Source of the DNA: Candidatus Rokubacteria bacterium 13_1_40CM_68_15
GTDB lineage: Bacteria; Methylomirabilota; Methylomirabilia; Rokubacteriales; CSP1-6
Assembly: GCA_001917585.1 (NCBI GenBank)
Contig: MNEG01000148.1
Coordinates: 1-61,675 of the forward strand
Direction of reading: 5' to 3'
Length of the DNA stretch: 61,675 nucleotides
The notes below the pieces were generated by a model. That model was not told the origin of the DNA. It worked only from the letters and a program-made list of their open reading frames with translations, and did not search any database. Numbering within the stretch: the stretch's first letter is position 1; the number at the start of each line of letters is the position of its first letter. A program made the translations under genes and the position numbers. This document shows, piece by piece, positions 1 through 61,675 of the stretch.

Positions 1-105
1 CCGGCATCCAACCGATGGCCTTTCGCCGCGCCTGATGCCTAAGCTGCATGTACCCGACGGCGTTCGGCCCTTGGCTCGAAGCGGATCACCCCGATCACGC
101 ATGCC

Positions 106-1131
106 TTGAACGCGGAGACGCACATCATGGAAACGCGCATCGTCGCAACCGCCGTTGCCATTCTATCGACAGCCGCCACGCTCTTGGCCCTCGTGAGCAG
201 CGGAGCCGCCGCCGACCCCACGCTCGTCCGCGTGAAGCTCTTCGGCGGCCTGTCGAACCTGCCGATCTTCGCCGGTCAGGCGAAGGCCTTCTTCGCCAGG
301 CAAGGCCTCCGAGTCGAAATCGAGCAGACGCCCGACTCGGACGTGCTGCGCAAGGGCCTCGCCGACGGCGCCTTCGAGATCGCGGCCGCCGGCGTCGACA
401 ACGCGCTGGCGATGGTCGACACCGCGGGTGCCGACGCCATCATCGTCATGGGCGGCGACAGCGCGATGAATTCGTTGATCGTCCAGCCGCACATCACCTC
501 CATCGCGGAGCTTCGTAACCAGCAGTTCATCGTCGATGCTCCGAACACCGCCTACGCGCTGGTGGGCAAAAAGATCCTGCAGCTCAACGGTCTGGTGGCC
601 GGACGCGACTACACCATCACACCGACGGGCGGAACGATCCGGCGGTTCCAGCTCATGCGGGAGAATCGCGAGTACGCGGGCTCGATGCTGAACCCGCCCT
701 CGTCGCTCATGGCCGAGAAGCTCGGCTTCCGCAACCTGGGCTCGGCCGTCAAGCTGATCGGACCATATCAGGGGACCGGCGCGTTCGCCATGCGCCGGTG
801 GGCCCAGGCCAACAGCGACACCCTCGAGCGCTACATCCGCGGCTACGTCGAGGCGCTCCGCTGGGTCCAGGCGCCCGCCAACAAGACGGACGTCACGGCG
901 TTCATCGCCGAGCGCTACAAGCTGCCGGCCGACATCGCCGCGAAGTCCTACGAGGCCGCGACCGATCCCGCCGACGGCCTCACACCGGATGCGCGCCTGA
1001 ACGTCGAAGGCTTGCGCAACGTGCTCGCCCTGCGCGCGGAGATCGAGCGGGGCGGGGCCAAGCCGGAGCCCGCCGAGAAGTACTACGACCTGACGTACTA
1101 TCAGCGCGCGGTGGCCGCGCTCGGCCGCTGA
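106..1131 (+). CDS. Periplasmic ABC-transporter substrate-binding protein, NMT1/THI5-like (NitT/TauT type)
   Basis: 341-aa ORF with a signal-like hydrophobic N-terminus (AILSTAATLLALVSSGAAA). Overall pattern is that of NMT1/SsuA-like SBPs. High GC3. Alternative start ATG 127. Confidence 0.7.
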   Translation: MNAETHIMETRIVATAVAILSTAATLLALVSSGAAADPTLVRVKLFGGLSNLPIFAGQAKAFFARQGLRVEIEQTPDSDVLRKGLADGAFEIAAAGVDNALAMVDTAGADAIIVMGGDSAMNSLIVQPHITSIAELRNQQFIVDAPNTAYALVGKKILQLNGLVAGRDYTITPTGGTIRRFQLMRENREYAGSMLNPPSSLMAEKLGFRNLGSAVKLIGPYQGTGAFAMRRWAQANSDTLERYIRGYVEALRWVQAPANKTDVTAFIAERYKLPADIAAKSYEAATDPADGLTPDARLNVEGLRNVLALRAEIERGGAKPEPAEKYYDLTYYQRAVAALGR

Positions 1132-1179
1132 CGCAGACACGTCGCACGAGGTATCGTTGGAGCCCCAGAGGAGGACGCC

Positions 1180-1404
1180 ATGCCCGACGAGCCGAAACGC
1201 CCAGAGCTGACGCTGGACGAGCTGCGCGCCCGCATCGCGGCCGCCGGCATCACCATTCCCGAGAACCGCCTGAACATGGTCCGGAAGCTGCTGGGCGAGG
1301 CGCTCGCACCCCTGCGCTCGCTCGACTCGCGCAAGATCCGCCCCCTCGAGCCGGCCGTGACGTTCGACGCCGCCGGTCCGCACGTCGGAGTCGGCCATGA
1401 GTGA
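1180..1404 (+). CDS. Small (74 aa) GatC/AtzG-like (DUF4089-like) protein, probable partner subunit of the downstream amidase
   Basis: Short high-GC3 ORF. Its stop overlaps the amidase ATG (1397) by 8 nt. C-terminal ...PLEPAVTFDA resembles the ...EPAPVF tail of GatC/AtzG-type mini-subunits. Confidence 0.5.
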   Translation: MPDEPKRPELTLDELRARIAAAGITIPENRLNMVRKLLGEALAPLRSLDSRKIRPLEPAVTFDAAGPHVGVGHE

Positions 1405-2779
1405 CGCCATCGCGTTCGCGACCATCCGCGAGCTGGGCGCGCGCTATCGCAAGCGCGAGCTCTCCCCGGTCGAGGTGACGCGCGCACTCCTGGCGCGCAT
1501 CGAAAAACTCGACCCCGCCCTTCACGCCTTCGTGACGCTGACGCCCGATCGCGCGCTCGCCGATGCGCGGGCCGCCGAGGAAGCGCTCCGACGCGGTGAC
1601 GAGCGACCGCTGCTCGGCGTCCCCGTCGGGCACAAGGACATCTACCTCACGCGGGGTATTCGCACGACGGGCGGCTCCGCGCTGTTCGCCGACTGGGTGC
1701 CCGACAGCGAGTCGACGGTGGTGCGCCGCTGGCAGGACGCCGGTACGGTGCTCCTCGGCAAGCTCATCACCCACGAGTTCGCGTTCGGCCTCCAGTTCCC
1801 CGGCCACCGCTTCCCGCCTGCGCGCAACCCGTGGAACCTGGACCACATCCCCGGTGGCTCGTCGAGCGGCTCCGGCGCCGCGCTCGCCGCGGGATTGCTG
1901 CATGGCGCGACCGGGTCCGACACGGGCGGCTCCATCCGCGGACCGGCCGCGTTCTGCGGCATCACCGGACTGAAGCCGACGTACGGCCGCGTCAGCCGCG
2001 CCGGCGTGATGACGCTCTCCTGGACACTCGACCACACCGGCCCGATGGCGCGCACAGTGGAGGACTGCGCGTACCTCCTCCAGGCGATGGCCGGGCACGA
2101 CGCCGCCGATCCCGCGTGCAGCACGCGGCCCGTGCCCGACTACGTCGGCGCGCTCGACGGTGGCGTGCGGGGCCTTCGCATCGGCGTGCCGCGCAACTAC
2201 TTCTTCGACGACGCCGACGCGGAAAACGTGCGAGCCTTCGAGGACGCCGTCGCCACGCTGCGCAAGCTCGGCGCCGACGTCCGCGATCTCAAGATCCCGG
2301 CCTTCGACCTCTCGCGCTCGTTCCTCCTCATCGTGGTCGCCGAGGCGTTCGCCTACCACGAGCAGGACCTGCGCCGGCACCCCGAGCTCTACGGTGAAAT
2401 GCTGCGCGAGCGCATGCTGTCCGGCGCGCTCGTCAGCGGGCACGAGTACGTGCAGGCCCAGCGCCTGCGCATGCAGATCTGTGCTGACGTAGCGGAAGTG
2501 ATGAAGTCCATCGACGTGCTCGCCACGCCGACCACCCCGAAGCCAGCGCCGACGTTCAAGATGATGTACGACCCGGAGCTCGCCTTCCCCCGCACGAACA
2601 TGCCGCCGTTCAACCTGACCGGGCAGCCGACGCTCGCGCTGCCGTGCGGGCTGTCGGCGTCCGGGCTTCCGCTCTCGTTGCAGCTCAGCGGGCGGGCGTT
2701 CGAGGAGACGACGGTGCTGCGCCTCGGCCACGCCTACCAGCGCGCGACCGACTGGCACACGCGCCGGCCGCCCGTGTGA
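1397..2779 (+). CDS. Amidase-signature (AS) family amidase, GatA/AtzE-like
   Basis: 460 aa. Carries the AS hallmark GGSSSGSGAALAAG...GSDTGGSIRGPA, and KDIY...TTGGS upstream. Confidence 0.9.
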   Translation: MSDAIAFATIRELGARYRKRELSPVEVTRALLARIEKLDPALHAFVTLTPDRALADARAAEEALRRGDERPLLGVPVGHKDIYLTRGIRTTGGSALFADWVPDSESTVVRRWQDAGTVLLGKLITHEFAFGLQFPGHRFPPARNPWNLDHIPGGSSSGSGAALAAGLLHGATGSDTGGSIRGPAAFCGITGLKPTYGRVSRAGVMTLSWTLDHTGPMARTVEDCAYLLQAMAGHDAADPACSTRPVPDYVGALDGGVRGLRIGVPRNYFFDDADAENVRAFEDAVATLRKLGADVRDLKIPAFDLSRSFLLIVVAEAFAYHEQDLRRHPELYGEMLRERMLSGALVSGHEYVQAQRLRMQICADVAEVMKSIDVLATPTTPKPAPTFKMMYDPELAFPRTNMPPFNLTGQPTLALPCGLSASGLPLSLQLSGRAFEETTVLRLGHAYQRATDWHTRRPPV

Positions 2780-2788
2780 ACGAGCGCC

Positions 2789-3544
2789 GTGGATCTCAAC
2801 GGGAAAACCGCGTTGGTCACCGGTGGCTCCGGTGACATCGGGAGTGCGATCGCCAACGCCCTGGCGCTTGCCGGTGCCGATGTCGCCATTTCCTACGTCG
2901 GCCACAAGAAAGGTGCTGCCGCGACAGCCGACGCGGTCCGGGCGGCCGGGAAGCGAAGCCTGGCCGTCCAGCTCGATCAGCAGGACCCTGTCGCGATCGA
3001 CGCAGCCGTCGATACCGTCGTCGGAGAGTTCGGTCGGGTGGACATCCTGGTCAACAACGCCGCGTGGAACATCGGGATTCCGTTCTCGGATCTGGCGGCG
3101 CTGACCGCTGACATCTGGGATCGCGTCCTGGACACCAATCTGCGTGGCCCCTACTTGCTCGCGCGAGCGTTCGCCCCGCACCTGCGCGCGCACAAGGCGG
3201 GTCGGATCGTGAATATCGCTTCGGTGGGAGGTCTGTACCCTGGGAGCAGCAGCATCGCATACTCGGCCAGCAAGGCCGGGTTGATCCACCTGACCCGTTG
3301 CCTCGCGGTGGCGCTCGCCCCTGACGTGACGGTCAACTGTGTCGCTCCGGGATTGGTCGAAGGGACCCGCATGGCGCAACGACTCCCCGAAGAGATCGTC
3401 CGGATGGCGCGAAGTCAGGCGGTGCTGGAGCGAGTCGCGAGCGCTCGGGACATCGCCGCGCAGGTGGTCACGTTCTGCCGGGCTGACTCGATCACCGGAC
3501 AGGTGCTCGTGATCGACGGCGGGGTGCCGGGCGCGATGCACTGA
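2789..3544 (+). CDS. SDR family oxidoreductase (FabG-like)
   Basis: 251 aa. TGGSGDIGSAIA Rossmann motif, NNAA, YSASKAG catalytic motif. GTG start. Confidence 0.9.
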   Translation: MDLNGKTALVTGGSGDIGSAIANALALAGADVAISYVGHKKGAAATADAVRAAGKRSLAVQLDQQDPVAIDAAVDTVVGEFGRVDILVNNAAWNIGIPFSDLAALTADIWDRVLDTNLRGPYLLARAFAPHLRAHKAGRIVNIASVGGLYPGSSSIAYSASKAGLIHLTRCLAVALAPDVTVNCVAPGLVEGTRMAQRLPEEIVRMARSQAVLERVASARDIAAQVVTFCRADSITGQVLVIDGGVPGAMH

Positions 3545-3571
3545 GCCGCGCTGCGCCGCGGGCACCTCGGC

Positions 3572-4609
3572 TCAGTCGAGCCGGTAGAACCTCCGCGCGT
3601 TGTGCAGCAGGATCTTCTCCTTCACCTTGTCCGAGAGATCGGTGCGCTCGACGAACTCCGGGATGTCGTGCAGGAAGTCGGGACGGGCACGCTCGTGCGG
3701 GAAGTCGGAAGCGAAGAAGATCCGGTCCTCGCCGACCAGCTCGATGACGTAGGGCAGCGTCCGTTCCTCGACCTCGCACGAGAAATAGATGTTGCCCTCC
3801 CGGATGTACTCGCTCGGTTTCCGCCGGAGGAACGGGCACCACCGCGAGCCCCGCTTCTCGAACTCGTCGTCCATGCGATCCATCATGTAGGGCACCCAGC
3901 CGGCGCCGCACTCGAGGAACGCGACCCGGAGCCTCGGGAACCGCTCGAAGACGCCGTCGAACATGAGGCTGGTGAACTGCACGAGGATCGCGAACGGGTG
4001 CTCGAGCGTGTGGGTCTTGATGAAGGAGTCGAAGAAGTCGAAGCCGAACCCCCGGCTGGGCGCCCCGTGCAACGCGAGCGCCACGTCGAGTCGCTCGGCC
4101 TCCTCGTACAGGGGATCGAAGTCACGATGGCCGAACGCCTTGCCCATCACGTTCGCCGCCGGCAGTAACGCGCCCCGCATGCCGAGCTCACGCACGGCGC
4201 GCCGCAGCTCGGTCACCGCGGCGGGCACGTCGAGGAATGGCAGGAGCGCGATGCCCTGAAGCCGCCCGTCCCGCTTCGTGTAGGCGTTGTAGAGCCAATC
4301 GTTGTAGGCGCTGGCCAGCCCGATCGACCAGTCCCGATCCTGGATGAGGCCGAAGGCCAGGCCGCCCGTGGGGTAGAGAAACGTCATCTCCATCCCCGTG
4401 TCGGCGAGGAAGCTCACCCACGATTCCGGATCGCCCGCCGCGATGCGATCGGAGGCGGCCCGGAACCATCCGTCGAGCGACGGAAAGTACGAGAAGCACG
4501 ACCGGTCGGCGTTCTTCAGCGAACGGCCCAGGTACGTGGCGTACTGGGCGATCTGATCGTCGTGCTCGATGCAGTGCCCGTCGGCGTCGATCACGCGGAA
4601 GCGCTTCAT
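3572..4609 (-). CDS. Amidohydrolase family protein (amidohydrolase_2 / ACMSD-like metal-dependent hydrolase)
   Basis: 345 aa. N-terminal VIDADGH, internal ...LHGAP..., C-terminal FASDFPH motif typical of this TIM-barrel family. Confidence 0.85.
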   Translation of the reverse strand: MKRFRVIDADGHCIEHDDQIAQYATYLGRSLKNADRSCFSYFPSLDGWFRAASDRIAAGDPESWVSFLADTGMEMTFLYPTGGLAFGLIQDRDWSIGLASAYNDWLYNAYTKRDGRLQGIALLPFLDVPAAVTELRRAVRELGMRGALLPAANVMGKAFGHRDFDPLYEEAERLDVALALHGAPSRGFGFDFFDSFIKTHTLEHPFAILVQFTSLMFDGVFERFPRLRVAFLECGAGWVPYMMDRMDDEFEKRGSRWCPFLRRKPSEYIREGNIYFSCEVEERTLPYVIELVGEDRIFFASDFPHERARPDFLHDIPEFVERTDLSDKVKEKILLHNARRFYRLD

Positions 4610-4640
4610 GTCAGTACCTCCGGCGGCTCGGTAAGGCGAG

Positions 4641-5396
4641 TCAGTAGAACGTCAATCCGCCGTTGACGGTGATCGTTTGCCCGGTGACGAAGGCGGCATC
4701 GTCCGAGGCCAGAAAGACGACGGTGCCGACGAGATCCCGCGGCTCTTCCGGGCGCTTGATGCATTGCGCGCGTAGCATGGCGTCGCGCTGCTCGGGGGTC
4801 ACCGTCTCCCGTGGAATCTCGGTGTAGGTGGCGCCGGGAGTGATCGTGTTGACGGTGATCCCGAAGTCGCCGAGCTCGCGGGCCATCGCACGCGTCATCG
4901 CGAACACGGCGCCCTTCGAGGCGATGTAGTGCAAGTAATGCGGGCGGCCCATGAAGATGGCGGCGGAGGAGATGTTGATGATCCTTCCGCTTCGCTGTTG
5001 CCGCATCGGCGGGACGACCGCTTTGCTGGCCAGCCAGACACCTCGCACGTTGACGGCCATCAGCTCGTCCCACTCGGCCTGGCCGAGCTCCCAGAAGGGC
5101 TTCATCGTGATGGTCGAGAAGATGGCCGCGTTGTTGACCAGGATGTCGAGCCGGCCGAACTGACGCAGGGTGGCGGCCACCATCTCCTGGCAGCTCGCCT
5201 CGTCGGCCACGTCGGTCCGCACGAACATGGCCTGGCCACCCGCCGCCAGGCATTCCTCGGCGACCGCTTTGCCCTTGGCCTCGTTCAGCTCGGCCACCAC
5301 GACCCGCGCGCCTTCCTCGACGAGCCGGTGCGCGTACGCGCGCCCGATCCCCTGGCCGGCGCCGGTGACGACCGCGACCCTGTCCTGGAGCTTCAT
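4641..5396 (-). CDS. SDR family oxidoreductase
   Basis: Real start is MKLQDRVAVVTGAGQGIGRA (ATG at 5396) inside the longer 4641..6392 ORF. NNAA and YIASKGA motifs present. 1-nt overlap with the upstream gene's stop. Confidence 0.9.
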   Translation of the reverse strand: MKLQDRVAVVTGAGQGIGRAYAHRLVEEGARVVVAELNEAKGKAVAEECLAAGGQAMFVRTDVADEASCQEMVAATLRQFGRLDILVNNAAIFSTITMKPFWELGQAEWDELMAVNVRGVWLASKAVVPPMRQQRSGRIINISSAAIFMGRPHYLHYIASKGAVFAMTRAMARELGDFGITVNTITPGATYTEIPRETVTPEQRDAMLRAQCIKRPEEPRDLVGTVVFLASDDAAFVTGQTITVNGGLTFY

Positions 5397-6454
5397 CACT
5401 GCTGCTCCTGGCGCGCGCCCAGCTCCGCGCGCAGCATCTTCGCCGCGGCCACCATCGACGTGAGCTTCCCGATGGCGGCCTCGCGCGGAAGGTATTTCAT
5501 CCCGCAGTCCGGCGCAAGAATGACGTTCTCCGCCCTGACGAAGGTCAGCGCGCGCTTGATGCGCGCGACGACCGTGTCCGGCGTCTCGACCCTCATGTCG
5601 TCGAGGTCGAGGCAGCCGACCATGATCTGCTTGCCCTCGAGCTTGCCGAGCACCGCGCAGTCGAGCTTCGACTGGGCCGTCTCGACCGACACCTGACGAC
5701 ACGAACAGCCCGCCAGCTCGGGAAGGAAGGAGTAGCCCGACGGGCGACGGTGGATGATCGCCGCGTAGCCGAAGCAGATGTGCACCGCGGTCGTCCCGTC
5801 GATACCGTCGAGGGCGCGGTTGAGCGCCTTCAGCCCGTATTCCCGGGCTTTCTCCGGCCGCGCCTGCATGTACGGCTCGTCGATCTGCACGGTATCGGCG
5901 CCGGCGGCGAAGAGATCGCGGATCTCCTCGTTCACCGCGGTCGCGTACGCCATCGCGGCCGCCTCTTCGCTCGGGTAATAGTCGTTCTGCGCCTGCTGGC
6001 TCATCGTGAAGGGCCCCGGCACGGTCATCTTGATCGGCCGCGTCGTGTGGGCGCGCAGGAATCGCACGTCCTCCACCTCGACGGGGCGCCGACGCCGGAT
6101 CGGCCCCACGATGCGCGGCACCGGATTGGGATGGCCCGAGCGGTCGAGCGCGGTGCCGGGGTCGTCGATGTCGATGCCCTCGAGCGCGGTGGCGAACCGG
6201 TTCGAGTAGCTCTCGCGCCGGATCTCGCCGTCGGTGATGATGTCGAGCCCGACCGCCTCCTGGTCGTGGATCGCCAGCAGCGTCGCGTCGTTCTGCGCTT
6301 CGGCCAGCCACGGGTCGGCGATGCGCCACAGCTCGCGAGCCCGCACGCGAGGCGGGAAGCGACTGGCGAGCTTCTGACGGTCGATCAGCCACTCGGGCTG
6401 CGGGTAGCTGCCGACGAGCGTGGTCGGAAAGAGTGTCGTCATCGTCTTGCGCAT
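5396..6454 (-). CDS. Cobalamin-independent methionine synthase (MetE C-terminal domain)-like / Meth_synt_2 family protein
   Basis: 352 aa. TTLVGSYPQPEWL, ITDGEIRRESY, IDEPY, HICFGY and APDCGMK motifs typical of the MetE catalytic-domain family. Alternative start ATG 6442. Confidence 0.8.
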   Translation of the reverse strand: MRKTMTTLFPTTLVGSYPQPEWLIDRQKLASRFPPRVRARELWRIADPWLAEAQNDATLLAIHDQEAVGLDIITDGEIRRESYSNRFATALEGIDIDDPGTALDRSGHPNPVPRIVGPIRRRRPVEVEDVRFLRAHTTRPIKMTVPGPFTMSQQAQNDYYPSEEAAAMAYATAVNEEIRDLFAAGADTVQIDEPYMQARPEKAREYGLKALNRALDGIDGTTAVHICFGYAAIIHRRPSGYSFLPELAGCSCRQVSVETAQSKLDCAVLGKLEGKQIMVGCLDLDDMRVETPDTVVARIKRALTFVRAENVILAPDCGMKYLPREAAIGKLTSMVAAAKMLRAELGARQEQQ

Positions 6455-7485
6455 CAGTTGTAGAGGACCGCCTTCAGCTTCGCGGAAAGCCCCGGCTCGA
6501 TCGTGAAGGCGTCGGCCACCAGCTTTTCCAGCTCGTCGCCGGTCACGGGATCGAGCGTGAGCTTGGTCTTTTCCACCTCGGCGAGGAAGGCGGGGTCCTT
6601 CAGCGTCTCCTGGAACGCCTTGCGGAGGAGCTGCACTCGTTCCTTCGGCGTCGCCGGCGGCAGCACGAACGGGCGGGCGTACGCGCTGACGTTCTGAACC
6701 GCGACCTGGATCAGCCGGCGCGCCTCGTCGCTCTTGGCCAGGTTGGTCGCCAGCGGGACGTTCGGCAATTCGGGAAAGGGCTTCGCGGTCACCTGGACGA
6801 TCGGAACGACCTCACCGGTGTCGATCGCGTTGCGCCACGCTGCCCGCATCGACTCCCACGACCAGCACCCGCCGGCCAGCTCGCCGCCCGTCGCGGCCAG
6901 GCGGATTTCCGACGTGCCCTTGTAGCCGGTGACGACCTGGATCGGGAGCCCGAGTGCCGCCTTCAAGGTCCGCCCGGCCTTGTCGGGCGTGGCGCCGGGG
7001 AGAATGCCGCCGAGCTTCACCGGCGTGGTGGCGGCCATCCATTTGTCGAGGGAGGTGATGCCACTGGCCTTTGTCAGGGCGCACACGACTTCTTCCTTCG
7101 CGGTGGCGCCCACGAAGTGGAACTTGCGGGCGTCGAACTCGATCCCCGGCTGTCCCAGGACCTGGCTCAGGACGAGCGAGCCGTCGAAGTTGCCGACGAT
7201 GAGGCCGTCGGGCCTGGCCACCCGGTAGAGATGGTTGGCCGCGATCAGGCTGCCCGCGCCGACCATGTTCTCGACGATGATCGTCGGGTTGCCGGGGATG
7301 TGCCGGCCCCAATGTCGTGCCAGCACCCGGGCGTACGTGTCGAACCCGCCACCGGCGGCGAGGCCCACGATGATGCGCATGGTCTTGCCTTCGTAGAACG
7401 ACTGGGCGCGCGCGAGGTCGCCGTCCACACCGGCCAGGACGCCGAGCGCAGCGACCAACGCGATCAGTCCAGTCCGCGTGCGCAT
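6454..7485 (-). CDS. Bug/TctC family tripartite tricarboxylate transporter substrate-binding protein
   Basis: Start placed at MRTRTGLIALVAALGVLAG (ATG 7485, GGGGGAG SD 6 nt upstream). Mature part RIIVGLAAGGGFDTYARVLA...PGNPTIIVENMVGAG is the classic Bug-family signature. Confidence 0.85.
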   Translation of the reverse strand: MRTRTGLIALVAALGVLAGVDGDLARAQSFYEGKTMRIIVGLAAGGGFDTYARVLARHWGRHIPGNPTIIVENMVGAGSLIAANHLYRVARPDGLIVGNFDGSLVLSQVLGQPGIEFDARKFHFVGATAKEEVVCALTKASGITSLDKWMAATTPVKLGGILPGATPDKAGRTLKAALGLPIQVVTGYKGTSEIRLAATGGELAGGCWSWESMRAAWRNAIDTGEVVPIVQVTAKPFPELPNVPLATNLAKSDEARRLIQVAVQNVSAYARPFVLPPATPKERVQLLRKAFQETLKDPAFLAEVEKTKLTLDPVTGDELEKLVADAFTIEPGLSAKLKAVLYN

Positions 7486-7548
7486 CCTCGCTCCCCCTTC
7501 AAGTGACGGAAGAGTAAACGCCCTGCGCCCGGCGAGCAAGGACGTCAC

Positions 7549-7797
7549 GTGACGCCTCCAGCGGCCGTGTCACTGTGTGGTGCCGCCACTGTCTTCGTGG
7601 TGCAGGACGTGCTTCGAGCCGTGGAGCATTACCGTGACGTGTTCGGTTTTCGCACCGAGTTCACCTACGGCCAGCCACGTTCTACGCGGGTGTCGAACGG
7701 TGAGCCGCAAGACTACGCGTACGGCATGCGCGACTTCAACGTGAATGATCTCGACGGCAACCAGCTGGGCTTCGGGATGGAGTCGAAGCTGCGGTAG
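7549..7797 (+). pseudogene. VOC/glyoxalase-bleomycin-resistance family remnant (internal deletion plus frame patch)
   Basis: The 82-aa ORF keeps the N-terminal (ATVFVVQDVLRAVEHYRDVFGF) and C-terminal (PQDYAYGMRDFNVNDLDGNQLGFG) VOC blocks but lacks the middle of the fold. The expected ...P.TFYAGVER block is readable only in an alternative frame around 7675-7705. Confidence 0.5.
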
Positions 7798-7813
7798 CAG
7801 CGCCGTCTCGCAC

Positions 7814-8887
7814 CTACCCGTCGAACACGCGCGTGATCGGCTGGTGACCGTCGTGCTGCGGATAGGACTGTTCCCGGTACATCCCGAGGGCCTGCATCAC
7901 CGGCGTGTCCTGGACCGAGAACAGGATGGCGTCCCGCCCGCCGGCGCTGGCGTGCTCGTGCCAGGCCCACGTCGGCACCACGAACACGTCACCCTGGTGC
8001 CAGTCGAAGCGCTGGCCGTCGATGACGGTGTAACCGTTGCCCTCGAAGGCCAGATAGACCGCGCTGCCGGTGTGGCGATGCGCCGTGGTCCTCACACCGG
8101 AACGGATGAGCTGGATCCAGCAGGCGAGCGTCGGCATGATCGATGAGCCGGTGTGCGGGTTGATGTACTCCATCGCCACGTCGTCGTGAGGGCTGGTGGC
8201 GACGGTGGCGAGCCGGCGCAGCGCCTCCTCGGTGCGCGCCCACTTGTAATTGAGCAGCGGCGAGAACGGCCCCGTCGATCGCTCCCAGGTCGGACGAAGC
8301 TGACCGAGCCCGTACCGGCGCTCGGAGTCTCCCACGGGGCGCTCGATGTGCTGGGCGTCCTTGGGGAACGCCTCGTAGAACGTCGCTTCCATCTCGGCCA
8401 CGAGCGGCAGATCGAGGCCGTCGAGCCAGATCATCGGCTCGTCGCTCTCGTTGCCGTGGTCGTGCCACGTCCACGGCGGGGTCAGCACGAGATCGCCTCG
8501 GCCCATGATGCATTTGTCGCCGTCCACGGTGGTGAACGCTCCGTCGCCCTGAACGATGAACCGGATGGCGGCCGGCGAATGACGGTGCGCGGGCGCGACC
8601 TCGCGGGGCAGCAGGTACTGGAACGCCGCCCACAACGTGTGCGTGGCGCCGTAGCGCTCGGGCAGCCCGGGGTTCACGAAGCCCAGGACGCGCCGCTCGG
8701 CGCCGCGGCTGAGCGGAGCCAGCTCCCCCGAGCGCTTCACCAGTGGCAGCATCGTCTCCCAGCGCCAGAGATGAGGGACGGCGCGGCCGTGCGGCTCCTT
8801 GGGCAGGAGGTTGGCGGCGACGTTCCAGAGTGCCACCAGGTGGTTCTTCTCGAGCTCGCGATTGAAGGCCTGCGCCTCGACGTCCAC
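7814..8887 (-). CDS. Gentisate 1,2-dioxygenase (bicupin)
   Basis: 357 aa. LVALWNV...LPKEP, PAHRHSPAAIRFIV.G, TPPWTWHDHGNES and a second cupin half with AHRHTGSAVY...VPTWAWHEH. Confidence 0.85.
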   Translation of the reverse strand: MDVEAQAFNRELEKNHLVALWNVAANLLPKEPHGRAVPHLWRWETMLPLVKRSGELAPLSRGAERRVLGFVNPGLPERYGATHTLWAAFQYLLPREVAPAHRHSPAAIRFIVQGDGAFTTVDGDKCIMGRGDLVLTPPWTWHDHGNESDEPMIWLDGLDLPLVAEMEATFYEAFPKDAQHIERPVGDSERRYGLGQLRPTWERSTGPFSPLLNYKWARTEEALRRLATVATSPHDDVAMEYINPHTGSSIMPTLACWIQLIRSGVRTTAHRHTGSAVYLAFEGNGYTVIDGQRFDWHQGDVFVVPTWAWHEHASAGGRDAILFSVQDTPVMQALGMYREQSYPQHDGHQPITRVFDG

Positions 8888-8912
8888 GACGATCCTCCTG
8901 TGTCGGCTCGTC

Positions 8913-9974
8913 TCAGCGGAAGCGGGGCATGACCTGGCGGGCGAACAGCTCCATGCTCCGACGTGCCTTGGCCTGCTCCATCATGCCGAAGTTCACCTGG
9001 AACGTCGGGTAGACATTGCCGAACGTGTTGCGGATGTACGTCAGCTGCTCGGCCACGTCGTCGGGATCGCCGATGATCGCCCGCGTCTCGTCGAGCACCC
9101 GCTCGTAGGTGATGTCGTTCAGCATCTGCTCCAGCGCCGAGTAGGCCTTGTATTGCCCCGACTGCCGGCCCGTCCACGACTTCGCCGACGCGCGGAAGTT
9201 CCTGAGGTATTGCTCCATGTAGGGCCGGCACTCCTCGCGCGCTTGTCGGCGGGTCGGCGCGACGAAGAGGTGCAGGACCATCATGACCTCACCGGCTCCC
9301 TTCCGCGACTCGTGGCCGTGATCGCGATACGCCTGACGATAGAGCTGGAGCTTCTCGGCCAGCTCGTGGTGCTCGCCCAGGTAGGGCACGACCATCATGT
9401 TGTAGCCGCGCTCGCCCGTCCACACGAACGACTCCGGCGTCACCACCGCGGCGACCCAGATGGGCGGATGCGGCTTCTGCGTCGGGCGCGGGAGCGACGT
9501 CACGTTCTTGAAGCGGTGGAACTTTCCCTCGAAGGTGACGTCCTCCTCCGTCCACAATCGCGTCACCGCCGCGATGCCCTCCTCGAAGCGCGCCCGGCTC
9601 TCCTCCATCGAGATGCCGAAGGCGTCGAACTCGTAGGGCAGGAACGCGCGCGCGAAGCCGGCGTCGAGGCGGCCGCCGCTGATGGCGTCGAGCATGGTGA
9701 GCTGGCCGGCCAGCTTCAGCGGGTGATTGAAGACAGGGAGCACGGCGCCGGTTACCAGGCGCAGCCGCCGGGTGCGCTGGCTGCAGGCGGCGAGGAACAG
9801 GCAGGGGTCGGGGCTGTAGCCGCCGTACGAGGTGAAGTAGTGCTCGACGATCTTGACGCTGTCGTAGCCGAGCTCGTCGGCATACTCCGCGAGGTCGAGC
9901 ACCTCGGCGAAGTACCGCTGGCCGGATACCCGGTCGGGGTGGGCGTCGGGGAAGTAGTCGATCCCGAATTTCAT
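8913..9974 (-). CDS. LLM class flavin-dependent oxidoreductase (luciferase-like monooxygenase)
   Basis: 353 aa. MKFGIDYFP..., VEHYFTSYGGYSP, typical luciferase-like TIM-barrel pattern. Confidence 0.85.
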   Translation of the reverse strand: MKFGIDYFPDAHPDRVSGQRYFAEVLDLAEYADELGYDSVKIVEHYFTSYGGYSPDPCLFLAACSQRTRRLRLVTGAVLPVFNHPLKLAGQLTMLDAISGGRLDAGFARAFLPYEFDAFGISMEESRARFEEGIAAVTRLWTEEDVTFEGKFHRFKNVTSLPRPTQKPHPPIWVAAVVTPESFVWTGERGYNMMVVPYLGEHHELAEKLQLYRQAYRDHGHESRKGAGEVMMVLHLFVAPTRRQAREECRPYMEQYLRNFRASAKSWTGRQSGQYKAYSALEQMLNDITYERVLDETRAIIGDPDDVAEQLTYIRNTFGNVYPTFQVNFGMMEQAKARRSMELFARQVMPRFR

Positions 9975-9983
9975 GCCGCGTCT

Positions 9984-10961
9984 CTACTTGATGGCCTGGG
10001 GATTGATCGGCGAGCCCACCGCCCGCGTGATCGGTAGCGGCGGCGCCACGAACATGAACTCGTAGACGCTGTCGGCCGCACAGTCGGCGCCGAGGGATTC
10101 CAGATTGAAGATCTCGCCGACCAGCAACCCCATGTTCACGACCATCACGAGGTGGAGCGGCTGGAAGGAGCCGGGCAGCTCGTTGGGCCTCACCTCGGCG
10201 CCCCAGGTGTCGGTGGCGATGCCGGCCACCGACTTCTCGTACAGCCACGGCGCGGTGTGAAACGACAGGCCCGGCGCGTCGCCCGCCGAAAACGTGCCCC
10301 AGCTCTTCTCGCGCACCCGCCGGCCGACGTCGCCGGTACGGATGAGCACGATGTCGCCGGGCTGCACGCGCACCCGTTGTCGGGCCGCGCAGGCGTCGAG
10401 ATCCTCGCTGTAGATGGCCTCGCCCGGGCGCATCGCGTCCACGCCCTTGAAACGCGCGACGTCGAGCAGCACTCCGCGGCTGACGATCTTGTCCTTGTAG
10501 TGCTCGATGCCGTTCTTGGCCGCGCCGTTGGAGGTGACGAGCGCCGCGTCGCGGCCGCCGTACATCTTGCCGCTGTGGAAGATGTGCCCGAGCCCGTCCC
10601 ACTGCGTGCCGCACTGCAGGAACATCGTGATCTGGTCGTCGGCGAAGCCCCAGCCGAAGGGCAGGGTGTCGAAGCCGGCGAGCTTTTGCCGACCGGCGAC
10701 GTGATCGGTGCCCGTCGCCACCATGCTGTGGAGCGGATTGACCCGGCCGAAGGCGCCCGTCTGCGGGCCGTTGGTGTCGAAGTTGAGCGCGCAGGAGATG
10801 ATCTTGCCCTGGCGGACGAGCGAAGCCGCGCGCTTGACGACGTCGGGCGTGACGAAGTTCAGCGTGCCGATCTCGTCGTCCTGGCCCCACCGATCCCAGT
10901 TACGGAAGCGCTTGCAGTATTCCTCGAGCAAGGCCGGCGTGACCGGGGGGCGGCTCGTCAT
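9984..10961 (-). CDS. Cyclase family protein (kynurenine formamidase-like)
   Basis: Real start MTSRPPVTPALLEEY (ATG 10961, ATGA overlap with the upstream gene) inside the longer ORF 9984..11306. GTQWDGLGH and IATDTWG motifs. Confidence 0.8.
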   Translation of the reverse strand: MTSRPPVTPALLEEYCKRFRNWDRWGQDDEIGTLNFVTPDVVKRAASLVRQGKIISCALNFDTNGPQTGAFGRVNPLHSMVATGTDHVAGRQKLAGFDTLPFGWGFADDQITMFLQCGTQWDGLGHIFHSGKMYGGRDAALVTSNGAAKNGIEHYKDKIVSRGVLLDVARFKGVDAMRPGEAIYSEDLDACAARQRVRVQPGDIVLIRTGDVGRRVREKSWGTFSAGDAPGLSFHTAPWLYEKSVAGIATDTWGAEVRPNELPGSFQPLHLVMVVNMGLLVGEIFNLESLGADCAADSVYEFMFVAPPLPITRAVGSPINPQAIK

Positions 10962-11812
10962 CGATAGACGCCTTTCCCGGCCTCGTGGATGCCGGCGCGC
11001 GTCACGTAGTCGTAGAGGTTGGCGACGTTCATGCGCATGACGCGAGGTGCGTAGCCCTCCTGCTCGACGTCCATCGGATAGCGATCCGTCATCGCGGTCA
11101 GCGTCTCGACGCACTGATCCTTCGTCAACCCGCGGTCGACGCCGCCTCGCACGTAATCGACCCACTCGCGGATGAACGCCTCCTGCTCCTTGAGGTAGCT
11201 CTTGTCGCACACCGGGCCGTGACCGGGTACCAGTGTCTGGGCGCCCACGCGGCGCAGGCGATCGAGTGCCTGCAGCCACCGCGCGGGATCGGCCTCTTGC
11301 AGCCACGTGTGGACCTTGCAGAAGATGTTGTCGCTGGTGAAGACGACGCCTTCTTCCTCGACGATCACGGCGGCCTGATACGGCGTGTGCCCGGACATGT
11401 GGACCATCCGGAACGTGTGATGGCCGACGTGCAGCGTCATCTCGTCTTCGAACGTGATGGCGGGCGCGTTCGGCCGATACCCTTCGAGCAGCTTCGGCTC
11501 GTCGGGACCGAAGCTGCCGACGCGAGCCACGTGCTCGGCGAGGTCGGTACCCAGGATGCGGCTGCGCACCCCGGCGTGGGCGATCGCGGGCACGTCGAAG
11601 AACGCATTCGACGTCCAGTGGTCGCCGTGCGGCTCGGTGTTGATGATGTAGCGCAGCCGGCCGCGGCGCTCGATCTCCGCCTTCAGGCGCAGGGTGTCGC
11701 TCGGCTTGAACGGGCCGTCGATCAGGACCAGGCCGTCCGACGTCGTGACGAGGCCGTGATTGGAGCCGCGCAGCCCGGTCTCGACGAGCACGTTGGCGGT
11801 GAGCTGTCTCAT
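10958..11812 (-). CDS. MBL-fold metallo-hydrolase
   Basis: 284 aa. NTEPHGDHW (HxHxDH-type motif), HMSGHTP, PGHGP. Confidence 0.8.
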   Translation of the reverse strand: MRQLTANVLVETGLRGSNHGLVTTSDGLVLIDGPFKPSDTLRLKAEIERRGRLRYIINTEPHGDHWTSNAFFDVPAIAHAGVRSRILGTDLAEHVARVGSFGPDEPKLLEGYRPNAPAITFEDEMTLHVGHHTFRMVHMSGHTPYQAAVIVEEEGVVFTSDNIFCKVHTWLQEADPARWLQALDRLRRVGAQTLVPGHGPVCDKSYLKEQEAFIREWVDYVRGGVDRGLTKDQCVETLTAMTDRYPMDVEQEGYAPRVMRMNVANLYDYVTRAGIHEAGKGVYR

Positions 11813-11816
11813 GACC

Positions 11817-12164
11817 TCACCTCGCTGGCCAGCCGTCCACCATCTCGGAATGCCGATCGCGGCCGGCCTGCACCCGGTACAGCACCATGCGCGTAACGCT
11901 GGTGACCCGATGCACCTCGCCAGCCGGGAAGATCACCGTCGCGCCCGGGCCCAGCCGAACTTCTTTGTTCCCGTCATTGAAGAGACCTTCGCCCTCGAGG
12001 ACGTGATAGATCTCGTCGGCGTCCGGATGGGAATGAATCGGCGATGTCTGTCCCGGCTCCCAGCCGACGACGCTGATGGCCGAGTTGGGCGTCTCGGCCA
12101 GCGTCTTGTAGACGTGGTGCGTCGGCGAAAACTCCTTCGAGGCCTTGAGGTCGAGGATCTCCAT
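11817..12164 (-). CDS. Cupin domain protein
   Basis: 115 aa. SPIHSHPDADEIYHVLEGEG...PAGEVHRV cupin motifs. Confidence 0.75.
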   Translation of the reverse strand: MEILDLKASKEFSPTHHVYKTLAETPNSAISVVGWEPGQTSPIHSHPDADEIYHVLEGEGLFNDGNKEVRLGPGATVIFPAGEVHRVTSVTRMVLYRVQAGRDRHSEMVDGWPAR

Positions 12165-12167
12165 CGC

Positions 12168-12614
12168 CTACTTCTTCTTGGGCTCGAATCCGGGCGCATA
12201 GGCGGGCGCGGAGATGGAGGTGTCGACCGCCTTGCCCACGATGCCGTGCGAGGTGTCCTTGCACGTGAAGAACAGGACGTCCTCGTCGGGCGTCGCCACC
12301 GCCGAGTGCACGGCGTTGGAGGGGATGTACACGAGCGAGCCCTTGGAGACGCGCGACCTGACGCCGGCGACCTCGGTGTCGAGCGTACCCTGCATGACGT
12401 AGATCCACTGCTCGTTGGGATGACTGTGCGGCCGGCTGCCGGTGCCCTTCGGCATCCGCATGAGGCCGACCTGGATGCGCTCGCCCTCGACGACCGGCCC
12501 GTGCGAGGTCGAGTAGCCGGTGCCGGCGTCGATCGCGTGGAGCTTGGCCAGGTCGAAGATGAAGCGGCCGTCGCCGGCCTTGATGGCGCCTTCCGTCTTG
12601 GTGCTCTGGGCCAT
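12168..12614 (-). CDS. Cupin domain protein
   Basis: 148 aa. RPHSHPNEQWIYVMQG...IPSNAVHS cupin motifs. Confidence 0.75.
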   Translation of the reverse strand: MAQSTKTEGAIKAGDGRFIFDLAKLHAIDAGTGYSTSHGPVVEGERIQVGLMRMPKGTGSRPHSHPNEQWIYVMQGTLDTEVAGVRSRVSKGSLVYIPSNAVHSAVATPDEDVLFFTCKDTSHGIVGKAVDTSISAPAYAPGFEPKKK

Positions 12615-12626
12615 GTGCTGGTTCTC

Positions 12627-13670
12627 CTATTGGGCGAACTCGAACGCGTCGTGCGACTCGGAGTCGAGATGCATGCCCTGGATGCCGGCGGACTGGACGT
12701 CACCGCTGGCCAGGTAGAGGCGGTTGCCGATGACGGCGCCTGCTAGGCCGTGGCGCGGCACCGGCATCGACGGCAGCACCGTCCACGAGTTGCTGGCGGG
12801 ATCGTAGCCCTCGAGCGCCCGGAACGCCGCCATGAGCTGGCCATTCTGGAATTCGCCGCCGGCTACGTAGACCCGATTGCCGTAGGTGCCCCACGCGCCG
12901 GCGCTACGGGCCGTCGGCATGCGCGCCCGCACGGCGCCCCAGCTGTCGGCCGCCGGGTCGTACTCCTCGACGACGTCGGTGTTGCTGGCCACGCCGATGA
13001 ACGCCGCACCCAGGCGTCCGCCGATGACGTAGATCTTGTTGTTCACCACGCCGATGGCGGCGTGGTTGCGCGCCGTCGGCATCGGTGAGCGAGCGCGCCA
13101 CGTGTTGGTCGCTGGATCGTACTCTTCGACGGTGCCGAGCGCTCGGTGGGGCCGGGCCGGCAGCACGGCGGGCTCCGACGAGCCGGGATGGGTGCTGGCA
13201 CCGCCGATGACGTAGATCTTTCCGTTGACCGTGGCCGCCACGGGCGAACCGCGCCTGGTCGGCATCGGCGCCAGCGCCTTCCACGTGTCGGTCGCCGGAT
13301 CATATTCCCACGCGTTGTCGATCGGCACCCACGACGGCGGTCCGGACTGCGGCGGCACGAAGCCGCCGAATGCGTAGAGCTTGCCGTTCCACTCGGTGAA
13401 CGCCACGTGATGAGAGGCCAGCGCCATCGGCTTCTTCTTCGTCCACCTGTCGGTGGCCGGATCGTACTCGTAGGCGAGCCCCTTGGGCTTCCAGCCGGGC
13501 GCGAGCCCGCCGAAGACGTAAAACTTGCCGCCCGCGGCCGCGCCGTAGAGCTCCTCCGACGGCTCGGGGAAGGCGGCGAGCTTGACCCACTTGCCTGGCG
13601 CCTGAGCGTCGGCCGTCGCCAGGCCCAGCATGGACACGACCAGCACGACGCCGAGGACGACTCGCTTCAT
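12627..13670 (-). CDS. Secreted Kelch-repeat beta-propeller protein
   Basis: Real start MKRVVLGVVLVVSMLGLATADAQA (ATG 13670) within ORF 12627..14636. Repeated ...GKxYVxGG...YDPATDxW... Kelch units. Confidence 0.8.
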   Translation of the reverse strand: MKRVVLGVVLVVSMLGLATADAQAPGKWVKLAAFPEPSEELYGAAAGGKFYVFGGLAPGWKPKGLAYEYDPATDRWTKKKPMALASHHVAFTEWNGKLYAFGGFVPPQSGPPSWVPIDNAWEYDPATDTWKALAPMPTRRGSPVAATVNGKIYVIGGASTHPGSSEPAVLPARPHRALGTVEEYDPATNTWRARSPMPTARNHAAIGVVNNKIYVIGGRLGAAFIGVASNTDVVEEYDPAADSWGAVRARMPTARSAGAWGTYGNRVYVAGGEFQNGQLMAAFRALEGYDPASNSWTVLPSMPVPRHGLAGAVIGNRLYLASGDVQSAGIQGMHLDSESHDAFEFAQ

Positions 13671-14671
13671 CACCGACTCCTTTGAACGTCCACCGCGTGA
13701 CCGGACTCGGCGGACTGCACGATCGCCTCGAGCACCGCGATGTTGGCGGTGCCTTCCTCGCCACTGACCTCCGGCCGCGCTCCGTCGCGCACGCAGCGCG
13801 CGAACTCGGCAAGCTCTTCGACCACCGCGTCGACGGGCGTCAACGGCAGCTCCTTCCGCTCGGCCTGGCCACGCCGGGCCAGGAACAACCGCGCGCCATC
13901 TGATTCGTGCCAGGCCTGGGCCTCGGTACCGTGAAGCGTGATCGTCGCCGTGCGGTTGGCGTGGACCCACGAGGTCCCGAGATAGCCGACACTGCCCGAG
14001 GCGAACTCGAACAGGATCGACGTCACGTCGTCGATCGGTACGTTGGTCAGGGCAACACGGCGTGAGAACGCCGTCACGCGGGCGATGGGCCCGAGAAAGT
14101 ACTGATACGTGTCCACGTGGTGGATGCCGAGGTTGGTCATCGAGCCGCCAGGGGCCTCGGCCCGATGGCCGCGCCACATCTGGGTGGTCAGCGTGCTGGA
14201 GAACCCGTAGTCGGCCGAGAAATTCCCTTCGATCTGGGCCACGCGGCCGAGGGCGCCCTCGTCGAGCAGGTGCTTCAGCGCGCGGCTGGCTGCCTGCTTG
14301 CGCCGCTGGTGGCCGACGGCCAGCATCACGCCGGCGCGGCGACACGCCTCGGTGGCACGACGCGCATCGGCGGCGGTGAGCGTGAACGGCTTGTCGACGA
14401 AGACGTGCTTGCCCGCGCCGGCGGCGGCCACGACGTGCTCGGCATGCGCCGAGTGCGGCGTCGTGATGAGCACACCCTCGACCTCGCGATCCGCGAGCAC
14501 GGCGTCGAGCGTGGGCAGATCGCGGCAGCCGTACGTCTTGGCGAAGGCGGCACGCTTCTCGGGGGAACGGCTGGTGCACGCGATGATGCTCAGGCCCGTG
14601 CCGCGGCCGGCCGCGTCGGCCAGCGTGCCACCCCATCGTCCGGTGCCGACCGCAGCGACTCGCACTGTCAT
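13670..14671 (-). CDS. Gfo/Idh/MocA family oxidoreductase
   Basis: 333 aa. N-terminal VAAVGTGRWG Rossmann and EKPF-like (VDKPF) motif. Confidence 0.85.
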   Translation of the reverse strand: MTVRVAAVGTGRWGGTLADAAGRGTGLSIIACTSRSPEKRAAFAKTYGCRDLPTLDAVLADREVEGVLITTPHSAHAEHVVAAAGAGKHVFVDKPFTLTAADARRATEACRRAGVMLAVGHQRRKQAASRALKHLLDEGALGRVAQIEGNFSADYGFSSTLTTQMWRGHRAEAPGGSMTNLGIHHVDTYQYFLGPIARVTAFSRRVALTNVPIDDVTSILFEFASGSVGYLGTSWVHANRTATITLHGTEAQAWHESDGARLFLARRGQAERKELPLTPVDAVVEELAEFARCVRDGARPEVSGEEGTANIAVLEAIVQSAESGHAVDVQRSR

Positions 14672-14755
14672 AGGAGTTCCTCGGGGGCTCTAGTTATCCG
14701 GGGAAACGGCGCGGTTGTCAACGCGCGCGGCCGGTGTTAAAGGAGGGGACGCGTG

Positions 14756-16471
14756 ATGCAGATCGACTGGGATGTGCCGATCCCCCTCCCCGACGGCCTC
14801 GTGCTTCGGGCCGACGTTTTCCGTCCGCGTGCCGCCGGCAAGTATCCCGTCATCATCTCGTACGGTCCGTACGGCAAGTGGCTCCACTTCGAGGATCTCT
14901 ATACCGATCAGTGGCGCCGCATGGCCGAGCAGCACCCGGACGTCGTGGCCGGGTCGACGAACAAGTATCAGAACTGGGAGGTCGTCGATCCCGAGAAGTG
15001 GGTGCCCGACGGTTACGCCTGCGTGCGCGTGGATTCCCGCGGCTGCGGCCGCTCGCCCGGCCGCATCGACCTGTGGTCGGCGCAGGAGGCACGCGACTTC
15101 TACGAGTGCATCGAGTGGGCGGCACGCCAGCCGTGGAGCAACGGGAAGGTCGGCGCCAACGGCATCTCGTACTACGCGATGAACCAGTGGCAGGTGGCGA
15201 TGCTCCAGCCGCCGCACCTGGCCGCCATCTGCATCTGGGAAGGTGCCGCCGACTATTACCGCGATCTCTCGCATCACGGGGGAATTTTGTGCACCTTCGG
15301 CCGCGCGTGGTTTCCCTCGCAGGTGGTGCGCGTTCAGCACGGCCGCGGCACGCGAGGCTACCGCTCGCGGATGAACGGCGACTGGGTCTCGGGTCCGCCG
15401 ACGCTCAGCGAAGAGGAGCTGGGCGCCAACCGCAACGACTTCTACGAGGATTGCTGGAAGAATCCGCTGGCCAGCGATGGCTACTGGCGTTCCCGCATGC
15501 CCGACTGGTCGAAGGTGAAGGTCCCGCTGTTCTCGGCGGCGAACTGGGGTGGGCAGGGACTGCACCCCCGTGGCAACTTCGAGGGCTTCGTGCGTTCCGA
15601 ATCGGACCAGAAGTGGCTCGAGGTGCACGGCATCGAGCACTGGACGCACTTCTACACGGACTACGGTGTGGCGCTCGAGAAGAAATTCTTCGGGCACTTC
15701 CTGAAAGGCGAGGACACGGGGTGGGCGAAGCAACCCAAAGTGCTGCTGCAGGTCCGTCATCCCGGCGAGCGCTTCGTCGAGCGCCCCGAGAGCGAGTGGC
15801 CGCTGGCGCGCACTCAGTGGACGCGGCTCTACTTGAATCCCGGCGAGCAGAGCCTCGTCCGTGAGCCGCTGACCCGGGACGACCACGTGAGATACGCCGG
15901 CCTCGGGGAGGGTTTGACGTTCCTCACGCCGCCACTCGAGCGCGACACCGAGATCACCGGACCGCTCGCCGCCAAGCTCTACGTGTCGTCGGAGACCTCC
16001 GACGCCGATCTGTTCCTCATCGTGAGGCTCTTCACGCCGAACATGAGCGAGGTAACCTTCCAGGGCGCGCTCGACCCTCACACGCCGATCGCCCAGGGAT
16101 GGCTGCGGGCCTCGCATCGCAAGCTCGATCCCAAGCTCACCCAGCCTTACCGGCCGTATCACACCCACGACGAGAAGCAGCCGCTCACGCCGGGGCAGGT
16201 GTACGAGCTCGACGTCGAGATCTGGCCGACCTCGATCGTGGCGCCGGCCGGATATCGCCTCGGCCTCACCGTGCGCGGTCGCGACTACGAATATCCGGGC
16301 GGACCGAGTGTGGGACTCGGCACGCTGGGCGCCGTGTTCACCGGCGTCGGACCGTTGCAGCACAACGATCCGCGCGACCGCCCGCCGGAGGTGTTCGGCA
16401 AGTCCGTCACGGTGCATTGCGGGCCGTCGCGGCCCTCGCACGTGTTGCTGCCGGTCATTCCAGCCCGCTGA
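14756..16471 (+). CDS. CocE/NonD family hydrolase (S15 X-Pro dipeptidyl-peptidase-like)
   Basis: About 571 aa. DGLVLRADVFRP...YPVIISYGPYGK, VDSRGCGRSPG, GISYYA nucleophile elbow. AGGAGG SD 9 nt upstream of ATG 14756 (GTG 14753 also possible). Confidence 0.85.
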   Translation: MQIDWDVPIPLPDGLVLRADVFRPRAAGKYPVIISYGPYGKWLHFEDLYTDQWRRMAEQHPDVVAGSTNKYQNWEVVDPEKWVPDGYACVRVDSRGCGRSPGRIDLWSAQEARDFYECIEWAARQPWSNGKVGANGISYYAMNQWQVAMLQPPHLAAICIWEGAADYYRDLSHHGGILCTFGRAWFPSQVVRVQHGRGTRGYRSRMNGDWVSGPPTLSEEELGANRNDFYEDCWKNPLASDGYWRSRMPDWSKVKVPLFSAANWGGQGLHPRGNFEGFVRSESDQKWLEVHGIEHWTHFYTDYGVALEKKFFGHFLKGEDTGWAKQPKVLLQVRHPGERFVERPESEWPLARTQWTRLYLNPGEQSLVREPLTRDDHVRYAGLGEGLTFLTPPLERDTEITGPLAAKLYVSSETSDADLFLIVRLFTPNMSEVTFQGALDPHTPIAQGWLRASHRKLDPKLTQPYRPYHTHDEKQPLTPGQVYELDVEIWPTSIVAPAGYRLGLTVRGRDYEYPGGPSVGLGTLGAVFTGVGPLQHNDPRDRPPEVFGKSVTVHCGPSRPSHVLLPVIPAR

Positions 16472-16472
16472 C

Positions 16473-16889
16473 CTACTTCGCGCACTCCTCGGTGGTCGTG
16501 TCGGTCGCGACGATGCGGCCGTTGCGCGCCGTGTAGTGCTCCCGGGAGAACGAGCAGGCGGCCACGACCCCGTATGTGAAGCGCACCGTCAAGATGTCCC
16601 GCGGCGTCTGGCCGACGGACGTCGGACGCCAGAACGGGATCGGATAGTTCACGGCCCAGACCGTGGTGTGCTCGTACACCCACGTCTCCTGCCCGTCGGC
16701 GCCGGGGGTCGTCGTCTTCGGCCGGCCGAACATCGCCTCGACCTCGCGCCGCGTCGTCCAGTTGACGACGATCCGCCGGCGGGCTCCGGCGTCGAACTCT
16801 CGACCGCTTTCCTTGGTGCTGATGCAGGCGCCGAGGGCCACGACCACCAGACCGATCAGGATCGTCCATGACGCCAGCCGGCGAGGCAC
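16473..16889 (-). CDS. Hypothetical lipoprotein
   Basis: 138 aa. Signal plus lipobox (LVVVALGAC). No recognisable family. Confidence 0.5.
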   Translation of the reverse strand: MPRRLASWTILIGLVVVALGACISTKESGREFDAGARRRIVVNWTTRREVEAMFGRPKTTTPGADGQETWVYEHTTVWAVNYPIPFWRPTSVGQTPRDILTVRFTYGVVAACSFSREHYTARNGRIVATDTTTEECAK

Positions 16890-17040
16890 GCCGCGACGGT
16901 ACCACGCCTCCTCCGCTTCGCCCTATCCGCCAGGGGTGCGATGCTTCTCGTGGCTCCGCGAGCGCGCCCGCTCGATGCGGACGCAGGCGCGCCAGCGGCT
17001 TCGTGACGCGGATCAAGCCGGGGTATCTACGCCTGACGGC

Positions 17041-17430
17041 TCAGGGGAATCGGCGTCCCGGCGGCCCTTCGATCCGGTCGAACGAATAGACTCGCACCTG
17101 ATACCGGGCGGCCGGTGCCGGCGCGGGCACCTCGAAGTACGCTCGGCCGAACGGCTCCAGCGCGTCGCTCGGCAGCCAGCTCACTTTTTGCGCAATGATG
17201 TTGCCGTTCTCGTCGAGCGCATCGACGAGGAGCTGCACCTGGCCGATCGTGTACGGCGAGGCGTTGACGATGTACCCCTCGACGACCGGTCGGCCCTTCT
17301 TTTCGTCCGTCTGCCAGCTGATCTTGAAGATCCGTTCCCACGACGGGTCGTGCGGCTCCAGGATCTTCATGTCCGCGGCGGCCGACGCGACCACCGCGAG
17401 AGTCAGTACGAGCGCCACCACGTTTGACAT
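17041..17430 (-). CDS. Secreted hypothetical protein, paralog A (pairs with 19663..20094)
   Basis: Start MSNVVALVLTLAVVASAAA (ATG 17430, GGAGGTGAGG SD). Shares LEPH.P.WER.FK, PVV.GY..N.SP.TIG.VQLLVDALD and Y.VRVYS blocks with the paralog. Confidence 0.6.
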   Translation of the reverse strand: MSNVVALVLTLAVVASAAADMKILEPHDPSWERIFKISWQTDEKKGRPVVEGYIVNASPYTIGQVQLLVDALDENGNIIAQKVSWLPSDALEPFGRAYFEVPAPAPAARYQVRVYSFDRIEGPPGRRFP

Positions 17431-17509
17431 CGCCTCACCTCCTACGTCGACGTTCGGCGGCACGTCTGATGCACGGGGGGTGCGTTGTTCGACAGCGGAG
17501 GTGCACCTC

Positions 17510-19263
17510 ATGGCTCAGACAGCCGCCGACGTCCTGATCGAGACGTTACAGGATTGGGGAACGGAAGTCGTCTTCGGGCTCCCCGGCGACGGCATCAACG
17601 GAATCATGGAAGCGTTGCGCAAGCGGCGGGAGCACATTCGCTTCATCCAGGTCCGTCACGAAGAGTCGGCGGCCTTCATGGCCTGCGGCTCCGCCAAGTT
17701 CACCGGCAAGCTCGGCGTGTGCCTGGCCACGTCGGGTCCCGGCGGTATCCATCTCATGAACGGTCTCTACGACGCGAAGCTCGACGGCCAGCCGGTCCTC
17801 GCCATCACCGGCCTGCCCTACCACGATCTGATCGCGACCCATACCCAGCAGGACGTCGAGCTCGACAAGGTCATGATGGACGTGGCCAAGTACAACGCGC
17901 GCGTGATGGGACCGACGCACGTCGAGAACGTCACCGATCTCGCCTGTCGCACGGCCCTCGCCTACCACGGTGTCTCCCACATCACCATTCCCGTCGACGT
18001 CCAGGAGATGGCCGCGGGCAAGGGACGCTCCAGGCGCAACGTTCCGGGCCACACCTCCGACGTGTTCGCGCGCAGCGCCCGGCTGCCCGATCCGGCGGAT
18101 CTCCAGCGGGCCGCGGCGGTCCTCAACGCCGGACGCAAAGTGGCGATCCTCACGGGTCGCGGCGGGCTCCGGGCCGGCAACGAGCTGGAGGCGGCGGCCG
18201 AGCGCCTGGCCGCGCCGATCGTGAAGGCGCTGCTCGGCAAGGCGGCCGTTCCCGACGACAGCCCGTTCACCACGGGCGCCATCGGCCTGCTCGGCACACG
18301 ACCGTCGCAGGAAGCGCCCGAGCAGTGCGACACGCTCCTCATCGTCGGCACGTCCTTCCCGTACATCGAGTTCTATCCCAAACCGGGCCAGGCGCGCGGC
18401 GTGCAGATCGAGCTCGATCCCATGCGGATCGGCCTGCGCTATCCGGTGGAGGTCGGCCTGGTCGGAGACAGCGCCGCCACGTTACGCGCGCTGCTGCCGC
18501 TGCTGCAGCGCAAGACCGACCGCAGCTTCCTCGAGCGCGCGCAGGCGGGCATGCGCGAGTGGTGGGAGCTGATGGAGAAGCAGGGCACGCGGCGGGACAC
18601 GCCGATGAAGCCTCAAGTCGTGGCCCACGAGCTGGGGCGACGACTACGTGACGACGCCATCGTCAGCTGCGACAGCGGCACGGTCGCCACCTGGTGGGCG
18701 CGCCACATCCCGGCCCGGCGCAACCAGATGCACTCGCTCTCCGGCAACCTCGCGACGATGGCCAACGGGTTTCCGTACGCCATCGGCGCCCAGATCGCCT
18801 ATCCGAATCGCCAGGTCGTGGCCTTCGTCGGCGACGGCGGATTCTCGATGCGCTCATGGCCGAGCTGGCCACGTGTGTGAAGTATCAGCTGCCCGTGAAG
18901 GTCGTGATCGTGAAGAACAACACGCTCGGACAGATCAAGTGGGAGCAGATGGTCTTTCTCGGCAATCCCGAATACGGTTGCGATCTGCAGCCGATCGACT
19001 TCGCGCTGTGCGCCCGGGCGTGTGGTGCGGCCGGCTTCACCATCGAGGATCCGGCCCAGTGCGGGGCAATCCTCGACGAGGCCTTGGCCACGTCGGGTCC
19101 CGCCGTCGTTCAGGCCGTCGTCGATCCGTTCGAGCCGCCGATGCCGGCCAAGGTCACGATGGAGCAGGCTGCGCACTTCGCGCAGTCGTTGATTCGCGGC
19201 GAGCCCAACCGCGAGAAGATCGCGCTGACGGTCCTGGCCGACAAGGTACGCGAGCTGGTGTAA
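17510..19263 (+). pseudogene. Pyruvate oxidase/PoxB-like thiamine-pyrophosphate enzyme, interrupted by a 2-nt insertion
   Basis: ATG 17510 (GGAGGTG SD). N-terminal and central TPP-enzyme domains lie in the frame of ORF 17195..18880, up to ...FVGDGGFSM. The conserved continuation LMAELATCVKYQLPVKVVIVKNN... is in the frame of ORF 18694..19263. An extra 'cg' at 18851-18852 separates the two. Confidence 0.8.
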
Positions 19264-19286
19264 GCACCCGGCCTGAGGGAGCGTCG

Positions 19287-19666
19287 ATGAGATCGAGAGT
19301 GTTGGCCGACTACGGAGAGAAAACGTGGATCCTGGTCTTCGACAAGGGCGACGAGGTCATCCACGCTCACGGCCTTCGCCAAGGCGCACGGCGTCCAGGC
19401 CGCGCACTTCACGGGCATCGGGGCCTTCAGCGAGGTGTCGCTTGGCGGTCCTATCCCTGATCGGCGACATCGCGCCCGACGATGACGCACCGAAGGTCCA
19501 CGCCCATGTCGTGGTTGGCCGCGCGGACGGGGCCGCCCACGGCGGCCATCTCCTGGACGGCCGCGTGTGGCCGACGCTGGAGCTCGTGCTGAGCGATGCG
19601 CCGAAGCGACTGCGCCGGCGGACCGATCCGGAAACCGGGCTCGCCCTGATCGATCCTGCCGCCTAG
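19287..19666 (+). pseudogene. PPC (DUF296) domain protein, decayed (at least two frame changes and a missing segment)
   Basis: Three pieces lie in three frames. They are MRSRVLADYGEKTWILVFDKGDEV (frame 1), STLTAFAKAHGVQAAHFTGIGAFSEVSLG (frame 2) and VLSLIGDIAPDDDAPKVHAHVVVGRADGAAHGGHLLDGRVWPTLELVL...DPETGLALI (frame 3). About 20 residues normally between pieces 2 and 3 are absent. Confidence 0.6.
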
Positions 19667-20094
19667 TGCTTCTGGCCGGGCGCCTGGAGCTCGGAGTACG
19701 AGTACACGCGCACGCGGTACTGTGCAGGCTGCTGCGGCGCGATGTCCACCAGCGGGGCGTCGGCCACGAAGTAGCGCCGGCTGAACGGCTCCATCTGGCT
19801 TCCGGGCACCCAGTTGACCTTCTGGGCGAGGATGCTGCCCGTGCCGTCCAGCGCGTCCACCAGGAGCTGGACTTCGCCAATCGTCTTGGGTGAAGAGTTG
19901 TAGAGATAGCCCTTCACGACCGGGTGCCCCTTCCACTCTCCGGCCTCCCAGTCGAGCTTGAACCAACGCTCCCAGCCCGGCATGTGCGGCTCGAGCAGCT
20001 TGTCGCTCCAGCCGGCGGTCGGGATCAAGGAAAGGGCAGCGAGGGCGACGACGATCAGCGTCAGACGACGGGCGAGGTAGCGCATGGCAGTCAA
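19663..20094 (-). CDS. Secreted hypothetical protein, paralog B (pairs with 17041..17430)
   Basis: 143 aa, signal-like N-terminus. About half of aligned residues are identical to paralog A by eye. Confidence 0.6.
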   Translation of the reverse strand: MTAMRYLARRLTLIVVALAALSLIPTAGWSDKLLEPHMPGWERWFKLDWEAGEWKGHPVVKGYLYNSSPKTIGEVQLLVDALDGTGSILAQKVNWVPGSQMEPFSRRYFVADAPLVDIAPQQPAQYRVRVYSYSELQAPGQKH

Positions 20095-20146
20095 CCTCCT
20101 GGCAACCTATCGTACCCCCGGTGAGCCGAGGCGGCGAGTGCGGCCC

Positions 20147-21430
20147 TCAGCGAGAGCCGCTGGCCCCGGCATAGCTCGAGGTCGCCCACTCGACGGCCTC
20201 GACGTAGATCCGGGCCGTCTCGCTCTCGTCGAGGCGCAGCTTGGCGGCGAAGAGACCGAACGTGTCCCACTCCGCCTGCTCGTACGCGAGCACGCAGGCG
20301 AGGACGTCGCGAAGCCGGTTGCGGTTGCCGAGGAGCGCCATCGTGACGTCGTCGGCCAGCGGCAGATCGGCGAGCACGTCGTGCATGGCGCGGCCGGTGA
20401 TGGCGTCGAGCAGCGAGAAGAGTCCCATGAGGAACAGCTCCTGGCCGCGCTCCTCGAGCTTCACGCTGGCCGCGATGACCTCGCAGAAGCGCGCGCGGAT
20501 CAGCGAGTTCACGAGGAGCTCGCTGGGCTGCTCGTGCGCGAGGCCGGCCAGGGCGACCACCGAGGCCCACTTACGCACGGCATCCTCGTCGAGGAGGGCC
20601 AGCGACTGCCGCACCGACGTGATCCGGTTGCGGAAGCTGAAGGCGACCGAATTGATGTAGGTCATCAGCTTGTACGTGAGCGACGGCTCACGCTTGATCA
20701 CGTCCTCGAGATCGCCGAAGTCGAGATCCGTCCGATTGATCTCGCGGAGCAGCTCCAGATAGCGCTGCTTGACGCCAGGGACGTCGCGGCCCGAGAGCAC
20801 GAGCGGCTTGGAGAAGAAGTAGCCCTGCAGGTACGTGTACCCCAGGCCGACCGCCTCGTCGAACTCGGCGCGCGTCTCGATCTTCTCGGCCAGCGCCTTG
20901 ATCTTGCGGGCGGCGATGAGGCCGGGAAGCGCGGCCTTGGTGCGGGCGTCGGAGCCGCGGAAGTCCACCTTGATGATGTCGGCGAAGCCGACCAGCGGGT
21001 TGTCCCAGTCGTCGCAGATCACGTCGTCGAGCGCGATCAGGTATCCGCGCTGCTTCAGATCACGGCAGGCGTCGAAGACCTCGTGGTCCTGCTCGACATC
21101 CTCGAGGATCTCGACCACGATGCTGTCCTTGGGCAGGAGCGTGGCGTAGCCCTTCACCAGCGTGTCGCGCGTGAAGTTGATGAACGCGCGCTTGCCGCCG
21201 GTGAGGCGCTGGAGGCCAAAGCGGAGGAAGCTGTCGGCGATGACCTTGATCGACGCGCGGTCGGGGTCCATCCCACCGAAGGCGTTCTTGAGGCCCGAGC
21301 GGAACAGGAGCTCGTACGCGTAGACCTGCCGATGCCGGTCGAAGATCGGCTGCCGCGCGACAAAGACCTCCGTCTGAGCCTGTTCGGTGTTCACGTAAGA
21401 GTTATCGGCGGCGGAGTGCCCAAGGCACAC
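20147..21430 (-). CDS. EAL + HDOD domain protein (c-di-GMP signalling, YuxH-like)
   Basis: 427 aa. QPIFDRHRQVYAYELLFRS, VVEILE, ALDDV, KVDF, AEKIET (EAL blocks), followed by an HDOD-like region (LELLREINRTD...SLTYKLMTYINS). Confidence 0.8.
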   Translation of the reverse strand: MCLGHSAADNSYVNTEQAQTEVFVARQPIFDRHRQVYAYELLFRSGLKNAFGGMDPDRASIKVIADSFLRFGLQRLTGGKRAFINFTRDTLVKGYATLLPKDSIVVEILEDVEQDHEVFDACRDLKQRGYLIALDDVICDDWDNPLVGFADIIKVDFRGSDARTKAALPGLIAARKIKALAEKIETRAEFDEAVGLGYTYLQGYFFSKPLVLSGRDVPGVKQRYLELLREINRTDLDFGDLEDVIKREPSLTYKLMTYINSVAFSFRNRITSVRQSLALLDEDAVRKWASVVALAGLAHEQPSELLVNSLIRARFCEVIAASVKLEERGQELFLMGLFSLLDAITGRAMHDVLADLPLADDVTMALLGNRNRLRDVLACVLAYEQAEWDTFGLFAAKLRLDESETARIYVEAVEWATSSYAGASGSR

Positions 21431-21463
21431 CCGGCCCGCCCGGGTTCCAGGCGGGACCGGGTT

Positions 21464-22282
21464 CTAGGCGCGGCCGGGTTCCGGCCGGCCTCGTACGCCA
21501 AAACGGCGCATGAGCCAGGCCAGCAAGCCGGGGGCGAGGCGCTGGATGCCGACCGTGAGCTTGCCGTGAACCGTGATGACCACTTCGCGGCGGCGACGGG
21601 CGACCGCGCGGACGATGATGGCGGCCGCCCGGTCGGCGGACATGACGAGCCACGTCGGCGCGTGGCGGCGGGCGTCGGGATGATGGATGCCGCGATTGTC
21701 GACCTGATGGATCTCGGAATTGATGAATCCCGGACTGATCAGCGTGACGGAGACGCCGTCGGGCGCCAGCTCACCATCGAGGGCCTGAGCCAGCGCGCGC
21801 ACGGAAAACTTGCTCATCGAGTACGCCGAGCCGCCTGGGAAGCCGACGTGGCCGGAGACACTGCCGAGGATCACGAGACGGCCGTGGGTGAGCTTGAGGT
21901 CGTCGAGTCCGGCGTAGACGGTGCGGAGCACACCGAAGACGTTGGTCTCGAACTGCCGGCGGTAGTCCTCGAGAGTCAGGCGGTCGACGCGGCCGACGAC
22001 GCCGAAGCCAGCGTTGGCCACGACGACCGAAACGCGCCCGAGTGCCTGCCGCGCGCGTGCCATCGCGCGCTCGACCTCCTCGTCGACGGTGACGTCGCAC
22101 GGAGTCACGACGACGCGTGCGCCGGCGGTTGTCAGCTCGGTGGCCAGCTCGTGCAAGCGCTCGACACGGCGGGCGGTGAGCGCTACGGCGGCGCCTTCCC
22201 GGGCGAAGCGCCGGGCCAGCGCCGCCCCGATTCCCGACGAGGCGCCGGTGATGAAGACGACTTCTCCCGCGAACGGCTTCAT
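21464..22282 (-). CDS. SDR family oxidoreductase
   Basis: Real start MKPFAGEVVFITGASSGIGAALA (ATG 22282) within ORF 21464..22435. NAG and YSMSKFS motifs. Confidence 0.85.
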   Translation of the reverse strand: MKPFAGEVVFITGASSGIGAALARRFAREGAAVALTARRVERLHELATELTTAGARVVVTPCDVTVDEEVERAMARARQALGRVSVVVANAGFGVVGRVDRLTLEDYRRQFETNVFGVLRTVYAGLDDLKLTHGRLVILGSVSGHVGFPGGSAYSMSKFSVRALAQALDGELAPDGVSVTLISPGFINSEIHQVDNRGIHHPDARRHAPTWLVMSADRAAAIIVRAVARRRREVVITVHGKLTVGIQRLAPGLLAWLMRRFGVRGRPEPGRA

Positions 22283-22380
22283 TGCGCGTGATGATCGAGG
22301 CGGGGCGGGGGTCGGGTCAAGCGTGACGGGCCGGGCCGCCGGGTGGAGGCCGGGCACCGTCTTGCCGGGCGAGCGCGGGA

Positions 22381-22686
22381 CTAGATCTTCGGCGGTGGTG
22401 GCGGCGCGGGCGGGGTCGCGCCCGCCGGCACCCACACCCAGTAATAAGGTGTGGTCCGGCCATCACCGTAGAGCTCGTATCGCCCTTCGGGATAGTTCAC
22501 CGTGCGCTGCGGCGCGGTCACGACCACGGTCGTGGACGGACTCGCCGCCGGGGTCGACGTCTGCTTCTCCACCCGGTACACACATCCACCGAGGACGCCC
22601 GCCATCACCAGCACCGAAGCGGCGAGCGCGAACGCGCGCACCCTGGGTCGAATGCGAGCATGGAGAACCGCATCTGAAGTCTGCAT
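22381..22686 (-). CDS. Hypothetical lipoprotein with Pro-rich C-terminus
   Basis: Start MQTSDAV... (ATG 22686, GGAGGTGG SD). Lipobox VLGGC. The upstream part of the 143-aa ORF would run into the tRNA and is rejected. Confidence 0.5.
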   Translation of the reverse strand: MQTSDAVLHARIRPRVRAFALAASVLVMAGVLGGCVYRVEKQTSTPAASPSTTVVVTAPQRTVNYPEGRYELYGDGRTTPYYWVWVPAGATPPAPPPPPKI

Positions 22687-22743
22687 GTCGTCCACCTCCA
22701 CCGCCGGGACGAGCAATTCGCAGGCCACCGGCGCGCTGGAACG

Positions 22744-22772
22744 TTGACCGTCCGGGAGGCGCGTGTTAGCGT
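22744..22772 (+). promoter_or_regulatory. Candidate sigma70-type promoter for tRNA-Asp
   Basis: TTGACC (22744-22749), 17-nt spacer, TAGCGT (22767-22772), 13 nt before the tRNA 5' end. The -10 is weak. Confidence 0.3.
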
Positions 22773-22785
22773 GTGAAGGCTGCGT

Positions 22786-22863
22786 GGGCTCGTGGTGCAG
22801 CCTGGTTAGCACACTGGACTGTCAATCCAGAGGTCGCGGGTTCAAGTCCCGTCGAGCCCGCCA
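22786..22863 (+). tRNA. tRNA-Asp (anticodon GTC), CCA encoded
   Basis: Hand-folded cloverleaf. Acceptor GGGCTCG/CGAGCCC, D-arm GTGC...GCAC, anticodon arm CTGGA-CTGTCAA-TCCAG, variable AGGTC, T-arm GCGGG-TTCAAGT-CCCGT, discriminator G, CCA. Confidence 0.93.
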
Positions 22864-22883
22864 AAAATTTCCAGTAGCTGGAA

Positions 22884-22913
22884 GGGGCGGTTCGCCACCG
22901 CCCCTTTCGTTTG
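22884..22913 (+). terminator. Rho-independent terminator after tRNA-Asp
   Basis: GGGGCGG(T)-loop-(A)CCGCCCC hairpin followed by TTTCGTTTG. Confidence 0.6.
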
Positions 22914-23037
22914 TCCGCTCGGCGCCCCCAACGGACTGATTCGAATACTATCGCGTCCACGCGAAGTGTCCCGCGACTGTAGTACCCTCGCGCTCACGTG
23001 GCGCGGCCACGAGCGCTCACGGGAGGGGAGAGGAGCC

Positions 23038-23487
23038 ATGAGGCGTGCTCTGTGCTTCGGGATCACGGCAGTGCTCCTCGCGGGATGCATGAGCCTTCAT
23101 GAAGTCCGGCAGACGCGGCCGACGAGACAGGCCATCACCGCCGGCGACTATTCCATTCTCGCCAACTGCGTGGCCGAGGGCCTGCAGACGGCGCGCCGCA
23201 GCGGGGACCTTCTGCTCGAACCCGGCGACCTGATCTACCAGGTGATCCAGCGCTCGGAGCAGCGTCGCGCGACCGTGACGGGCTATGCCTTCGGAGGCAA
23301 CTGGCAGCTTCCCCTCATCGATCTCACTTTCACCCAACAGCAAGCCGGGGTTCTCATCGAAACGCGTCTTCTCCGATTCCAGGGCGGAGATCATCCGGCC
23401 CTCGGCGCAAAACGGGTAGACGAGCGTGCCTGGCCGATCGTGGAGACGTGCGCCGGTGGAAGCGTCGTGAACATGCCGGCAAGCTGA
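23038..23487 (+). CDS. Hypothetical lipoprotein
   Basis: ATG 23038 with GGAGAGGAG SD. MRRALCFGITAVLLAGC lipobox. No family recognised. Confidence 0.55.
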   Translation: MRRALCFGITAVLLAGCMSLHEVRQTRPTRQAITAGDYSILANCVAEGLQTARRSGDLLLEPGDLIYQVIQRSEQRRATVTGYAFGGNWQLPLIDLTFTQQQAGVLIETRLLRFQGGDHPALGAKRVDERAWPIVETCAGGSVVNMPAS

Positions 23488-23548
23488 TGACCGACGACCA
23501 TCCTCACGTCCGGCTCGGTCGGCTGCGTGCTCGGCCGAGGCGGCCCTC

Positions 23549-23746
23549 GTGAACGCGCCGCACGATCCACGACGAGGGGCGGCGCCGGGCCCGATCAAGG
23601 ACAGGCGGCAATCCGTCTGTGCGTTGTGCAGCGAGCGCGTCGATCTGCGCGAGGACCACTATCGGATGAGGTCGGAGTTTCGGGTACACCGGGCCGTCGT
23701 TCACGTCGAGTGCTATGCGAAGCTCAAGCGCGAGCGTGGCGAGTGA
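23549..23746 (+). CDS. Small hypothetical protein with CxxC...HxxC pattern (possible zinc-ribbon)
   Basis: 65-aa ORF with high GC3. CALC...HVEC. Its stop overlaps a GTG that opens the next small ORF. Confidence 0.35.
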   Translation: MNAPHDPRRGAAPGPIKDRRQSVCALCSERVDLREDHYRMRSEFRVHRAVVHVECYAKLKRERGE

Positions 23747-23964
23747 CGCCACGCTTCACAACCCTGGCCCTGCTGCCCCTGCAACTCCGCGTTGGCGATC
23801 GCGTCGTCCATGACAAAGGGGAGTGGGAGGTCATCGGTGGCCCCTGGAGCATGGCCGCCGGGGAGACGGTCTATGTCTTCATCCAGCGCCCGGGCGATCC
23901 CGGCACGAAGAGAGAGCTTTCATGGGCGGCGCACGAGAAGATTACGGTCCGAAGGACGGCGTGA
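23743..23964 (+). CDS. Small hypothetical protein (73 aa)
   Basis: GTGA overlap with the preceding small ORF. Globular-looking sequence (LRVGDRVVHDKGEWEVIGGPWSMAAGETVYVFIQ). Confidence 0.35.
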   Translation: MTPRFTTLALLPLQLRVGDRVVHDKGEWEVIGGPWSMAAGETVYVFIQRPGDPGTKRELSWAAHEKITVRRTA

Positions 23965-24307
23965 GGACTCGGCCTCGGCCTCGTGGCCGTTGCCGTCACG
24001 CCGCGGTGAATTGAACCCGCGCCGTCCGTCGTCCCGCCAAGTAAACGACGAACGACGCGGGCTTATGTAAAGGCGCGCCGCGCGCCGGGGGGCACGGATC
24101 CCGGCGAACGACGCTGGTCGCCCTGCGCTGCGTGCGAGGCCGTGTGGTCCCGCGACAACCCCGAGCGTCGCAGCGATATAGTGCAAAAGGCCTACCGAAC
24201 CACGAAGCATTGGGTTGACGCGCATTAAGCGAACGCCGCATATCGTCGGCCGCCGAACACGTAAACTTCTCCGACGATCCTCACCGAGTGGCCGTCGTTG
24301 TGCGCCG

Positions 24308-24943
24308 CTACACGGCGACGTAGCGGTTGTTCCAGCGGTCCTGGAAGACGATTTCGGCCAGAGGGCGGCCGCGGCCCACCGGACCGAACTTCCCCATCGG
24401 ATAACCGATGGGGAGGATGGCGTAGGAGTGCACGCCAGGCGGAAGCCCGAGAGCGGCTTCCGTCTCCTTCTCGTACATCAAATGGCGTGTCGTGAGCGTG
24501 GCGCCCAGGCCGAGGGCACGCGCGGTGAGCAGCATGTTCTGCACGGCGGGATAAATGGACGCGCCCGAGCCGCGGTTCGGCGTGCCCGTGCCGTGGTCCA
24601 GACACGCGACGATCCACACGGGTGCCTCGTGGAAGTGGTCGGTGAGGTATTCCACCGCGGCCATCTGCCGCAGGTAGGCCTCCTTGGTCACGCCGGGCGG
24701 CGGCGCGGCGGTGCGATACTGCGGTCCCATGACCTCGTCGAACGCGCGTTTGTAAAAGACCTGCACCTGCTGCTTGATCGCGGGATCCTTCACGACGAGG
24801 AAGCGCCAGGTCTGGAGGTTGGCGCCGTTCGGCGCACAGACCCCGGCCGCGAGGATCTTGCGGATGAGGTCATCGGGTACGGGGTCGGGCTTGAGGCGGC
24901 GCATCGCGCGCATGGTCTGCATGGTCTCGAACAGCTCGGGCAT
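24308..24943 (-). CDS. Nitroreductase family protein
   Basis: Start MPELFETMQTMRAMRRLKPDPVP (ATG 24943, AAGGAGA SD). APNGANLQTWRFLVV block typical of the family. Confidence 0.85.
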   Translation of the reverse strand: MPELFETMQTMRAMRRLKPDPVPDDLIRKILAAGVCAPNGANLQTWRFLVVKDPAIKQQVQVFYKRAFDEVMGPQYRTAAPPPGVTKEAYLRQMAAVEYLTDHFHEAPVWIVACLDHGTGTPNRGSGASIYPAVQNMLLTARALGLGATLTTRHLMYEKETEAALGLPPGVHSYAILPIGYPMGKFGPVGRGRPLAEIVFQDRWNNRYVAV

Positions 24944-25119
24944 GGTCCGTCTCCTTGGCTCTGAACCGGGTGCGACGCGACAGGGCGATGACACTTTTGT
25001 CATCCATCAAGCCGTCGCGACACGCTGTCGAGTGATCGTCGGTTCGGATCGTGTTCTAAGTTAGCGATCTCGGCGGTGTTCGCGGATGGCATCCTGTGTG
25101 CAGCCCGCAGCAGTACGAC

Positions 25120-25521
25120 ATGGCGCGGATCCTCCTGGTCGAAGACGATCGTGACCTCCTCGACGTGCTCCGCGACATCCTCACCAAGGCCCGTCACGAG
25201 GTCTTGTTGGCTTCAGGCGCGCGGGACGGGCTCGTGCTTTATCGTGCGCATCAGCCCGATCTCGTCATCACCGACATCTTCCTTCCCGACGAATCCGGTC
25301 TCAATCTGATCTTCGAGCTCACTCGGACGAGTGGCGTGAAGGTCATTGCGATTTCGGGGGGAGGCAGCCACGCCGGCATCGACTTCCTTGACTGCGCCGA
25401 GAAGTTTGGCGCCTGGCGCGTCCTGAACAAGCCCCTGCGGCGAGAGCAGCTATTATCGGCGGTGGCCGATGCTTGTGGGGACCGCATCCAGCATCCTGCT
25501 GCGACTCATCGTAGCGCCTGA
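25120..25521 (+). CDS. Stand-alone response-regulator receiver domain protein
   Basis: MARILLVEDDRD...DLVITDIFLPDESG...KVIAISG...LNKP, the CheY-like DD/D/S/K pattern. GTG 25096 is an alternative start. Confidence 0.8.
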   Translation: MARILLVEDDRDLLDVLRDILTKARHEVLLASGARDGLVLYRAHQPDLVITDIFLPDESGLNLIFELTRTSGVKVIAISGGGSHAGIDFLDCAEKFGAWRVLNKPLRREQLLSAVADACGDRIQHPAATHRSA

Positions 25522-25627
25522 CCTGGAGCGACTCCGGGCCAGCGCTTTCCGCCTGTCCCGAGCCCCGGCCCACGCAGCGTCGACGGCCTCGGACGAATCG
25601 CCGTAACTTCGCGCGACGTCGGCGCCG

Positions 25628-25879
25628 TCAGCGCGGCGGCTCGAGAACGAGGCCGAGACGATGCAAGGCGCCGCAGGGATCGGCCGCGGCGTCGACCCGT
25701 ATGATCGGCGCCCGCTGGGCCAGCTCGCGCACTCGATACGCGCACGCCACCGACTGCCAGGCGCGGGCCTGACGCCGCTGCTCGTAGCCCCATGCGAAGG
25801 GGGCCAGCACCAGCGCGATGAGCGCGATCGCCGCCAGCGCTTTGAGAATGGACTCCACTTCCGGTCTGAAGATTCGCAT
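25628..25879 (-). CDS. Hypothetical small membrane protein
   Basis: One predicted TM helix (ILKALAAIALIALVLAPFAWGY). Start guessed at MRIFRPE. Weak support. Confidence 0.3.
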   Translation of the reverse strand: MRIFRPEVESILKALAAIALIALVLAPFAWGYEQRRQARAWQSVACAYRVRELAQRAPIIRVDAAADPCGALHRLGLVLEPPR

Positions 25880-26032
25880 CGTCACCGTGCTCCAGTGTCC
25901 GACGAGGTTGCGGCATTCCGACTCGACCGTGAGAAATACCGCATCTCGGGAGCGGATTCCACCACGATCCGTACCTCGCCACCGGGCGGGCACCGACCGA
26001 GCTGTGATCGGCCGCCAGTCATGAGGCCGAGC

Positions 26033-26057
26033 GCAGGTTCAAGTCTCGTCGAGCGCG
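26033..26057 (+). repeat. Degenerate direct copy of the tRNA-Asp 3' end (att-like scar)
   Basis: gcaggttcaagtctcgtcgagcgcg versus tRNA 22836-22860 gcgggttcaagtcccgtcgagcccg. 22 of 25 identical, same orientation, intergenic. Confidence 0.5.
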
Positions 26058-26059
26058 TC

Positions 26060-27115
26060 TCACGCCAGGGTGAGCGGTAGCCGAATCGTCTCGCCACGCG
26101 CGGCGCTCCGCGCGACCGCCTCGGTGAACTCCATGTAACGCACGCCATCGTCGAACGCGGTTCGGGTTACCCGCTCCTTGCCGCGGACGGCATTGACGAA
26201 CTCTTCCTCTACCCGCCAGCCGCCGCGTCGCTCGGCAGAGATGGCGATCTCGCTCAGCGCGCCATCGCCCCGGCGGCCGCCCCAGAGCCTGAGCGCGTCT
26301 GCCTCGACGCGCAGCGTGCCCTCGGTGCCGAACAGCCAGACCTCGCTGGCTGGCGCCAGCGCCGTCACCGAGCTGAATCGTAGGTGGCCGATCCCGCCGC
26401 GTTCGAGCTCGACCAGGATGTCCACGTGGTCTGGCACCGTGACCTGCCGCGGCACGCCGCTGGCGTCGCGCCGCTTCGGGACGGCCACCGACGTCATCGC
26501 GGACACGCGGGCTGCGGGACCGACCCAGCGCATCATGGCCTCGTACCAGATGCCCATGTTCAGGGTGTTGAAGCCGCTGAGGCTACCGTCCTGCCGCCAG
26601 TGCAGCGGAGCCTCACGCTCGACGAACTTGCCCTGGGTTGCCCGCACCTCGACGGCGAGCACGTCACCCAGATAGCCGTCGGCAATCAACGACTGCAGTG
26701 TGGCGTCGGCCCACAGCGTGTGCGGCGCCGGCACGAGCTGAGCGACCAGGTGCGGGGCGCGACGCGACGCCTCGAGCATGGCGTGGGCCTCGGCAGCGTT
26801 CATGGCCATGCGCGCCTCGCAAAGCACGTGCTTGCCGCGGGCGAGCGCGGCGATGGTCACGGCCGCGTGCAAGTATGGCCACGTCCCGATGCAGATCGCG
26901 TTGGTGTCGTCCGCCTCGACGAGCTGCCGCCACGTGTCGTACACACGCGGGATTCCGAATTCCTTGGCGGCGCGTTCGCCCGACTCGCGCGTCCGGTTGG
27001 CGACGCTCACGATCTCGACGCCCGGCTGCGCCCGCAGCTTCGGGATGTGGTACTTCCGTGTATTCGCTCCCGCTCCGACGACCCCGACCCGTAGCGTGCC
27101 CGCGTCCCCGCTCAC
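26060..27115 (-). CDS. Gfo/Idh/MocA family oxidoreductase
   Basis: 351 aa. VGVVGAGANTRKYH Rossmann and CEARM (EKP-like) block. Confidence 0.85.
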   Translation of the reverse strand: MSGDAGTLRVGVVGAGANTRKYHIPKLRAQPGVEIVSVANRTRESGERAAKEFGIPRVYDTWRQLVEADDTNAICIGTWPYLHAAVTIAALARGKHVLCEARMAMNAAEAHAMLEASRRAPHLVAQLVPAPHTLWADATLQSLIADGYLGDVLAVEVRATQGKFVEREAPLHWRQDGSLSGFNTLNMGIWYEAMMRWVGPAARVSAMTSVAVPKRRDASGVPRQVTVPDHVDILVELERGGIGHLRFSSVTALAPASEVWLFGTEGTLRVEADALRLWGGRRGDGALSEIAISAERRGGWRVEEEFVNAVRGKERVTRTAFDDGVRYMEFTEAVARSAARGETIRLPLTLA

Positions 27116-27434
27116 GATGTCCTCCCCGCCCGCCCGTCGGCGTCATGTGGCAACATTGCGACGCTGCGGCGTGGCATCCCTTCCTGCCCGGCGCGGCGGA
27201 TTTTCTCACGCTCGTCGTTTCAGTACACGTGAGCGACGATGCCGGACGTCGGGCTTCTCTCCAGGTGGGCGGCTCGCAGCGGATTCGGTGGCGTGTGGCA
27301 CGCCAATCTCCGCCTTACCGGACTCTTCGGCGCGGGCGCGCGGTGACATTTCCCGTCACTCGCTTGCCGAAGAATGGCAGAACGCCGGCGCTCGTTCGTC
27401 CTGCAACCACCTGATTCTACTGGGCGCGGAGCCT

Positions 27435-27450
27435 TGGCATGGACGGTGCT
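27435..27450 (+). promoter_or_regulatory. Candidate sigma54 (-24/-12) promoter upstream of pilin 1
   Basis: TGGCAT-ggacg-GTGCT with canonical GG-N10-GC spacing, about 85 nt upstream of ATG 27535. Confidence 0.4.
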
Positions 27451-27534
27451 CTCCGTGGCCGCAGAGACGGCGAACACGCCAGCAGGGGTAGCGTGACGCC
27501 GCGATGTGGGACGAAACGCATTGAAGGAGGGCAT

Positions 27535-27954
27535 ATGTTGAACTTCTGGCACAAGAGACGCTGCACGATGGGCAATCAGCGCGGCTTCACGCTGATCGAG
27601 CTGATGATCGTCGTTGCGATCATCGGTATCCTGGCCGCCATCGCCGTTCCGCTCTACGCCAACATGCAGGCGCGGGCGCGCATCGCGAAGGCCCAGGCTG
27701 ACATCCGCGGTATGGCCTCGGCCGTGTCGGCGTGGGGCGCGCACATGGGCGTGCTGCCCAGCGCGCTCGGTCTGCTGACAGCGATCGCGACGAACGCGCA
27801 GAACATCACGGCCGGTCCGTTCATGGCCGCGATCCCGACGCCGCCGAGTACAGCGTGGACGCCCAGTGGCAATTACTCTTACGCCATCAACGCCGCGCTC
27901 GGCACGTTCACGATCTCGGCCGCTGGCGATGGCGCCACGGTGTCGGCTCCTTAG
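27535..27954 (+). CDS. Prepilin-type (pseudo)pilin, PulG/PilA-like, paralog 1
   Basis: GAAGGAGG SD. Leader MLNFWHKRRCTMGNQRG followed by FTLIELMIVVAIIGILAAIAVP (class III signal / N-methylation motif). ARIAKAQADIR block. Confidence 0.85.
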   Translation: MLNFWHKRRCTMGNQRGFTLIELMIVVAIIGILAAIAVPLYANMQARARIAKAQADIRGMASAVSAWGAHMGVLPSALGLLTAIATNAQNITAGPFMAAIPTPPSTAWTPSGNYSYAINAALGTFTISAAGDGATVSAP

Positions 27955-27972
27955 CTTCGCCTCTTGAACCGT

Positions 27973-28006
27973 GGGAGGGGCCCCGCGGCCCCTCCCGCGA
28001 TTTGTC
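27973..28006. terminator. Strong hairpin terminator between convergent pilin and kinase genes
   Basis: Perfect 10-bp stem GGGAGGGGCC/GGCCCCTCCC, 4-nt loop, then GCGATTTGTCTCT. Confidence 0.6.
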
Positions 28007-28008
28007 TC

Positions 28009-30054
28009 TCAGGTCCCGCCCGCCAGCAACGCGACGACTCGACCCAGCTCCACCGGCTCTACCGGCTTCGGGATGTGTACCTGATACCCGGCGGCGAGCG
28101 CGCGCTGCCGATCCTCGCTCCGCGCGTAGCCGGTGAGCGCGATGGCCGGCGTCCTGACCGGAAGCCGATGCAAACGGTCGATCAGCGCGTAACCGTCCTC
28201 GCCGGGTAGCGCGATGTCGGCCACCACGACGTGCGGCTGCCACGTCGCGACCGCGTGAAGGGCATCGTGCACTGAGACGACCCCGCGCGTGGCCGCGCCG
28301 AATCCGGTGAGCGCCGTCTCGAGGAGCTCGCGAGTGTCCCGATCGTCTTCGACGATGAGCACGCGAACGCCCCGCAGGGTCGCCGGCGACGTCTCGACGG
28401 CGGGCCGCTCGCTGGTCGAGGCCTGGACGAGCGGCAGCTCGACGATGAACGAAGACCCCGCTCCGCGACCGGCGCTCGCCGCGGATACGCGGCCGCCGTG
28501 CAGGTCGACGAGATGACGCACGATGGCGAGACCGATGCCGAGGCCGCCGTGCACGCGCGTGAGCGAGCTGTCGGCCTGCCGGAAGGTGTCGAAGACGTGG
28601 GGTAGGAAGTCGGCGCTCAGTCCGGGGCCGGTGTCGGCCACGGTCAGACGAGCCCGCTCCGTGTCGGCCTCGAGACTGACGCTGATGTCGCCACCCGCCG
28701 GGGTGAACTTGATCGCGTTGGCGAGCAGGTTGCCGGCGACCTGCTGGAGTCGTCCGGCGTCTCCCGCCACCATCAGCGGCGCGTCGGGCAGGGCCGTTCG
28801 AAGATGCAGGCCCGCGGCCTCGATGGCCGGTCGCGCGGAGTCCAGTGACGCCTCGACGACGTGCACGAGATCGAGCGGATGCGCGTCGAGCGCGAACGTG
28901 CCGCTGGCGATGCGCGAGATGTCGAGGAGATCGTCGACGAGCGCGGTCTGGGCCACCGCGTTGCGCTCGATCGTCTCGAGCGCGCGCTCGGTGGCGTCGG
29001 ACGCGACCTTGCCCGAACGGAGCATGCGTGCCCAGCCCAGGATCGAGGTCAGGGGCGTGCGCAGCTCGTGCGACAGCACCGTCAGGAACTCGTCCTTGGC
29101 GCGGTTGGCCCCGGCCGCTTCCTGGAAGAGACGGGCATTGTCGGCGGCGAGCGCGGCGCGACGGGCCAGCTCCTCGGCGCTGGCCAGGTCGTCGGGCGCG
29201 AACCGACGGCGGGATTCCGCGGCGGCGAACGCGATCACCCCGAAGGTGCGGTCGCGAGCGGTCAGCGGCACGAGCATCAGCGAGCAGAGCCCCAGCCGGC
29301 GATCGAGATAGACCGGACGCAGATCGGGTCGGCCGCTGTGGATCACCGCCGACACGCCGTCGGGCGCGTCGGGATCGAGCGCTCCGCCGTGGACGGTGTC
29401 CCATCCGAGCGGCTCGCGCGTGGGATCGAGGTGCGCGACAGCCACCCGGCGCGCGCGCCCGCCTTCGTCGACCACGTCCACGAAGCACCAGTCGGCCAGC
29501 TCGGGGACGGCCAGCCGGGCCAGCGTCTTGAGCGTCGCTTCGTATTCCAGTGATGCGCTCAGGACCGTGCTCGCCTCGGCGAGGAACGCGAGCCGGCGCT
29601 GGGCCGCGTCGGCTTCGACGGCGGCCGCCACGACGTTGGCGACGGCGGCGAGATAGTGCACGTCGTCGCCGTTGAAGTCGCGCCGGCGCCGCGTGTGGAC
29701 GCCGAGCACGCCCCAGGAGCGGCGCGGACCACCGATGACCACGCTGACCCCACTCACGACGCCGTGAACTTCGAGAAAGCGCGTCTCGGCCTCATCGGTC
29801 ATCGTGAGGACGCCCACCGCGCCGGGCCGCCAGCCCACACCGGCGCGCAGCAGCGAGGCGTCGCCGCTGGGCAGCCGCTCGAGGATCTTCACGTACTCGA
29901 CCTCGAGTGTGTCGGCGACGAGTCGGACCGCTTCCGGCAGCAGCACGCGCAGGTCGCGCACGGCGAGCGCGCGTTGTCCGAGCGCTGCGATGGCCGCCTG
30001 CTGACGCTCGCGAATGCGAAGCGCGTGTTCGAGGGTTTCTCCCGCGATGCTCAC
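28009..30054 (-). CDS. Hybrid sensor histidine kinase (GAF domains + HisKA + HATPase_c + receiver)
   Basis: H-box FLTVLSHELRTPL, N/G boxes (LANAIKFTP, DTGPGL, GGLGIGLAIV), C-terminal receiver VLIVEDDRD...ADIALPGEDG...HIPKP. Start set at GTG 30054. The Cys-rich extension up to 30237 is rejected. Confidence 0.8.
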   Translation of the reverse strand: MSIAGETLEHALRIRERQQAAIAALGQRALAVRDLRVLLPEAVRLVADTLEVEYVKILERLPSGDASLLRAGVGWRPGAVGVLTMTDEAETRFLEVHGVVSGVSVVIGGPRRSWGVLGVHTRRRRDFNGDDVHYLAAVANVVAAAVEADAAQRRLAFLAEASTVLSASLEYEATLKTLARLAVPELADWCFVDVVDEGGRARRVAVAHLDPTREPLGWDTVHGGALDPDAPDGVSAVIHSGRPDLRPVYLDRRLGLCSLMLVPLTARDRTFGVIAFAAAESRRRFAPDDLASAEELARRAALAADNARLFQEAAGANRAKDEFLTVLSHELRTPLTSILGWARMLRSGKVASDATERALETIERNAVAQTALVDDLLDISRIASGTFALDAHPLDLVHVVEASLDSARPAIEAAGLHLRTALPDAPLMVAGDAGRLQQVAGNLLANAIKFTPAGGDISVSLEADTERARLTVADTGPGLSADFLPHVFDTFRQADSSLTRVHGGLGIGLAIVRHLVDLHGGRVSAASAGRGAGSSFIVELPLVQASTSERPAVETSPATLRGVRVLIVEDDRDTRELLETALTGFGAATRGVVSVHDALHAVATWQPHVVVADIALPGEDGYALIDRLHRLPVRTPAIALTGYARSEDRQRALAAGYQVHIPKPVEPVELGRVVALLAGGT

Positions 30055-30223
30055 GGGGCCGCAGCATACACCGATGCGTGGTGCGCACAATAGAACAGAC
30101 CGCCGCGAGATCAGACGTCGCGCACGGGCCTCGCAAGTCTTACAATTGCGTCGGCGGATGTTGCGGCACTGCCCTTGCTGTGCTGCGTTCTTGCAAATCC
30201 AAGGGTTCAAGGAGGGGGAACGT

Positions 30224-30406
30224 ATGGGCCGATTCATTCTCGGAGTGATCGTTGGCGCGGCGGCGGTGTGGTTCTACGGGCGCGACCTCATCGAATACGT
30301 CGACGACAAGACGCGGATCGCCCGGGCCAAGGCCGCCGACACGCTGCATTCCGCGGCCGAGACGCTGCAAGGCGCGCGGGAGACCATCGACCGGCGCATC
30401 AGCTAG
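30224..30406 (+). CDS. Small membrane-anchored protein (YtxH-like)
   Basis: 60 aa. AAGGAGGGGG SD. N-terminal TM (FILGVIVGAAAVWFYG) followed by a helical tail. Confidence 0.45.
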   Translation: MGRFILGVIVGAAAVWFYGRDLIEYVDDKTRIARAKAADTLHSAAETLQGARETIDRRIS

Positions 30407-30825
30407 GTCCCGGTCGAGCCGAACCCGGCCTCCCCGCGCTGGCTGGCCGGAAGGTGATCGACGACGTCGAGGTGGGCGTGGGCGACCGGCTGGATGATGA
30501 GCTGAGCGATGCGTTCACCCCGCGCGAAGCTCGCGGGCTCGCGATCGTGATTGATCAGCAACACCTTTACCTCCCCGCGATAGCCCGCGTCGATGAGGCC
30601 GGGGGCATTGAGGACCGTGACGCCGTGGCGCAGGGCAAGACCCGACCGCGGCAGGACCAGTCCGGCGTACCCGGACGGGATCGCCACGGCCACCCCGGTC
30701 GGCACCAGCGCGCGGGCGCCGGGGGCCAGCGTCACCGCCTCGGCCGTACAGAGGTCGAGGCCAGCGTCGCCCTCACGAGCATAGGCAGGAAGCGGCACGG
30801 CGGCGTCGAGCCGGCGAACGGCCAC
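30403..30825 (-). CDS. dut: dUTP diphosphatase
   Basis: 140 aa. AGLDL, VLPRSGLA, GLIDAGYRGE, RIAQL and GFGSTG, the five dUTPase motifs. Confidence 0.9.
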   Translation of the reverse strand: MAVRRLDAAVPLPAYAREGDAGLDLCTAEAVTLAPGARALVPTGVAVAIPSGYAGLVLPRSGLALRHGVTVLNAPGLIDAGYRGEVKVLLINHDREPASFARGERIAQLIIQPVAHAHLDVVDHLPASQRGEAGFGSTGT

Positions 30826-30835
30826 ACGGACAGTG

Positions 30836-31822
30836 TCAGACAGTGAGCACCACCTTGCCGTAACTCTCGCGCGAGGCGATCGCCGCCAGCGCCTGGGCGG
30901 CGTCGCGCAGCGGATAGCTCTTGAAGATCACCGGCCTCAGCCGGCCGCTGGCGACGAGCGCCAGCAGCTCGCTCATCCACCGCTTCACCGTCGCGGGGTC
31001 GCGCTCGTTGTAGAGCCCCCAGTGCACCCCGATGACGTCGATGTTCTTGAGCAGCACTCGGTTGGTGGCGACCTCGGCGATGCGGCCGCCAGCGAAGCCG
31101 ATCACGAGCAGGCGGCCCTCGAACGCGATGCAGCGGGTCGACCCGTCGAAGACGTCACCACCGACGGGGTCGTAGACGACGTCGGCGCCGCGCCCGCCGG
31201 TCTCCGCCTTGACGGCCTCGATCCAGTCCTGCGGCCGGTAGTTGATCAGTACGTCGGCCCCGGCGGCGCGCGCCACCTCGAGCTTCTCGGCGCTGCCGGC
31301 CGTGGCGAGCACCCGCGCGCCCAGCACCTTTCCGATCTGCACGGCGGACAGCCCGACGCCGCCGGCGGCGCCGTGTACGAGGAGTGTCTCGCCGGGCCGC
31401 ACGCGCGTGCGATGGGTGAGCGCGCACCACGACGTCTGATAGACGAGGCCGAACGCCGCGCCCTCTTCGAAGGTCATCGCGTCGGGCAAGGCGTGCGTGC
31501 GGGCGACCGGCGCCACCGCCCGCTCGGCGTAGCCGCCCCACTTGAGGAGCGCGAAGACGCGCTGGCCGACCGCGAATTCGGTGACGCCGCCGCCGAGCGC
31601 GCGCACGACACCGGCCACCTCGTGACCCGGGCTGAAGGGTAGCGGCGGCTTCGTCTGGTACTTGCCCTGCAGCATGAGGATGTCGGGGAAGTTGCAACCG
31701 ACGGCGCGCACGTCGATGAGGACCTCGCCGGGAGCGGGTGTGGGCTCGGTCACGTCGGCGTACACGAGACTGGCGGGCTCGCCCCACGCGCGCGCGACCA
31801 TGGCCTTCATGGCGGCGGCCAT
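30836..31822 (-). CDS. NADPH:quinone oxidoreductase / zinc-type alcohol dehydrogenase family (Qor-like)
   Basis: 328 aa. MKAMVARAWGEP..., PFSPGHEVAGVV, LVHGAAGGVGLSAVQ. Start ATG 31822 or 31810. Confidence 0.85.
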   Translation of the reverse strand: MAAAMKAMVARAWGEPASLVYADVTEPTPAPGEVLIDVRAVGCNFPDILMLQGKYQTKPPLPFSPGHEVAGVVRALGGGVTEFAVGQRVFALLKWGGYAERAVAPVARTHALPDAMTFEEGAAFGLVYQTSWCALTHRTRVRPGETLLVHGAAGGVGLSAVQIGKVLGARVLATAGSAEKLEVARAAGADVLINYRPQDWIEAVKAETGGRGADVVYDPVGGDVFDGSTRCIAFEGRLLVIGFAGGRIAEVATNRVLLKNIDVIGVHWGLYNERDPATVKRWMSELLALVASGRLRPVIFKSYPLRDAAQALAAIASRESYGKVVLTV

Positions 31823-32243
31823 CGTAGCACGCGACCTTACGGTCGCGGTTCCGACGCAGGGCGGCCTGCAGGTCGTCGAACGTCAGCCGCTCACGACGGA
31901 GGTTCTCGTGGAGCACCTGGCCGTTGTGAACCAGCATCGTCGGGCGCGCTTCGAGGAGCCGGCGGGCCCACTTCGAGCGGTAGGACACTTCCACCACGAG
32001 GTAATTGACGCCCAGGATCGTCGCCGCTCCGAGCAGCCCACCGCCCAGCGAATTGTCGTCGCCGATGAGGGCGTTCTGCACGACGTTCGAGATCACCAGC
32101 AGCACGACGAGATCGAACGGCGTGAGCTGCCCGACCTGCCGCTTCCCCGTGATCCGGAAGGCGACCAGCAGGAAGGCGTACACCACGACCGAGCGCAGCA
32201 CCTTCTCGGCAACCGAGACGTTGGGCACGAAGATGTCGATCAT
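31823..32243 (-). pseudogene. DUF421 (YetF-like) membrane protein, apparently 3'-truncated
   Basis: The N-terminal ~125 aa (MIDIF...FRITGKRQVGQLTPFDLVVLLVISN...LVHNGQVLHENLRRERLTFDDLQAALRRN) match the family. The ORF then runs out of frame through the qor-like gene to 31155 with Arg-rich junk. Confidence 0.45.
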
Positions 32244-32266
32244 GGCGACATGATACCTTCGCGCTC

Positions 32267-33469
32267 GTGCCGCACGCGCTCGATGGCGTCAGCGTGCTCG
32301 ATCTCGCGACGTTCCTGGCCGCGCCCATGTGTGCGACGCTCCTCGGCGAGTTCGGCGCCGAGGTGATCAAGGTCGAGCAACCCGGCGTCGGCGATGATCT
32401 CCGTCGGCTCGGCCGCCCGGCGGCCGGCGGTGCGCCCTCGTACTGGTGGCTGGTCGAGGCGCGTAACAAGAAGTCGATCACGTGCAATCTCCGCGACGCC
32501 GAGGGCCAGACCCTGATGCGTCGCCTCGTTGCCCGCACCCACGTCGTCACCGAGAACTTCCGGCCGGGAACGCTCGAGCGCTGGAATCTCGGCTGGGAGG
32601 ACCTGGCGCGCGTGAACCCGACGCTGGTCATGGTGCGCATCTCGGCCTTCGGTCAGACGGGCCCGCGGCGTGAGCAGCCCGGCTTCGGCCGCATCGCCGC
32701 CGCCGTGGGCGGCCTGTCGTACGTCTCGGGCTATCCCGATCGGCCGCCCGTCACGCCGGGAACGCCGACGGTGCCCGACTATCTGGCCGGCGTCTTCGCC
32801 GCCGTCGGCGCGCTGGCCGCGTTACGGCACGCGGAGCGGACGGGGCACGGGCAGGTGGTCGACGTCGGGCTCTACGAGCCGGTGCTTCGCGTGCTCGACG
32901 ACGCCATCGCCGTCTACGGCGGCACCGGCGTGCTCCGCGAGCGCATCGGCTCGGGCACGGAGAGCGCGACGCCCCACAACCATTACCGCACGCGCGACGG
33001 TCGGTGGCTGGCCATCGCCTGCACGAACGATCGAATGTTCGGCCGGCTCCTGGACGCGATGGACCGCGCCGATCTGCGCGACGATCCACGCCTGGCCACC
33101 ACGCGCCAGCGCCTCGCGCATCGTCAGCTCGTCGACGACCTCGTGGCCACGTGGGTGGGTGGGCGCGACGCCGAGGAGGTGCTGGCCGCCCTGGCCAGGG
33201 CCGAGGTGCCGTCGTCGCTCGTGATGAGCGTGCGCGATTTGTTCGAGGATGCGCACGTCCGGGCCCGCGGCAACATCATCTCGATGGCCACAGCGGTCGC
33301 GGGCGCGCTGGCCATGCCCGGCGTCGTGCCGCGGCTGACGCTGACGCCGGGCGAGGTGCACGCGCCCGGTCCGATCACGCCTGGACAGGACAACGAGGAG
33401 ATTTACGGGGAGCGACTGGGCCTCGACAGCGCGGACCTCGCCCGCCTCCGCGGCCGGGGCATCATCTGA
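32267..33469 (+). CDS. CaiB/BaiF family (class III) CoA-transferase
   Basis: 400 aa. LDGVSVLDLATFLAAPMCATLLGEFGAEVIKVE and ENFRPG motifs. GTG start. Confidence 0.85.
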   Translation: MPHALDGVSVLDLATFLAAPMCATLLGEFGAEVIKVEQPGVGDDLRRLGRPAAGGAPSYWWLVEARNKKSITCNLRDAEGQTLMRRLVARTHVVTENFRPGTLERWNLGWEDLARVNPTLVMVRISAFGQTGPRREQPGFGRIAAAVGGLSYVSGYPDRPPVTPGTPTVPDYLAGVFAAVGALAALRHAERTGHGQVVDVGLYEPVLRVLDDAIAVYGGTGVLRERIGSGTESATPHNHYRTRDGRWLAIACTNDRMFGRLLDAMDRADLRDDPRLATTRQRLAHRQLVDDLVATWVGGRDAEEVLAALARAEVPSSLVMSVRDLFEDAHVRARGNIISMATAVAGALAMPGVVPRLTLTPGEVHAPGPITPGQDNEEIYGERLGLDSADLARLRGRGII

Positions 33470-33472
33470 CGG

Positions 33473-35376
33473 CTAGTTTCGAGAACTGCGGTCGCCGCGA
33501 TCGCGGTCGGTGGAGACGACCCACTCGGAGAGGCGCTTGAGGATCTCGATGGTGAGCTGGGGCCGGTTGCGGATGAGCCACTCCAAGCGCTCGTTCTTGA
33601 TGACGAGGAGCTCGACGTCGGTGCCCGCCAGCGCGGACGCCGAACGCGGCGCCTTGCGAAAGAGCGCCATCTCGCCCAGCAGCTCGCCCTCGCCCAGCGT
33701 GGACAGGTGACGCTCGGTGCCGTCGAGCTGCTTCCGGATGTCCACCGAACCTGTGTGCACCACGTACGCTTCCGCGTGGGCATCGTCGCCCTCGCGGAAG
33801 ATCGTGTCCCCCGCTTTGTAGCGCCGGCGCTCGACGTCGCCCAGCGTGAGGTTCTTGTAGATCTCGAGGCCGATGGAAGGCAGGTGCGACTTCGCTTCCA
33901 CCGGGAGCCGGGCGTTCGTCCAGCCGCCCAGGCCGCCCTTGAGGATGCGCACGTTCGAGAACTTGCGCTGCCGGAGCAGCTGCGCGACGCGCGCGCTGGT
34001 GGCTTCATCCGGGCTCGTGCAGTACGTGATGATCAGCTGCTCGGACTCGGCGTCGAGCGGGATGCGGCCCTTCTCGGCGTCGTCCGGGTCGAGGCGCACG
34101 GAGCCCGGCAGCTTGAGCGGGCTCGTGTCGTAGTCGGTCGTGGTGCGCACGTCGACGAGCAGCGGGCTCAGGCCGTTCTCGATGAACCCGATCACGTGGG
34201 CCGGCAGGACGCGGAAGCGGTTGCGCCACCACCGGCGTCCCCACATCCCGCCGTAGGCGCCCACCGAGAGCAGCGTCACGCCCACCGTCGCCCACGCCCA
34301 CGGAAACGGCCGGGGCGGGGGATTCTTCACCCGCTCCTCGGCCTCGGCCAGCGTGCGTTTGACGTCGGCGAGGTTGGGGACCAGGCGGTTGGCCTCGCCG
34401 ATCTTCTGCACCGCCAGCGCGTCGCGGCCGCGGAAGAACGCCATGAGCCCGGCTTCCCAGGCGACGTTGAAGGGGCTCTCGCCCGTTTTCTTGACCGGCG
34501 TGTCGGCGAGGAACTTCAGGACGTCGCGGGCCGGGATCAGGAAGTTGAAGCCCTGGACGATGGCGCCGCCGGACGGCGAGAGCGAGACGAAGGTCATCAC
34601 GCCCACCAGCGACGCGTCGTCGCGGATGGCGGGCCCGCCGCTGTTGCCGTGAGCGGCCGGAGCGTCGGTCTGCAGCACGTCCTGGCCTATGGCGTCCTGC
34701 TTGAATCCCGAGATGGCGCCGTTGGTCACCGAGGCTTCGAGCGTCACGCTCTGGTTCAGGAGCTCGTGAGAGAGGACGACGCCCGGGAAGCCGAGGATGT
34801 GGACGGGATCCCCGATGTTGACGTCGCGCGTGCCGCCCGAGAGCGCCGGGTAGACGCCATCGGCGACCTTGAGCAGCGCCAGGTCCCGCCCCGAATCCTT
34901 CACCGGCCGCCCAGCAGGACGGTGATCTGCGCCTGGGGTGTGAAGCGCATCCCGGCTATCGCCAGGTCCATCATCTCGCGGCGCAGCCGCTCCTCGATGT
35001 CGGGGCGCTGACCGCGGGCCATCTTCTGAGCCTGGAGCGCGGGCTCGACACACGCCTGGTCGATGGCCGTCTTCTTCAGCTCATGGGTGACCCATGGGGG
35101 CAGCCGGTGGGCGGGATCGACCACGTGCGCGTTGGTCACCACCCAGCCCCGCCCGTCCACGACCCAGCCGGTGCCGGTTTCGACGAATGGCCGTGGCTTG
35201 ACCGTGACCGGACCCTGACCGCAATTGATGGTGACTTCGGCGTCCACGCGGGCGGTGATGAGCGCCACGGCCGGCTTGGCGCGGAGGATCGCCTCCTGCA
35301 CCGAAAGTGCCGATGACGACGCGGGTGCCGCGAGCGCGGCGAGCGTGAAGGCGGCGCCGGCCAGCAGGCGCTTCAT
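33473..35376 (-). pseudogene. Trypsin-like serine protease / TM / rhodanese / cyclic-nucleotide-binding fusion protein, split by one frameshift
   Basis: N-part (ATG 35376, signal MKRLLAGAAFTLAALAAPASS, His block VVTNAHVV) ends at TGA 34900-34902. It continues in ORF 33473..35053 from PVKDSGRDLALLKV (Asp) and GNSGGP (Ser). A TM helix, a rhodanese domain (ITYCTSPDE) and a cNMP domain (GEGELLGEMALF...RSASA) follow. Confidence 0.7.
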
Positions 35377-35425
35377 GCCCTCGCACCCTATCATGGAGCG
35401 CCATGGATGGACAGAACGGCCCCGG

Positions 35426-35935
35426 TCAGTGTCCCCAGCGCGCGGCGTGGTAGAGACGGCGCTGCTCGTCGGTGAGCCGGTCACGCGTCTTGAGATGCGT
35501 GAGCAGGTGGACCAGCCGCAGATCGGTGTGGGCACGCTCGACGTCGGCCACTGCCGCCCGCACCGATGCCTCGTCGGCGGTGCCGCTCGCGAAGAGCGAG
35601 CGCAGCCGCCGCTCGGTGGCGAGCAGCCGGCCCGCGGCGGGCCGCGAGTCGGCGAACATCGCCTCCATCATCCGCTGCATCGCGCGCTCCTGTTCGGGGC
35701 TGAGCCGCAACAAATCCTTGAGCTCGAGGACGTGCAACGGGCCTGGATAGCCTTCCTGGTCGGCGACGAAGGCCAGACCGAACCCCCGACCGTCGGCAAT
35801 CACCTGCTCGAACTGTTTCTGACACTGTTGCGCCACGAGATGCGGCTCGCCACCATGCCCGCCGTCGTGCCTGTGCTGTGCTCCTGCCAACGTCGCCATG
35901 GCGAGAACGATCCCGACCGCCGTCCACGTCCTCAT
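35426..35935 (-). CDS. Periplasmic Spy/CpxP-family (LTxxQ-motif) protein
   Basis: Start MRTWTAVGIVLAMATLAGA (ATG 35935, GGAGGG SD). LSPEQ and LTDEQ motifs. His-rich N-terminus. Confidence 0.55.
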   Translation of the reverse strand: MRTWTAVGIVLAMATLAGAQHRHDGGHGGEPHLVAQQCQKQFEQVIADGRGFGLAFVADQEGYPGPLHVLELKDLLRLSPEQERAMQRMMEAMFADSRPAAGRLLATERRLRSLFASGTADEASVRAAVADVERAHTDLRLVHLLTHLKTRDRLTDEQRRLYHAARWGH

Positions 35936-35963
35936 TCTGGGCCCTCCTGGGAAGCTCGATGAG

Positions 35964-36677
35964 ATGAGTGTCGCGCGCCGCACGGCAATGCCCATGACCA
36001 AAGTCACATCCGACGTCGCGACCGGATTGGCCGCCATCCCCTACCTGGCGTCGCTGTCGGCACGCGAGCGTTCCGACCTCGCCCGCCGCTGCCGCGTACG
36101 GGCGTTCGGCAAGGGTGCCCTCGTTTTCTCGGAGGGTCAGGCTGCGACCGGCGTGTGGGTGGTCCTCGCCGGACGCGTGCGGCTCGTGCGCTCCTCGCCC
36201 CGAGGGCGCGAGCAGGTGCTCCACACCGAATCAGTCGGCGCCGCGCTGGCCGAGGTGCCGCTCTTCGACGGAGCCGGCTACGTGGCGACGGCCGTCGCGG
36301 AAGACGACGCGCGGCTCCTCTTCGTTCCGGGCCCGGAACTGCTCGCACTGTGCCGGCGACGTCCGGAAATTTCCTTCGGTGTGATCGCCGTGCTCGCCCG
36401 GCGTCTGCGCGGATTCGCCGCGCTCATCGAGGATCTCGCACTCCGCGACGTGACCGCACGGCTGAGCGGCTTCATCGCCACCGAGGCGCGGCGCGCGGGT
36501 CGCGACGTCGTGGATCTGCCCGGGACACGCGATGACGTCGCCGCACGCCTGGGCACGGTACGTGAGCTGGTCTCCCGCTCGCTCGCGCAGCTCCGCAGCG
36601 ACGGCATCATCTCGGTGCAGGGGCGCCGCATCAGAATCATCGATGAGCGGCGTCTGAGAGCCCGGGCCGTGACCTGA
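35964..36677 (+). CDS. Crp/Fnr family transcriptional regulator
   Basis: cNMP-binding-like N-domain (FGKGALVFSEGQAATGVWVVLAGRVRL) and C-terminal HTH (TRDDVAARLGTVRELVSRSLAQLRSDGII). Start uncertain (35964, 35988 or 35994). Confidence 0.8.
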   Translation: MSVARRTAMPMTKVTSDVATGLAAIPYLASLSARERSDLARRCRVRAFGKGALVFSEGQAATGVWVVLAGRVRLVRSSPRGREQVLHTESVGAALAEVPLFDGAGYVATAVAEDDARLLFVPGPELLALCRRRPEISFGVIAVLARRLRGFAALIEDLALRDVTARLSGFIATEARRAGRDVVDLPGTRDDVAARLGTVRELVSRSLAQLRSDGIISVQGRRIRIIDERRLRARAVT

Positions 36678-36794
36678 CCCCGGGAGGTCGATGGTGTCGG
36701 AGAACCTGACAACCGCGAGGCGCGCACGCCCGCGAGGATGGCACCGGCCTTGAAAAACTATCAAAAATCGGGGCCGGCGAAGCGCTGGTGGGCT

Positions 36795-36809
36795 TGGCAC
36801 ATTTTCTGC
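36795..36809 (+). promoter_or_regulatory. Candidate sigma54 (-24/-12) promoter upstream of the minor-pilin operon
   Basis: TGGCAC-atttt-CTGC, canonical spacing, 19 nt before ATG 36828. Confidence 0.45.
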
Positions 36810-36827
36810 CGATTGCTCCCCGGACTC

Positions 36828-37292
36828 ATGCGAGCTCTTGTCGCCGACCATCGAGCCACGAACGTGCTTCCCGGCCAGCATGGCTTCACGCTCGCTGAAG
36901 TCTTGATCGCAACCGCCTTCGTGATGGTCGCGTTCGGGTCGGTGGGAGTCGGGTTTCTTCGGAGTACGAGCTCAGTCGAGATCGGACGGCAGCAGACGAC
37001 GGCCCTCTATCTCGCTGAACAGCGCCTCGAACAGATCAAGGCGTGGTCGCTGAACGCCGTTGCCGCTCAGGGATTTTCAACGGTCGCCACGGGCGCCGCC
37101 TGCTGTGGCAGCGAGGGCTACAACACGATCGCCAACTACGGCAACTATCGCCGCACGGTCGCCGTGACGTCGAATGGCAAGACCACCAAGGTCGTTCAGG
37201 TGTCGGTCTTCTATTTCCCGGTCAACCCGGCGGGCGGCCACGCGGGTAATGAGCGACGCGTCGACGTCTCGACCATGATCGCGAACCGATGA
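36828..37292 (+). CDS. Prepilin-type minor pilin (PilV/GspI-like)
   Basis: GFTLAEVLIATAFVMVAF class-III signal motif. Alternative start GTG 36864 would give a 7-aa leader. Confidence 0.7.
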   Translation: MRALVADHRATNVLPGQHGFTLAEVLIATAFVMVAFGSVGVGFLRSTSSVEIGRQQTTALYLAEQRLEQIKAWSLNAVAAQGFSTVATGAACCGSEGYNTIANYGNYRRTVAVTSNGKTTKVVQVSVFYFPVNPAGGHAGNERRVDVSTMIANR

Positions 37293-37975
37293 GCGCCGGC
37301 GCCGAGCGTCGACGGCCGCGCACGACTGCTCGCGGTGGCTTTACCCTCCCGGAGCTGCTCGTCGCGATGGCCGGCGCCGGACTGGTGCTTGCGGGACTCG
37401 TCACCTTCCTCGTAGCCGGTCAGCAGAGCTTCCTGGTCGGAGCGAACCAGATCGAAGCCCAGCAGAACGTCAGGATCGCCATTGCCCGGCTGACCGACGA
37501 GATCCGCGGTGCCGGTAACGGTCGCCCACCGCGCTCCCCGGGCGACGATCCCCCACCGCCACCGCGCTCCCCGGCGATCGCCGCCGGCCAAACCGCGACA
37601 TCCTTCACGGTACAGAACGACTGGAACGGCAATGGCACGATCGATCAGGGCGTGGTCGTGACCGTGAATGGCTCGCTGCGTGGCGAACAGGTGACGTACT
37701 CGTTCGCCGGCGGTCAATTGCTACGGCGAGAGTCCGCAGTAGACAACGCTGCCCAGCCCATTGTCGGCGGCATCCAGGGCCTTGTGTTCACCTACCTCGA
37801 CGCTTCGGGCACAAAGACGGACACGCCGGAGAACATCTGCTCGGTCGTCGTGACGGTTCAGACCCGTCCGGAGACGAGGCAGGCTGCGACGTACCAGCAA
37901 GGCGGGGTCGTCGTCACCATGACGGACACGGCTCGCATTCGGAACCCCGGATGCGAGCAGAGGAGCGGAGCATGA
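37289..37975 (+). CDS. Prepilin-type minor pilin (PilW/GspJ-like)
   Basis: GGFTLPELLVAMAGAGLVL motif. ATGA overlap with the upstream gene. Confidence 0.65.
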   Translation: MSAGAERRRPRTTARGGFTLPELLVAMAGAGLVLAGLVTFLVAGQQSFLVGANQIEAQQNVRIAIARLTDEIRGAGNGRPPRSPGDDPPPPPRSPAIAAGQTATSFTVQNDWNGNGTIDQGVVVTVNGSLRGEQVTYSFAGGQLLRRESAVDNAAQPIVGGIQGLVFTYLDASGTKTDTPENICSVVVTVQTRPETRQAATYQQGGVVVTMTDTARIRNPGCEQRSGA

Positions 37976-39447
37976 TGAACGGAACGCGGCCACACGGGCT
38001 CGATGAACGTGGGATGGTCGCGGTCATGGCGCTCATCGTGGTCCTCGCACTCAGCTTGCTCGTTGCCGCTTTTTTGGCGGTCAGCGCCTTCGAGCCGCAA
38101 ATCTCACAGAACCTTGCCGACTCCACCCAGGCGCGCTATGCAGCGGACGCTGGGATCGAGTGGGCGTTCGATACGCTCGTCGGCACGAAATCCTGGAATA
38201 CACTGCTGGTCGGCTCGGCCGGATGCGCGGTTCCGGTGACACCGCCGGGTTGGAGCAACGTGACCATCGGCGGGCTGGTGGGCTCGTTCACGGTCAGCCT
38301 TCGCAACGATTGCCAACCCGGGGACAATCAGATCACCGGGGAGACGGACCCTGACACCGGGACGGCCACGACCGACACCAACAATATCCTGATTCTGACT
38401 TCCACCGGCACGTTCCAGGGTGCCCAGAAGAAGATCCAGGTGGTGATCCGCCGACATCTCCCGCCTGGACTGAACCTCCCGGCGGCGGTCAACGAGCCCG
38501 GCTTCCAGTCGGATACGTACATCGTGTGCACTGCGCAGGAAGGCCCGTGCGCGAACTTCGAGATCGACGGGCGTGATTATTCGTGCAGCGCCTGCCCGCC
38601 CGAGGCCGATGCCGCCTGGTACAAGACCGCGAACTGGTCAGCGGCGTCCGGCCCCGCCCTGAAGCTGGGGATCGCGACGCAGCCGGGTGATCAACAGGAC
38701 CTCAGCCCAGCGACGACGTACCAGCAAAACGTCGAAAATGCCTTCAAGAGCGTCTGTCCCAACTGCACATCCGCCCAGGCGATGCAGAAGGAGGGCGCGA
38801 TCACGGGCAAGGATCAAGCGATTCCCGATCCCTCCGCCACGGCAACCGGTCTCGCTGCCATCGGGGCGACGAATGCGCTCAACCCCACCATCATGCAGAA
38901 TCTCCTCAAGACCCTGACGAGCAATCCGAAGACGCAAGTTTTACAGTCCACGCTCGCGTGCCCGATGCAAATCAACGGCGATGTGGGCGGTCCGACGTCG
39001 ACGCCGACCCTCACCAACGGATGCGGCATGAACCAGACGATCGATCTTGGAACACCCAGCAACCCCCAGCTCGTATATTTCCGAGGTGATCTCGATCCGA
39101 CTTCGAACTTCGCCGGTCTCACCATCAACAACCAGATTCAGGGGGCGGGCATCCTGATCGTGGAGGACGGCGATATCAAGGTGCTCGGAAACCTCAACTG
39201 GCAAGGGCTCGTCATCGTCACGGGTCAGTACGTCGGCGCGGGATTCATGGATGGGAGCACGACGAACATCAACGGTGCGCTGGTCAGTAATGAGACCGTC
39301 TGGAACGAGCAGCCGGGCTTCTCTGAGTTACACCTCGGCACGATGTTGGGATCTGCGACGTTCCACTATAGCCAGCAAGCACTCGACTTGATGAACGGGA
39401 TCCGGAAGATCCACACGCTCTATGGGTGGCGCACCGTCTCGAATTAG
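37972..39447 (+). CDS. Large PilX/GspK-like pilus-associated protein
   Basis: ATGA-coupled to the previous gene. N-terminal ERGMVAVMALIVVLALSLLVAAFL anchor with ...ARYAADAGIEWA, as in PilX-N-type proteins. Long Thr/Gly/Asn-rich body. Confidence 0.55.
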   Translation: MMNGTRPHGLDERGMVAVMALIVVLALSLLVAAFLAVSAFEPQISQNLADSTQARYAADAGIEWAFDTLVGTKSWNTLLVGSAGCAVPVTPPGWSNVTIGGLVGSFTVSLRNDCQPGDNQITGETDPDTGTATTDTNNILILTSTGTFQGAQKKIQVVIRRHLPPGLNLPAAVNEPGFQSDTYIVCTAQEGPCANFEIDGRDYSCSACPPEADAAWYKTANWSAASGPALKLGIATQPGDQQDLSPATTYQQNVENAFKSVCPNCTSAQAMQKEGAITGKDQAIPDPSATATGLAAIGATNALNPTIMQNLLKTLTSNPKTQVLQSTLACPMQINGDVGGPTSTPTLTNGCGMNQTIDLGTPSNPQLVYFRGDLDPTSNFAGLTINNQIQGAGILIVEDGDIKVLGNLNWQGLVIVTGQYVGAGFMDGSTTNINGALVSNETVWNEQPGFSELHLGTMLGSATFHYSQQALDLMNGIRKIHTLYGWRTVSN

Positions 39448-39662
39448 AGCGGTCCCACCGTCCTCGACCTGACCCAGGCCACAGCCCCGGCGCGTCTGCC
39501 GTCCCGGGCGACGGCCGCTGACACTACCGTACAGCCGGTTTCCGTCCGATTGCCGCTTTCCGTCACCCGCCTGACAAATTGTGACCGTCCTGACGGCCTC
39601 GTGACTACGGTGGTGGCCTGAACCTCCCAATTTCACAGGCGATGTTCCGGTCTTCGAACGCT

Positions 39663-39678
39663 TGGCACCGTCGCTGCA
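39663..39678 (+). promoter_or_regulatory. Candidate sigma54 (-24/-12) promoter upstream of pilin 2
   Basis: TGGCAC-cgtcg-CTGCA, near-consensus, only 14 nt before GTG 39692. Confidence 0.45.
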
Positions 39679-39691
39679 GTAGCGGTGTCGC

Positions 39692-40084
39692 GTGATGAAA
39701 TCAACGCGATGGAACGCGCGAGGCTTCACGCTGATCGAGCTGATGATCGTCGTGGCGATCATCGGCGTCCTGGCCTCGATTGCCGTTCCGCTGTACGCCA
39801 ACGTCACGGCGCGATCGCGTATCGCCAAGGCCCAGGCCGACATCCGCTCGCTGGTGAGCGCCGTGTCGATATACCAGTCGCACATGAGCGTGTACCCCGT
39901 CGCGCTCACGGATCTCACCGGGGTGGTCACGAACCCGTCGGGACTCACGGGCGGGCCGTTCATGGGCTCGATTCCGACACCGCCGTCGACGTCGTGGGGC
40001 TCCGCGTACGCCTACGTCACCAACGCCAACGGGACCTTCGTGATCTCGGCGGCCGGTGACGGCGCCACCGTCACGGCGCCCTGA
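39692..40084 (+). CDS. Prepilin-type (pseudo)pilin, PulG/PilA-like, paralog 2
   Basis: MMKSTRWNARG followed by FTLIELMIVVAIIGVLASIAVP. Collinear with pilin 1 through to the ...ISAAGDGATVTAP C-terminus. Start GTG 39692 or ATG 39695. Confidence 0.85.
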   Translation: MMKSTRWNARGFTLIELMIVVAIIGVLASIAVPLYANVTARSRIAKAQADIRSLVSAVSIYQSHMSVYPVALTDLTGVVTNPSGLTGGPFMGSIPTPPSTSWGSAYAYVTNANGTFVISAAGDGATVTAP

Positions 40085-40093
40085 CGCCTCGCC

Positions 40094-42664
40094 TCAGCTG
40101 AAGCGTCGGAGGTAAGTTGCGAGCGCGTCGCCCTCGCGCTCGCGCAGCGCGACGGCCACCCGCAGCTGCTCCAGATACTGCTCGAGCGTCTTGCCGCCCA
40201 GGTCGATCTTCCGTGCGGTGAAGAACGCGTGGACGTCACGCTCGAGCTCCGGCGTGGCCAGCCCGATGACGCCCTCGCACATGCGGCGCAGGCCATGCTT
40301 GGGGAAGAGCCGGTCCATCCGGTCCCAGTGCCGCTTGACGAAATCCCACGCCAGCTCCCGGGCATAGACGCTCATGAGCAACGTACGGATGACGAAGGGC
40401 GCGTCCTGGGTCCGGATCTCGCCGTTGACCGTTCGCTCCAGCGTCTGTGCGAGGAGCTCGGGCCGCTGGAAGCCGGCAAGGGCGTAGAGATAGCGCTGCT
40501 CCTCCTGTGGCGTGGTGGCCGCGCGGAAGCGACGGAGGAATTCCTCGTAGCGATCGGCGTCGCCGACGTGGGCGAGGATGGCGATCAGGGCGGGCAGGAC
40601 GTTGGGATCGACGGCGGCCGCATCGGTGAGGGACGCTGCGTAACGACGGGCGGCCTCGGCCTGCACGGTCGGATCGTTGCCGAGCGTGCCGAGGGCGCGC
40701 AGCAGATCGCCGCGGAGCTGACGCATCAGCTCGTCCTCACCCGGTCGTGGATTCCAGCCGAGATCCGCCACCGCCGGCGCGACCAGGCGTCGCGTGAATC
40801 CCTCCAGGCCCGTCCGGTCGGCGGGGGCGATGACGCGATTGAGCGCGCCCAGCGCGGACAGGAGGCTCGTCCACACGTTGCGGTCGCGCTCGGCGGTGAA
40901 GCGCGCCGACAGCTCGAGGTACTCGGTGACGGGCGTGAGCCCGGCCAGCACGGTGGCCCACGCGTCGCTGACGAGATTGAAGCGCTCGATCGGCATCAGC
41001 CCATCGCGCAGCCGGCCCAGGAGCGTGTCGCGTAGATCGGCCGCGTAGCGCACGCGGTAGAAGCCGTGGCCGCCCTCGTTCACGAGCGCGTAGTCGCTGC
41101 CCGCGGGAACGGGCACCCGCGCTTCGGCTCCGTCGAGGACGAGGCGCACGACGCGATCGCCCGCGCGCGTGCCGAAGCGCACCTGGATCGGCACCTCCCA
41201 GCGCTGGTCGCGGCTCCCGCTCGGCGTCACGAACGGCGGCGGCTCCGGCCGGTAGGTGAAGCGCTGCTGGCTGAGCACGAGATCACCCCCGTCGCGCCGC
41301 ACCGAGACGAGCGGGAAGCCGGGCTTCAAGATCCACCCATCCATCATGGCGTTGATCGGCGTGTGGGCGGCGTGGCCGAGCGCGGCCCACAGGTCGCCGG
41401 TGTCGGCGTTGGCGTAGGCATGGTCACGGAGATAGCCGCGCACGCCGGCACGGAAGAGGTCGGCGCCCAGATACTGCTCGAGCATGCGCAGCACCGAGGC
41501 GCCCTTCTCGTAGGTCAGCACGTCGAACATCGCGTCGGCATCACGCGGCGCCCGCACCTCGAATTCGATGGGACGCGTCGACCAGAGCCCGTCCACCGCG
41601 AAGGCGGCGGCGCGGGAGACGCCGAACGTGGTCCACCGCCTCCACTCCGGCTTCCAGGCGTCCACGGCCAGCATCTCCATGAACGTGGCGAACGCCTCGT
41701 TCAGCCAGATGCCGTTCCACCACGACATGGTGACGAGGTCGCCGAACCACATGTGGGCGTTCTCGTGGGCGACGACGTCGGCCACGCGCTCCTGCTCGGC
41801 GTGCGTCGCCTGGTGCTCATCGACCAGCAGCGCCGTCTCCCGGAACGTGATGGCGCCGAGGTTCTCCATGGCGCCGGCCGCGAAGTCCGGAATGGCGAGC
41901 AGATCGAGCTTGTCGCCGGGATAGGGCAGGCCGTAGTACTCCTCGAAGAAGCGGAGTGAGGCGGCGGCCACCTCCTGGCCGAAGGCGGCCAGCTTGACCT
42001 TGCTGGGCACGCACCAGACGCGGAGCGGCGTGCGGCCCACGGACACGGGCATGGTCGACTCGAGCTCGCCGACCACGAAGGCCACGAGATAGGTGGACAT
42101 CTTGATGGTGTCGGCGAACGTGATGACCTTGCGATGTCCCTCGCGGCGCTCGGCCACGATGCGCGTGTTGGAGACGGCGGTGAGGGCGGAATCGATGGCC
42201 AGGGTGCTGGCGAAGACGGCCTTGAATCCCGGCTCATCCCAGCACGGGAAGGCGCGACGGGCGTCGGTCGCCTCGAACTGCGTGGCCGCCAGCGTGCGGC
42301 TCATGCCGGCCGCGTCCTTGTACGTGCTGCGGTAGAAGCCGCGCAGCTTGTCGTTGAGGATGCCGCTGAAGACCAGGTGGAGCCGCCAGTGGCCCGGCGC
42401 GATGGAAGCCGGGAACGTGAGCCGGCAGCGCTCGAGGCTTTCCTCGAGCGCCACCGTGGCCCGCCGTCGCTCGCCCCGCTCGTTCTCGAGCGCCGCGTCC
42501 GTGACCGAGAGCTCGGCGGCGTTGAGGACGATCTCCGTGGTCGGCTCCGTCACGGTGACGGCGATCGTCTCGGCGCCGGTGAACGACGCCGTCACCAGAT
42601 CCGGCTCCAGCCGGATCTCGTAGCGTGTGGGTACGACGTGACGCGGGAGCCGGTAGGGATCCAC
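40094..42664 (-). CDS. pepN: M1 family aminopeptidase N
   Basis: 856 aa. GAMENLG exopeptidase motif and HENAHMWFGDLVTMSWWNGIWLNEAFATF (HExxH-18-E). Confidence 0.9.
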   Translation of the reverse strand: MDPYRLPRHVVPTRYEIRLEPDLVTASFTGAETIAVTVTEPTTEIVLNAAELSVTDAALENERGERRRATVALEESLERCRLTFPASIAPGHWRLHLVFSGILNDKLRGFYRSTYKDAAGMSRTLAATQFEATDARRAFPCWDEPGFKAVFASTLAIDSALTAVSNTRIVAERREGHRKVITFADTIKMSTYLVAFVVGELESTMPVSVGRTPLRVWCVPSKVKLAAFGQEVAAASLRFFEEYYGLPYPGDKLDLLAIPDFAAGAMENLGAITFRETALLVDEHQATHAEQERVADVVAHENAHMWFGDLVTMSWWNGIWLNEAFATFMEMLAVDAWKPEWRRWTTFGVSRAAAFAVDGLWSTRPIEFEVRAPRDADAMFDVLTYEKGASVLRMLEQYLGADLFRAGVRGYLRDHAYANADTGDLWAALGHAAHTPINAMMDGWILKPGFPLVSVRRDGGDLVLSQQRFTYRPEPPPFVTPSGSRDQRWEVPIQVRFGTRAGDRVVRLVLDGAEARVPVPAGSDYALVNEGGHGFYRVRYAADLRDTLLGRLRDGLMPIERFNLVSDAWATVLAGLTPVTEYLELSARFTAERDRNVWTSLLSALGALNRVIAPADRTGLEGFTRRLVAPAVADLGWNPRPGEDELMRQLRGDLLRALGTLGNDPTVQAEAARRYAASLTDAAAVDPNVLPALIAILAHVGDADRYEEFLRRFRAATTPQEEQRYLYALAGFQRPELLAQTLERTVNGEIRTQDAPFVIRTLLMSVYARELAWDFVKRHWDRMDRLFPKHGLRRMCEGVIGLATPELERDVHAFFTARKIDLGGKTLEQYLEQLRVAVALREREGDALATYLRRFS

Positions 42665-42740
42665 GGAGTGGTTGCCTCCTTTAGCAGTGGATGGCCAGTC
42701 CGTACTCTACCTCATGCCGACGGTCACGTCGTCTCGTTGC

Positions 42741-43307
42741 TCACCAGCTCACGGCATCGGCAAGGGCACCGCGCTCCATCGCGGTCTTGAACGAGGCGAG
42801 ATCGTCGTCGATCTTCTGGCGCGCGTCGTGACCGAAGAGCGCGGCCAGCGCGTGACCGAGCTCACCGCCCGGCGGGTCGTACTGCAGCGTGACGCGGACG
42901 ATGGTCCCGCCGGCCGCGGTCGGCTCGAAGCGCACCGAGCCCGCGTGGGTAACGTCGGCGTTCGCCACCGAACGCCACGCGATCAGCTCGTTCGGCACGT
43001 CGTTGATGATCTCGGCGTCCCACTCGAGCCGAGCTCCTGCCGGCGCCTTCACGACCCAGTGCGAGCGCGTCGGCCCGGCCACACGGACGGATTCCAGGTG
43101 CGACATGACGTGAGGAAGGTTCTCGAAGTTTCGCCAGAACCGGTAGAGGCGTTCCGGCGATTCCTTGATCGTGATCGAGGTCTCGACGTTGATGCCGAGG
43201 TTTCCGCGATGTCGGCTGACGAAGCTTCGTCGCAGCGCGCGGTAGACCCACGGTACGCCGAACACGGCCAGGCCGACTCCCGCGATTGCTCCGATTGCCT
43301 TGAGCAT
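42741..43307 (-). CDS. SRPBCC (cyclase/dehydrase-like) protein with N-terminal membrane anchor
   Basis: Start MLKAIGAIAGVGLAVFG (ATG 43307, AGGAGG SD). IKESPERLYRFWRNFENLPHVMSHLESV is typical of the family. Confidence 0.7.
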   Translation of the reverse strand: MLKAIGAIAGVGLAVFGVPWVYRALRRSFVSRHRGNLGINVETSITIKESPERLYRFWRNFENLPHVMSHLESVRVAGPTRSHWVVKAPAGARLEWDAEIINDVPNELIAWRSVANADVTHAGSVRFEPTAAGGTIVRVTLQYDPPGGELGHALAALFGHDARQKIDDDLASFKTAMERGALADAVSW

Positions 43308-43361
43308 GGGACGTCCTCCTGATGAATACAAGAATTTGCGCGGCGTCGGCGAACGACGCCG

Positions 43362-44222
43362 TCAGGAATGGATGCACCCCTTGTGCCAGGACTCCGGCGG
43401 AACGAGCGCAGCGAGGAGCCCCGCGAGCATGTCCCAGCCAGAGGAGTGCCCGATCCGAACCAGCCGGCGCGCAGCGTCGACCAGAGCCGCGGCAGATGCA
43501 CCGAGAGCGAGTCCGCGCGCCAGGTCGTGCAGCGGAGCGTGGCCGCGGCCGGCGACGAGGTCAGTGAGGAGAACCGCGCTGATCGGATGAGTCGCCTGAC
43601 GTGCGCGCGCGCAGACGATCTCGCCAGCTGCGCGCCAGCGCGTGCGTGAACCAACAGGACCGAAAATTTCTCGGGCAAAGAAAAGGCCGCCGACGAAATC
43701 GTCGCCCGCCGGTGTGAGCCCGGGCCCGAGGCCGATCAGCTCATCGGCGGCGCGCGTCGCCGCGTCGGTGTCCTCGCCATGACTCGCCAGCGCGAGCGCG
43801 CGGGCCGCCGGCGCGGCGCTGTCGAAGGGAAAGCGCAGCGCCTGTCCCGTCAGCAGGATCGCGAACCCCTCGGGCGTCCCGACCTCGCCGAGCCGGGGCA
43901 GCAACGAGTGCGCGGCCCCGGCGACGGCCCGCGGATCGATCACGGTCGCGCGGTCCTCCGGCTTCCACATCGCGGCGTCGGCAAAGTCGAGCGTGACCTC
44001 ATCGGCGAGCGACGTCGGGACCGCTGAGCCGGCGACGACGGCGCGGCCGTGGAGCGGCGATCCGGCCGCACCGATCCAGATGAGCGTGGCGCCGGCCTGA
44101 AGGTACGCAGAACGCGCGAGGGGCGCCACGACACGCGCACGACCGCGCGTCTCGATGAGCGCGTCGCGGGCCAGCCATCCGAGCGCGGCCACCTCGATCG
44201 GTTCGTCGGGCACGGCGGTCAC
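43362..44222 (-). CDS. DUF2877 (AllH-like) domain protein
   Basis: 286 aa. LIGLGPGLTPAGDDFVGG motif characteristic of DUF2877. Confidence 0.6.
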   Translation of the reverse strand: MTAVPDEPIEVAALGWLARDALIETRGRARVVAPLARSAYLQAGATLIWIGAAGSPLHGRAVVAGSAVPTSLADEVTLDFADAAMWKPEDRATVIDPRAVAGAAHSLLPRLGEVGTPEGFAILLTGQALRFPFDSAAPAARALALASHGEDTDAATRAADELIGLGPGLTPAGDDFVGGLFFAREIFGPVGSRTRWRAAGEIVCARARQATHPISAVLLTDLVAGRGHAPLHDLARGLALGASAAALVDAARRLVRIGHSSGWDMLAGLLAALVPPESWHKGCIHS

Positions 44223-44275
44223 CCTATCACGTGATGATGGGCCTGGTTGCCGGTGTTCCTGCTAAGGTGAGGCGC

Positions 44276-45487
44276 ATGTCATCGCGCGCCGTGCGACGGC
44301 TCTCGACGAGTCTCGCCGTGGTCCTCGTCGCGACGGCCGCCGGCGGGGCCGAAACCGTCGAGGACTTCGTGCGACGACACTGGCGCGCGCCGCTGGCCGC
44401 GCAGGGCACGGCGCCCGCACGCTTCTCGACGCTCGAGGCGTCGCTCCGTCCGGAATCGTGCGGCACGTGCCATCCCGCGCAGTATGCCGATTGGCGGACG
44501 AGCTGGCACGCGGCGGCGACGGGGCCCGGCGTCGCCGGACAGCTCGTCGAGATGCTCGAGAGCGATCCCGGTTCGGCGCTCGGATGTCTCGGCTGTCACG
44601 CGCCGCTCGCCGAGCAGTCGCCGCTGGCGCGCAACGCGGGCCGCCTCGTTCCCAATCCCGTCTTCGACCCTGCGCTGCATCGTGAGGGCTTGCCCTGTGC
44701 CGGCTGCCACGTGCGCGGCCATCAGCGGTTCGGACCGCCACGGCGGGACGGCTCGCTCGCGAGCGTCGCGCCGCGAGAGACCCTCCCGCACGGCGGCGTC
44801 ACCCGCACGCCGGCGTTCCTGTCCGCCTCGTTCTGCCGCGGCTGCCACCAGTTCGGCACGGACGGCACGACGCTCAATGGCAAGCCTCTCGAGAACACCT
44901 ACCGAGAGTGGGAGGTGAGCCGCTTCGCGCGCGAGGGCGTGCAATGCCAGGACTGTCACATGCCCGACCGCCGGCACCTCTGGCGCGGGATTCATGACAG
45001 CGAGATGGTGCGCTCGGGGTTATCGATCGAGGTCGCAAGTCCCAGGGGCCGCGTCGGCGCCGGTGATGTTGTCAGCGTGACCCTGACCGTGCGCAGCGTG
45101 CGGGTGGGACATGCGTTCCCGACGTACGTCACGCCCAAGGTTGTGCTGAGAGCCGAGCTGGTCGCCGCCACCGGCGAGCTCATCGAAGGCAGCCGCGAGG
45201 AGCGCGTGATCGCACGAGAAATCGCGCTCGATCTCTCCCGGGAGATCTCCGACACGCGGCTGTTGCCCGGCCAGTCCGCGACGCTGCGTTTCCGCCGCCG
45301 GCTGCCCGCTGCCGGCATCTCCGCACGCCTGACCGTCGTCGTCTATCCCGACGCGTTCTACACGAGCTTCTACGAAGCGCTGCTTCAGCAGGGTGCCGGA
45401 CGAGGCGCCGCCCAGATCCGCGAGGCGCTCGAGGCCACGCGGCGCTCGCCCTTCGAAATCTTCCGCCGCGTCCTGCCGCTGTCCTAG
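44276..45487 (+). CDS. Secreted multiheme c-type cytochrome (five CxxCH)
   Basis: ATG 44276 (AAGGTGAGG SD), signal peptide. Heme motifs CGTCH, CLGCH, CAGCH, CRGCH and CQDCH. Confidence 0.75.
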   Translation: MSSRAVRRLSTSLAVVLVATAAGGAETVEDFVRRHWRAPLAAQGTAPARFSTLEASLRPESCGTCHPAQYADWRTSWHAAATGPGVAGQLVEMLESDPGSALGCLGCHAPLAEQSPLARNAGRLVPNPVFDPALHREGLPCAGCHVRGHQRFGPPRRDGSLASVAPRETLPHGGVTRTPAFLSASFCRGCHQFGTDGTTLNGKPLENTYREWEVSRFAREGVQCQDCHMPDRRHLWRGIHDSEMVRSGLSIEVASPRGRVGAGDVVSVTLTVRSVRVGHAFPTYVTPKVVLRAELVAATGELIEGSREERVIAREIALDLSREISDTRLLPGQSATLRFRRRLPAAGISARLTVVVYPDAFYTSFYEALLQQGAGRGAAQIREALEATRRSPFEIFRRVLPLS

Positions 45488-46272
45488 CCTGGCTTGCCGA
45501 GCGCCATGGTGATCGCCTGATCACTCGGCTCGTGAGCGAGGACGTGAAGGCCGGCGGCCCTGGCCTCCGCCTCCACCTCGCCGGGCTGGAAGAAGTGCTG
45601 GAACGTCACCGAGCTCATCGTGGGGCCGGCGATGGCGAGGCTGTCACCTGCTTCCGGGCGCCAGCTCGCGCCCATCAGCCGCGCGACTGCGCGCGTGAGG
45701 CGGAGCGTGCGGCGAGGCCCGGCCTGTTGGGCCGGCGCGTAGCTGAGCAGGATCCGGCCTCGCCGGGCCAGGTGTGCCGAGAGCTTCTCGAGCACCCGAA
45801 CGCGCCGCGCGGACTCCGGGATGTACGCGTAGCAGAACCAGGAGAAGACGAACACGTCGTAGCGCTGGCCCAGCTCGACCGTTTCAATGTCGCCAACGCG
45901 TACCAGCGCCTCGAGCGTTCGCTCGGTCAGGCGTTGCCGGGCGCGCTCGACGGCCTCGGGCACGAGGTCCAGACCGTCGGGGCGGTACCCCCGGTCCAGC
46001 AAGGCCAAGAGATCGCGGCCAGTGCCGCAGCCGATGAGGAGAACCCTGTCGTCTCGGTCGATGAAGCGCGCGTCCTCCCACGCGAACAGGGAGACGTCGT
46101 CAGAGGCTTCCTGCGCGATCCCGAACTGGCGCCACTCCTCGATGATGGCCGCCTGGAGAGTGGCACGATCGAGCAGTCCGGCGGCCGCGTAGCGCAGCGC
46201 GGTGGCTGCGGATTCCAGCCCGCGGCCGAGAAGGTACAGCGCGGCGAACGCTCGGCGGCGCGCCCACGACAT
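45484..46272 (-). CDS. Class I SAM-dependent methyltransferase
   Basis: 262 aa. VLLIGCGTGRDL motif I and DVFVFSWF motif. Confidence 0.8.
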   Translation of the reverse strand: MSWARRRAFAALYLLGRGLESAATALRYAAAGLLDRATLQAAIIEEWRQFGIAQEASDDVSLFAWEDARFIDRDDRVLLIGCGTGRDLLALLDRGYRPDGLDLVPEAVERARQRLTERTLEALVRVGDIETVELGQRYDVFVFSWFCYAYIPESARRVRVLEKLSAHLARRGRILLSYAPAQQAGPRRTLRLTRAVARLMGASWRPEAGDSLAIAGPTMSSVTFQHFFQPGEVEAEARAAGLHVLAHEPSDQAITMALGKPG

Positions 46273-46276
46273 TTCG

Positions 46277-47905
46277 CTAGTAGCCCAGCGCGGCGCCGTC
46301 GGCGCGTGGATCGGAGCCCCCGAGCAGGAGTCCGTCGGCGAGCGCGATGCACTGGGCGTGACCCATGAGATCGCTCCACGCCTCGACGATGCGGACGTCG
46401 TGGCCGCGCTCGCTCAAGGCCGTCGCCACGGTGTCGCCGAAGCGCGCTTCGAGGCACAGCGCCTTCGACGGCTCGCCCCACGTCCGGCCGTAGAGCCAGC
46501 GCGGGGCTTCCACGGCGGCCTGTGGACCGAGCCCGCGGTCCACCAGCCGCGTCACCAGCGCGGCCTGGGTCTGGGGTTGCCCTTCGCCCCCCATCGTCCC
46601 GTACACGAAACGCGGCCGGCCGCCGACCATATATATGGATGGGATCAGAGTGTGGGCCGTGCGCTTGCGCGGGGCCAGCGCATTGGGGTGGCGGGGGTCG
46701 AGCGAGAAGAAGGCGCCCCGATTCTGCAAGAGCACGCCGGTGTCGCCGGCCACGACCGCGGCACCGAACTCGTGATACGTGCTCTGGATCACGGACACGG
46801 CATTGCCGTCCGCGTCGGCCGTCACGATAGCGATCGTGTCGCCGTCGGCTGGCGGCCCCCCGACCGGCATCGCGGCACGGCGCGAGATGCGACCGCGGCG
46901 ACGGGCCAGCCGGGCCGCATCGAGGCAGCGCTCCACGGGCACCGCGACGACCGCCGGATCGGCGAGGTAGCGGTCGCGATCCTCGAACGCGAGCTTGGTG
47001 GCCTCGACGACGACGTGGACATAGTCGGCGTCGTCGAGGTCGGCCATGTCGAAGCCTTCGAGCAGGGCGAGGATGGCGAGGGCGGCAAAGCCCTGGGTCG
47101 GAGGCGGGAAGCTCGTCGCCTCGCCGTCGCGATAACGCACGCGGAGCGGCTCGACCCAGTCGGCGCGGTGCTCGGCGAGGTCGGCAAGCGCGAGCGGACT
47201 GCCGACGGCGCTGGCGCCGGCCACGATGCGGCGGGCGAGGTCACCGCGATAGAACGCCTCGCTGCCGCCGTCGGCCACCGCGGCCAGCGTGGCGGCGAGA
47301 TCGGTCTGCACGAACCGCCCGTCGGCGAAGCGATCCGGGTGGTACACGGGCCAGAACGAGCGCCGGATCTCGATCGGCGCCGTGGCGCCGAAGAGCGCGC
47401 TGGCGTCGGCGGTGACGCGGCGCTGACCCGGCGAGACGGCGAACCCGTCGCCTGCGTGACGCATGGCGTCCTCGAGGAGTCTCTTCCACGGAATCGGTGA
47501 GCCGAGCGCCTCGCGGCTCATCCGATGGGCGTCCCACCAGCCCGAGACGACACCGGGCACCATGATGGCGGCAGCGCCGCCGCGGACCGGCATCGCCTCG
47601 CCGTAGCGGGTGCGATAAGCGTCGGCGTCCACCTGCGCCGCCGAGCGCCCGCAGGCGTTCAGCGCGCGCAACCGTCGGGCGCGTGCATCGTAGATCAGCC
47701 AGAAGTTGTCGCCGCCGATCGAGTTCATGTGCGGGTAGACGACGGCGATCGTCGCGGCGGCGGCGATGGCGGCGTCGACGGCGTTACCTCCGGCAGCGAA
47801 GACGGCGCGTCCGGCCTCGGTGGCCAGGGCGTGGGGCGCCGCCACCATCCCGCGCGTCGCTCGCGCCTCGGGCCAGCGGGTCCCCGAAATCACGCGCGCC
47901 ATCAT
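46277..47905 (-). CDS. Gamma-glutamyltransferase family protein (no signal peptide)
   Basis: Real start MMARVISG... (ATG 47905) within ORF 46277..48643. GMVAAPHALATEAG...GGNAVDAAIA...SIGGDNF and ...RTAHTLIPS blocks. Confidence 0.85.
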   Translation of the reverse strand: MMARVISGTRWPEARATRGMVAAPHALATEAGRAVFAAGGNAVDAAIAAAATIAVVYPHMNSIGGDNFWLIYDARARRLRALNACGRSAAQVDADAYRTRYGEAMPVRGGAAAIMVPGVVSGWWDAHRMSREALGSPIPWKRLLEDAMRHAGDGFAVSPGQRRVTADASALFGATAPIEIRRSFWPVYHPDRFADGRFVQTDLAATLAAVADGGSEAFYRGDLARRIVAGASAVGSPLALADLAEHRADWVEPLRVRYRDGEATSFPPPTQGFAALAILALLEGFDMADLDDADYVHVVVEATKLAFEDRDRYLADPAVVAVPVERCLDAARLARRRGRISRRAAMPVGGPPADGDTIAIVTADADGNAVSVIQSTYHEFGAAVVAGDTGVLLQNRGAFFSLDPRHPNALAPRKRTAHTLIPSIYMVGGRPRFVYGTMGGEGQPQTQAALVTRLVDRGLGPQAAVEAPRWLYGRTWGEPSKALCLEARFGDTVATALSERGHDVRIVEAWSDLMGHAQCIALADGLLLGGSDPRADGAALGY

Positions 47906-47956
47906 AGCAGCCGCGGCGACGGCACCCGCTCCGGCGGCGTGGCGTGGGAATCGCCG

Positions 47957-48799
47957 GTGCTGGGTGACGCGATCGGCGCTCGGGTGACGGTGCAATACCG
48001 CGCCGCCGCCGACGCGACCTTCCAGACGCAGTTCACGGGTGACCTGGTGATCGTGGGGACGAAGAACGCGAGCGCGACGAACAACAAGGTGTATGGGCTG
48101 GACGCCGCCACCGGGACGGTGCAGTGGACGTTCAACCCCACGGGCGCGACGGCGGTGGACGTGGTGACGGGCTGGCCGCAGGTCGTCTACGAGACGAACC
48201 GCGTGATCGTGACGACGAAGTCCAACGGCGGCACCCAGGCGAGCCTGTGGGTGCTGTCGACGATCACGGGGAGTCTGGTCCAGAGCTGGAGCTACGGGGA
48301 CATCACGATGGGGCTCGGCGGGGCGACCAACGGCACGCTCTACGTGGGGACGGCCAGCGGCAAGCTCTACGAGTTCGATCCGGTGACGCTCGGGATGGTG
48401 TGGAGCGGGCCCTACGACACGGGGACGAACAACGTGATCGTCGGCTGGGTCTGGGAGGACTGGGAGCAACGGGGACGGCTGTACTTCAGCACCACTGATG
48501 GCCATGTGTGGGCGGTGCAGACGAGTGGCGGGACCGCGCCGCCCAGCCTGGTGTGGAAGACGACGCTGAGCGGGGCGTCGGCGCCGCTCGTCCTCGAGAG
48601 TAACGGGGCGCTCTACGTGGGCGGCAGCGACGGCAAGATCCACGAGCTGCGGCTGACCGACGGCGTGGATCAGAAGCAGGCGACGATCGGGGCGGGGGCA
48701 TCGGCCGTGGGCTCGCCCACGTGGGACGCGACCAGCGGCTGGCTCTACGCTCCCACGGCCAACGGCAAGATCTGGGCTGTGCCTGCGCCGCTCCCGTAA
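47957..48799 (+). CDS. PQQ-like/BamB-like beta-propeller repeat protein, apparently lacking its N-terminus
   Basis: Repeats such as NNKVYGLDAATGTVQW, GKLYEFDPVTLGMVW and GKIHELRLTDG. No signal peptide. Only in-frame GTGs (47939, 47957, 47984) lie downstream of the divergent GGT start. Confidence 0.5.
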   Translation: MLGDAIGARVTVQYRAAADATFQTQFTGDLVIVGTKNASATNNKVYGLDAATGTVQWTFNPTGATAVDVVTGWPQVVYETNRVIVTTKSNGGTQASLWVLSTITGSLVQSWSYGDITMGLGGATNGTLYVGTASGKLYEFDPVTLGMVWSGPYDTGTNNVIVGWVWEDWEQRGRLYFSTTDGHVWAVQTSGGTAPPSLVWKTTLSGASAPLVLESNGALYVGGSDGKIHELRLTDGVDQKQATIGAGASAVGSPTWDATSGWLYAPTANGKIWAVPAPLP

Positions 48800-48809
48800 C
48801 TCCGGCGGA

Positions 48810-49211
48810 TCAGCGCCCCACGAGCTTGGCGATCGTCTCGCCGAGGTAGAACGGATCGACCGGCTTCGCCAGGAATGCGTCGAACCCGACGTCGGCGGCC
48901 TGAATCACGCTGTACCGATTGCGGTGTGCGGTGAGCGCGACCGTCGGGATGGGACCACCCTGCTGACGCCGCTTCAGCTGATCGACCAGCCACAGACCAT
49001 CCTCGTTCGGCATCGCGAGATCGCTGACGATGGCGTGGGGACGCATCGTCAGGGCGACGGCCAGGGCCTCGCGAGCGTTCGCTGCCGTTCGAACGATCGC
49101 GCCGTACCGCCTGAGCGCGATACTGAAGATCTCGAGCGAATCCGCATTGTCGTCGACGACGAGCACCACGATGCCGGTGAGATTCGGGGAATACGCGAGT
49201 GCTGTAGTCAT
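48810..49211 (-). CDS. Stand-alone response-regulator receiver domain protein
   Basis: Start MTTALAY... (ATG 49211, GGAG SD). VLVVDDNADS...IVSDLAMPNEDG...ALTAH...FLAKP. Confidence 0.8.
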   Translation of the reverse strand: MTTALAYSPNLTGIVVLVVDDNADSLEIFSIALRRYGAIVRTAANAREALAVALTMRPHAIVSDLAMPNEDGLWLVDQLKRRQQGGPIPTVALTAHRNRYSVIQAADVGFDAFLAKPVDPFYLGETIAKLVGR

Positions 49212-49386
49212 GATGACTCCTGGTGCGGAACAGAATCCGCTTCGATGTGCCGAGCGCCGCGGACGAACACGTGAAGCGTCCGAGGCTGGGGTTGCATCTC
49301 GTACCGACCCGGAGACGAGCGCATCGTTCGTCCAACGTGCGCGTGCCTCGGTCAAAAGACAATCAGAAAAGATTTTCCCAGATTTG

Positions 49387-49422
49387 CCCCGGGAAACATT
49401 TCCGGGGATCCCCCACTTGACA
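49387..49422 (+). promoter_or_regulatory. Imperfect palindrome next to a perfect TTGACA, upstream of the PqqD-rSAM operon
   Basis: CCCCGGGAAA-CA-TTTCCGGGG (49387-49407) followed by TTGACA (49417-49422). No convincing -10 found. Confidence 0.25.
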
Positions 49423-49456
49423 CCGTCTGCATTTTCGAGGGACAACCGTCGTCCAG

Positions 49457-49762
49457 ATGGGCGACGTCACGGGGCTGGACGCCACCTATGCGAGGGATCC
49501 CGACTTCGTCTCCCGCCGGATCGCCGACGAGGTGATCGTGTTGCCCATACGCAAGAACCTCGGGGATCTCGAGTCCATCTACACGTTGAACGAGGTGGGG
49601 GCGCGCATCTGGGAGCTCTTCGACGGACGGCGCAGCCTTCGCGAGATTCGCGACATTCTCACGAGCGAGTACGAGGTGACGGCGCAGGCGGCGACGGGGG
49701 ACCTGGCCATGTTCGTCGAGCACCTCACCGCGATCGGAGCCCTGACGGCGATGGAGCGATGA
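49457..49762 (+). CDS. PqqD-family peptide chaperone (RiPP recognition element)
   Basis: 101 aa. ...VSRRIADEVIVLP...ESIYTLNEVGARIWELFDGRRSLREIRDILTSEYEV...DLAMFVEHL is the canonical PqqD pattern. ATGA overlap with the next gene. Confidence 0.8.
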   Translation: MGDVTGLDATYARDPDFVSRRIADEVIVLPIRKNLGDLESIYTLNEVGARIWELFDGRRSLREIRDILTSEYEVTAQAATGDLAMFVEHLTAIGALTAMER

Positions 49763-50916
49763 CCCCGGCGGCCGTTCCCGCGATCGGCTACAGCCAGCTC
49801 GTCGAGCGGATCAAGCACGGCGACGGCATGGCGCACGTGCCGCTCGAGGGCAGCTGGGAGCTGACGTACCGTTGCAACCTCGCCTGCACCCACTGCTGGG
49901 TCAATCTTCCAGCCGGTGACCGCCGGGCCCGCCAGCGCGAGCTCACCGGTGACGAGATCGATCGCATCGCCGGAGAGATCGTGGACGCCGGGGGGTTGTG
50001 GCTGCTCCTGACCGGTGGTGAGATCTTCCTCCGCCCCGACTTCCTCGACATCTATCGACGGCTCAAGCGACGCGGTTTGCTCCTCACGCTCTACACGAAC
50101 GGAACGATGATCACCGAGCGGACGGCCGACCTGCTCGCGGAATACCCGCCGAGCCTCGTCGAGATCTCGCTCTACGGCATCACGCCCGGCACGTATGCGG
50201 CAGTCACCGAGGTGCCGGCCCTCGAGCGCTGTCTGCGCGGTATCCGCCTGCTTCGCGATCGCGACGTCAAGATCAGGCTCAAGAGCGTGGTGACGACCGC
50301 GAACTACGACGAGTTCCTGGACATCGCGGCCTGGGTCAAGCGCGAGTTCGGTCTGCGCTTCCGGTACGACCCGAACATCAATTTCCGCAAGATCGAGGGG
50401 CGGGAGGGAACGGCCCCGGCCAGGGTCCGGGTGCCGGCCTCGCAGGTCGTGGCCCTGGACCAGGCCCTGGACGCCGAGACCGATGATCTGCGCGGGACGT
50501 ACCAGGACATGGTCGACAAGGCCCGGCAGGGGATCGATATCCGACGCGGCAGCGGGTACGTTTTCGACTGCGGCGCCGGCCTGAACGCGTATCACATCGA
50601 CCCGTACGGCCGCCTGACCTCCTGCATGATGGTGCCGTCGATCGGCTACGACCTGCGCGAGGGCTCGTTTCGCGAGGGCTGGGACTCCTTCCTCGAGCGC
50701 GTCGTGTACCTCAAGAAGACACGGACCACGCGGTGCGACTCCTGCGCCATCTCCGGTAATTGCACGGGGTGCCCGGGGTGGTCGCTGCTCGAGCACGGCG
50801 ACCTCGAGGAACCGGTGGACTACGTCTGCGACGTCAATCACGGTCGCGCCCAGGCCTTCGGGGCGGGGGAGCTGATTTCCACGATACGCATGAAAGGAGC
50901 GCCGGTCCATGGATAA
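49759..50916 (+). CDS. Radical SAM / SPASM-domain peptide maturase
   Basis: 385 aa. CNLACTHC (Cx3Cx2C), LTGGEIFLRPD, and C-terminal auxiliary-cluster cysteines (FDCGAG..., SCMM, RCDSCAISGNCTGCPG). Confidence 0.9.
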   Translation: MTPAAVPAIGYSQLVERIKHGDGMAHVPLEGSWELTYRCNLACTHCWVNLPAGDRRARQRELTGDEIDRIAGEIVDAGGLWLLLTGGEIFLRPDFLDIYRRLKRRGLLLTLYTNGTMITERTADLLAEYPPSLVEISLYGITPGTYAAVTEVPALERCLRGIRLLRDRDVKIRLKSVVTTANYDEFLDIAAWVKREFGLRFRYDPNINFRKIEGREGTAPARVRVPASQVVALDQALDAETDDLRGTYQDMVDKARQGIDIRRGSGYVFDCGAGLNAYHIDPYGRLTSCMMVPSIGYDLREGSFREGWDSFLERVVYLKKTRTTRCDSCAISGNCTGCPGWSLLEHGDLEEPVDYVCDVNHGRAQAFGAGELISTIRMKGAPVHG

Positions 50917-51094
50917 GAGCGACGAGGCCCCGCGCAGGCCCTACACGCCCCCCACGGTCGAGCGGGTGGACATCGTCGAGAGCGAGGTCGCGCTCCAGAC
51001 GTGCAAGAAGAGCACCACGAGTACGATCAACACGAAGAACACGATCGGCAACTTCGTCTGCCCGAGCAACTGCAAGAACCGCTCGAACACCTGA
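50909..51094 (+). CDS. Candidate RiPP precursor peptide (61 aa)
   Basis: AAAGGAG SD 10 nt upstream of ATG 50909. 8-nt overlap with the rSAM stop. 59 of 61 codons end in G/C. Acidic leader MDKSDEAPRRPYTPPTVERVDIVESEVALQ plus basic core TCKKSTTSTINTKNTIGNFVCPSNCKNRSNT (3 Cys). Confidence 0.65.
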   Translation: MDKSDEAPRRPYTPPTVERVDIVESEVALQTCKKSTTSTINTKNTIGNFVCPSNCKNRSNT

Positions 51095-51960
51095 TCCCGG
51101 GAGCCGGCCTCACCGTCGGCCGATCGACGGTCGCCATCACGAACGCCGAGCGATCCGGCGACTGGGTCGTCGGTCGCCTCCACCGGCAGTTCCTGCACGT
51201 CGGTGGCGATCCGACCCTCGATCTCTCCGTCGCCCCGCTCGATCGCGGCGTCCCCGCTGACGGGGCCGTCGCCTTCGATTCCGGTCTGGGCTGGCGCGTC
51301 GTGGAGACCACCGACGGCTGGTCGTTCGTCGGCCTCAGGGCGAGTCGCGCCTATCACGCCATCGCCGTCGACCGGGAGTGGCGCACCGGCACCGTGTTTC
51401 TTCCGGCGCGCCTGCGGGCCGGCATCGCCTGTCCTTTTCCGGTCGCGTATCCGTGGGAGATGCTGCTCTTCACCTCGCTGCTCGCTCACGGCCACGGTGC
51501 GATCGTGCATGCGACTGCCGTTGTCGTCGACGGCGCGGGCTGGGTCTTCGCGGGCCCGCATCGCGCCGGGAAGAGCACGCTGGCGCGACTCTTCAAGACG
51601 CGCCCGGATGTCACCGTGCTCAACGACGACCGCGTGGCAGTGCGACACGTGCTCGGTCGATGGCACGTCTTCGGGACGCCATGGGCGGGAAGCGCGCGGC
51701 TCAACGCTGATGCATCAGCGCCGATCCGCGGCGTGTGTCTGATCCGACACGGACGCGCGACGAGACCGACGCGTCTGGCGCCGGGTCGGGCCGCCGCGGC
51801 ACTCCTGGCGCGCTGCCTCCACCCGTACTGGGAGCGCGCAGCCGCCTCGAAGCTGCTCGACACGATCGCGCGACTCGTCACCGAAGTTCCCTGCTACGAC
51901 TTTCCCTTTGCGCCCCGCCTTGGCTCGGTGCTTCGTGGACTCCAAGCGGCTGAAAGATAA
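51001..51960 (+). CDS. HPr kinase/phosphorylase-like (HprK-related) kinase
   Basis: LLAHGHGAIVHATAVVVDGAGWVFAGPHRAGKSTLARLF (P-loop) and DDRV...HVFGTPWAG resemble the HprK C-terminal kinase fold. Start uncertain: GTG 51001 overlaps the precursor ORF by 94 nt, otherwise only CTG 51091. Confidence 0.7.
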   Translation: MQEEHHEYDQHEEHDRQLRLPEQLQEPLEHLIPGAGLTVGRSTVAITNAERSGDWVVGRLHRQFLHVGGDPTLDLSVAPLDRGVPADGAVAFDSGLGWRVVETTDGWSFVGLRASRAYHAIAVDREWRTGTVFLPARLRAGIACPFPVAYPWEMLLFTSLLAHGHGAIVHATAVVVDGAGWVFAGPHRAGKSTLARLFKTRPDVTVLNDDRVAVRHVLGRWHVFGTPWAGSARLNADASAPIRGVCLIRHGRATRPTRLAPGRAAAALLARCLHPYWERAAASKLLDTIARLVTEVPCYDFPFAPRLGSVLRGLQAAER

Positions 51961-51981
51961 AGCCCTGAGGAGTCCGCATCA

Positions 51982-54900
51982 TTGACACTTCGACGGCGCG
52001 ATCTGATTTTCGAGGAGTTCTGTAAGGAGACCCTCGCTCGGGGCCTTCCGTACTGGTGGCGCCCGCGTGGTCTCAGCATGGCGCCGACGATCGATGACGG
52101 CGACCGCGTGCTGGTCGCGCCCGCTGCCCCCGAGAGCCTGAAGCCCGGTGACATCGTGAAGTTCCGGGTCGATGGCGCCTTCGTGATGCATCGTCTGGTG
52201 CGCTGCGATCGTGGCGAGGACGGAGTGCGGACGTTCGTCTTCAGGGGCGACAACGCTCCTGCCGACGATCCGCCGGTGACGGCCCTAGCGATCATCGGCC
52301 GCGCCGTCGCCGTCGAGCGCGATGGCCGCCAGCGACGGCTGGATTCGAGATTCGAGCTCTGGAGGGGACGACTGAAGATCATTCGACGCGCTTTGATCGA
52401 ACGATGGCCTGACCGGCAGGGCGGCGCTCTGGTTCTCATCGCCGCTCTGGCGGCTTTGCTCTCCCTCGGTACCTCCGCCGCTGCCGCGAAAGACTCCAGA
52501 GACTCGAGCCGATTCCAGGGACTCCAAGGACGCGAAGGGCAAGCCGCCGACGCCATCGGTCCCGACGCTCTCGGTGGTCGGGACGCCGCACGTCGGCCGC
52601 CATCCGTTCGGCGTGGCAATCGATTCGCGCCGGGCACTCGCCGTGCTCGCCAATCGCAACGACCGGACGGTGTCGGTCGTCGATCTGCTGAGCGCCACCA
52701 CGCGCGGGACGATCCTGGTGGGCCGCGGACCCGTCGGCGTCGCGATCCACGCCACCGGCGTCGCGTTCGTCACGCTCGCCCACGAAAACGCCGTGGCCGT
52801 CATCGACCGGCGCTCGGCACGCTGATTCGCAAGATACCGGTCGGTCTCCGTCCCACCGGCGTCGCCGTGGCCGGCAACGTCGCCGGCGTCTTGGCCGTGA
52901 CCGACCAGAACGACGGTGTGGTGTTCTTCCTCGACATCAACCATCCGGAAAGCCCGGTCTTCCTGCCGTCCGTCACATTGCCCGGAGGTGGTCGCGGTCG
53001 CGACGACGATGACCGCCGCCGTGGCCCCCGCGCCCGCCCGGTGGGAGTCGCCTTCGACTACGGGCCGGGGGTGAACCAGGTCGTGGTCGCCGACGAGAAC
53101 CGCAACGCGGTCCACGTCCTCAAGCTCACGGGCCAGGCCACGCTCGACAGCATCCGCTCCGTGGGCATGGGCAAGCGCCCTCAGGCGATCGCCGTCAACC
53201 CGGGCCGCGATTACGCCTTGGTCACGAGCGAGAAGGACGACGTGTTCGGCTTCACGCCGTCGTCGGGTGAAGTGACCGGCCGGGCCGAAGCCGGAAAGCG
53301 CCCACGGAGCGTCGCCATCGATCCAGAGACGTGCCGGGCCGTAGTGACGAACTCGAAGAGCAATTCCGCCTCCGTGCTGGTGGGGCCGTGCAACGTTCTC
53401 AAGATCTTCTTCCTTTCGCCGTCGACGGCGAAGGTCGGATCCGGCGCGTTTACGCTGGAGATCATCGGCAGCGGCTTCGCCGCCAACGCCCAGGTCAACT
53501 TCGGAACGCTCACGCTGGCGCCGAGCTCGGTGACTCCAGGGCGCATCCAGGTCACGGCCCCGCGGCCGCGGTGGTGACGCTCGGCAGCGTGCTCGTGACC
53601 GTGACGAATCCTCCAGCCCACGTCGGCGACCCGCCGACGGTGTCGACCACGCTCCCATTCGTCGTCAACACCGATCCGCTCAAGCTCTCTTCGGTCACCC
53701 CGAGTACCAGCGTGGCCGACGGCCTCGACCTGGCGCTCACGCTGACCGGACAGCGCATCAAGGCAGGCGCCACGGTCTTCTTCGGCGCGCCGAGCGCCAG
53801 CGGCTGCGGCGTGGAGATCGAGACCGCGTCGTCCGGCGTGCCGAGCAGCACCGTACTGCAGGCGGTCGTCCCGGGGATTCGGGCCGACGTGACCGGCGTC
53901 CACGGGACGGACCTGACCTTGCGCGGCGGCGCCTACTGCGTGCAGGTCGTCAACCCCGACGGCGAGCGGTCGAACAACGCTGCCGGTGACCATCACCAAC
54001 CCGAAGCCGACGCTCTCCAACCTGTTCCCGAGCGCGGCCGACCAGGGTAGCCCCACGCTGACGATGCTGTTGAACGGCGACGGCTTCGTCGGGACGATCG
54101 CGGGTGCTCAGATCCTTCCCACCACGGTCGTGAAGTTCAACAACGTTCCGGTCGCCGCGGTCCCAAACCAGCTCCATCCGATGGATCAGATGGTGATCAC
54201 GATTCCCAGCGCGCTGCTCGTCGGCGCCGGTGTCTTCACCGTGAGCGTGGAGAATCCAGCCATCAACGGCGCCGGCGGTGGGACCGCGTCGGCAACGTTC
54301 ACCGTCCGGACCCTGAACGCGATCCTGCCCACCAAGGTCGTGGCGATTCCCGAGGGCCAGCCCGATCACGTGGCGATGGTCGGCCATCGTCTCGGCGCCG
54401 TGGCCGTGTCCAACCAGGGTGTGGTCCGCCTCCTCGATCTGTCCAGGCTGAATTTCGACCACCACGCCCGATGCCGGCGTCGTGCTCGATCCACCCATCG
54501 TGCTGGCGGAGCCGCGCATCGGTGCGACCGGCGACATCGACGGTGATCCGGTGGCCGGGATCCTGGCCGTCGCGCTGCAGCGGGACGATGCGGTGGCCGT
54601 CGTGACGCTCCAGGGCGTCGATCCCATCACGTACGCTCCGTGTCCATGCCGGAGGACGCTGGCGCTCGGGCTCGGCTCGAGTCCTTACGGTATCGCCCTC
54701 GACGTCGCCAACGATCGCCTGGTCGTCGTGAACCAGGGGCTTCCGCCCGGTGAGCCCACCATGCCGCTCGGGTTTCCCGGCATTCTGCCGAGCCTCTCGG
54801 TGATCCGGCTCTCCTCGCTCACCGAGATCGTCAGGATCCCGCTGTACTCGGCGTTCGACCCCGACGGTCTGTTATTCTTCGCCCCGGCCCTGGTGGCGAT

Positions 54901-55477
54901 CGATCCCGGACTCAACCTGGCGGTCGTCATGGACCAGGGCGATCCCTATGGGACCAACGAGGGTGGAGTGATGGTCGTCAACCTCATGACCAACCGGGTG
55001 AGCGCGTGGTTCTCGGCGGGCACGGCCTTCTTCACGTCCGGCCTGGCGGTGGACCCGGTTCGTCATCTCGCCTTCGTCGGCAACGCCCTCGGCGACCCGA
55101 ATCAGGTTCCCGCGGACGGGCAGCCGTACCTCGGCTCGCTGACGCGCATCAACTTGAACGATCTCGCCCAGCCGCCGTTGACGGTCACGACGAACGAGTT
55201 TCCGAACGGCGTGGCCGTCGATCCGGGGACGGTGTCGACCAGGCACTCGGCGATCGTCGTGAACACGCAGAGCAACGATCTCACGGCGGTGAACGTCGAC
55301 AACCCTGCGCTGACCACCACGCTGCCCTTCGCAGCCTCGGGCGGTAACCTCGCCCTCGACATCGCCTGGCAGCCGGACGCCGTCCTCGGCCTGATCTTGA
55401 CCGGCTCCGCGATCCCTGCAGAGCTCGGCGGCAACAACGCGTTCGTCATCGGCCTCTCACCTTCGCGCCTTCCCTGA
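51982..55477 (+). pseudogene. S24/S26-type peptidase + TM + YVTN beta-propeller + IPT/TIG repeats + second propeller-like region, one long gene broken by five frame changes
   Basis: TTG 51982 with GAGGAG SD. GLSMAPTIDDGDRVLV...FRGDN peptidase block and TM helix GGALVLIAALAALLSLG. Homology then continues through frames mod1 > mod2 (~52491-52511) > mod1 (~52815) > mod0 (~53559) > mod1 (~53975) > mod2 (~54460), to stop 55477. Confidence 0.65.
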
Positions 55478-55568
55478 CGCCGCTGCGCTCATCGCCCTGG
55501 TCGGCGCCTATGCCGCCGGCCAGGGTGAGCGCTGGCAGCCGCCGGCCGATCTCGCTTCGCTGATCGCG

Positions 55569-56609
55569 GTGGCCGCGCGCCACCAGCTCACGCCGCTCTT
55601 GGGTACGGTGCTCGCGGACCGCCGGGGGGTCGACCCTGGTGCCGCGGCCGCGTTGCAGCAAGAGCGCTACTACGTCGTGCGTCGTCAGGCCCAGCTGGCC
55701 GCGCTGGCGGGGCCGTACCTGGATGCGTTGCGCGCGCGCGAGATCCCGGTGATCGTCCTCAAGGGCGGCATCCTGGCCGAGCGTTACTACCGCCGCGCCG
55801 ACGACCGACCGATGCACGACGTCGATCTCCTCGTCCGTCCCGGCGACGTGGAGAAAGCGCTGGCGGCGGCAACGGACGTTGGCCTCGAACGCTTCGACGA
55901 CGCTCACACGCTGGACTTCGACCTCCGGTTCGACACGAAGACTGTCCTGACGCGCCACCGCGACGACCTTCGCCAGCCGTCGCTCGACCTCCATTGGGCG
56001 CTCATGCGCGACTGGCTCGGCGCGAGCGGCAATGCCTGGCTCGAGACCGCGTGGCAGCGCTCGCAGCCGGCCACGTTCGCGGGGCGACCTGTGCGCTCGC
56101 TCGCGCCGCCGGATCTCCTCGTGCACGTGGTCCTCCATCTGGGCATCCAGCACGCCTTCGAGGGACTGTTGTGGTTCTGCGACGTCGCGCTGATCGCCGC
56201 GGCGCTGAACGATCGAGCCGACTGGGAAGAGGCAATCCGCGGCGCCCGCCGCCTCGGCTTCGGAGCGGCACTGGCGGTGACGCTCGACCTGCTCGACGAC
56301 CTCTTCGATATTCGCACGCCCGTGGAAGTTCGCCGCCGCCTGGGGCGGCGCTCCCCGCGCTACGCCTTGGCCCGCCATCTCGTCCGGAGCCACATCGCGC
56401 GGCTCGAGCCCCTGAGCCATCTCGAATATCTTCTGCCGCTCCTGCTCATGGACACGAGCCGGAAGGCGCTCGGCACGGCCTGGCGGCGAGTGGTACCGTC
56501 GCGTACGTGGCTCGAGCTGCGTTATCCGGAGACCCGCTGGCCCATGCACTACGTCCGCCACGGCCTGGCGACGGCGCGTTTCGCCGTCCGTACCGTGCGG
56601 GGCCGCTGA
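55569..56609 (+). CDS. Uncharacterised nucleotidyltransferase family protein (NTP_transf_5-like)
   Basis: IPVIVLKGGILAERYY...RPMHDVDLLVRPGDVEKA...LDLHWAL pattern of this family. First canonical start is GTG 55569, but the frame is open and protein-like from 55401. Confidence 0.7.
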   Translation: MAARHQLTPLLGTVLADRRGVDPGAAAALQQERYYVVRRQAQLAALAGPYLDALRAREIPVIVLKGGILAERYYRRADDRPMHDVDLLVRPGDVEKALAAATDVGLERFDDAHTLDFDLRFDTKTVLTRHRDDLRQPSLDLHWALMRDWLGASGNAWLETAWQRSQPATFAGRPVRSLAPPDLLVHVVLHLGIQHAFEGLLWFCDVALIAAALNDRADWEEAIRGARRLGFGAALAVTLDLLDDLFDIRTPVEVRRRLGRRSPRYALARHLVRSHIARLEPLSHLEYLLPLLLMDTSRKALGTAWRRVVPSRTWLELRYPETRWPMHYVRHGLATARFAVRTVRGR

Positions 56610-57388
56610 CGCGCGCCGCTCTCACCGTCGCGCTCATCGCCGCTCTCGCGCTCGGCGGCCGCTCGTCCACGGCATCCGCCGTCGCTCAGTCCGAGGTCCC
56701 GACGTACGGCGTCGAGATCGTCGGCAACCGGCCGCACGACCCCGAGGCGTTCACGCAAGGCCTCGTCTTCCACGAGGGTGTACTCTACGAGAGCACCGGG
56801 CTCCACGGCCGATCGAGCGTACGGAAGGTCGACGTCGAGACGGGCCGCGTCCTGGCCCGACGGAGCGTGCCCCGCCAGCACTTTGCCGAGGGCCTCACGA
56901 TCTTCCAGGGCCGGGTCGTTCAGCTCACGTGGCAATCACAGAAGGGCTTCGTCTACGACCTCGGCTTCCGCCTGACGCGCGAGTTTGCCTACGTCGGCGA
57001 GGGCTGGGGACTGACCCACGACGGCACGTCGCTCATCATGAGCGACGGCACCGCGCGTCTCCGCTTTCTCGATCCGGCCACGTTCGCCGTCCGCCGCGTG
57101 CTCGACGTCAGCGATGCCGGCCGTCCTGTCGAGTCGCTCAACGAGCTCGAGCTCGTGCGTGGCGAGATCTACGCGAACGTCTGGCCCACCGACTGGATCG
57201 TGCGGATCGACCCCGCCTCGGGGCGCGTCGTCGGACGCGTCGATCTCACCGGGCTCCTGGCGCCGCACGAGCGACGCGGCAACGAGGACGTGGCCAACGG
57301 CATTGCCTACGACGCGTCCGCCGATCGCCTGTTCCTCACCGGCAAGCTGTGGCCGCGACTCTACGAGGTCCGTCTCCGCCGGCGGTAA
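56507..57388 (+). CDS. Glutaminyl-peptide cyclotransferase (plant/bacterial beta-propeller type), secreted
   Basis: YGVEIVGNRPHDPEAFTQGLVFHEGVLYESTGLHGRSSVRKVD..., WGLTHDG, NELELVRGEIYANVW and ANGIAYD are typical of the family. The signal peptide begins at 56606 (CTG). The only canonical upstream start is GTG 56507. Confidence 0.75.
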   Translation: MARAALSGDPLAHALRPPRPGDGAFRRPYRAGPLTRAALTVALIAALALGGRSSTASAVAQSEVPTYGVEIVGNRPHDPEAFTQGLVFHEGVLYESTGLHGRSSVRKVDVETGRVLARRSVPRQHFAEGLTIFQGRVVQLTWQSQKGFVYDLGFRLTREFAYVGEGWGLTHDGTSLIMSDGTARLRFLDPATFAVRRVLDVSDAGRPVESLNELELVRGEIYANVWPTDWIVRIDPASGRVVGRVDLTGLLAPHERRGNEDVANGIAYDASADRLFLTGKLWPRLYEVRLRRR

Positions 57389-57394
57389 CTTAAA

Positions 57395-58441
57395 GTGGTA
57401 GTATCCCGGCCCGTGCTCGACACGACCATCACGGGGAGCCTTCCCAAGCCCGCCTGGCTGGCCGCCCCGGAGACACTGTGGGCGCCGTGGCGTCTGCCCT
57501 CTGAAACGCTGGCCGAGGGCCAGCGCGATGCGGTCCTGATCGCGCTCGAGCTCCAGGAAGCGGCTGGCATCGACATCGTGACCGACGGCGAGCAGTCGCG
57601 CCAGCACTTCGTCCACGGCTTTCTCGCCCGGATCGACGGCGTCGACTTCGCCAGGCGCGTGACCATCGGCATCCGGGCCGACCGCTACAAGGCCGAGGTG
57701 CCGACGGTGACCGGGCCGCTCCGGCGGCGCGAGCCCGTCCATCTCGACGAGGTGCGCTGGGCCCGCGCGCACACCGAGCGCCGCCTGAAATTCACGCTCC
57801 CGGGCCCCATGACGATCGTCGATACCCTGGCCGACGAGTATTTCCGTGACCGTCGCGCGCTGGCCATGGAATTCGCTCGCGTGCTCAACGAGGAGATGCG
57901 TGACCTGGAGGCGGCCGGGCTCGACGTCGTCCAGCTCGACGAGCCGGCGTTCAACGTCTACATGGACGATGTGGCCGCCTGGGGCATCGAAGCGCTCCAT
58001 CGCGCCGTCGACGGCCTGCGCTGTACCACCGCCGTCCACATCTGTTACGGCTACGGCATCAAGGCCAACGTCGACTGGAAGCGGACACTCGGGAGCGAGT
58101 GGCGGCAGTACGAGCAGACGTTCCCGCTGCTCGCCAACAGCCGCATCGACCAGATCTCCCTCGAGTGCCGGAACTCCCGGGTGCCGCTCGAGCTGCTCGA
58201 CCTGCTCCGAGGCAAGGACGTGCTCGTGGGGTGCATCGACGTGGCGACTCACGACGTCGAGGGAGCGGAGGACGTCGCCGCGACCATCCGGGCCGCCATG
58301 AAGTACGTCCCTCCCGAGCGGCTGTTTCCGTGCACGAACTGTGGCATGGTGCCGTTGCCGCGCGAGGTCGCTCGGCGAAAGCTGCTCGCGCTCGGGGCCG
58401 GCGCGCGCCTGGTTCGCCGCGAGCTTCAGGGCCACGAATGA
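57395..58441 (+). CDS. Cobalamin-independent methionine synthase (MetE C-terminal)-like protein, paralog of 5396..6454
   Basis: TTITGSLPKPAWL, VTDGEQSRQHF, LDEPAF, HICYGYG and CTNCGM. Start GTG 57395 or 57413. Confidence 0.8.
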   Translation: MVVSRPVLDTTITGSLPKPAWLAAPETLWAPWRLPSETLAEGQRDAVLIALELQEAAGIDIVTDGEQSRQHFVHGFLARIDGVDFARRVTIGIRADRYKAEVPTVTGPLRRREPVHLDEVRWARAHTERRLKFTLPGPMTIVDTLADEYFRDRRALAMEFARVLNEEMRDLEAAGLDVVQLDEPAFNVYMDDVAAWGIEALHRAVDGLRCTTAVHICYGYGIKANVDWKRTLGSEWRQYEQTFPLLANSRIDQISLECRNSRVPLELLDLLRGKDVLVGCIDVATHDVEGAEDVAATIRAAMKYVPPERLFPCTNCGMVPLPREVARRKLLALGAGARLVRRELQGHE

Positions 58442-58468
58442 GCCTCGGCATCGCATGATGACGCTGGC

Positions 58469-58972
58469 GTGCGCTGGCTGATCGACGGCTACAACGTCAT
58501 CCGTCGTGACGCCGACCTGAGCGCGGCCGAGGCGGGAGGCCTTCACGTCGGCCGGGCGGCCCTGCTGAGACTCGTGGCCGGCGCGGCCCGCCGCCATTCC
58601 GATCACTTCACCGTCGTGTTCGACGGCGCTCCCGGTGCCGGGCCTACCGAGAGCCCGGGGCAAGTGGAGGTCCTCTTCTCGCGGCCGCCGGAGAAAGCCG
58701 ACGACGTTCTGATCCGCCTCGCGCGACAGTCGGGCGACGGCGACGCGGTCGTGAGCGACGATCGCACCGTCGCCGATGCAGCGCGGCGCGCGCGGTGCGC
58801 CGCGATCGGCACCGCCGACTTCGTCGCTGCCCTCAGCGGCGGCGGCGACGGCGGGGACGAGAAAGACGAGGACGAGGATGACGCCGACGAGCCGAAGCAC
58901 GGCAATCCGCGACGGCTCTCGAAGGACGCGCGGGCGGCTCAGCGCGCGTTGCGCCGACTGCGGAGGCGCTGA
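58469..58972 (+). CDS. NYN/YacP-like (DUF901) nuclease-fold protein with acidic tail
   Basis: WLIDGYNVIRR..., FTVVFDG, EKADDVLIRL and VVSDDRTV are YacP-type motifs. GTG start. Confidence 0.7.
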   Translation: MRWLIDGYNVIRRDADLSAAEAGGLHVGRAALLRLVAGAARRHSDHFTVVFDGAPGAGPTESPGQVEVLFSRPPEKADDVLIRLARQSGDGDAVVSDDRTVADAARRARCAAIGTADFVAALSGGGDGGDEKDEDEDDADEPKHGNPRRLSKDARAAQRALRRLRRR

Positions 58973-58981
58973 CCGCGCAGA

Positions 58982-59746
58982 TCACCCGATCCGCCGCTCG
59001 CGGAGTTTCCACCAGGCCAGGAGCGCTCCCGAAAGCAGTCGAGTGCCCGCGAGGTAGGTGGAGAACTCGGCGGGGCCAGGCTCGCCGAGTACTGCGATGC
59101 GATTGAGCTGGTAGGGATCGTCTCGTGGGCCCACGCCGCCCAGGTCGATGGTGAAGGCCATCGCGAACCCGGCCCGTCGCACCACCGTCGCCACCACGGA
59201 ATTCCGGGCGCCGTACGGATAGCAGAACGCTTCGATCGCTCGTCCGAGCGCGTCCTCGAGCACTCGCTTGGAGCCGATCACCTCACGCTCCAGTGCCTGC
59301 GGCGAGAGCGTGGTCAAGTCGGGATGCGTGTGCGTGTGACAGCCGATCGTGTGGCCGGCCACGGCGAGCGCCTCGAGATCACGTCGGCTGATCGAGCTGT
59401 CGGGCTCGTCGAGGTCTCCGGAGATTGGAAAGAACGTCGCGGACAATTTCAGTGCGTCGAGCACCGGGACGGCGTTCTCGATCTGATCACCATACCCGCC
59501 GTCGAACGTCAGCAGCACCGCCGGGGTCGGGCAGGGCGCCGAGCCACTCAACCAGTCGGTGAGCTGGCGCAGGGAGATCACGGTGTAGTCCCCTTCGGCG
59601 AGAATGTCCATCTGGGCGGCAAAACGCGCCCGACTCCGGACGGAGTGGTAGCAGAGCACACGCACGTCGGCGCCGGCGAAGGACACGGAGAGCTCGCGCA
59701 GCGCGCGCCACGCCCCCATGCCGGCATGGTATCCAAATGTTGACAC
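58982..59746 (-). CDS. Polysaccharide deacetylase family protein
   Basis: 254 aa. LTFDGGYGDQ (TFDDG-like) and GCHTHTHPDL motifs. Confidence 0.8.
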   Translation of the reverse strand: MSTFGYHAGMGAWRALRELSVSFAGADVRVLCYHSVRSRARFAAQMDILAEGDYTVISLRQLTDWLSGSAPCPTPAVLLTFDGGYGDQIENAVPVLDALKLSATFFPISGDLDEPDSSISRRDLEALAVAGHTIGCHTHTHPDLTTLSPQALEREVIGSKRVLEDALGRAIEAFCYPYGARNSVVATVVRRAGFAMAFTIDLGGVGPRDDPYQLNRIAVLGEPGPAEFSTYLAGTRLLSGALLAWWKLRERRIG

Positions 59747-59775
59747 CGGGGTGGGCGGGATGACAGCGTTGGCGC

Positions 59776-60324
59776 ATGCGCGCCTTGTCGCGCAGTGCCC
59801 GGCTCCTCTCGCTGCTCGTTCTGCTCGCCGCGGTTGCCAGCATCGCGGGCGCGCAGCCCACGTCGCTCGACGGTGCCGTCGTCCGCGTCGTCGATGGCGA
59901 CACCATCCACGTCCGGCTCGCCGACCGTGTCGAGAAGGTGCGCTACATCGGTGTCAACACCCCCGAGGTCCATCACCCTCGAAAGGGTGAGGAACCGGGC
60001 GGGCGCGAGGCGGCCGAGGTCAATCGCGAGCTCGTCGAGAACAAGCGTGTGCGTCTGGAGCTCGACGTTCAGTCTCGCGACCGCTACGGTCGGTTGCTCG
60101 CCTACGTCTGGGTGTCAGCGGGAGCCGAGCGAGCCGACGGGGCTGGGCCGCCCCAGTCGCGACGTGATGAGTCAGAAAATTGGATCATGGTCAACGCCGA
60201 GCTGGTGCGTCTGGGCTACGCCCAGGTGATGACGGTTCCGCCCAACGTGCGCTACCAGACCCTGTTCTTGAAGCTGCAGCGCGACGCCCGAGAGTCGGGA
60301 CGGGGGCTCTGGAAGGGCGTCTAA
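59776..60324 (+). CDS. Secreted thermonuclease (SNase-like) family protein
   Basis: Signal peptide. VVDGDTIHV, VRYIGVNTPE, DRYGRLLAYVW and NAELVRLGYA motifs. Confidence 0.8.
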   Translation: MRALSRSARLLSLLVLLAAVASIAGAQPTSLDGAVVRVVDGDTIHVRLADRVEKVRYIGVNTPEVHHPRKGEEPGGREAAEVNRELVENKRVRLELDVQSRDRYGRLLAYVWVSAGAERADGAGPPQSRRDESENWIMVNAELVRLGYAQVMTVPPNVRYQTLFLKLQRDARESGRGLWKGV

Positions 60325-60370
60325 GCTGCCGATCACCGTCTTGATGGTGTCCTGCGTCTCTGGCCGCTGA

Positions 60371-60666
60371 GCCTCGACCACCTATCCCGCCGTGAGCGGG
60401 ATGCGCGATGCCGCGGTCCGCCTCGACGTGGCCGCGAACAACGTCGCCAATGCCACCACTGAGGGCTTCCGCCCGTCCCGCGTCGTGAGCACGGCTCTCC
60501 CGGGCGGCGGGGTGGCCTCGAGTGTCGTTCCGGGCGACCTCGAGGCGTGGATCTCGCCGGCGAGATGGTCGGCATGATGGTGGCCAAGGCCGCGTTCGTC
60601 GCGAACGCGAAGATCATGTCGGCGGCGTCCCAGACTGACCGTCGCGCCATCAGCCTGCTGGCCTGA
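60371..60666 (+). pseudogene. Flagellar basal-body rod protein (FlgC/FlgB-like) relic, shortened and frameshifted
   Basis: N-terminal rod motif SGMRDAAVRLDVAANNVANATTEGFRP (frame of 60392). C-terminal rod motif VDLAGEMVGMMVAKAAFVANAKIMSAASQ...LLA in another frame from ~60547 to stop 60666. Total about 97 aa, shorter than typical FlgB/FlgC rod proteins. Confidence 0.45.
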
Positions 60667-60694
60667 CCGGTCGGGTACCCCTTGGATCGCTCGG

Positions 60695-60881
60695 CGTACC
60701 CTCGCCTCGCGACTGGCGGAATCCCAACGTTCGCTCACCTCGGGCTCGGGGCCCCAGCCCCGGACGCCCTGCGGCTCGCACAGCGGCCCGCTCGCGTCGC
60801 TCGGCTCGGACTGATCTTGAACTCGTACCCTCGCCTCGCGACTGGCGGGGCCCAGCCCGCCCGCGTCGCTCGGCTCGGACT
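60695..60881. repeat. Intergenic tandem direct repeat (118-nt unit plus 58-nt internally deleted copy)
   Basis: Perfect 25-nt cgtaccctcgcctcgcgactggcgg at 60695-60719 and 60824-60848. Both units end in ...cgcgtcgctcggctcggact (60793-60812 and 60862-60881). Confidence 0.55.
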
Positions 60882-61675
60882 ACCGCATCGCCGGGACGAT
60901 CTCGCGCGCGATCAGCCCGATGGCATCCACGTCGTCGAGATCGAACATCTGGAGCATGACGCGCGTGATGCCGAGCACGCGCCATCGTTCGAGGTCCCGG
61001 CGGACCTCGTCGGGGCTGCCGTAAAGGAAGCCCGCCTCGCGCCAGCCCGCTTCGTCGCCCGGCACACGCGGAAACACCGCGCGCACCCGATCGAGACGCC
61101 GGCGGACCTCGTCGGACGAGCGGCCGATCACGATGGGGACCATGAGCGAGCGGCGGATCGTCGTGGACTCGCGGCCGCTCGCCCGGCAATGAGCCTCCAG
61201 CACGCGAACCTTCTGCTGATACTCGTCGAAGGTCACGCGTGTCGTGTTCCACTCGTCGGCGTGCTCGGCGACGATGCGCAGGGTGCGCCGCTCGCCTCGG
61301 CCTCCGATGATGAGCGGCACGAACCCGCGCGTGGGCCGCGGATAACTCTCGGCCGCGACGAGCGGGTAATACGGCTGGTCCAGCGTGACCGGTTGGCCTC
61401 GCCACAGAGCCCGGATGGCGCGCGCGCCGCAGTCGAGGCGATCGAGGCGCTCCTTCACGGGTGGAAACGGGATCCCGAACATGCGGTGCTCACCCTCGTG
61501 CCAGCCGGCCCCGATCCCGAGATCGAGCCGCCCGCCGGACAGCACGTCGATGGCGGCCGCGCGCTTGGCGACGAGCGCAGGGTGATGGAAGGTCAGCGGC
61601 GAGACGAGCGGACCGAAGCGAATGGCGCGCGTGGCCGTGGCCAGCCACGTGAGCGATGCCCACGTCTCGAGCGAC
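60880..61675 (-). CDS. LLM class (F420-dependent-like) oxidoreductase, 5'-partial at window edge
   Basis: The frame is open to the window end (...LTWLATATRAIRFGPLVSPLTFHHPALVAKRAAAIDVLSGGRLDLGIGAGW...), the typical luciferase-like pattern. Stop TAG 60880-60882. Confidence 0.8.
   Translation of the reverse strand, partial: SLETWASLTWLATATRAIRFGPLVSPLTFHHPALVAKRAAAIDVLSGGRLDLGIGAGWHEGEHRMFGIPFPPVKERLDRLDCGARAIRALWRGQPVTLDQPYYPLVAAESYPRPTRGFVPLIIGGRGERRTLRIVAEHADEWNTTRVTFDEYQQKVRVLEAHCRASGRESTTIRRSLMVPIVIGRSSDEVRRRLDRVRAVFPRVPGDEAGWREAGFLYGSPDEVRRDLERWRVLGITRVMLQMFDLDDVDAIGLIAREIVPAMR

Follow-up and report, generated by a model that had tools for sequence, protein, structure and literature searches.

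A probable radical SAM RiPP operon with a ScmC-family kinase-like protein in a Rokubacteria contig

Overview

The window analysed here is a 61,675-nucleotide stretch of a Candidatus Rokubacteria contig (MNEG01000148.1). Positions 49457-56609 quite likely form a RiPP operon of a large uncharacterised family, in which, by analogy with known systems, radical SAM (rSAM) chemistry on Cys would be combined with kinase tailoring. A preliminary description of the DNA had proposed such an operon from its PqqD recognition element, rSAM/SPASM enzyme, adjacent small Cys peptide, kinase-like protein and NTP_transf_5 enzyme, and this proposal stands. The single cluster of seven genes that it outlined does not. 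Judged by sequence comparison, the conserved core consists of five genes, which encode the PqqD protein, the rSAM/SPASM enzyme, the precursor, the ScmC-family enzyme and a Sec11/SipW-type Ser-His peptidase. Their frames are uninterrupted here and have a strong GC3 signal, and the other long ORFs in the window are intact. The features are listed in Table 1.

Table 1. Features of the cassette and its 3' neighbour, with supporting evidence
Feature	Position	Strand	Evidence
PqqD-family stand-alone RiPP recognition element, 101 aa	49457..49762	+	Pfam PqqD 58.4 bits
Radical SAM enzyme with SPASM-type C-terminal domain, 385 aa	49759..50916	+	Radical_SAM 78.6 bits
Precursor peptide gene, 61 aa	50909..51094	+	family HMM 66 bits, Shine-Dalgarno, GC3
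ScmC-family (PF27840) P-loop kinase-like protein	51001..51960	+	PF27840 on the 99%-identical P0121
Sec11/SipW-type (S26B) signal-peptidase-like domain	51982..52404	+	Peptidase_S24 34 bits, TIGR02228 44.5 bits
Hydrophobic TM/signal-like helix GGALVLIAALAALLSLGTSAAAA	52420..52490	+	translation, in frame with the peptidase domain
YVTN / IPT-TIG / beta-propeller surface-protein coding region	52500..55477	+	GC3 frame plot, tblastn
NTP_transf_5 (PF14907) nucleotidyltransferase-fold enzyme	55569..56609	+	144.9 bits
Secreted glutaminyl cyclase (Glu_cyclase_2)	56600..57388	+	322 bits

Conservation of the cassette

The comparison set comprised about 120 related loci. Three of the genes are linked to the rSAM gene: among 80 rSAM-centred loci, PqqD and the ScmC-like gene each occur in 74, and the S24 peptidase in 67. 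In an HMM census, 75 of 83 sources have ScmC, 63 have S24 and 20 have the NTP_transf_5 nucleotidyltransferase (NTase). The five-gene core is kept across many phyla, and a reverse scan centred on ScmC found the same cassette in further phyla. Bacillales have a sister cassette that lacks the rSAM gene, with the same ScmC/PqqD/peptidase/NTase set.

Precursor peptide

The 61-aa ORF, previously described as a leader/core gene overlapped by the rSAM gene, is confirmed as such. It shares 8 nt with the end of the rSAM gene, the Shine-Dalgarno sequence GAAAGGAG lies 8 nt 5' of it, and GC3 read in its own frame reaches 0.96. It is the sole match in the window to the precursor-family HMM. The leader comprises approximately residues 1-31, and the core is CKKSTTSTINTKNTIGNFVCPSNCKNRSNT. 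The family leader motif is ...PYxxPxVxRVxLxxEEAVLxxCK. The small ORF is conserved in homologous loci; the HMM matches in 73 of 81 sources, always between the rSAM and ScmC genes and in the same orientation as these, and several loci encode two or three different precursors.

All 69 unique cores open with C[KR], 66 have three Cys, and the C-terminal residue is Ser in 65 and Thr in four. The spacing of the three Cys is fixed, and the residues between them are highly variable. The best 120 database precursors all have three Cys and a five-residue tail, with a GS ending in 119. A total of 2,789 sequence clusters match the family, all of them named "hypothetical". Compared with the close relative L085, the core of the window precursor has seven synonymous and two non-synonymous codon changes; by this sequence comparison, it is under purifying selection.

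PqqD protein and radical SAM enzyme

The two genes are coupled by ATGA at 49759-49762, the PqqD stop overlapping the rSAM start, in agreement with the preliminary description. The CX3CX2C motif of the rSAM enzyme (C39/C43/C46) is invariant in the family. Seven more invariant Cys (C271, C289, C326, C329, C335, C338 and C357) have a SPASM-type pattern. The Pfam SPASM model itself gives no match to the enzyme at E<0.01.

None of the NCBIfam family thresholds is reached by the enzyme, those of non-peptide families included; the AhbD/NirJ models match over the SAM core alone, scoring 94 bits where 500 or more are required. The closest solved structures are the peptide-modifying enzymes SkfB, PqqE, CteB and SuiB. 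The sactipeptide and ranthipeptide models give 49-65 bits against cut-offs of 340-850. Because the enzyme lies far below the curated thresholds, including those of all known thioether synthases, it may catalyse another reaction.

ScmC-family protein

The gene product first described as an HprK-like P-loop kinase has the catalytic core of HprK/P, but it belongs to ScmC and is not a bona fide Hpr_kinase_C member. It has no match in the local Pfam library and no significant match to Hpr_kinase_C; HprK_rel_B matches with only E=0.0025. PF27840, named ScmC in Pfam, is carried by P0121. The alignment with HprK/P covers the catalytic core only, approximately 55 residues round the P-loop, in which the His, GxxGxGKS and DDR align with those of L. 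casei HprK/P. The comparison with a lasso-type HprK by hhalign gives a probability of 93.5% over the same core. The AF2 model (pLDDT 85.7, residues 1-31 disordered) has a PEPCK/HprK-type fold, and its best matches are PEP carboxykinases with a TM of about 0.4.

The only canonical start codon of this ORF is the GTG at 51001. The starts of homologues correspond to about position 51100 here, where a canonical start codon is absent; the start used in practice probably lies near 51091-51100. The L085 gene shares this situation, and an unusual start, such as a CTG overlapping the precursor stop, is therefore probably tolerated.

It is somewhat unlikely that the protein is an ATP-dependent accessory instead of a peptide kinase. 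It might act as a phosphorylase, serve as a scaffold or chaperone, or activate the C-terminal carboxylate, or some other residue, so that cyclisation or elimination can follow; the invariant C-terminal Ser/Thr of the precursor would in that case serve the rSAM or peptidase step. The short alignable region and the PEP carboxykinase fold matches are consistent with this, as is the fact that HprK/P is bifunctional, with kinase and phosphorylase activities. The candidate precursors of the rSAM-less sister cassette have neither Cys nor a C-terminal Ser, which suggests that the Ser/Thr may serve the rSAM step and not the kinase. A role as kinase is favoured by the HprK/P-type set of His, Walker A and DD(R), which is invariant throughout the ScmC-like family, and by the co-occurrence of NTP_transf_5, which in lasso systems acts after phosphorylation. 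In addition, PsmK activity requires the DD pair equivalent to that of the ScmC-like protein (PMC6993621).

Peptidase and surface-protein region

The peptidase gene has a TTG start and the Shine-Dalgarno sequence GAGGAG. Its GxSMxP, HR and GD motifs are invariant, and its profile matches SEC11C (E=7e-12) and SEC11A (E=1e-10) with the Ser, His and Asp motifs aligned. The best NCBIfam match is TIGR02228, the archaeal-type signal peptidase I. No N-terminal membrane anchor is present on the domain. The peptidase was said to be fused to YVTN/IPT modules, and the domain does read in frame into the TM helix, likewise in L085. Since the domain precedes this helix, it is predicted to be on the cytoplasmic side, tethered through the helix 3' of it. 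The fusion partners of the peptidase differ by lineage, and include the NTase, GNAT and very large surface proteins.

The YVTN/IPT part of the proposed fusion is broken. At least five frame changes are needed to read it, near 52500, 52815, 53560, 53975 and 54445, and most of the junctions are not homopolymers. Each orthologue is read as one unbroken ORF (964-988 aa), and in tblastn the intact orthologues of L001 and L081 (982 and 988 aa) match the window over three frames. The gene in this sequence is a pseudogene or misassembled. According to the comparison of loci, it is a clade-specific accessory outside the conserved core.

The broken gene and the missing canonical start of the ScmC-like gene might indicate that this organism's copy of the operon no longer functions and is in decay. 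This is very unlikely, since the broken gene is outside the core, the core frames and GC3 signal are preserved, purifying selection acts on the precursor core, and the start-codon situation is shared with L085.

A further possibility, also unlikely, is that the peptide is not secreted as a natural product but matures into something used inside the cell or in housekeeping. By analogy with PQQ or mycofactocin, this could be a peptide-derived cofactor or a peptide with metal or redox activity. The cassette does occupy a conserved syntenic, core-like region of the clade (Peptidase_M1 and GGT, the cassette, then Meth_synt_2, NYN_YacP and SNase), and a conserved transporter/exporter or immunity gene was not found in the related loci. 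From phylum to phylum the core topology hardly varies, and the rSAM enzyme has MftC among its best full-length NCBIfam matches. However, variable inter-Cys residues and two or three precursors per locus resemble secreted RiPPs and not cofactors. The membrane tether of the peptidase, its frequent fusion to large surface proteins, and the ABC exporter encoded by the rSAM-less sister cassette point the same way.

NTP_transf_5 enzyme and glutaminyl cyclase

The NTP_transf_5 gene is present where it was first placed, and is an optional accessory of the system, found in about a quarter of loci. It is fused to the peptidase in L003, L080, L094, L098 and L100.

The glutaminyl cyclase is also present, but it is unlinked to the system elsewhere, being absent from every other locus examined. 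In L081 and L082, Meth_synt_2 is directly 3' of the NTase with no cyclase between. The cyclase has a signal-like N-terminus (LTRAALTVALIAALALGG...ASA), with no ATG, GTG or TTG at the signal peptide. Its distribution among the sequences suggests that it is probably an unrelated, lineage-specific neighbour. Participation in the pathway here is improbable: cleavage at VAL|QTCKK, itself a hypothetical site, would expose an N-terminal Gln for conversion to pyroglutamate by the secreted cyclase. The precursors of the window sub-clade do have a Gln two residues ahead of the first Cys, and the cyclase gene, with its signal-like sequence, is co-directional with the NTase gene and abuts or overlaps it. 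Besides the relatives with Meth_synt_2 in that place, L003 argues against this, as its precursor contains a Gln yet the locus has no cyclase.

Proposed pathway

For the RiPP operon with kinase tailoring, the following steps are proposed. The PqqD protein would bind the leader and offer the core to the rSAM/SPASM enzyme, which may act at or through the three Cys. By analogy, thioether cross-links of the sacti/ranthipeptide type are the most likely product of this step. The ScmC-family enzyme would then use ATP to phosphorylate a peptide hydroxyl, most plausibly that of the invariant C-terminal Ser/Thr (Thr61 in this precursor). In this and other loci with an NTP_transf_5 gene, its product may decorate that phosphate or hydroxyl. 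The leader would be removed near the C-K junction by the peptidase domain.

Relation to known systems

SynChlorMet (SCM): The preliminary description named no characterised product that joins the rSAM/SPASM and the HprK-like/NTP_transf_5 toolkits. No characterised product of the window family was found, but the view that the toolkits are not known together goes too far: PqqD, rSAM/SPASM and the ScmC-family P-loop protein together form the curated, uncharacterised SCM cassette, which has these three components in common with the window. Its TIGRFAMs/NCBIfam models are TIGR04249 (ScmC), TIGR04248 (ScmD), TIGR04250 (ScmE) and TIGR04251 (ScmF). SCM has two rSAM genes and the window family one, and the latter stays far under the cut-offs of all four SCM models (25.5 against 100, 72.5 against 400, and 57.9 against 400 bits). 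TIGR04249 has no match to the window ScmC-like protein at E<0.01, and matches homologues of this protein weakly. In the window family, unlike SCM, the precursor is clearly defined and a Sec11-like peptidase is obligatory. To our knowledge, both are known from comparative genomics alone, and we know of no identified SCM precursor.

Phosphorylated lasso peptides: Paeninodin and pseudomycoidin (PsmK/PsmN) share with the window an RRE-dependent pathway, a kinase of the HprK/PEPCK P-loop superfamily with the common His, P-loop and DD core, a PF14907 nucleotidyltransferase, and a precursor with a C-terminal hydroxyl amino acid. The C-terminal Ser of pseudomycoidin is phosphorylated by the HprK-type PsmK, and PsmN is required for the hexose on this phosphate (PMC6993621). 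In contrast, no lasso cyclase or B2 protease is encoded in or round the window cluster, and the core lacks the acidic residue for an isopeptide ring. The window kinase is of the ScmC family and not a clear Hpr_kinase_C member, and an rSAM/SPASM enzyme and a three-Cys core are added.

Sactipeptides and ranthipeptides: The systems of AlbA, SkfB, CteB and PapB share a CX3CX2C rSAM enzyme with a 7-Cys SPASM domain, a PqqD-type RRE, and a Cys precursor gene adjoining the enzyme gene. In the window the RRE is a separate protein, and the cassette extends to a kinase-like enzyme and to a leader peptidase of signal-peptidase type.

Signal peptidase I: The SEC11/SipW enzymes of the eukaryotic/archaeal type (MEROPS S26B) have the Ser, His and Asp motifs in common with the window peptidase, which differs in having no N-terminal anchor, in its predicted cytoplasmic location, and in being encoded in a RiPP cassette.

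GeoRSP and HprK-related kinase B: The PqqD protein, the rSAM enzyme and the kinase-like protein match TIGR04302, TIGR04303 and TIGR04355 weakly, far under the cut-offs of 100, 400 and 200 bits; the rSAM match is full length, with 58 bits. TIGR04355 and GeoRSP probably belong together. HprK-related kinase B is likewise a curated family.

Organization and distribution of the cassette

The window operon (49457-56609) holds five core genes, encoding a PqqD-family protein, a radical SAM (rSAM) enzyme with a SPASM-type C-terminus, a small precursor, a ScmC-family protein, and a Sec11/SipW-type peptidase. The preliminary description, made from the sequence alone, proposed a RiPP-type cluster of seven genes. 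The five core genes and their optional accessories stand, whereas the glutaminyl cyclase lies outside the cluster and one accessory gene is broken. The gene set, the gene linkage, and the catalytic motifs are direct observations.

Features of the window operon, its 3′ flank, and the related sister cassettes
Feature	Coordinates	Strand	Evidence or remark
PqqD-family protein	49457-49762	+	Pfam PqqD, 58 bits
rSAM enzyme	49759-50916	+	Pfam Radical_SAM, 78.6 bits; CX3CX2C
Precursor (61-aa ORF)	50909-51094	+	8-nt overlap with rSAM stop
P-loop protein, ScmC family	51001 ORF, ending 51960	+	PF27840 on 99%-identical database protein P0121
Peptidase domain	starts TTG 51982	+	Sec11-type motifs
YVTN/IPT/beta-propeller region	about 52500-55477	+	at least 5 frame changes needed
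NTP_transf_5 (PF14907) protein	55569-56609	+	144.9 bits
Glu_cyclase_2 protein	ends 57388	+	322 bits
Sister cassette (loci in Bacillales)	L117 5605-10349; L121, L122, L123, L124; L128 5296-9430

More than 2,000 rSAM homologues are found at E≤1e-10, and an rSAM-centred scan of species-representative genomes gives at least 591 related loci. In the best 80 of these, tblastn with the window proteins finds linked PqqD in 74, ScmC-like genes in 74, peptidase in 67, and the NTP_transf_5 nucleotidyltransferase (NTase) in 15, the last being an under-count relative to an iterated HMM census (20 of 83 sources). The same census finds ScmC in 75 sources and peptidase in 63. Such domain HMM censuses are used instead of single-linkage neighbour clustering, in which fusion proteins drew peptidase, NTase, and giant surface proteins into one group. 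A reverse scan from the ScmC-like family places the cassette also in Chloroflexota, Planctomycetota, Omnitrophota, and Nitrospirota. The cassette is real and more than a chance arrangement, and its family is uncharacterised and very widespread.

Radical SAM enzyme

The TGA of the PqqD-family gene and the ATG of the rSAM gene overlap as ATGA. The CX3CX2C motif (C39/C43/C46) is invariant in the 17 homologues compared, and so are seven Cys of the SPASM-type C-terminus (C271, G284-x4-C289, C326-x2-C329-x5-C335-x2-C338, and C357), the number that a SPASM domain with two auxiliary clusters calls for. The Pfam SPASM model has no match to the window enzyme at E<0.01. Among NCBIfam models, the enzyme aligns over its full length with MftC, AlbA, and GeoRSP_rSAM, and also with the C-terminus of PapB. 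It lies outside the curated maturase families (AlbA, StsB, SkfB, PapB, SCIFF-type, and others), with best scores of 49-65 bits against cut-offs of 300-850. Among solved structures, the closest are those of SkfB, PqqE, CteB, and SuiB, all of which modify peptides. A non-peptide role like that of AhbD, NirJ, or MoaA is rejected, the matches to these being confined to the SAM core and far under the cut-offs. A role in anti-phage defence is likewise rejected, as PADLOC shows merely generic rSAM-core similarity to viperins. By analogy, the reaction would most likely be thioether cross-linking, carried out by an enzyme far from every curated family.

Many rSAM homologues (L008, L035, L040, and many Acidobacteriota and Polyangia loci, at about 11045-11260) are longer at the C-terminus by ~60 aa, and this extension holds two Cys-rich motifs, DCE(Y/C)C(A/E)GG and GCGSGCGSCG. 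The window rSAM is without this extension.

Precursor peptide

The 61-aa ORF has a ribosome-binding site (GAAAGGAG) 8 nt upstream and a GC3 of 0.96 in its own frame; as the window is about 68% G+C, third-position GC is a good guide to the coding frame. A precursor HMM trained on 15 gap ORFs matches 73 of the 81 sources searched, always between the rSAM and ScmC-like genes and on the same strand, and it has a single match across the whole window. The RiPP reading of the cluster survives the refuting conditions set in the preliminary description, given this conserved small ORF, the linkage of PqqD and ScmC-like genes, and an rSAM that falls under all non-peptide thresholds.

The leader follows the consensus K-x-Y-x-(K/P)-P-x-(V/L)-x-x-V-x-L-x-x-E-E-A-V-L-x-x, and then comes C-K. 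All 69 unique cores start with C[KR], 66 of them contain exactly three Cys, and all except a few have 5-7 residues after the last Cys. The cores end in Ser (65) or Thr (4). The window peptide (...EVALQTCKKSTTSTINTKNTIGNFVCPSNCKNRSNT) ends in Thr and belongs to a divergent Thr-ending sub-clade; relative to the related locus L085, codon changes in its core are synonymous in 7 cases and non-synonymous in 2. A profile search of a 5.8-billion-protein collection with the precursor returns 2,789 clusters. Among the best 120 of these, every source-given name is "hypothetical protein" and no Pfam domain is found; each has the three Cys with five residues after the last of them, and Gly-Ser closes the sequence in 119. 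An NCBIfam search with five precursors of the family matched no family.

Several loci contain two or three tandem precursors (L004 11089-11932, L012 4936-5355, L003 2951-3366, and L007 4167-4523). Two of the three in L004 are without the Cys core, and those of L012 have much longer cores with a Gly-Thr end. In the window sub-clade, a Gln sits two residues ahead of the first Cys.

ScmC-family P-loop protein

This protein was at first described as an HprK-like kinase. The HprK/P catalytic core does align, but PF27840 places the protein in the ScmC family, and it has no match to Hpr_kinase_C (PF07475), a model that 8 of 13 homologues match weakly (best E=0.0027). The window protein has no match in the local Pfam library, and its NCBIfam matches are marginal; PF27840 "ScmC" is precomputed on P0121 and on all close homologues. 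TIGR04249 (ScmC) does not match the window protein, and homologues score 25-32 bits where 125 would be required. The AlphaFold model of the ScmC-like protein (pLDDT 85.7) has a two-domain PEP-carboxykinase/HprK-type fold. What the family profile shares with L. casei HprK/P in alignment is exactly the region of the catalytic His, Walker A loop, and DDR motif, and over the same region the core matches a lasso-type HprK of Rossellomorea with 93.5% hhalign probability. H170, G185-T193, D209-R211, and GTPW are invariant or nearly so.

The model shows no order for residues 1-31 of the 51001 ORF, and homologues begin around the position equivalent to 51100. At that start, ATG, GTG, and TTG are absent from the window (51088-51103) and from L085 (2866-2885), and in both a CTG overlaps the last codon and stop of the precursor (ACCTGA). 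This arrangement in the sequence suggests that the ScmC-like gene is translated by termination-reinitiation coupling or from a non-canonical start. A GTG is present at the ScmC-like start in the related locus L089 (1496-1510).

Sec11-like peptidase and surface-protein gene

The peptidase motifs GxSMxP, HR, and GD (S32, H70, and D90) are invariant and align with those of human SEC11A (E=1e-10) and SEC11C (E=7e-12), which puts the domain with the signal peptidases of eukaryotes and archaea (S26B). The window domain scores 44.5 bits with TIGR02228, under the 51.85 cut-off, while a homologue (L065) scores 65.3 bits. There is no N-terminal membrane anchor, as no hydrophobic segment lies ahead of the catalytic Ser; the frame runs on into a hydrophobic helix in both the window and L085. 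Of the S24/S26-type peptidase with YVTN/IPT modules that was first described, the peptidase domain and the following helix read in one frame, but the YVTN/IPT part does not.

The frame changes lie near 52500, 52815, 53560, 53975, and 54445, and in L001, L081, and L082 the orthologous gene is one intact ORF of 964-988 aa. Homopolymer sequencing errors are unsupported as an explanation. One junction of the five is in a short C-run and the other four are outside homopolymers, and no such break affects the neighbouring genes or the window's other long ORFs. A real lesion is therefore likelier than sequencing error, and the YVTN/IPT gene is probably a recent pseudogene.

Other loci join the peptidase to different partners. 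The NTase is the fusion partner in L003 (4261-5868), L080 (5177-6874), L094, L098, and L100, and a GNAT acetyltransferase in L005, L006, and L084. Many Acidobacteriota (L016-L071) have it as part of surface proteins of 2,000-2,800 aa with a Peptidase_C25 domain.

Sister cassette in Bacillales

A sister cassette without rSAM occurs in cultured Bacillales, for example in Rossellomorea vietnamensis, in Mesobacillus boroniphilus, and in several species of Paenibacillus, including P. curdlanolyticus YK9. In it, PqqD and a ScmC-like gene are grouped with a small ORF, a Sec11-like peptidase, NTP_transf_5, and an ABC transporter. Homology of the ScmC-like protein to the window family extends over the full length (E=1.8e-14). 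This indicates that ScmC, PqqD, peptidase, and NTase form an autonomous module to which the window family adds the rSAM. The cultured hosts make the sister cassette a tractable entry to the kinase/peptidase/NTase module. In L117, it adjoins a lasso-type set of a Hpr_kinase_C-like kinase, B2, NTP_transf_5, and an ABC transporter.

The candidate sister precursors (...VLxxQPxxFETAQSWNxGxG..., with a G/N/P/K-rich tail) have neither Cys nor a C-terminal Ser. The C-terminal Ser/Thr of the window family might therefore serve the rSAM step and not the kinase.

Comparison with known systems

SynChlorMet (SCM), the closest catalogued system, has ScmC and a homologue of PqqD, ScmD, together with a pair of rSAM/SPASM proteins (ScmE and ScmF). 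The general logic and the Pfam ScmC family are common to both, so the toolkit combination, for which the preliminary description knew of no characterised product, already has a bioinformatic catalogue entry as ScmC/SynChlorMet. In contrast, the window misses all four equivalog thresholds and adds a defined precursor and a peptidase. Its PqqD protein scores 25.5 bits with ScmD (TIGR04248; cut-off 100), and its one rSAM scores 72.5 and 57.9 bits with ScmE and ScmF (cut-offs 400). With sacti/ranthipeptides, the window has in common the rSAM/SPASM, RRE, and Cys-peptide logic, but not membership of a curated family. With phosphorylated lasso peptides, it has in common PF14907, the catalytic core of the kinase, and a hydroxyl residue at the C-terminus, but the cluster contains neither the cyclase nor the B2 protease that define them. 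Pseudomycoidin is phosphorylated on its C-terminal Ser by the HprK-type PsmK, whose DD pair is essential, and the NTase-family PsmN is needed for hexose on the phosphate (PMC6993621).

A full-text literature search with little coverage of subscription journals found lasso-peptide papers only and no description of the cassette, an absence that is weak evidence. To our knowledge, the ScmC family and SynChlorMet-type cassettes have been "conserved hypothetical" ever since their definition, phosphorylation-based tailoring has so far been described for lasso peptides only, and a Sec11-like cytoplasmic leader peptidase is a type undescribed for RiPPs.

Proposed pathway

The PqqD protein would bind the precursor leader, and the rSAM/SPASM enzyme would modify the three-Cys core. 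The ScmC-family enzyme would phosphorylate a hydroxyl, for which the invariant C-terminal Ser/Thr is the best candidate. Where present, the NTP_transf_5 enzyme may decorate the product, and the Sec11-like domain would cut off the leader at the cytoplasmic face. A new RiPP class with a three-Cys core cross-linked by a new rSAM/SPASM family, a ScmC-phosphorylated C-terminal Ser/Thr, optional NTP_transf_5 decoration of the phosphate, and cytoplasmic Sec11-like leader removal is a tentative proposal, somewhat less likely than not. As part of the same proposal, such a class would occur very widely among uncultivated phyla of soil and sediment, including Acidobacteriota, Rokubacteria-like lineages, Chloroflexota, Desulfobacterota, Myxococcota, Nitrospirota, and Omnitrophota. 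If this joint reading is true, ScmC proteins are RRE-dependent peptide kinases. If the chemistry is right, the family is among the larger untouched RiPP families (~2,800 precursor clusters and at least 591 loci), the ScmC family and SynChlorMet-type cassettes gain a function, radical-SAM cross-linking is joined to phosphorylation tailoring, and a signal-peptidase-type enzyme is added to the known leader peptidases.

Accessory and flanking genes

The NTP_transf_5 gene was correctly recognised in the preliminary description, but it is optional across the family. The cyclase was also counted as a cluster member, and this is not upheld: it occurs in 0 of 80 rSAM loci by tblastn and in 1 of 83 sources by iterated HMM, the window itself. 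L081 and L082 keep the wider synteny of the window, with GGT upstream and NTase, Meth_synt_2, and NYN_YacP downstream. Meth_synt_2 directly follows the NTase there, which indicates that the cyclase is an insertion specific to the window lineage. The cyclase region (56480-57388) contains a signal-like, possibly twin-arginine, sequence (FRRPYRAG...LTRAALTVALIAALALGG...ASA). No canonical start is found at this signal peptide, so the 5′ end of the cyclase gene probably overlaps the NTase gene.

The stated absence of a lasso cyclase and B2 protease is confirmed for the cluster and for the flanking genes at 40094-59746. Rfam gives no matches at E≤0.1, and promoter- and terminator-like sites are no more frequent than in shuffles. 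Upstream of the operon lie a PQQ-like beta-propeller gene and a single-domain response regulator (47990-48799 and 48810-49214 (-)). Beta-propeller homologues are likewise upstream in L001 and L002, and a response regulator in L085. The regulator is divergent from the operon across an intergenic gap of about 240 nt with low GC3. In L084 (5516-20207, Desulfobacterota-like), the cassette is found inside an exopolysaccharide locus with glycosyltransferases, Poly_export, Wzz, Wzy_C, and BBP2_2.

Follow-up and report, generated by a model that had tools for sequence, protein, structure and literature searches.

A Candidatus Rokubacteria radical-SAM peptide operon with an HprK-like kinase and an NTP_transf_5 nucleotidyltransferase, and predicted phosphorylation of the precursor C-terminus

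Gene content of the operon

The stretch of DNA analysed here (the window) comprises 61,675 nucleotides from Candidatus Rokubacteria bacterium 13_1_40CM_68_15 (GCA_001917585.1, MNEG01000148.1:1-61675). Positions 49457-57388 of the forward strand constitute a single operon of overlapping or closely spaced genes, encoding a PqqD protein, a radical-SAM/SPASM-like enzyme, a precursor peptide, a kinase, an S24 protease, a repeat protein, a nucleotidyltransferase (NTase) and a glutaminyl cyclase. The region 51001-56609 is the downstream half of this RiPP operon, which belongs to a widespread and uncharacterised family. All of the sequence features named in the initial annotation – the kinase P-loop, the NTase motifs, the end of the precursor and the radical-SAM context – are present. 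The genes are:

49457..49762, + strand: PqqD-type peptide-binding protein (discrete RRE), 101 aa (Pfam PqqD, E 8.8e-16)
49759..50916, + strand: radical-SAM enzyme with a SPASM-like C-terminal Cys cluster, 385 aa (Pfam Radical_SAM, E 8e-22)
50909..51094, + strand: precursor peptide, 61 aa, with a YTPP (YxxP) leader, three-Cys core and C-terminal Thr (homologous ORFs, ribosome-binding site)
51001..51960, + strand: predicted HprK/PEPCK-fold P-loop kinase, ScmC-like (motifs, AF2/Foldseek, family conservation)
51982..52450, + strand: archaeal/ER-type signal-peptidase-I-like S24 protease domain (Pfam Peptidase_S24, E 1.7e-8)
52520..55477, + strand: beta-propeller/IPT-type repeat protein gene, frameshifted (tblastn with intact orthologues)
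55569..56609, + strand: NTP_transf_5 nucleotidyltransferase, 346 aa (Pfam PF14907, E 4.2e-42)
56606..57388, + strand: glutaminyl cyclase (Glu_cyclase_2) with a signal-peptide-like N-terminus (Pfam, E 8.3e-95)

The PqqD and radical-SAM genes lie directly upstream of the precursor gene with overlapping stop and start codons: the PqqD stop overlaps the radical-SAM start (ATGA), and the precursor ATG, which follows an AAAGGAG ribosome-binding site, overlaps the radical-SAM stop. Among NCBIfam models the PqqD protein is matched best by NF033536, the lasso PqqD chaperone (E 1.2e-8, sub-threshold). The radical-SAM enzyme has the cluster motif CNLACTHC (CX3CX2C) at 49873-49896 and seven C-terminal cysteines, including CDSCAISGNCTGC at 50734-50772. 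It has no match to the Pfam SPASM model and falls below the cut-off of every curated maturase family, with end-to-end sub-threshold alignments to the mycofactocin (MftC), AlbA, PapB and GeoRSP maturase models.

The protease matches Pfam Peptidase_S24 above the cut-off and NCBIfam TIGR02228 (sigpep_I_arch) below it (E 1.1e-10, 41.6 bits; cut-off 51.85), and contains the SMxPT, HR and GDN motifs as GLSMAPT (52069-52089), MHRLV (52186-52200) and RGDNAPADD (52243-52269). A hydrophobic, likely membrane-spanning segment follows the domain, and the ORF continues to 53577. In at least 10 of the 13 lineages the protease is encoded beside the kinase, and a natural kinase–S24 fusion protein exists (P0137). 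The protease is probably the leader peptidase.

The repeat-protein gene matches the NCBIfam CoaZ_rpt_PGGG and beta-propeller models. When intact single-ORF orthologues (L008 5220-8249, L030 9384-12470 and L012 8871-12530) are used as tblastn queries against the window, it is read in frames 2/1/3/1/2 with switches at approximately 52816, 53570-53640, 53977 and 54450, and on this evidence it is taken to be disrupted or misassembled; we count the presence of a frameshifted gene inside the operon against the pathway proposed below.

The NTase scores 144.9 bits against Pfam NTP_transf_5 (PF14907; gathering threshold 31.2), the label that Supplementary Data 2 of PMC13381572 gives to the NTases around linear polyphosphorylated peptide (LPP) and lasso loci. 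Its motifs include MHDVDLLV (55812-55835) and LDLHWAL (55983-56003); K65, G66, R80, P81, D84, D86, W143, H190, H195 and D205 are invariant among seven cassette-linked homologues, as is the catalytic KG...RPxxDxD motif, and the D134A/D136A mutant of PsmN is inactive (PMC6993621). The glutaminyl cyclase has no canonical start near 56606, so its start codon is uncertain; a position directly after the NTase is confined to the clade in which Gln stands two places ahead of the first Cys of the precursor.

Among the ORFs of more than 150 aa across the 61.7-kb window, none has an ABC signature (LSGGQ-type) indicative of an exporter. ABC genes are present in some relatives (L037, L006 and L041). Neither an asparagine-synthase-like lasso cyclase nor a transglutaminase-like B2 protease is encoded among the ORFs of 43362-60324, all of which are assigned.

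The kinase and the precursor peptide

The kinase ORF ends at 51960 and starts either at GTG 51001, its sole canonical in-frame start, or at approximately 51091. The conserved protein starts at approximately 51100 and the upstream start is uncertain; orthologous kinases start with a GTG or ATG just past the precursor stop, where the equivalent window codon is GGA. The protein contains the motif VHATA with His140 (51505-51519), the P-loop GPHRAGKST (51553-51579) and LNDDR (51619-51633). Among 25 family sequences H140, G155, G160, K161, T163 and D179 are invariant and D180 is near-invariant (at least 90% conserved). The window kinase thus has both the His-Lys-Asp-Asp catalytic residues and the Walker-A P-loop of HprK-type RiPP kinases; mutagenesis has established that the former are essential in lasso-peptide kinases (PMC9266682), and the D158A/D159A mutant of PsmK is dead (PMC6993621).

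The window kinase has no Pfam match, PF07475 included, and its NCBIfam matches are weak (HprK_rel_B, E 2e-3; HprK_rel_A, E 3e-3), with scores of 17.2, 16.5 and 12.1 bits for TIGR04352, TIGR04355 and TIGR04249 that are all below the cut-offs of 200, 200 and 125. Members of the family match all of the HprK-type models, but sub-threshold (HprK_rel_B in 25/25, HprK_rel_A in 24/25, ScmC in 22/25 and Hpr_kinase_C in 18/25), and a precomputed match to PF27840 ('ScmC') exists for close homologues of the window protein. A family profile searched against the PDB aligns with L. casei HprK/P (1jb1; E 7.4e-4) across the His, P-loop and Asp stretch. Foldseek comparison of an AF2 model (pLDDT 93.3) retrieves the ATP-dependent PEPCK 1xkv (E 1.6e-7) and HprK 1knx (E 6.8e-5), and from the modelled structure we assign the window kinase an HprK/PEPCK-like fold. 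The label 'HprK-like' given in the initial annotation therefore holds at the superfamily level but not at the curated cut-offs (about 17 versus 200 bits). The sub-cut-off scores, and the exporter missing from the window, are counted against the proposed pathway.

Homologous precursor ORFs occupy the same position in all of the loci, and we compared 25 distinct precursors from 13 lineages. The spacing between the leader Tyr and the first Cys is 20 residues in 24 of these, 'CK' then follows in 24, and 24 have three cysteines; beyond YxxPx[VIL] the leader reads ..V.L..(D/E)E(V/A)AL..CK. The window precursor ends ...CKNRSNT, placing Thr at position 61 and Ser at 59. A C-terminal Ser or Thr is present in 24 of the 25 precursors and 12 of the 13 lineages (binomial P ~2e-6 against an S/T background of 27.7%), and it is the sole hydroxyl residue of the core that is universally conserved in the family-wide comparison; no conserved Ser is found near the core start in the 25 precursors. 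Rokubacteria-type clades, the window included, have Thr-terminal precursors in all but one variant. The exception in the family is the precursor of L038, which ends in Pro while its locus retains the kinase, and which counts against a C-terminal site. This pattern mirrors that of kinase-associated lasso precursors, in which the C-terminal Ser is 'extremely conserved' (PMC9266682). With Ser or Thr at the end of almost all precursors, C-terminal phosphorylation is a concrete and testable prediction, and the original proposal of a modified C-terminal Ser/Thr gains independent comparative support, with both the activity and its site predicted from sequence.

Distribution and relationships to characterised systems

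The comparison sample consists of 45 fetched loci representing 13 independent lineages, with MAGs of Candidatus Rokuibacteriota and Omnitrophica among them. The 45 loci share the gene order, and the arrangement is therefore not a product of chance. In nearly all loci the kinase gene lies directly 3' of the precursor gene, and it persists even in the minimal four-gene cassette of L003-L005. The initial annotation had treated co-occurrence of both enzymes with radical-SAM/PqqD genes elsewhere as a point on which its proposal could fall. The proposal withstands this check: the kinase accompanies PqqD, a radical-SAM gene and a homologous YxxP/three-Cys precursor in 13/13 lineages. The NTase occurs in six and is absent from seven. 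Since conservation of the kinase matches that of the radical-SAM enzyme, we regard it as a core enzyme of the family and not as an optional 'tailoring' activity. So far seen only in environmental DNA, the family is abundant there and has no named member; a cut-off of E≤1e-30 yields 2,724 kinase representatives, and the clusters at 50% identity number at least 2,700.

The closest characterised system is the LPP system of Bacillota (lppA-K-B-S-D-N; Popov et al. 2026, PMC13381572) and not the lasso clusters with which the operon was initially compared. In LPPs, a signal-peptidase-like protease, PqqD RRE, HprK-like kinase and NTP_transf_5 enzyme act on a YxxP-leader peptide (PMC13381572). The two systems have in common a discrete PqqD RRE, an HprK-like kinase, NTP_transf_5, the YxxPx[V/I/L] leader motif and, in some relatives of the window cassette, the frequent polysaccharide-locus neighbourhood. 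The archaeal-type signal-peptidase-I-like leader peptidase of LPP clusters has a probable counterpart in the window protease, which scores below the TIGR02228 cut-off. The same three kinase models are matched by the window family and in the LPP/lasso neighbourhood table, where 152 kinase-category domain hits include 67 to TIGR04249 (ScmC), 65 to TIGR04352 and 11 to TIGR04355 (PMC13381572).

There are zero 'Radical_SAM' entries in the LPP domain tables and LPP peptides are described as linear, whereas the window family has a core-modifying radical-SAM/SPASM-like enzyme in 13/13 lineages and cores with three conserved cysteines and a C-terminal S/T. The remainder of the LPP leader consensus YxxPxVLxHQxIxFETxxS (HQxIxFET) and the Ser3 acceptor are absent from the window family, and the MsbA-type exporter of LPP clusters is absent from the window. 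LPPs are said to be confined to Bacillota, while the window family is found in Rokubacteria, Omnitrophica and other uncultivated lineages. LppK phosphorylates core Ser3 and not the C-terminus, and rejects Thr in place of Ser3; LppN has no detectable activity in a heterologous host (PMC13381572). We count the Ser3 site of LppK and its rejection of Thr, the inactivity of LppN and the absence of the NTase from seven lineages against the proposed pathway.

The paeninodin (PadeK, ThcoK) and pseudomycoidin (PsmK, PsmN) systems likewise have an HprK-superfamily kinase with the His-Lys-Asp-Asp motif, in their case acting on a linear precursor, together with a PqqD-type B1 protein and a [Y/W]xxP leader. 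Their strictly conserved C-terminal Ser is the acceptor, corresponding to the C-terminal S/T that we predict as acceptor here, and an 'uncharacterised NTP transferase' places hexose(s) on the phosphate, where the window has an NTP_transf_5 enzyme. In contrast to these lasso systems, the window operon has a radical-SAM enzyme and a serine protease in place of the lasso cyclase and B2 cysteine protease, and the terminal residue of its clade is Thr.

The SynChlorMet (SCM) cassette – ScmC (TIGR04249), ScmD (TIGR04248) and ScmE/ScmF (TIGR04250/04251) – also combines a PqqD homologue, radical-SAM/SPASM enzyme(s) and an ScmC-type protein, but has two radical-SAM genes where the window has one. Membership of this cassette was rejected because the window proteins score far below the SCM cut-offs (ScmC 12.1 versus 125 bits, ScmD 25.5 versus 100, ScmE 70 versus 400 and ScmF 56.4 versus 400). 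In its TIGRFAMs description the SCM cassette is not known to have an assigned precursor or function, and our literature search found no paper on it. Sactipeptides and ranthipeptides share a PqqD-type RRE, a radical-SAM enzyme with C-terminal auxiliary-cluster cysteines and a Cys-containing core, but in the literature we found no member described with an obligatory HprK-type kinase, a signal-peptidase-like leader protease or NTP_transf_5, nor any description of a radical-SAM and HprK-kinase peptide class.

Predicted maturation of the peptide

Our favoured reading, to which we give a probability of roughly 55% from the sequence comparisons and the analogies above, is that the operon makes a radical-SAM-modified peptide that is phosphorylated by the kinase, most probably at Thr61, elaborated by the NTase and freed of its leader by the protease. 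PqqD would bind the YxxP leader and present the peptide, and the radical-SAM enzyme would crosslink the cysteines, most likely as thioethers. The kinase would then transfer at least one phosphate from ATP to a core hydroxyl, in parallel with the paeninodin and pseudomycoidin kinases; Thr61 is the most probable site because it is the only hydroxyl position conserved family-wide. The NTase would place a hexose or nucleotide-derived group on the phosphate, as PsmN adds one or two hexoses to phospho-Ser (PMC6993621). The signal-peptidase-like protease would cut the leader near the first Cys, in the manner of LppS in LPP maturation, and in the window clade the neighbouring glutaminyl cyclase may cap the new N-terminal Gln.

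We infer the phosphorylation site, as the LPP kinase targets core Ser3 and not the C-terminus. As a set, the TIGR02228-like protease, PqqD, ScmC-type kinase, NTP_transf_5 enzyme and YxxP leader fit LPPs better than lasso clusters, unphosphorylated LPP precursor is poorly cleaved (PMC13381572), the fusion P0137 joins kinase to protease, and the window core is S/T-rich right after Cys-Lys. The kinase could thus act near the core N-terminus, as at KKSTTST after the first Cys, and license leader cleavage, with the terminal S/T kept for another reason. This seems unlikely to us, as no Ser/Thr is conserved at a fixed position near the core start across the lineages: Ser and Thr are lacking in L003 ahead of ...QSRHPGS, and a single internal Ser occurs in L006, leaving the C-terminal hydroxyl as the sole universal one. 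The conservation of that hydroxyl could itself reflect a role as crosslink partner, since 23 of the 25 precursors have their last Cys 5-6 residues before the C-terminus. Some sacti- and ranthipeptides carry Cys-to-Thr thioethers made by radical-SAM/SPASM enzymes, dehydration by lanthipeptide synthetases proceeds through phospho-Ser/Thr, and the window enzyme has sub-threshold similarity to the thioether-forming AlbA, PapB and StsB maturases. A radical-SAM thioether, or phosphorylation, elimination and Cys addition giving a lanthionine-like ring, would leave no phosphate in the product. We think such an outcome distinctly improbable, in that the cassette loci examined have no conserved lyase or cyclase gene, the products of characterised HprK-type RiPP kinases are stable mono- or polyphosphates, and the NTase, where present, would by analogy with PsmN need a handle such as phosphate.

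It is very improbable that the kinase-like protein and the NTase have their role in small-molecule or polysaccharide metabolism and merely neighbour a radical-SAM peptide cassette. In its favour, PEPCK, to which the structure is matched best, is a small-molecule kinase, the cassettes of L006, L037 and L043 are flanked by polysaccharide export/synthesis genes, and the NTase is missing from 7/13 lineages; but the position of the kinase gene directly after the precursor gene, its presence in all lineages and even in the minimal cassette, the catalytic residues it has in common with proven peptide kinases, and the kinase–S24 fusion all argue for action on the peptide.

The operon combines the kinase–protease–NTase module of lasso peptides and LPPs with radical-SAM chemistry. 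We suggest, tentatively, that it is one member of a large, undescribed RiPP class of uncultivated phyla, the first phosphorylated radical-SAM peptides, whose phosphate is a handle extended by NTP_transf_5 with a sugar or nucleotide. Few peptide natural products are phosphorylated: apart from the cyanobactins that it describes, a paper of November 2025 names only microcin C, paeninodin, pseudomycoidin, phospeptin and salivaricin 10, and LPPs joined these in 2026. The pathway would also give a function to 'ScmC'-type proteins, so far hypothetical proteins beside radical-SAM genes, and may help with the chemistry of NTP_transf_5 enzymes, which are inactive or ambiguous in both systems studied so far. 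The phosphate handle would possibly link the peptide to cell-surface polymers or to giant secreted repeat proteins. Proteins of this latter type recur beside the cassette.

Operon organization

The genes listed below form one plus-strand operon that extends from 49457 to about 57388; the interval 51001-56609 makes up its downstream part.

Genes of the operon (coordinates, strand, product)
49457-49762, +, PqqD-type recognition protein (Pfam E = 8.8e-16)
49759-50916, +, radical-SAM enzyme (CX3CX2C at 49873-49896)
50909-51094, +, precursor peptide, 61 amino acids, MDKSDEAPRRPYTPPTVERVDIVESEVALQTCKKSTTSTINTKNTIGNFVCPSNCKNRSNT
51001 (formal start)-51960, +, P-loop kinase
51982-52450, +, S24 protease domain
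52450-55477, +, beta-propeller/IPT repeat-protein gene
55569-56609, +, NTP_transf_5 nucleotidyltransferase (E = 4.2e-42)
56606-57388, +, glutaminyl cyclase (E = 8.3e-95)

The PqqD and radical-SAM genes overlap at their stop and start codons, as do the radical-SAM and precursor genes, and an AAAGGAG ribosome-binding site precedes the precursor. The radical-SAM enzyme has seven C-terminal cysteines, among them CDSCAISGNCTGC at 50734-50772, and all of the motifs quoted in the initial annotation are present where it placed them. The genes flanking the operon are of unrelated housekeeping types—response regulator, BamB-like propeller, GGT and methyltransferase genes upstream; MetE-like, NYN-domain and SNase genes downstream—and several of these also adjoin the cassette at two related loci (L001 and L002), so the cluster limits were taken as 49457 to about 57388. 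No RNA family was detected in an Rfam scan of 48500-58000, and no ABC exporter is encoded in the window.

The start codon of the kinase is uncertain. In orthologous kinases (VAGLTVG or MAGLTVG at the N-terminus) a GTG or ATG start codon directly follows the precursor stop. The window has GGA at this position, and the sole canonical in-frame start is the GTG at 51001, which overlaps the precursor gene by 94 nt and adds 30 residues that are the precursor core read out of frame. Because the orthologues start just past the precursor stop, 51001 is treated as a formal start only, and the kinase may be translated from a non-canonical start or by coupling. The repeat-protein gene is distributed over frames 2/1/3/1/2, with at least four frameshifts relative to intact single-orf orthologues (L008 and L030), and a metagenome contig that is 100% identical (L035) has the same ones; the gene is either a pseudogene or the product of a shared assembly error. 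At one locus (L012) its orthologue is fused to the protease.

The kinase and its conserved partners

The window kinase alone has no Pfam match, and its NCBIfam matches (HprK_rel_B, E = 2e-3; HprK_rel_A, E = 3e-3; ScmC, E = 0.09) all lie far under the curated cut-offs. A database search returned 37 homologues, nearly all of them metagenomic and annotated 'hypothetical', which bear Pfam's recently introduced PF27840 'ScmC' label. At least 657 were recovered with a profile, and 2,724 passed E<=1e-30 when all 1.84 billion representatives were scanned. When 25 aligned members were compared with the models, all matched HprK_rel_B, 24 HprK_rel_A, 22 ScmC, 18 Pfam Hpr_kinase_C and 13 the true HPr kinase model. 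The family profile matches Lactobacillus casei HprK/P (1jb1; E = 7e-4) across the conserved His, P-loop and Asp, and also matches ATP-dependent PEPCK; an AlphaFold2 model (pLDDT 93.3) likewise matches ATP-PEPCK (E = 1.6e-7) and HprK (1knx; E = 7e-5). A PDB search with a single sequence (P0076) gave P-loop noise and weak HprK matches, and nothing more. H140, G155, G160, K161, T163 and D179 are invariant in the family alignment, and D180 and R181 nearly so. The same His-Lys-Asp-Asp set is essential in lasso-peptide kinases by mutagenesis (PMC9266682), and the Asp pair corresponds to D158/D159 of the pseudomycoidin kinase PsmK, mutation of which abolishes activity (PMC6993621). The description of this protein as an HprK-like kinase therefore holds for fold and catalytic machinery, and does not extend to membership of any curated equivalog family. 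Two homologues are natural fusions: in P0137 (463 aa) the kinase is joined to an S24/S26 protease domain, and in P0163 (652 aa) to a class I methyltransferase.

Gene context was compared at 45 loci obtained by exact-protein look-up and from GTDB genomes and metagenomes, with gene content scored by tblastn using the window proteins; the best GTDB match is a Candidatus Rokuibacteriota MAG (83% identity). The window's clade has the order PqqD, radical SAM, precursor, kinase, S24 protease, repeat protein, nucleotidyltransferase and glutaminyl cyclase, and two other Rokubacteria-type clades have the same order without the cyclase. Ten more distant lineages, with kinase identities of 24-40%, always keep PqqD, radical SAM, small peptide and kinase, such that the kinase accompanies a PqqD gene, a radical-SAM gene and a homologous precursor in 13 of 13 lineages; at L003-L005 the cassette consists of these four genes alone. 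At least ten lineages encode the S24 protease, and six encode the nucleotidyltransferase. A lack of co-occurrence with radical-SAM and PqqD genes elsewhere, which the initial annotation named as counting against its prediction, is clearly not what these loci show. Judged by this distribution, the kinase is a core enzyme of the system, not an optional tailoring enzyme.

Very large secreted repeat proteins directly adjoin the cassette in otherwise unrelated lineages. Five loci encode Peptidase_C25 proteins with CLIPPER repeats (L037 1-6400; L038 9418-13959; L043 1-5326; L044 1-5268; L042 from 13463) and one a Big_1/Invasin/PQQ_2 repeat protein (L001 384-5105); at Rokubacteria-type loci the beta-propeller/IPT protein occupies their position. 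A functional link with the cassette, as target, carrier or processing factor, is possible.

Precursor peptides and their C-terminal residue

The 25 distinct precursors from the 13 lineages share a YxxPx[V/I/L] motif. In 24 of them the motif Tyr lies exactly 20 residues from the first Cys; Cys-Lys at the first Cys and a total of three cysteines are each likewise seen in 24, and the last Cys is 5-6 residues from the end in 23. The C-terminal residue is Ser or Thr in 24 of the 25 and, counted by lineage, in 12 of 13 (binomial P ~2e-6, given 27.7% Ser+Thr in these cores), and no other hydroxyl position of the core is conserved. It is Thr in the Rokubacteria-type clades, save for one variant, and Ser in other lineages, commonly as Gly-Ser. 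The L003 core has just two Ser, both close to the C-terminus, and the L006 core one internal Ser. The exception (L038 7723-7872) ends in ...GACPFP and has CW in place of CK after the first Cys, with kinase and protease genes kept. Precursors of kinase-associated lasso peptides show the same pattern: their C-terminal Ser, the residue that is phosphorylated, is described as 'extremely conserved' (PMC9266682). This conservation is the main new support for the initial annotation's prediction that the kinase would phosphorylate the precursor's C-terminal Ser/Thr.

The conserved terminus can be read in other ways. The residue could be retained as the partner of the last Cys, either in a radical-SAM thioether or through phosphorylation followed by elimination and addition, as the fixed spacing between the two would fit. 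The gene set favours an internal phosphorylation site near the start of the core, as in the linear polyphosphorylated peptides (LPPs), but no Ser or Thr is conserved there. That the kinase and nucleotidyltransferase instead serve neighbouring polysaccharide or small-molecule metabolism is unlikely, given that linkage is seen in 13/13 lineages, that some cassettes are reduced to four genes and that a kinase-protease fusion exists. Three points count against C-terminal phosphorylation followed by nucleotidyltransferase action: the terminus is Thr in the window's clade, whereas Ser is the known acceptor for HPr kinase, lasso kinases and the LPP kinase LppK, which rejects Thr (PMC13381572); the nucleotidyltransferase is dispensable in half of the lineages; and its LPP counterpart LppN is inactive in a heterologous host, where its deletion causes no change (PMC13381572).

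Related systems and a proposed pathway

The closest characterised system is that of the LPPs (reported May 2026; PMC13381572), not a lasso cluster; the latter was rejected since cyclase and B2 protease are both absent. Kinase-category domain hits around LPP and lasso loci (Supplementary Data 2 of PMC13381572) are to TIGR04249 ScmC (67), TIGR04352 (65) and TIGR04355 (11), the same three models matched by the window kinase family. LPPs have been described as linear and as confined to Bacillota; core Ser3 receives up to four phosphates from LppK, and the protease LppS removes the leader, acting poorly on unphosphorylated precursor (PMC13381572). The window family always includes a radical-SAM enzyme, whereas the LPP domain tables contain no radical-SAM domain, and apart from the YxxP element neither the LPP leader motif (YxxPxVLxHQxIxFETxxS; PMC13381572) nor the Ser3 acceptor is conserved in it. 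These differences, with the lack of an MsbA exporter and the different phylum, are decisive against LPP membership. The same architecture is seen in the SynChlorMet cassette of TIGRFAMs, which comprises ScmC, ScmD and a pair of radical-SAM/SPASM proteins; true membership was rejected on scores, all window proteins falling far under its cut-offs.

Literature searches on SynChlorMet and ScmC/TIGR04249, on radical-SAM RiPPs in Rokubacteria, and, in full text, on HprK/HPr kinase combined with radical SAM, SPASM or precursor peptide returned nothing relevant, and the phosphorylated peptide natural products listed in a November 2025 paper include no mention of a radical-SAM class. All of the parts are of known kind, and the kinase-nucleotidyltransferase-protease module has two characterised relatives; we found no description of the obligatory radical-SAM combination, of the precursor family or of its occurrence across uncultivated phyla.

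Polysaccharide export and synthesis genes, none of which were seen beside the cassette in the window, flank it in several distant relatives (Poly_export, Wzz/GNVR, Wzy and glycosyltransferases; L006 7199-8113 and 14750-20763, L037 11240-13801, L043 12363-14912), which recalls reports of a capsular-polysaccharide context for LPP and paeninodin clusters.

Gene assignments, operon layout, co-occurrence, catalytic residues and precursor regularities are established here, and from them we infer a pathway in which the PqqD protein would bind the YxxP leader, the radical-SAM enzyme would crosslink the three cysteines, and the kinase would phosphorylate the C-terminal Thr61, perhaps repeatedly. The nucleotidyltransferase, in which the KG...RPxxDxD motif is intact and D84 and D86 are invariant, would then extend the phosphate, by analogy with PsmN, which decorates the phospho-Ser of pseudomycoidin with one or two hexoses (PMC6993621). 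The signal-peptidase-like protease, of the same type as LppS (TIGR02228 E = 1.1e-10, below cut-off; SMxPT, HR and GDN motifs at 52069-52269), would cut off the leader near the first Cys.

Cleavage directly before Cys32 is plausible: signal peptidases and LppS favour a small residue ahead of the cut, and most lineages have one there (T/S/A/G; three window-clade variants have Val). Cleavage before Gln30 (50996-50998), two residues before the first Cys (EVAL-Q-TCKK), is also plausible. Gln30 occurs only in the clade with a glutaminyl cyclase after the nucleotidyltransferase; in the other clades the position is filled by A, G, T, I, S or V and the cyclase is absent. Seen in a single clade, this pairing weakly suggests that the leader is cut ahead of Gln and the new terminus capped as pyroglutamate. 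The cyclase has a signal-peptide-like N-terminus. Two distant lineages (L006 10900-11829 and L041 7116-8132) encode the S24 protease as a fusion with a GNAT acetyltransferase, which could offer another route to capping by acetylating the N-terminus left once the leader is gone.
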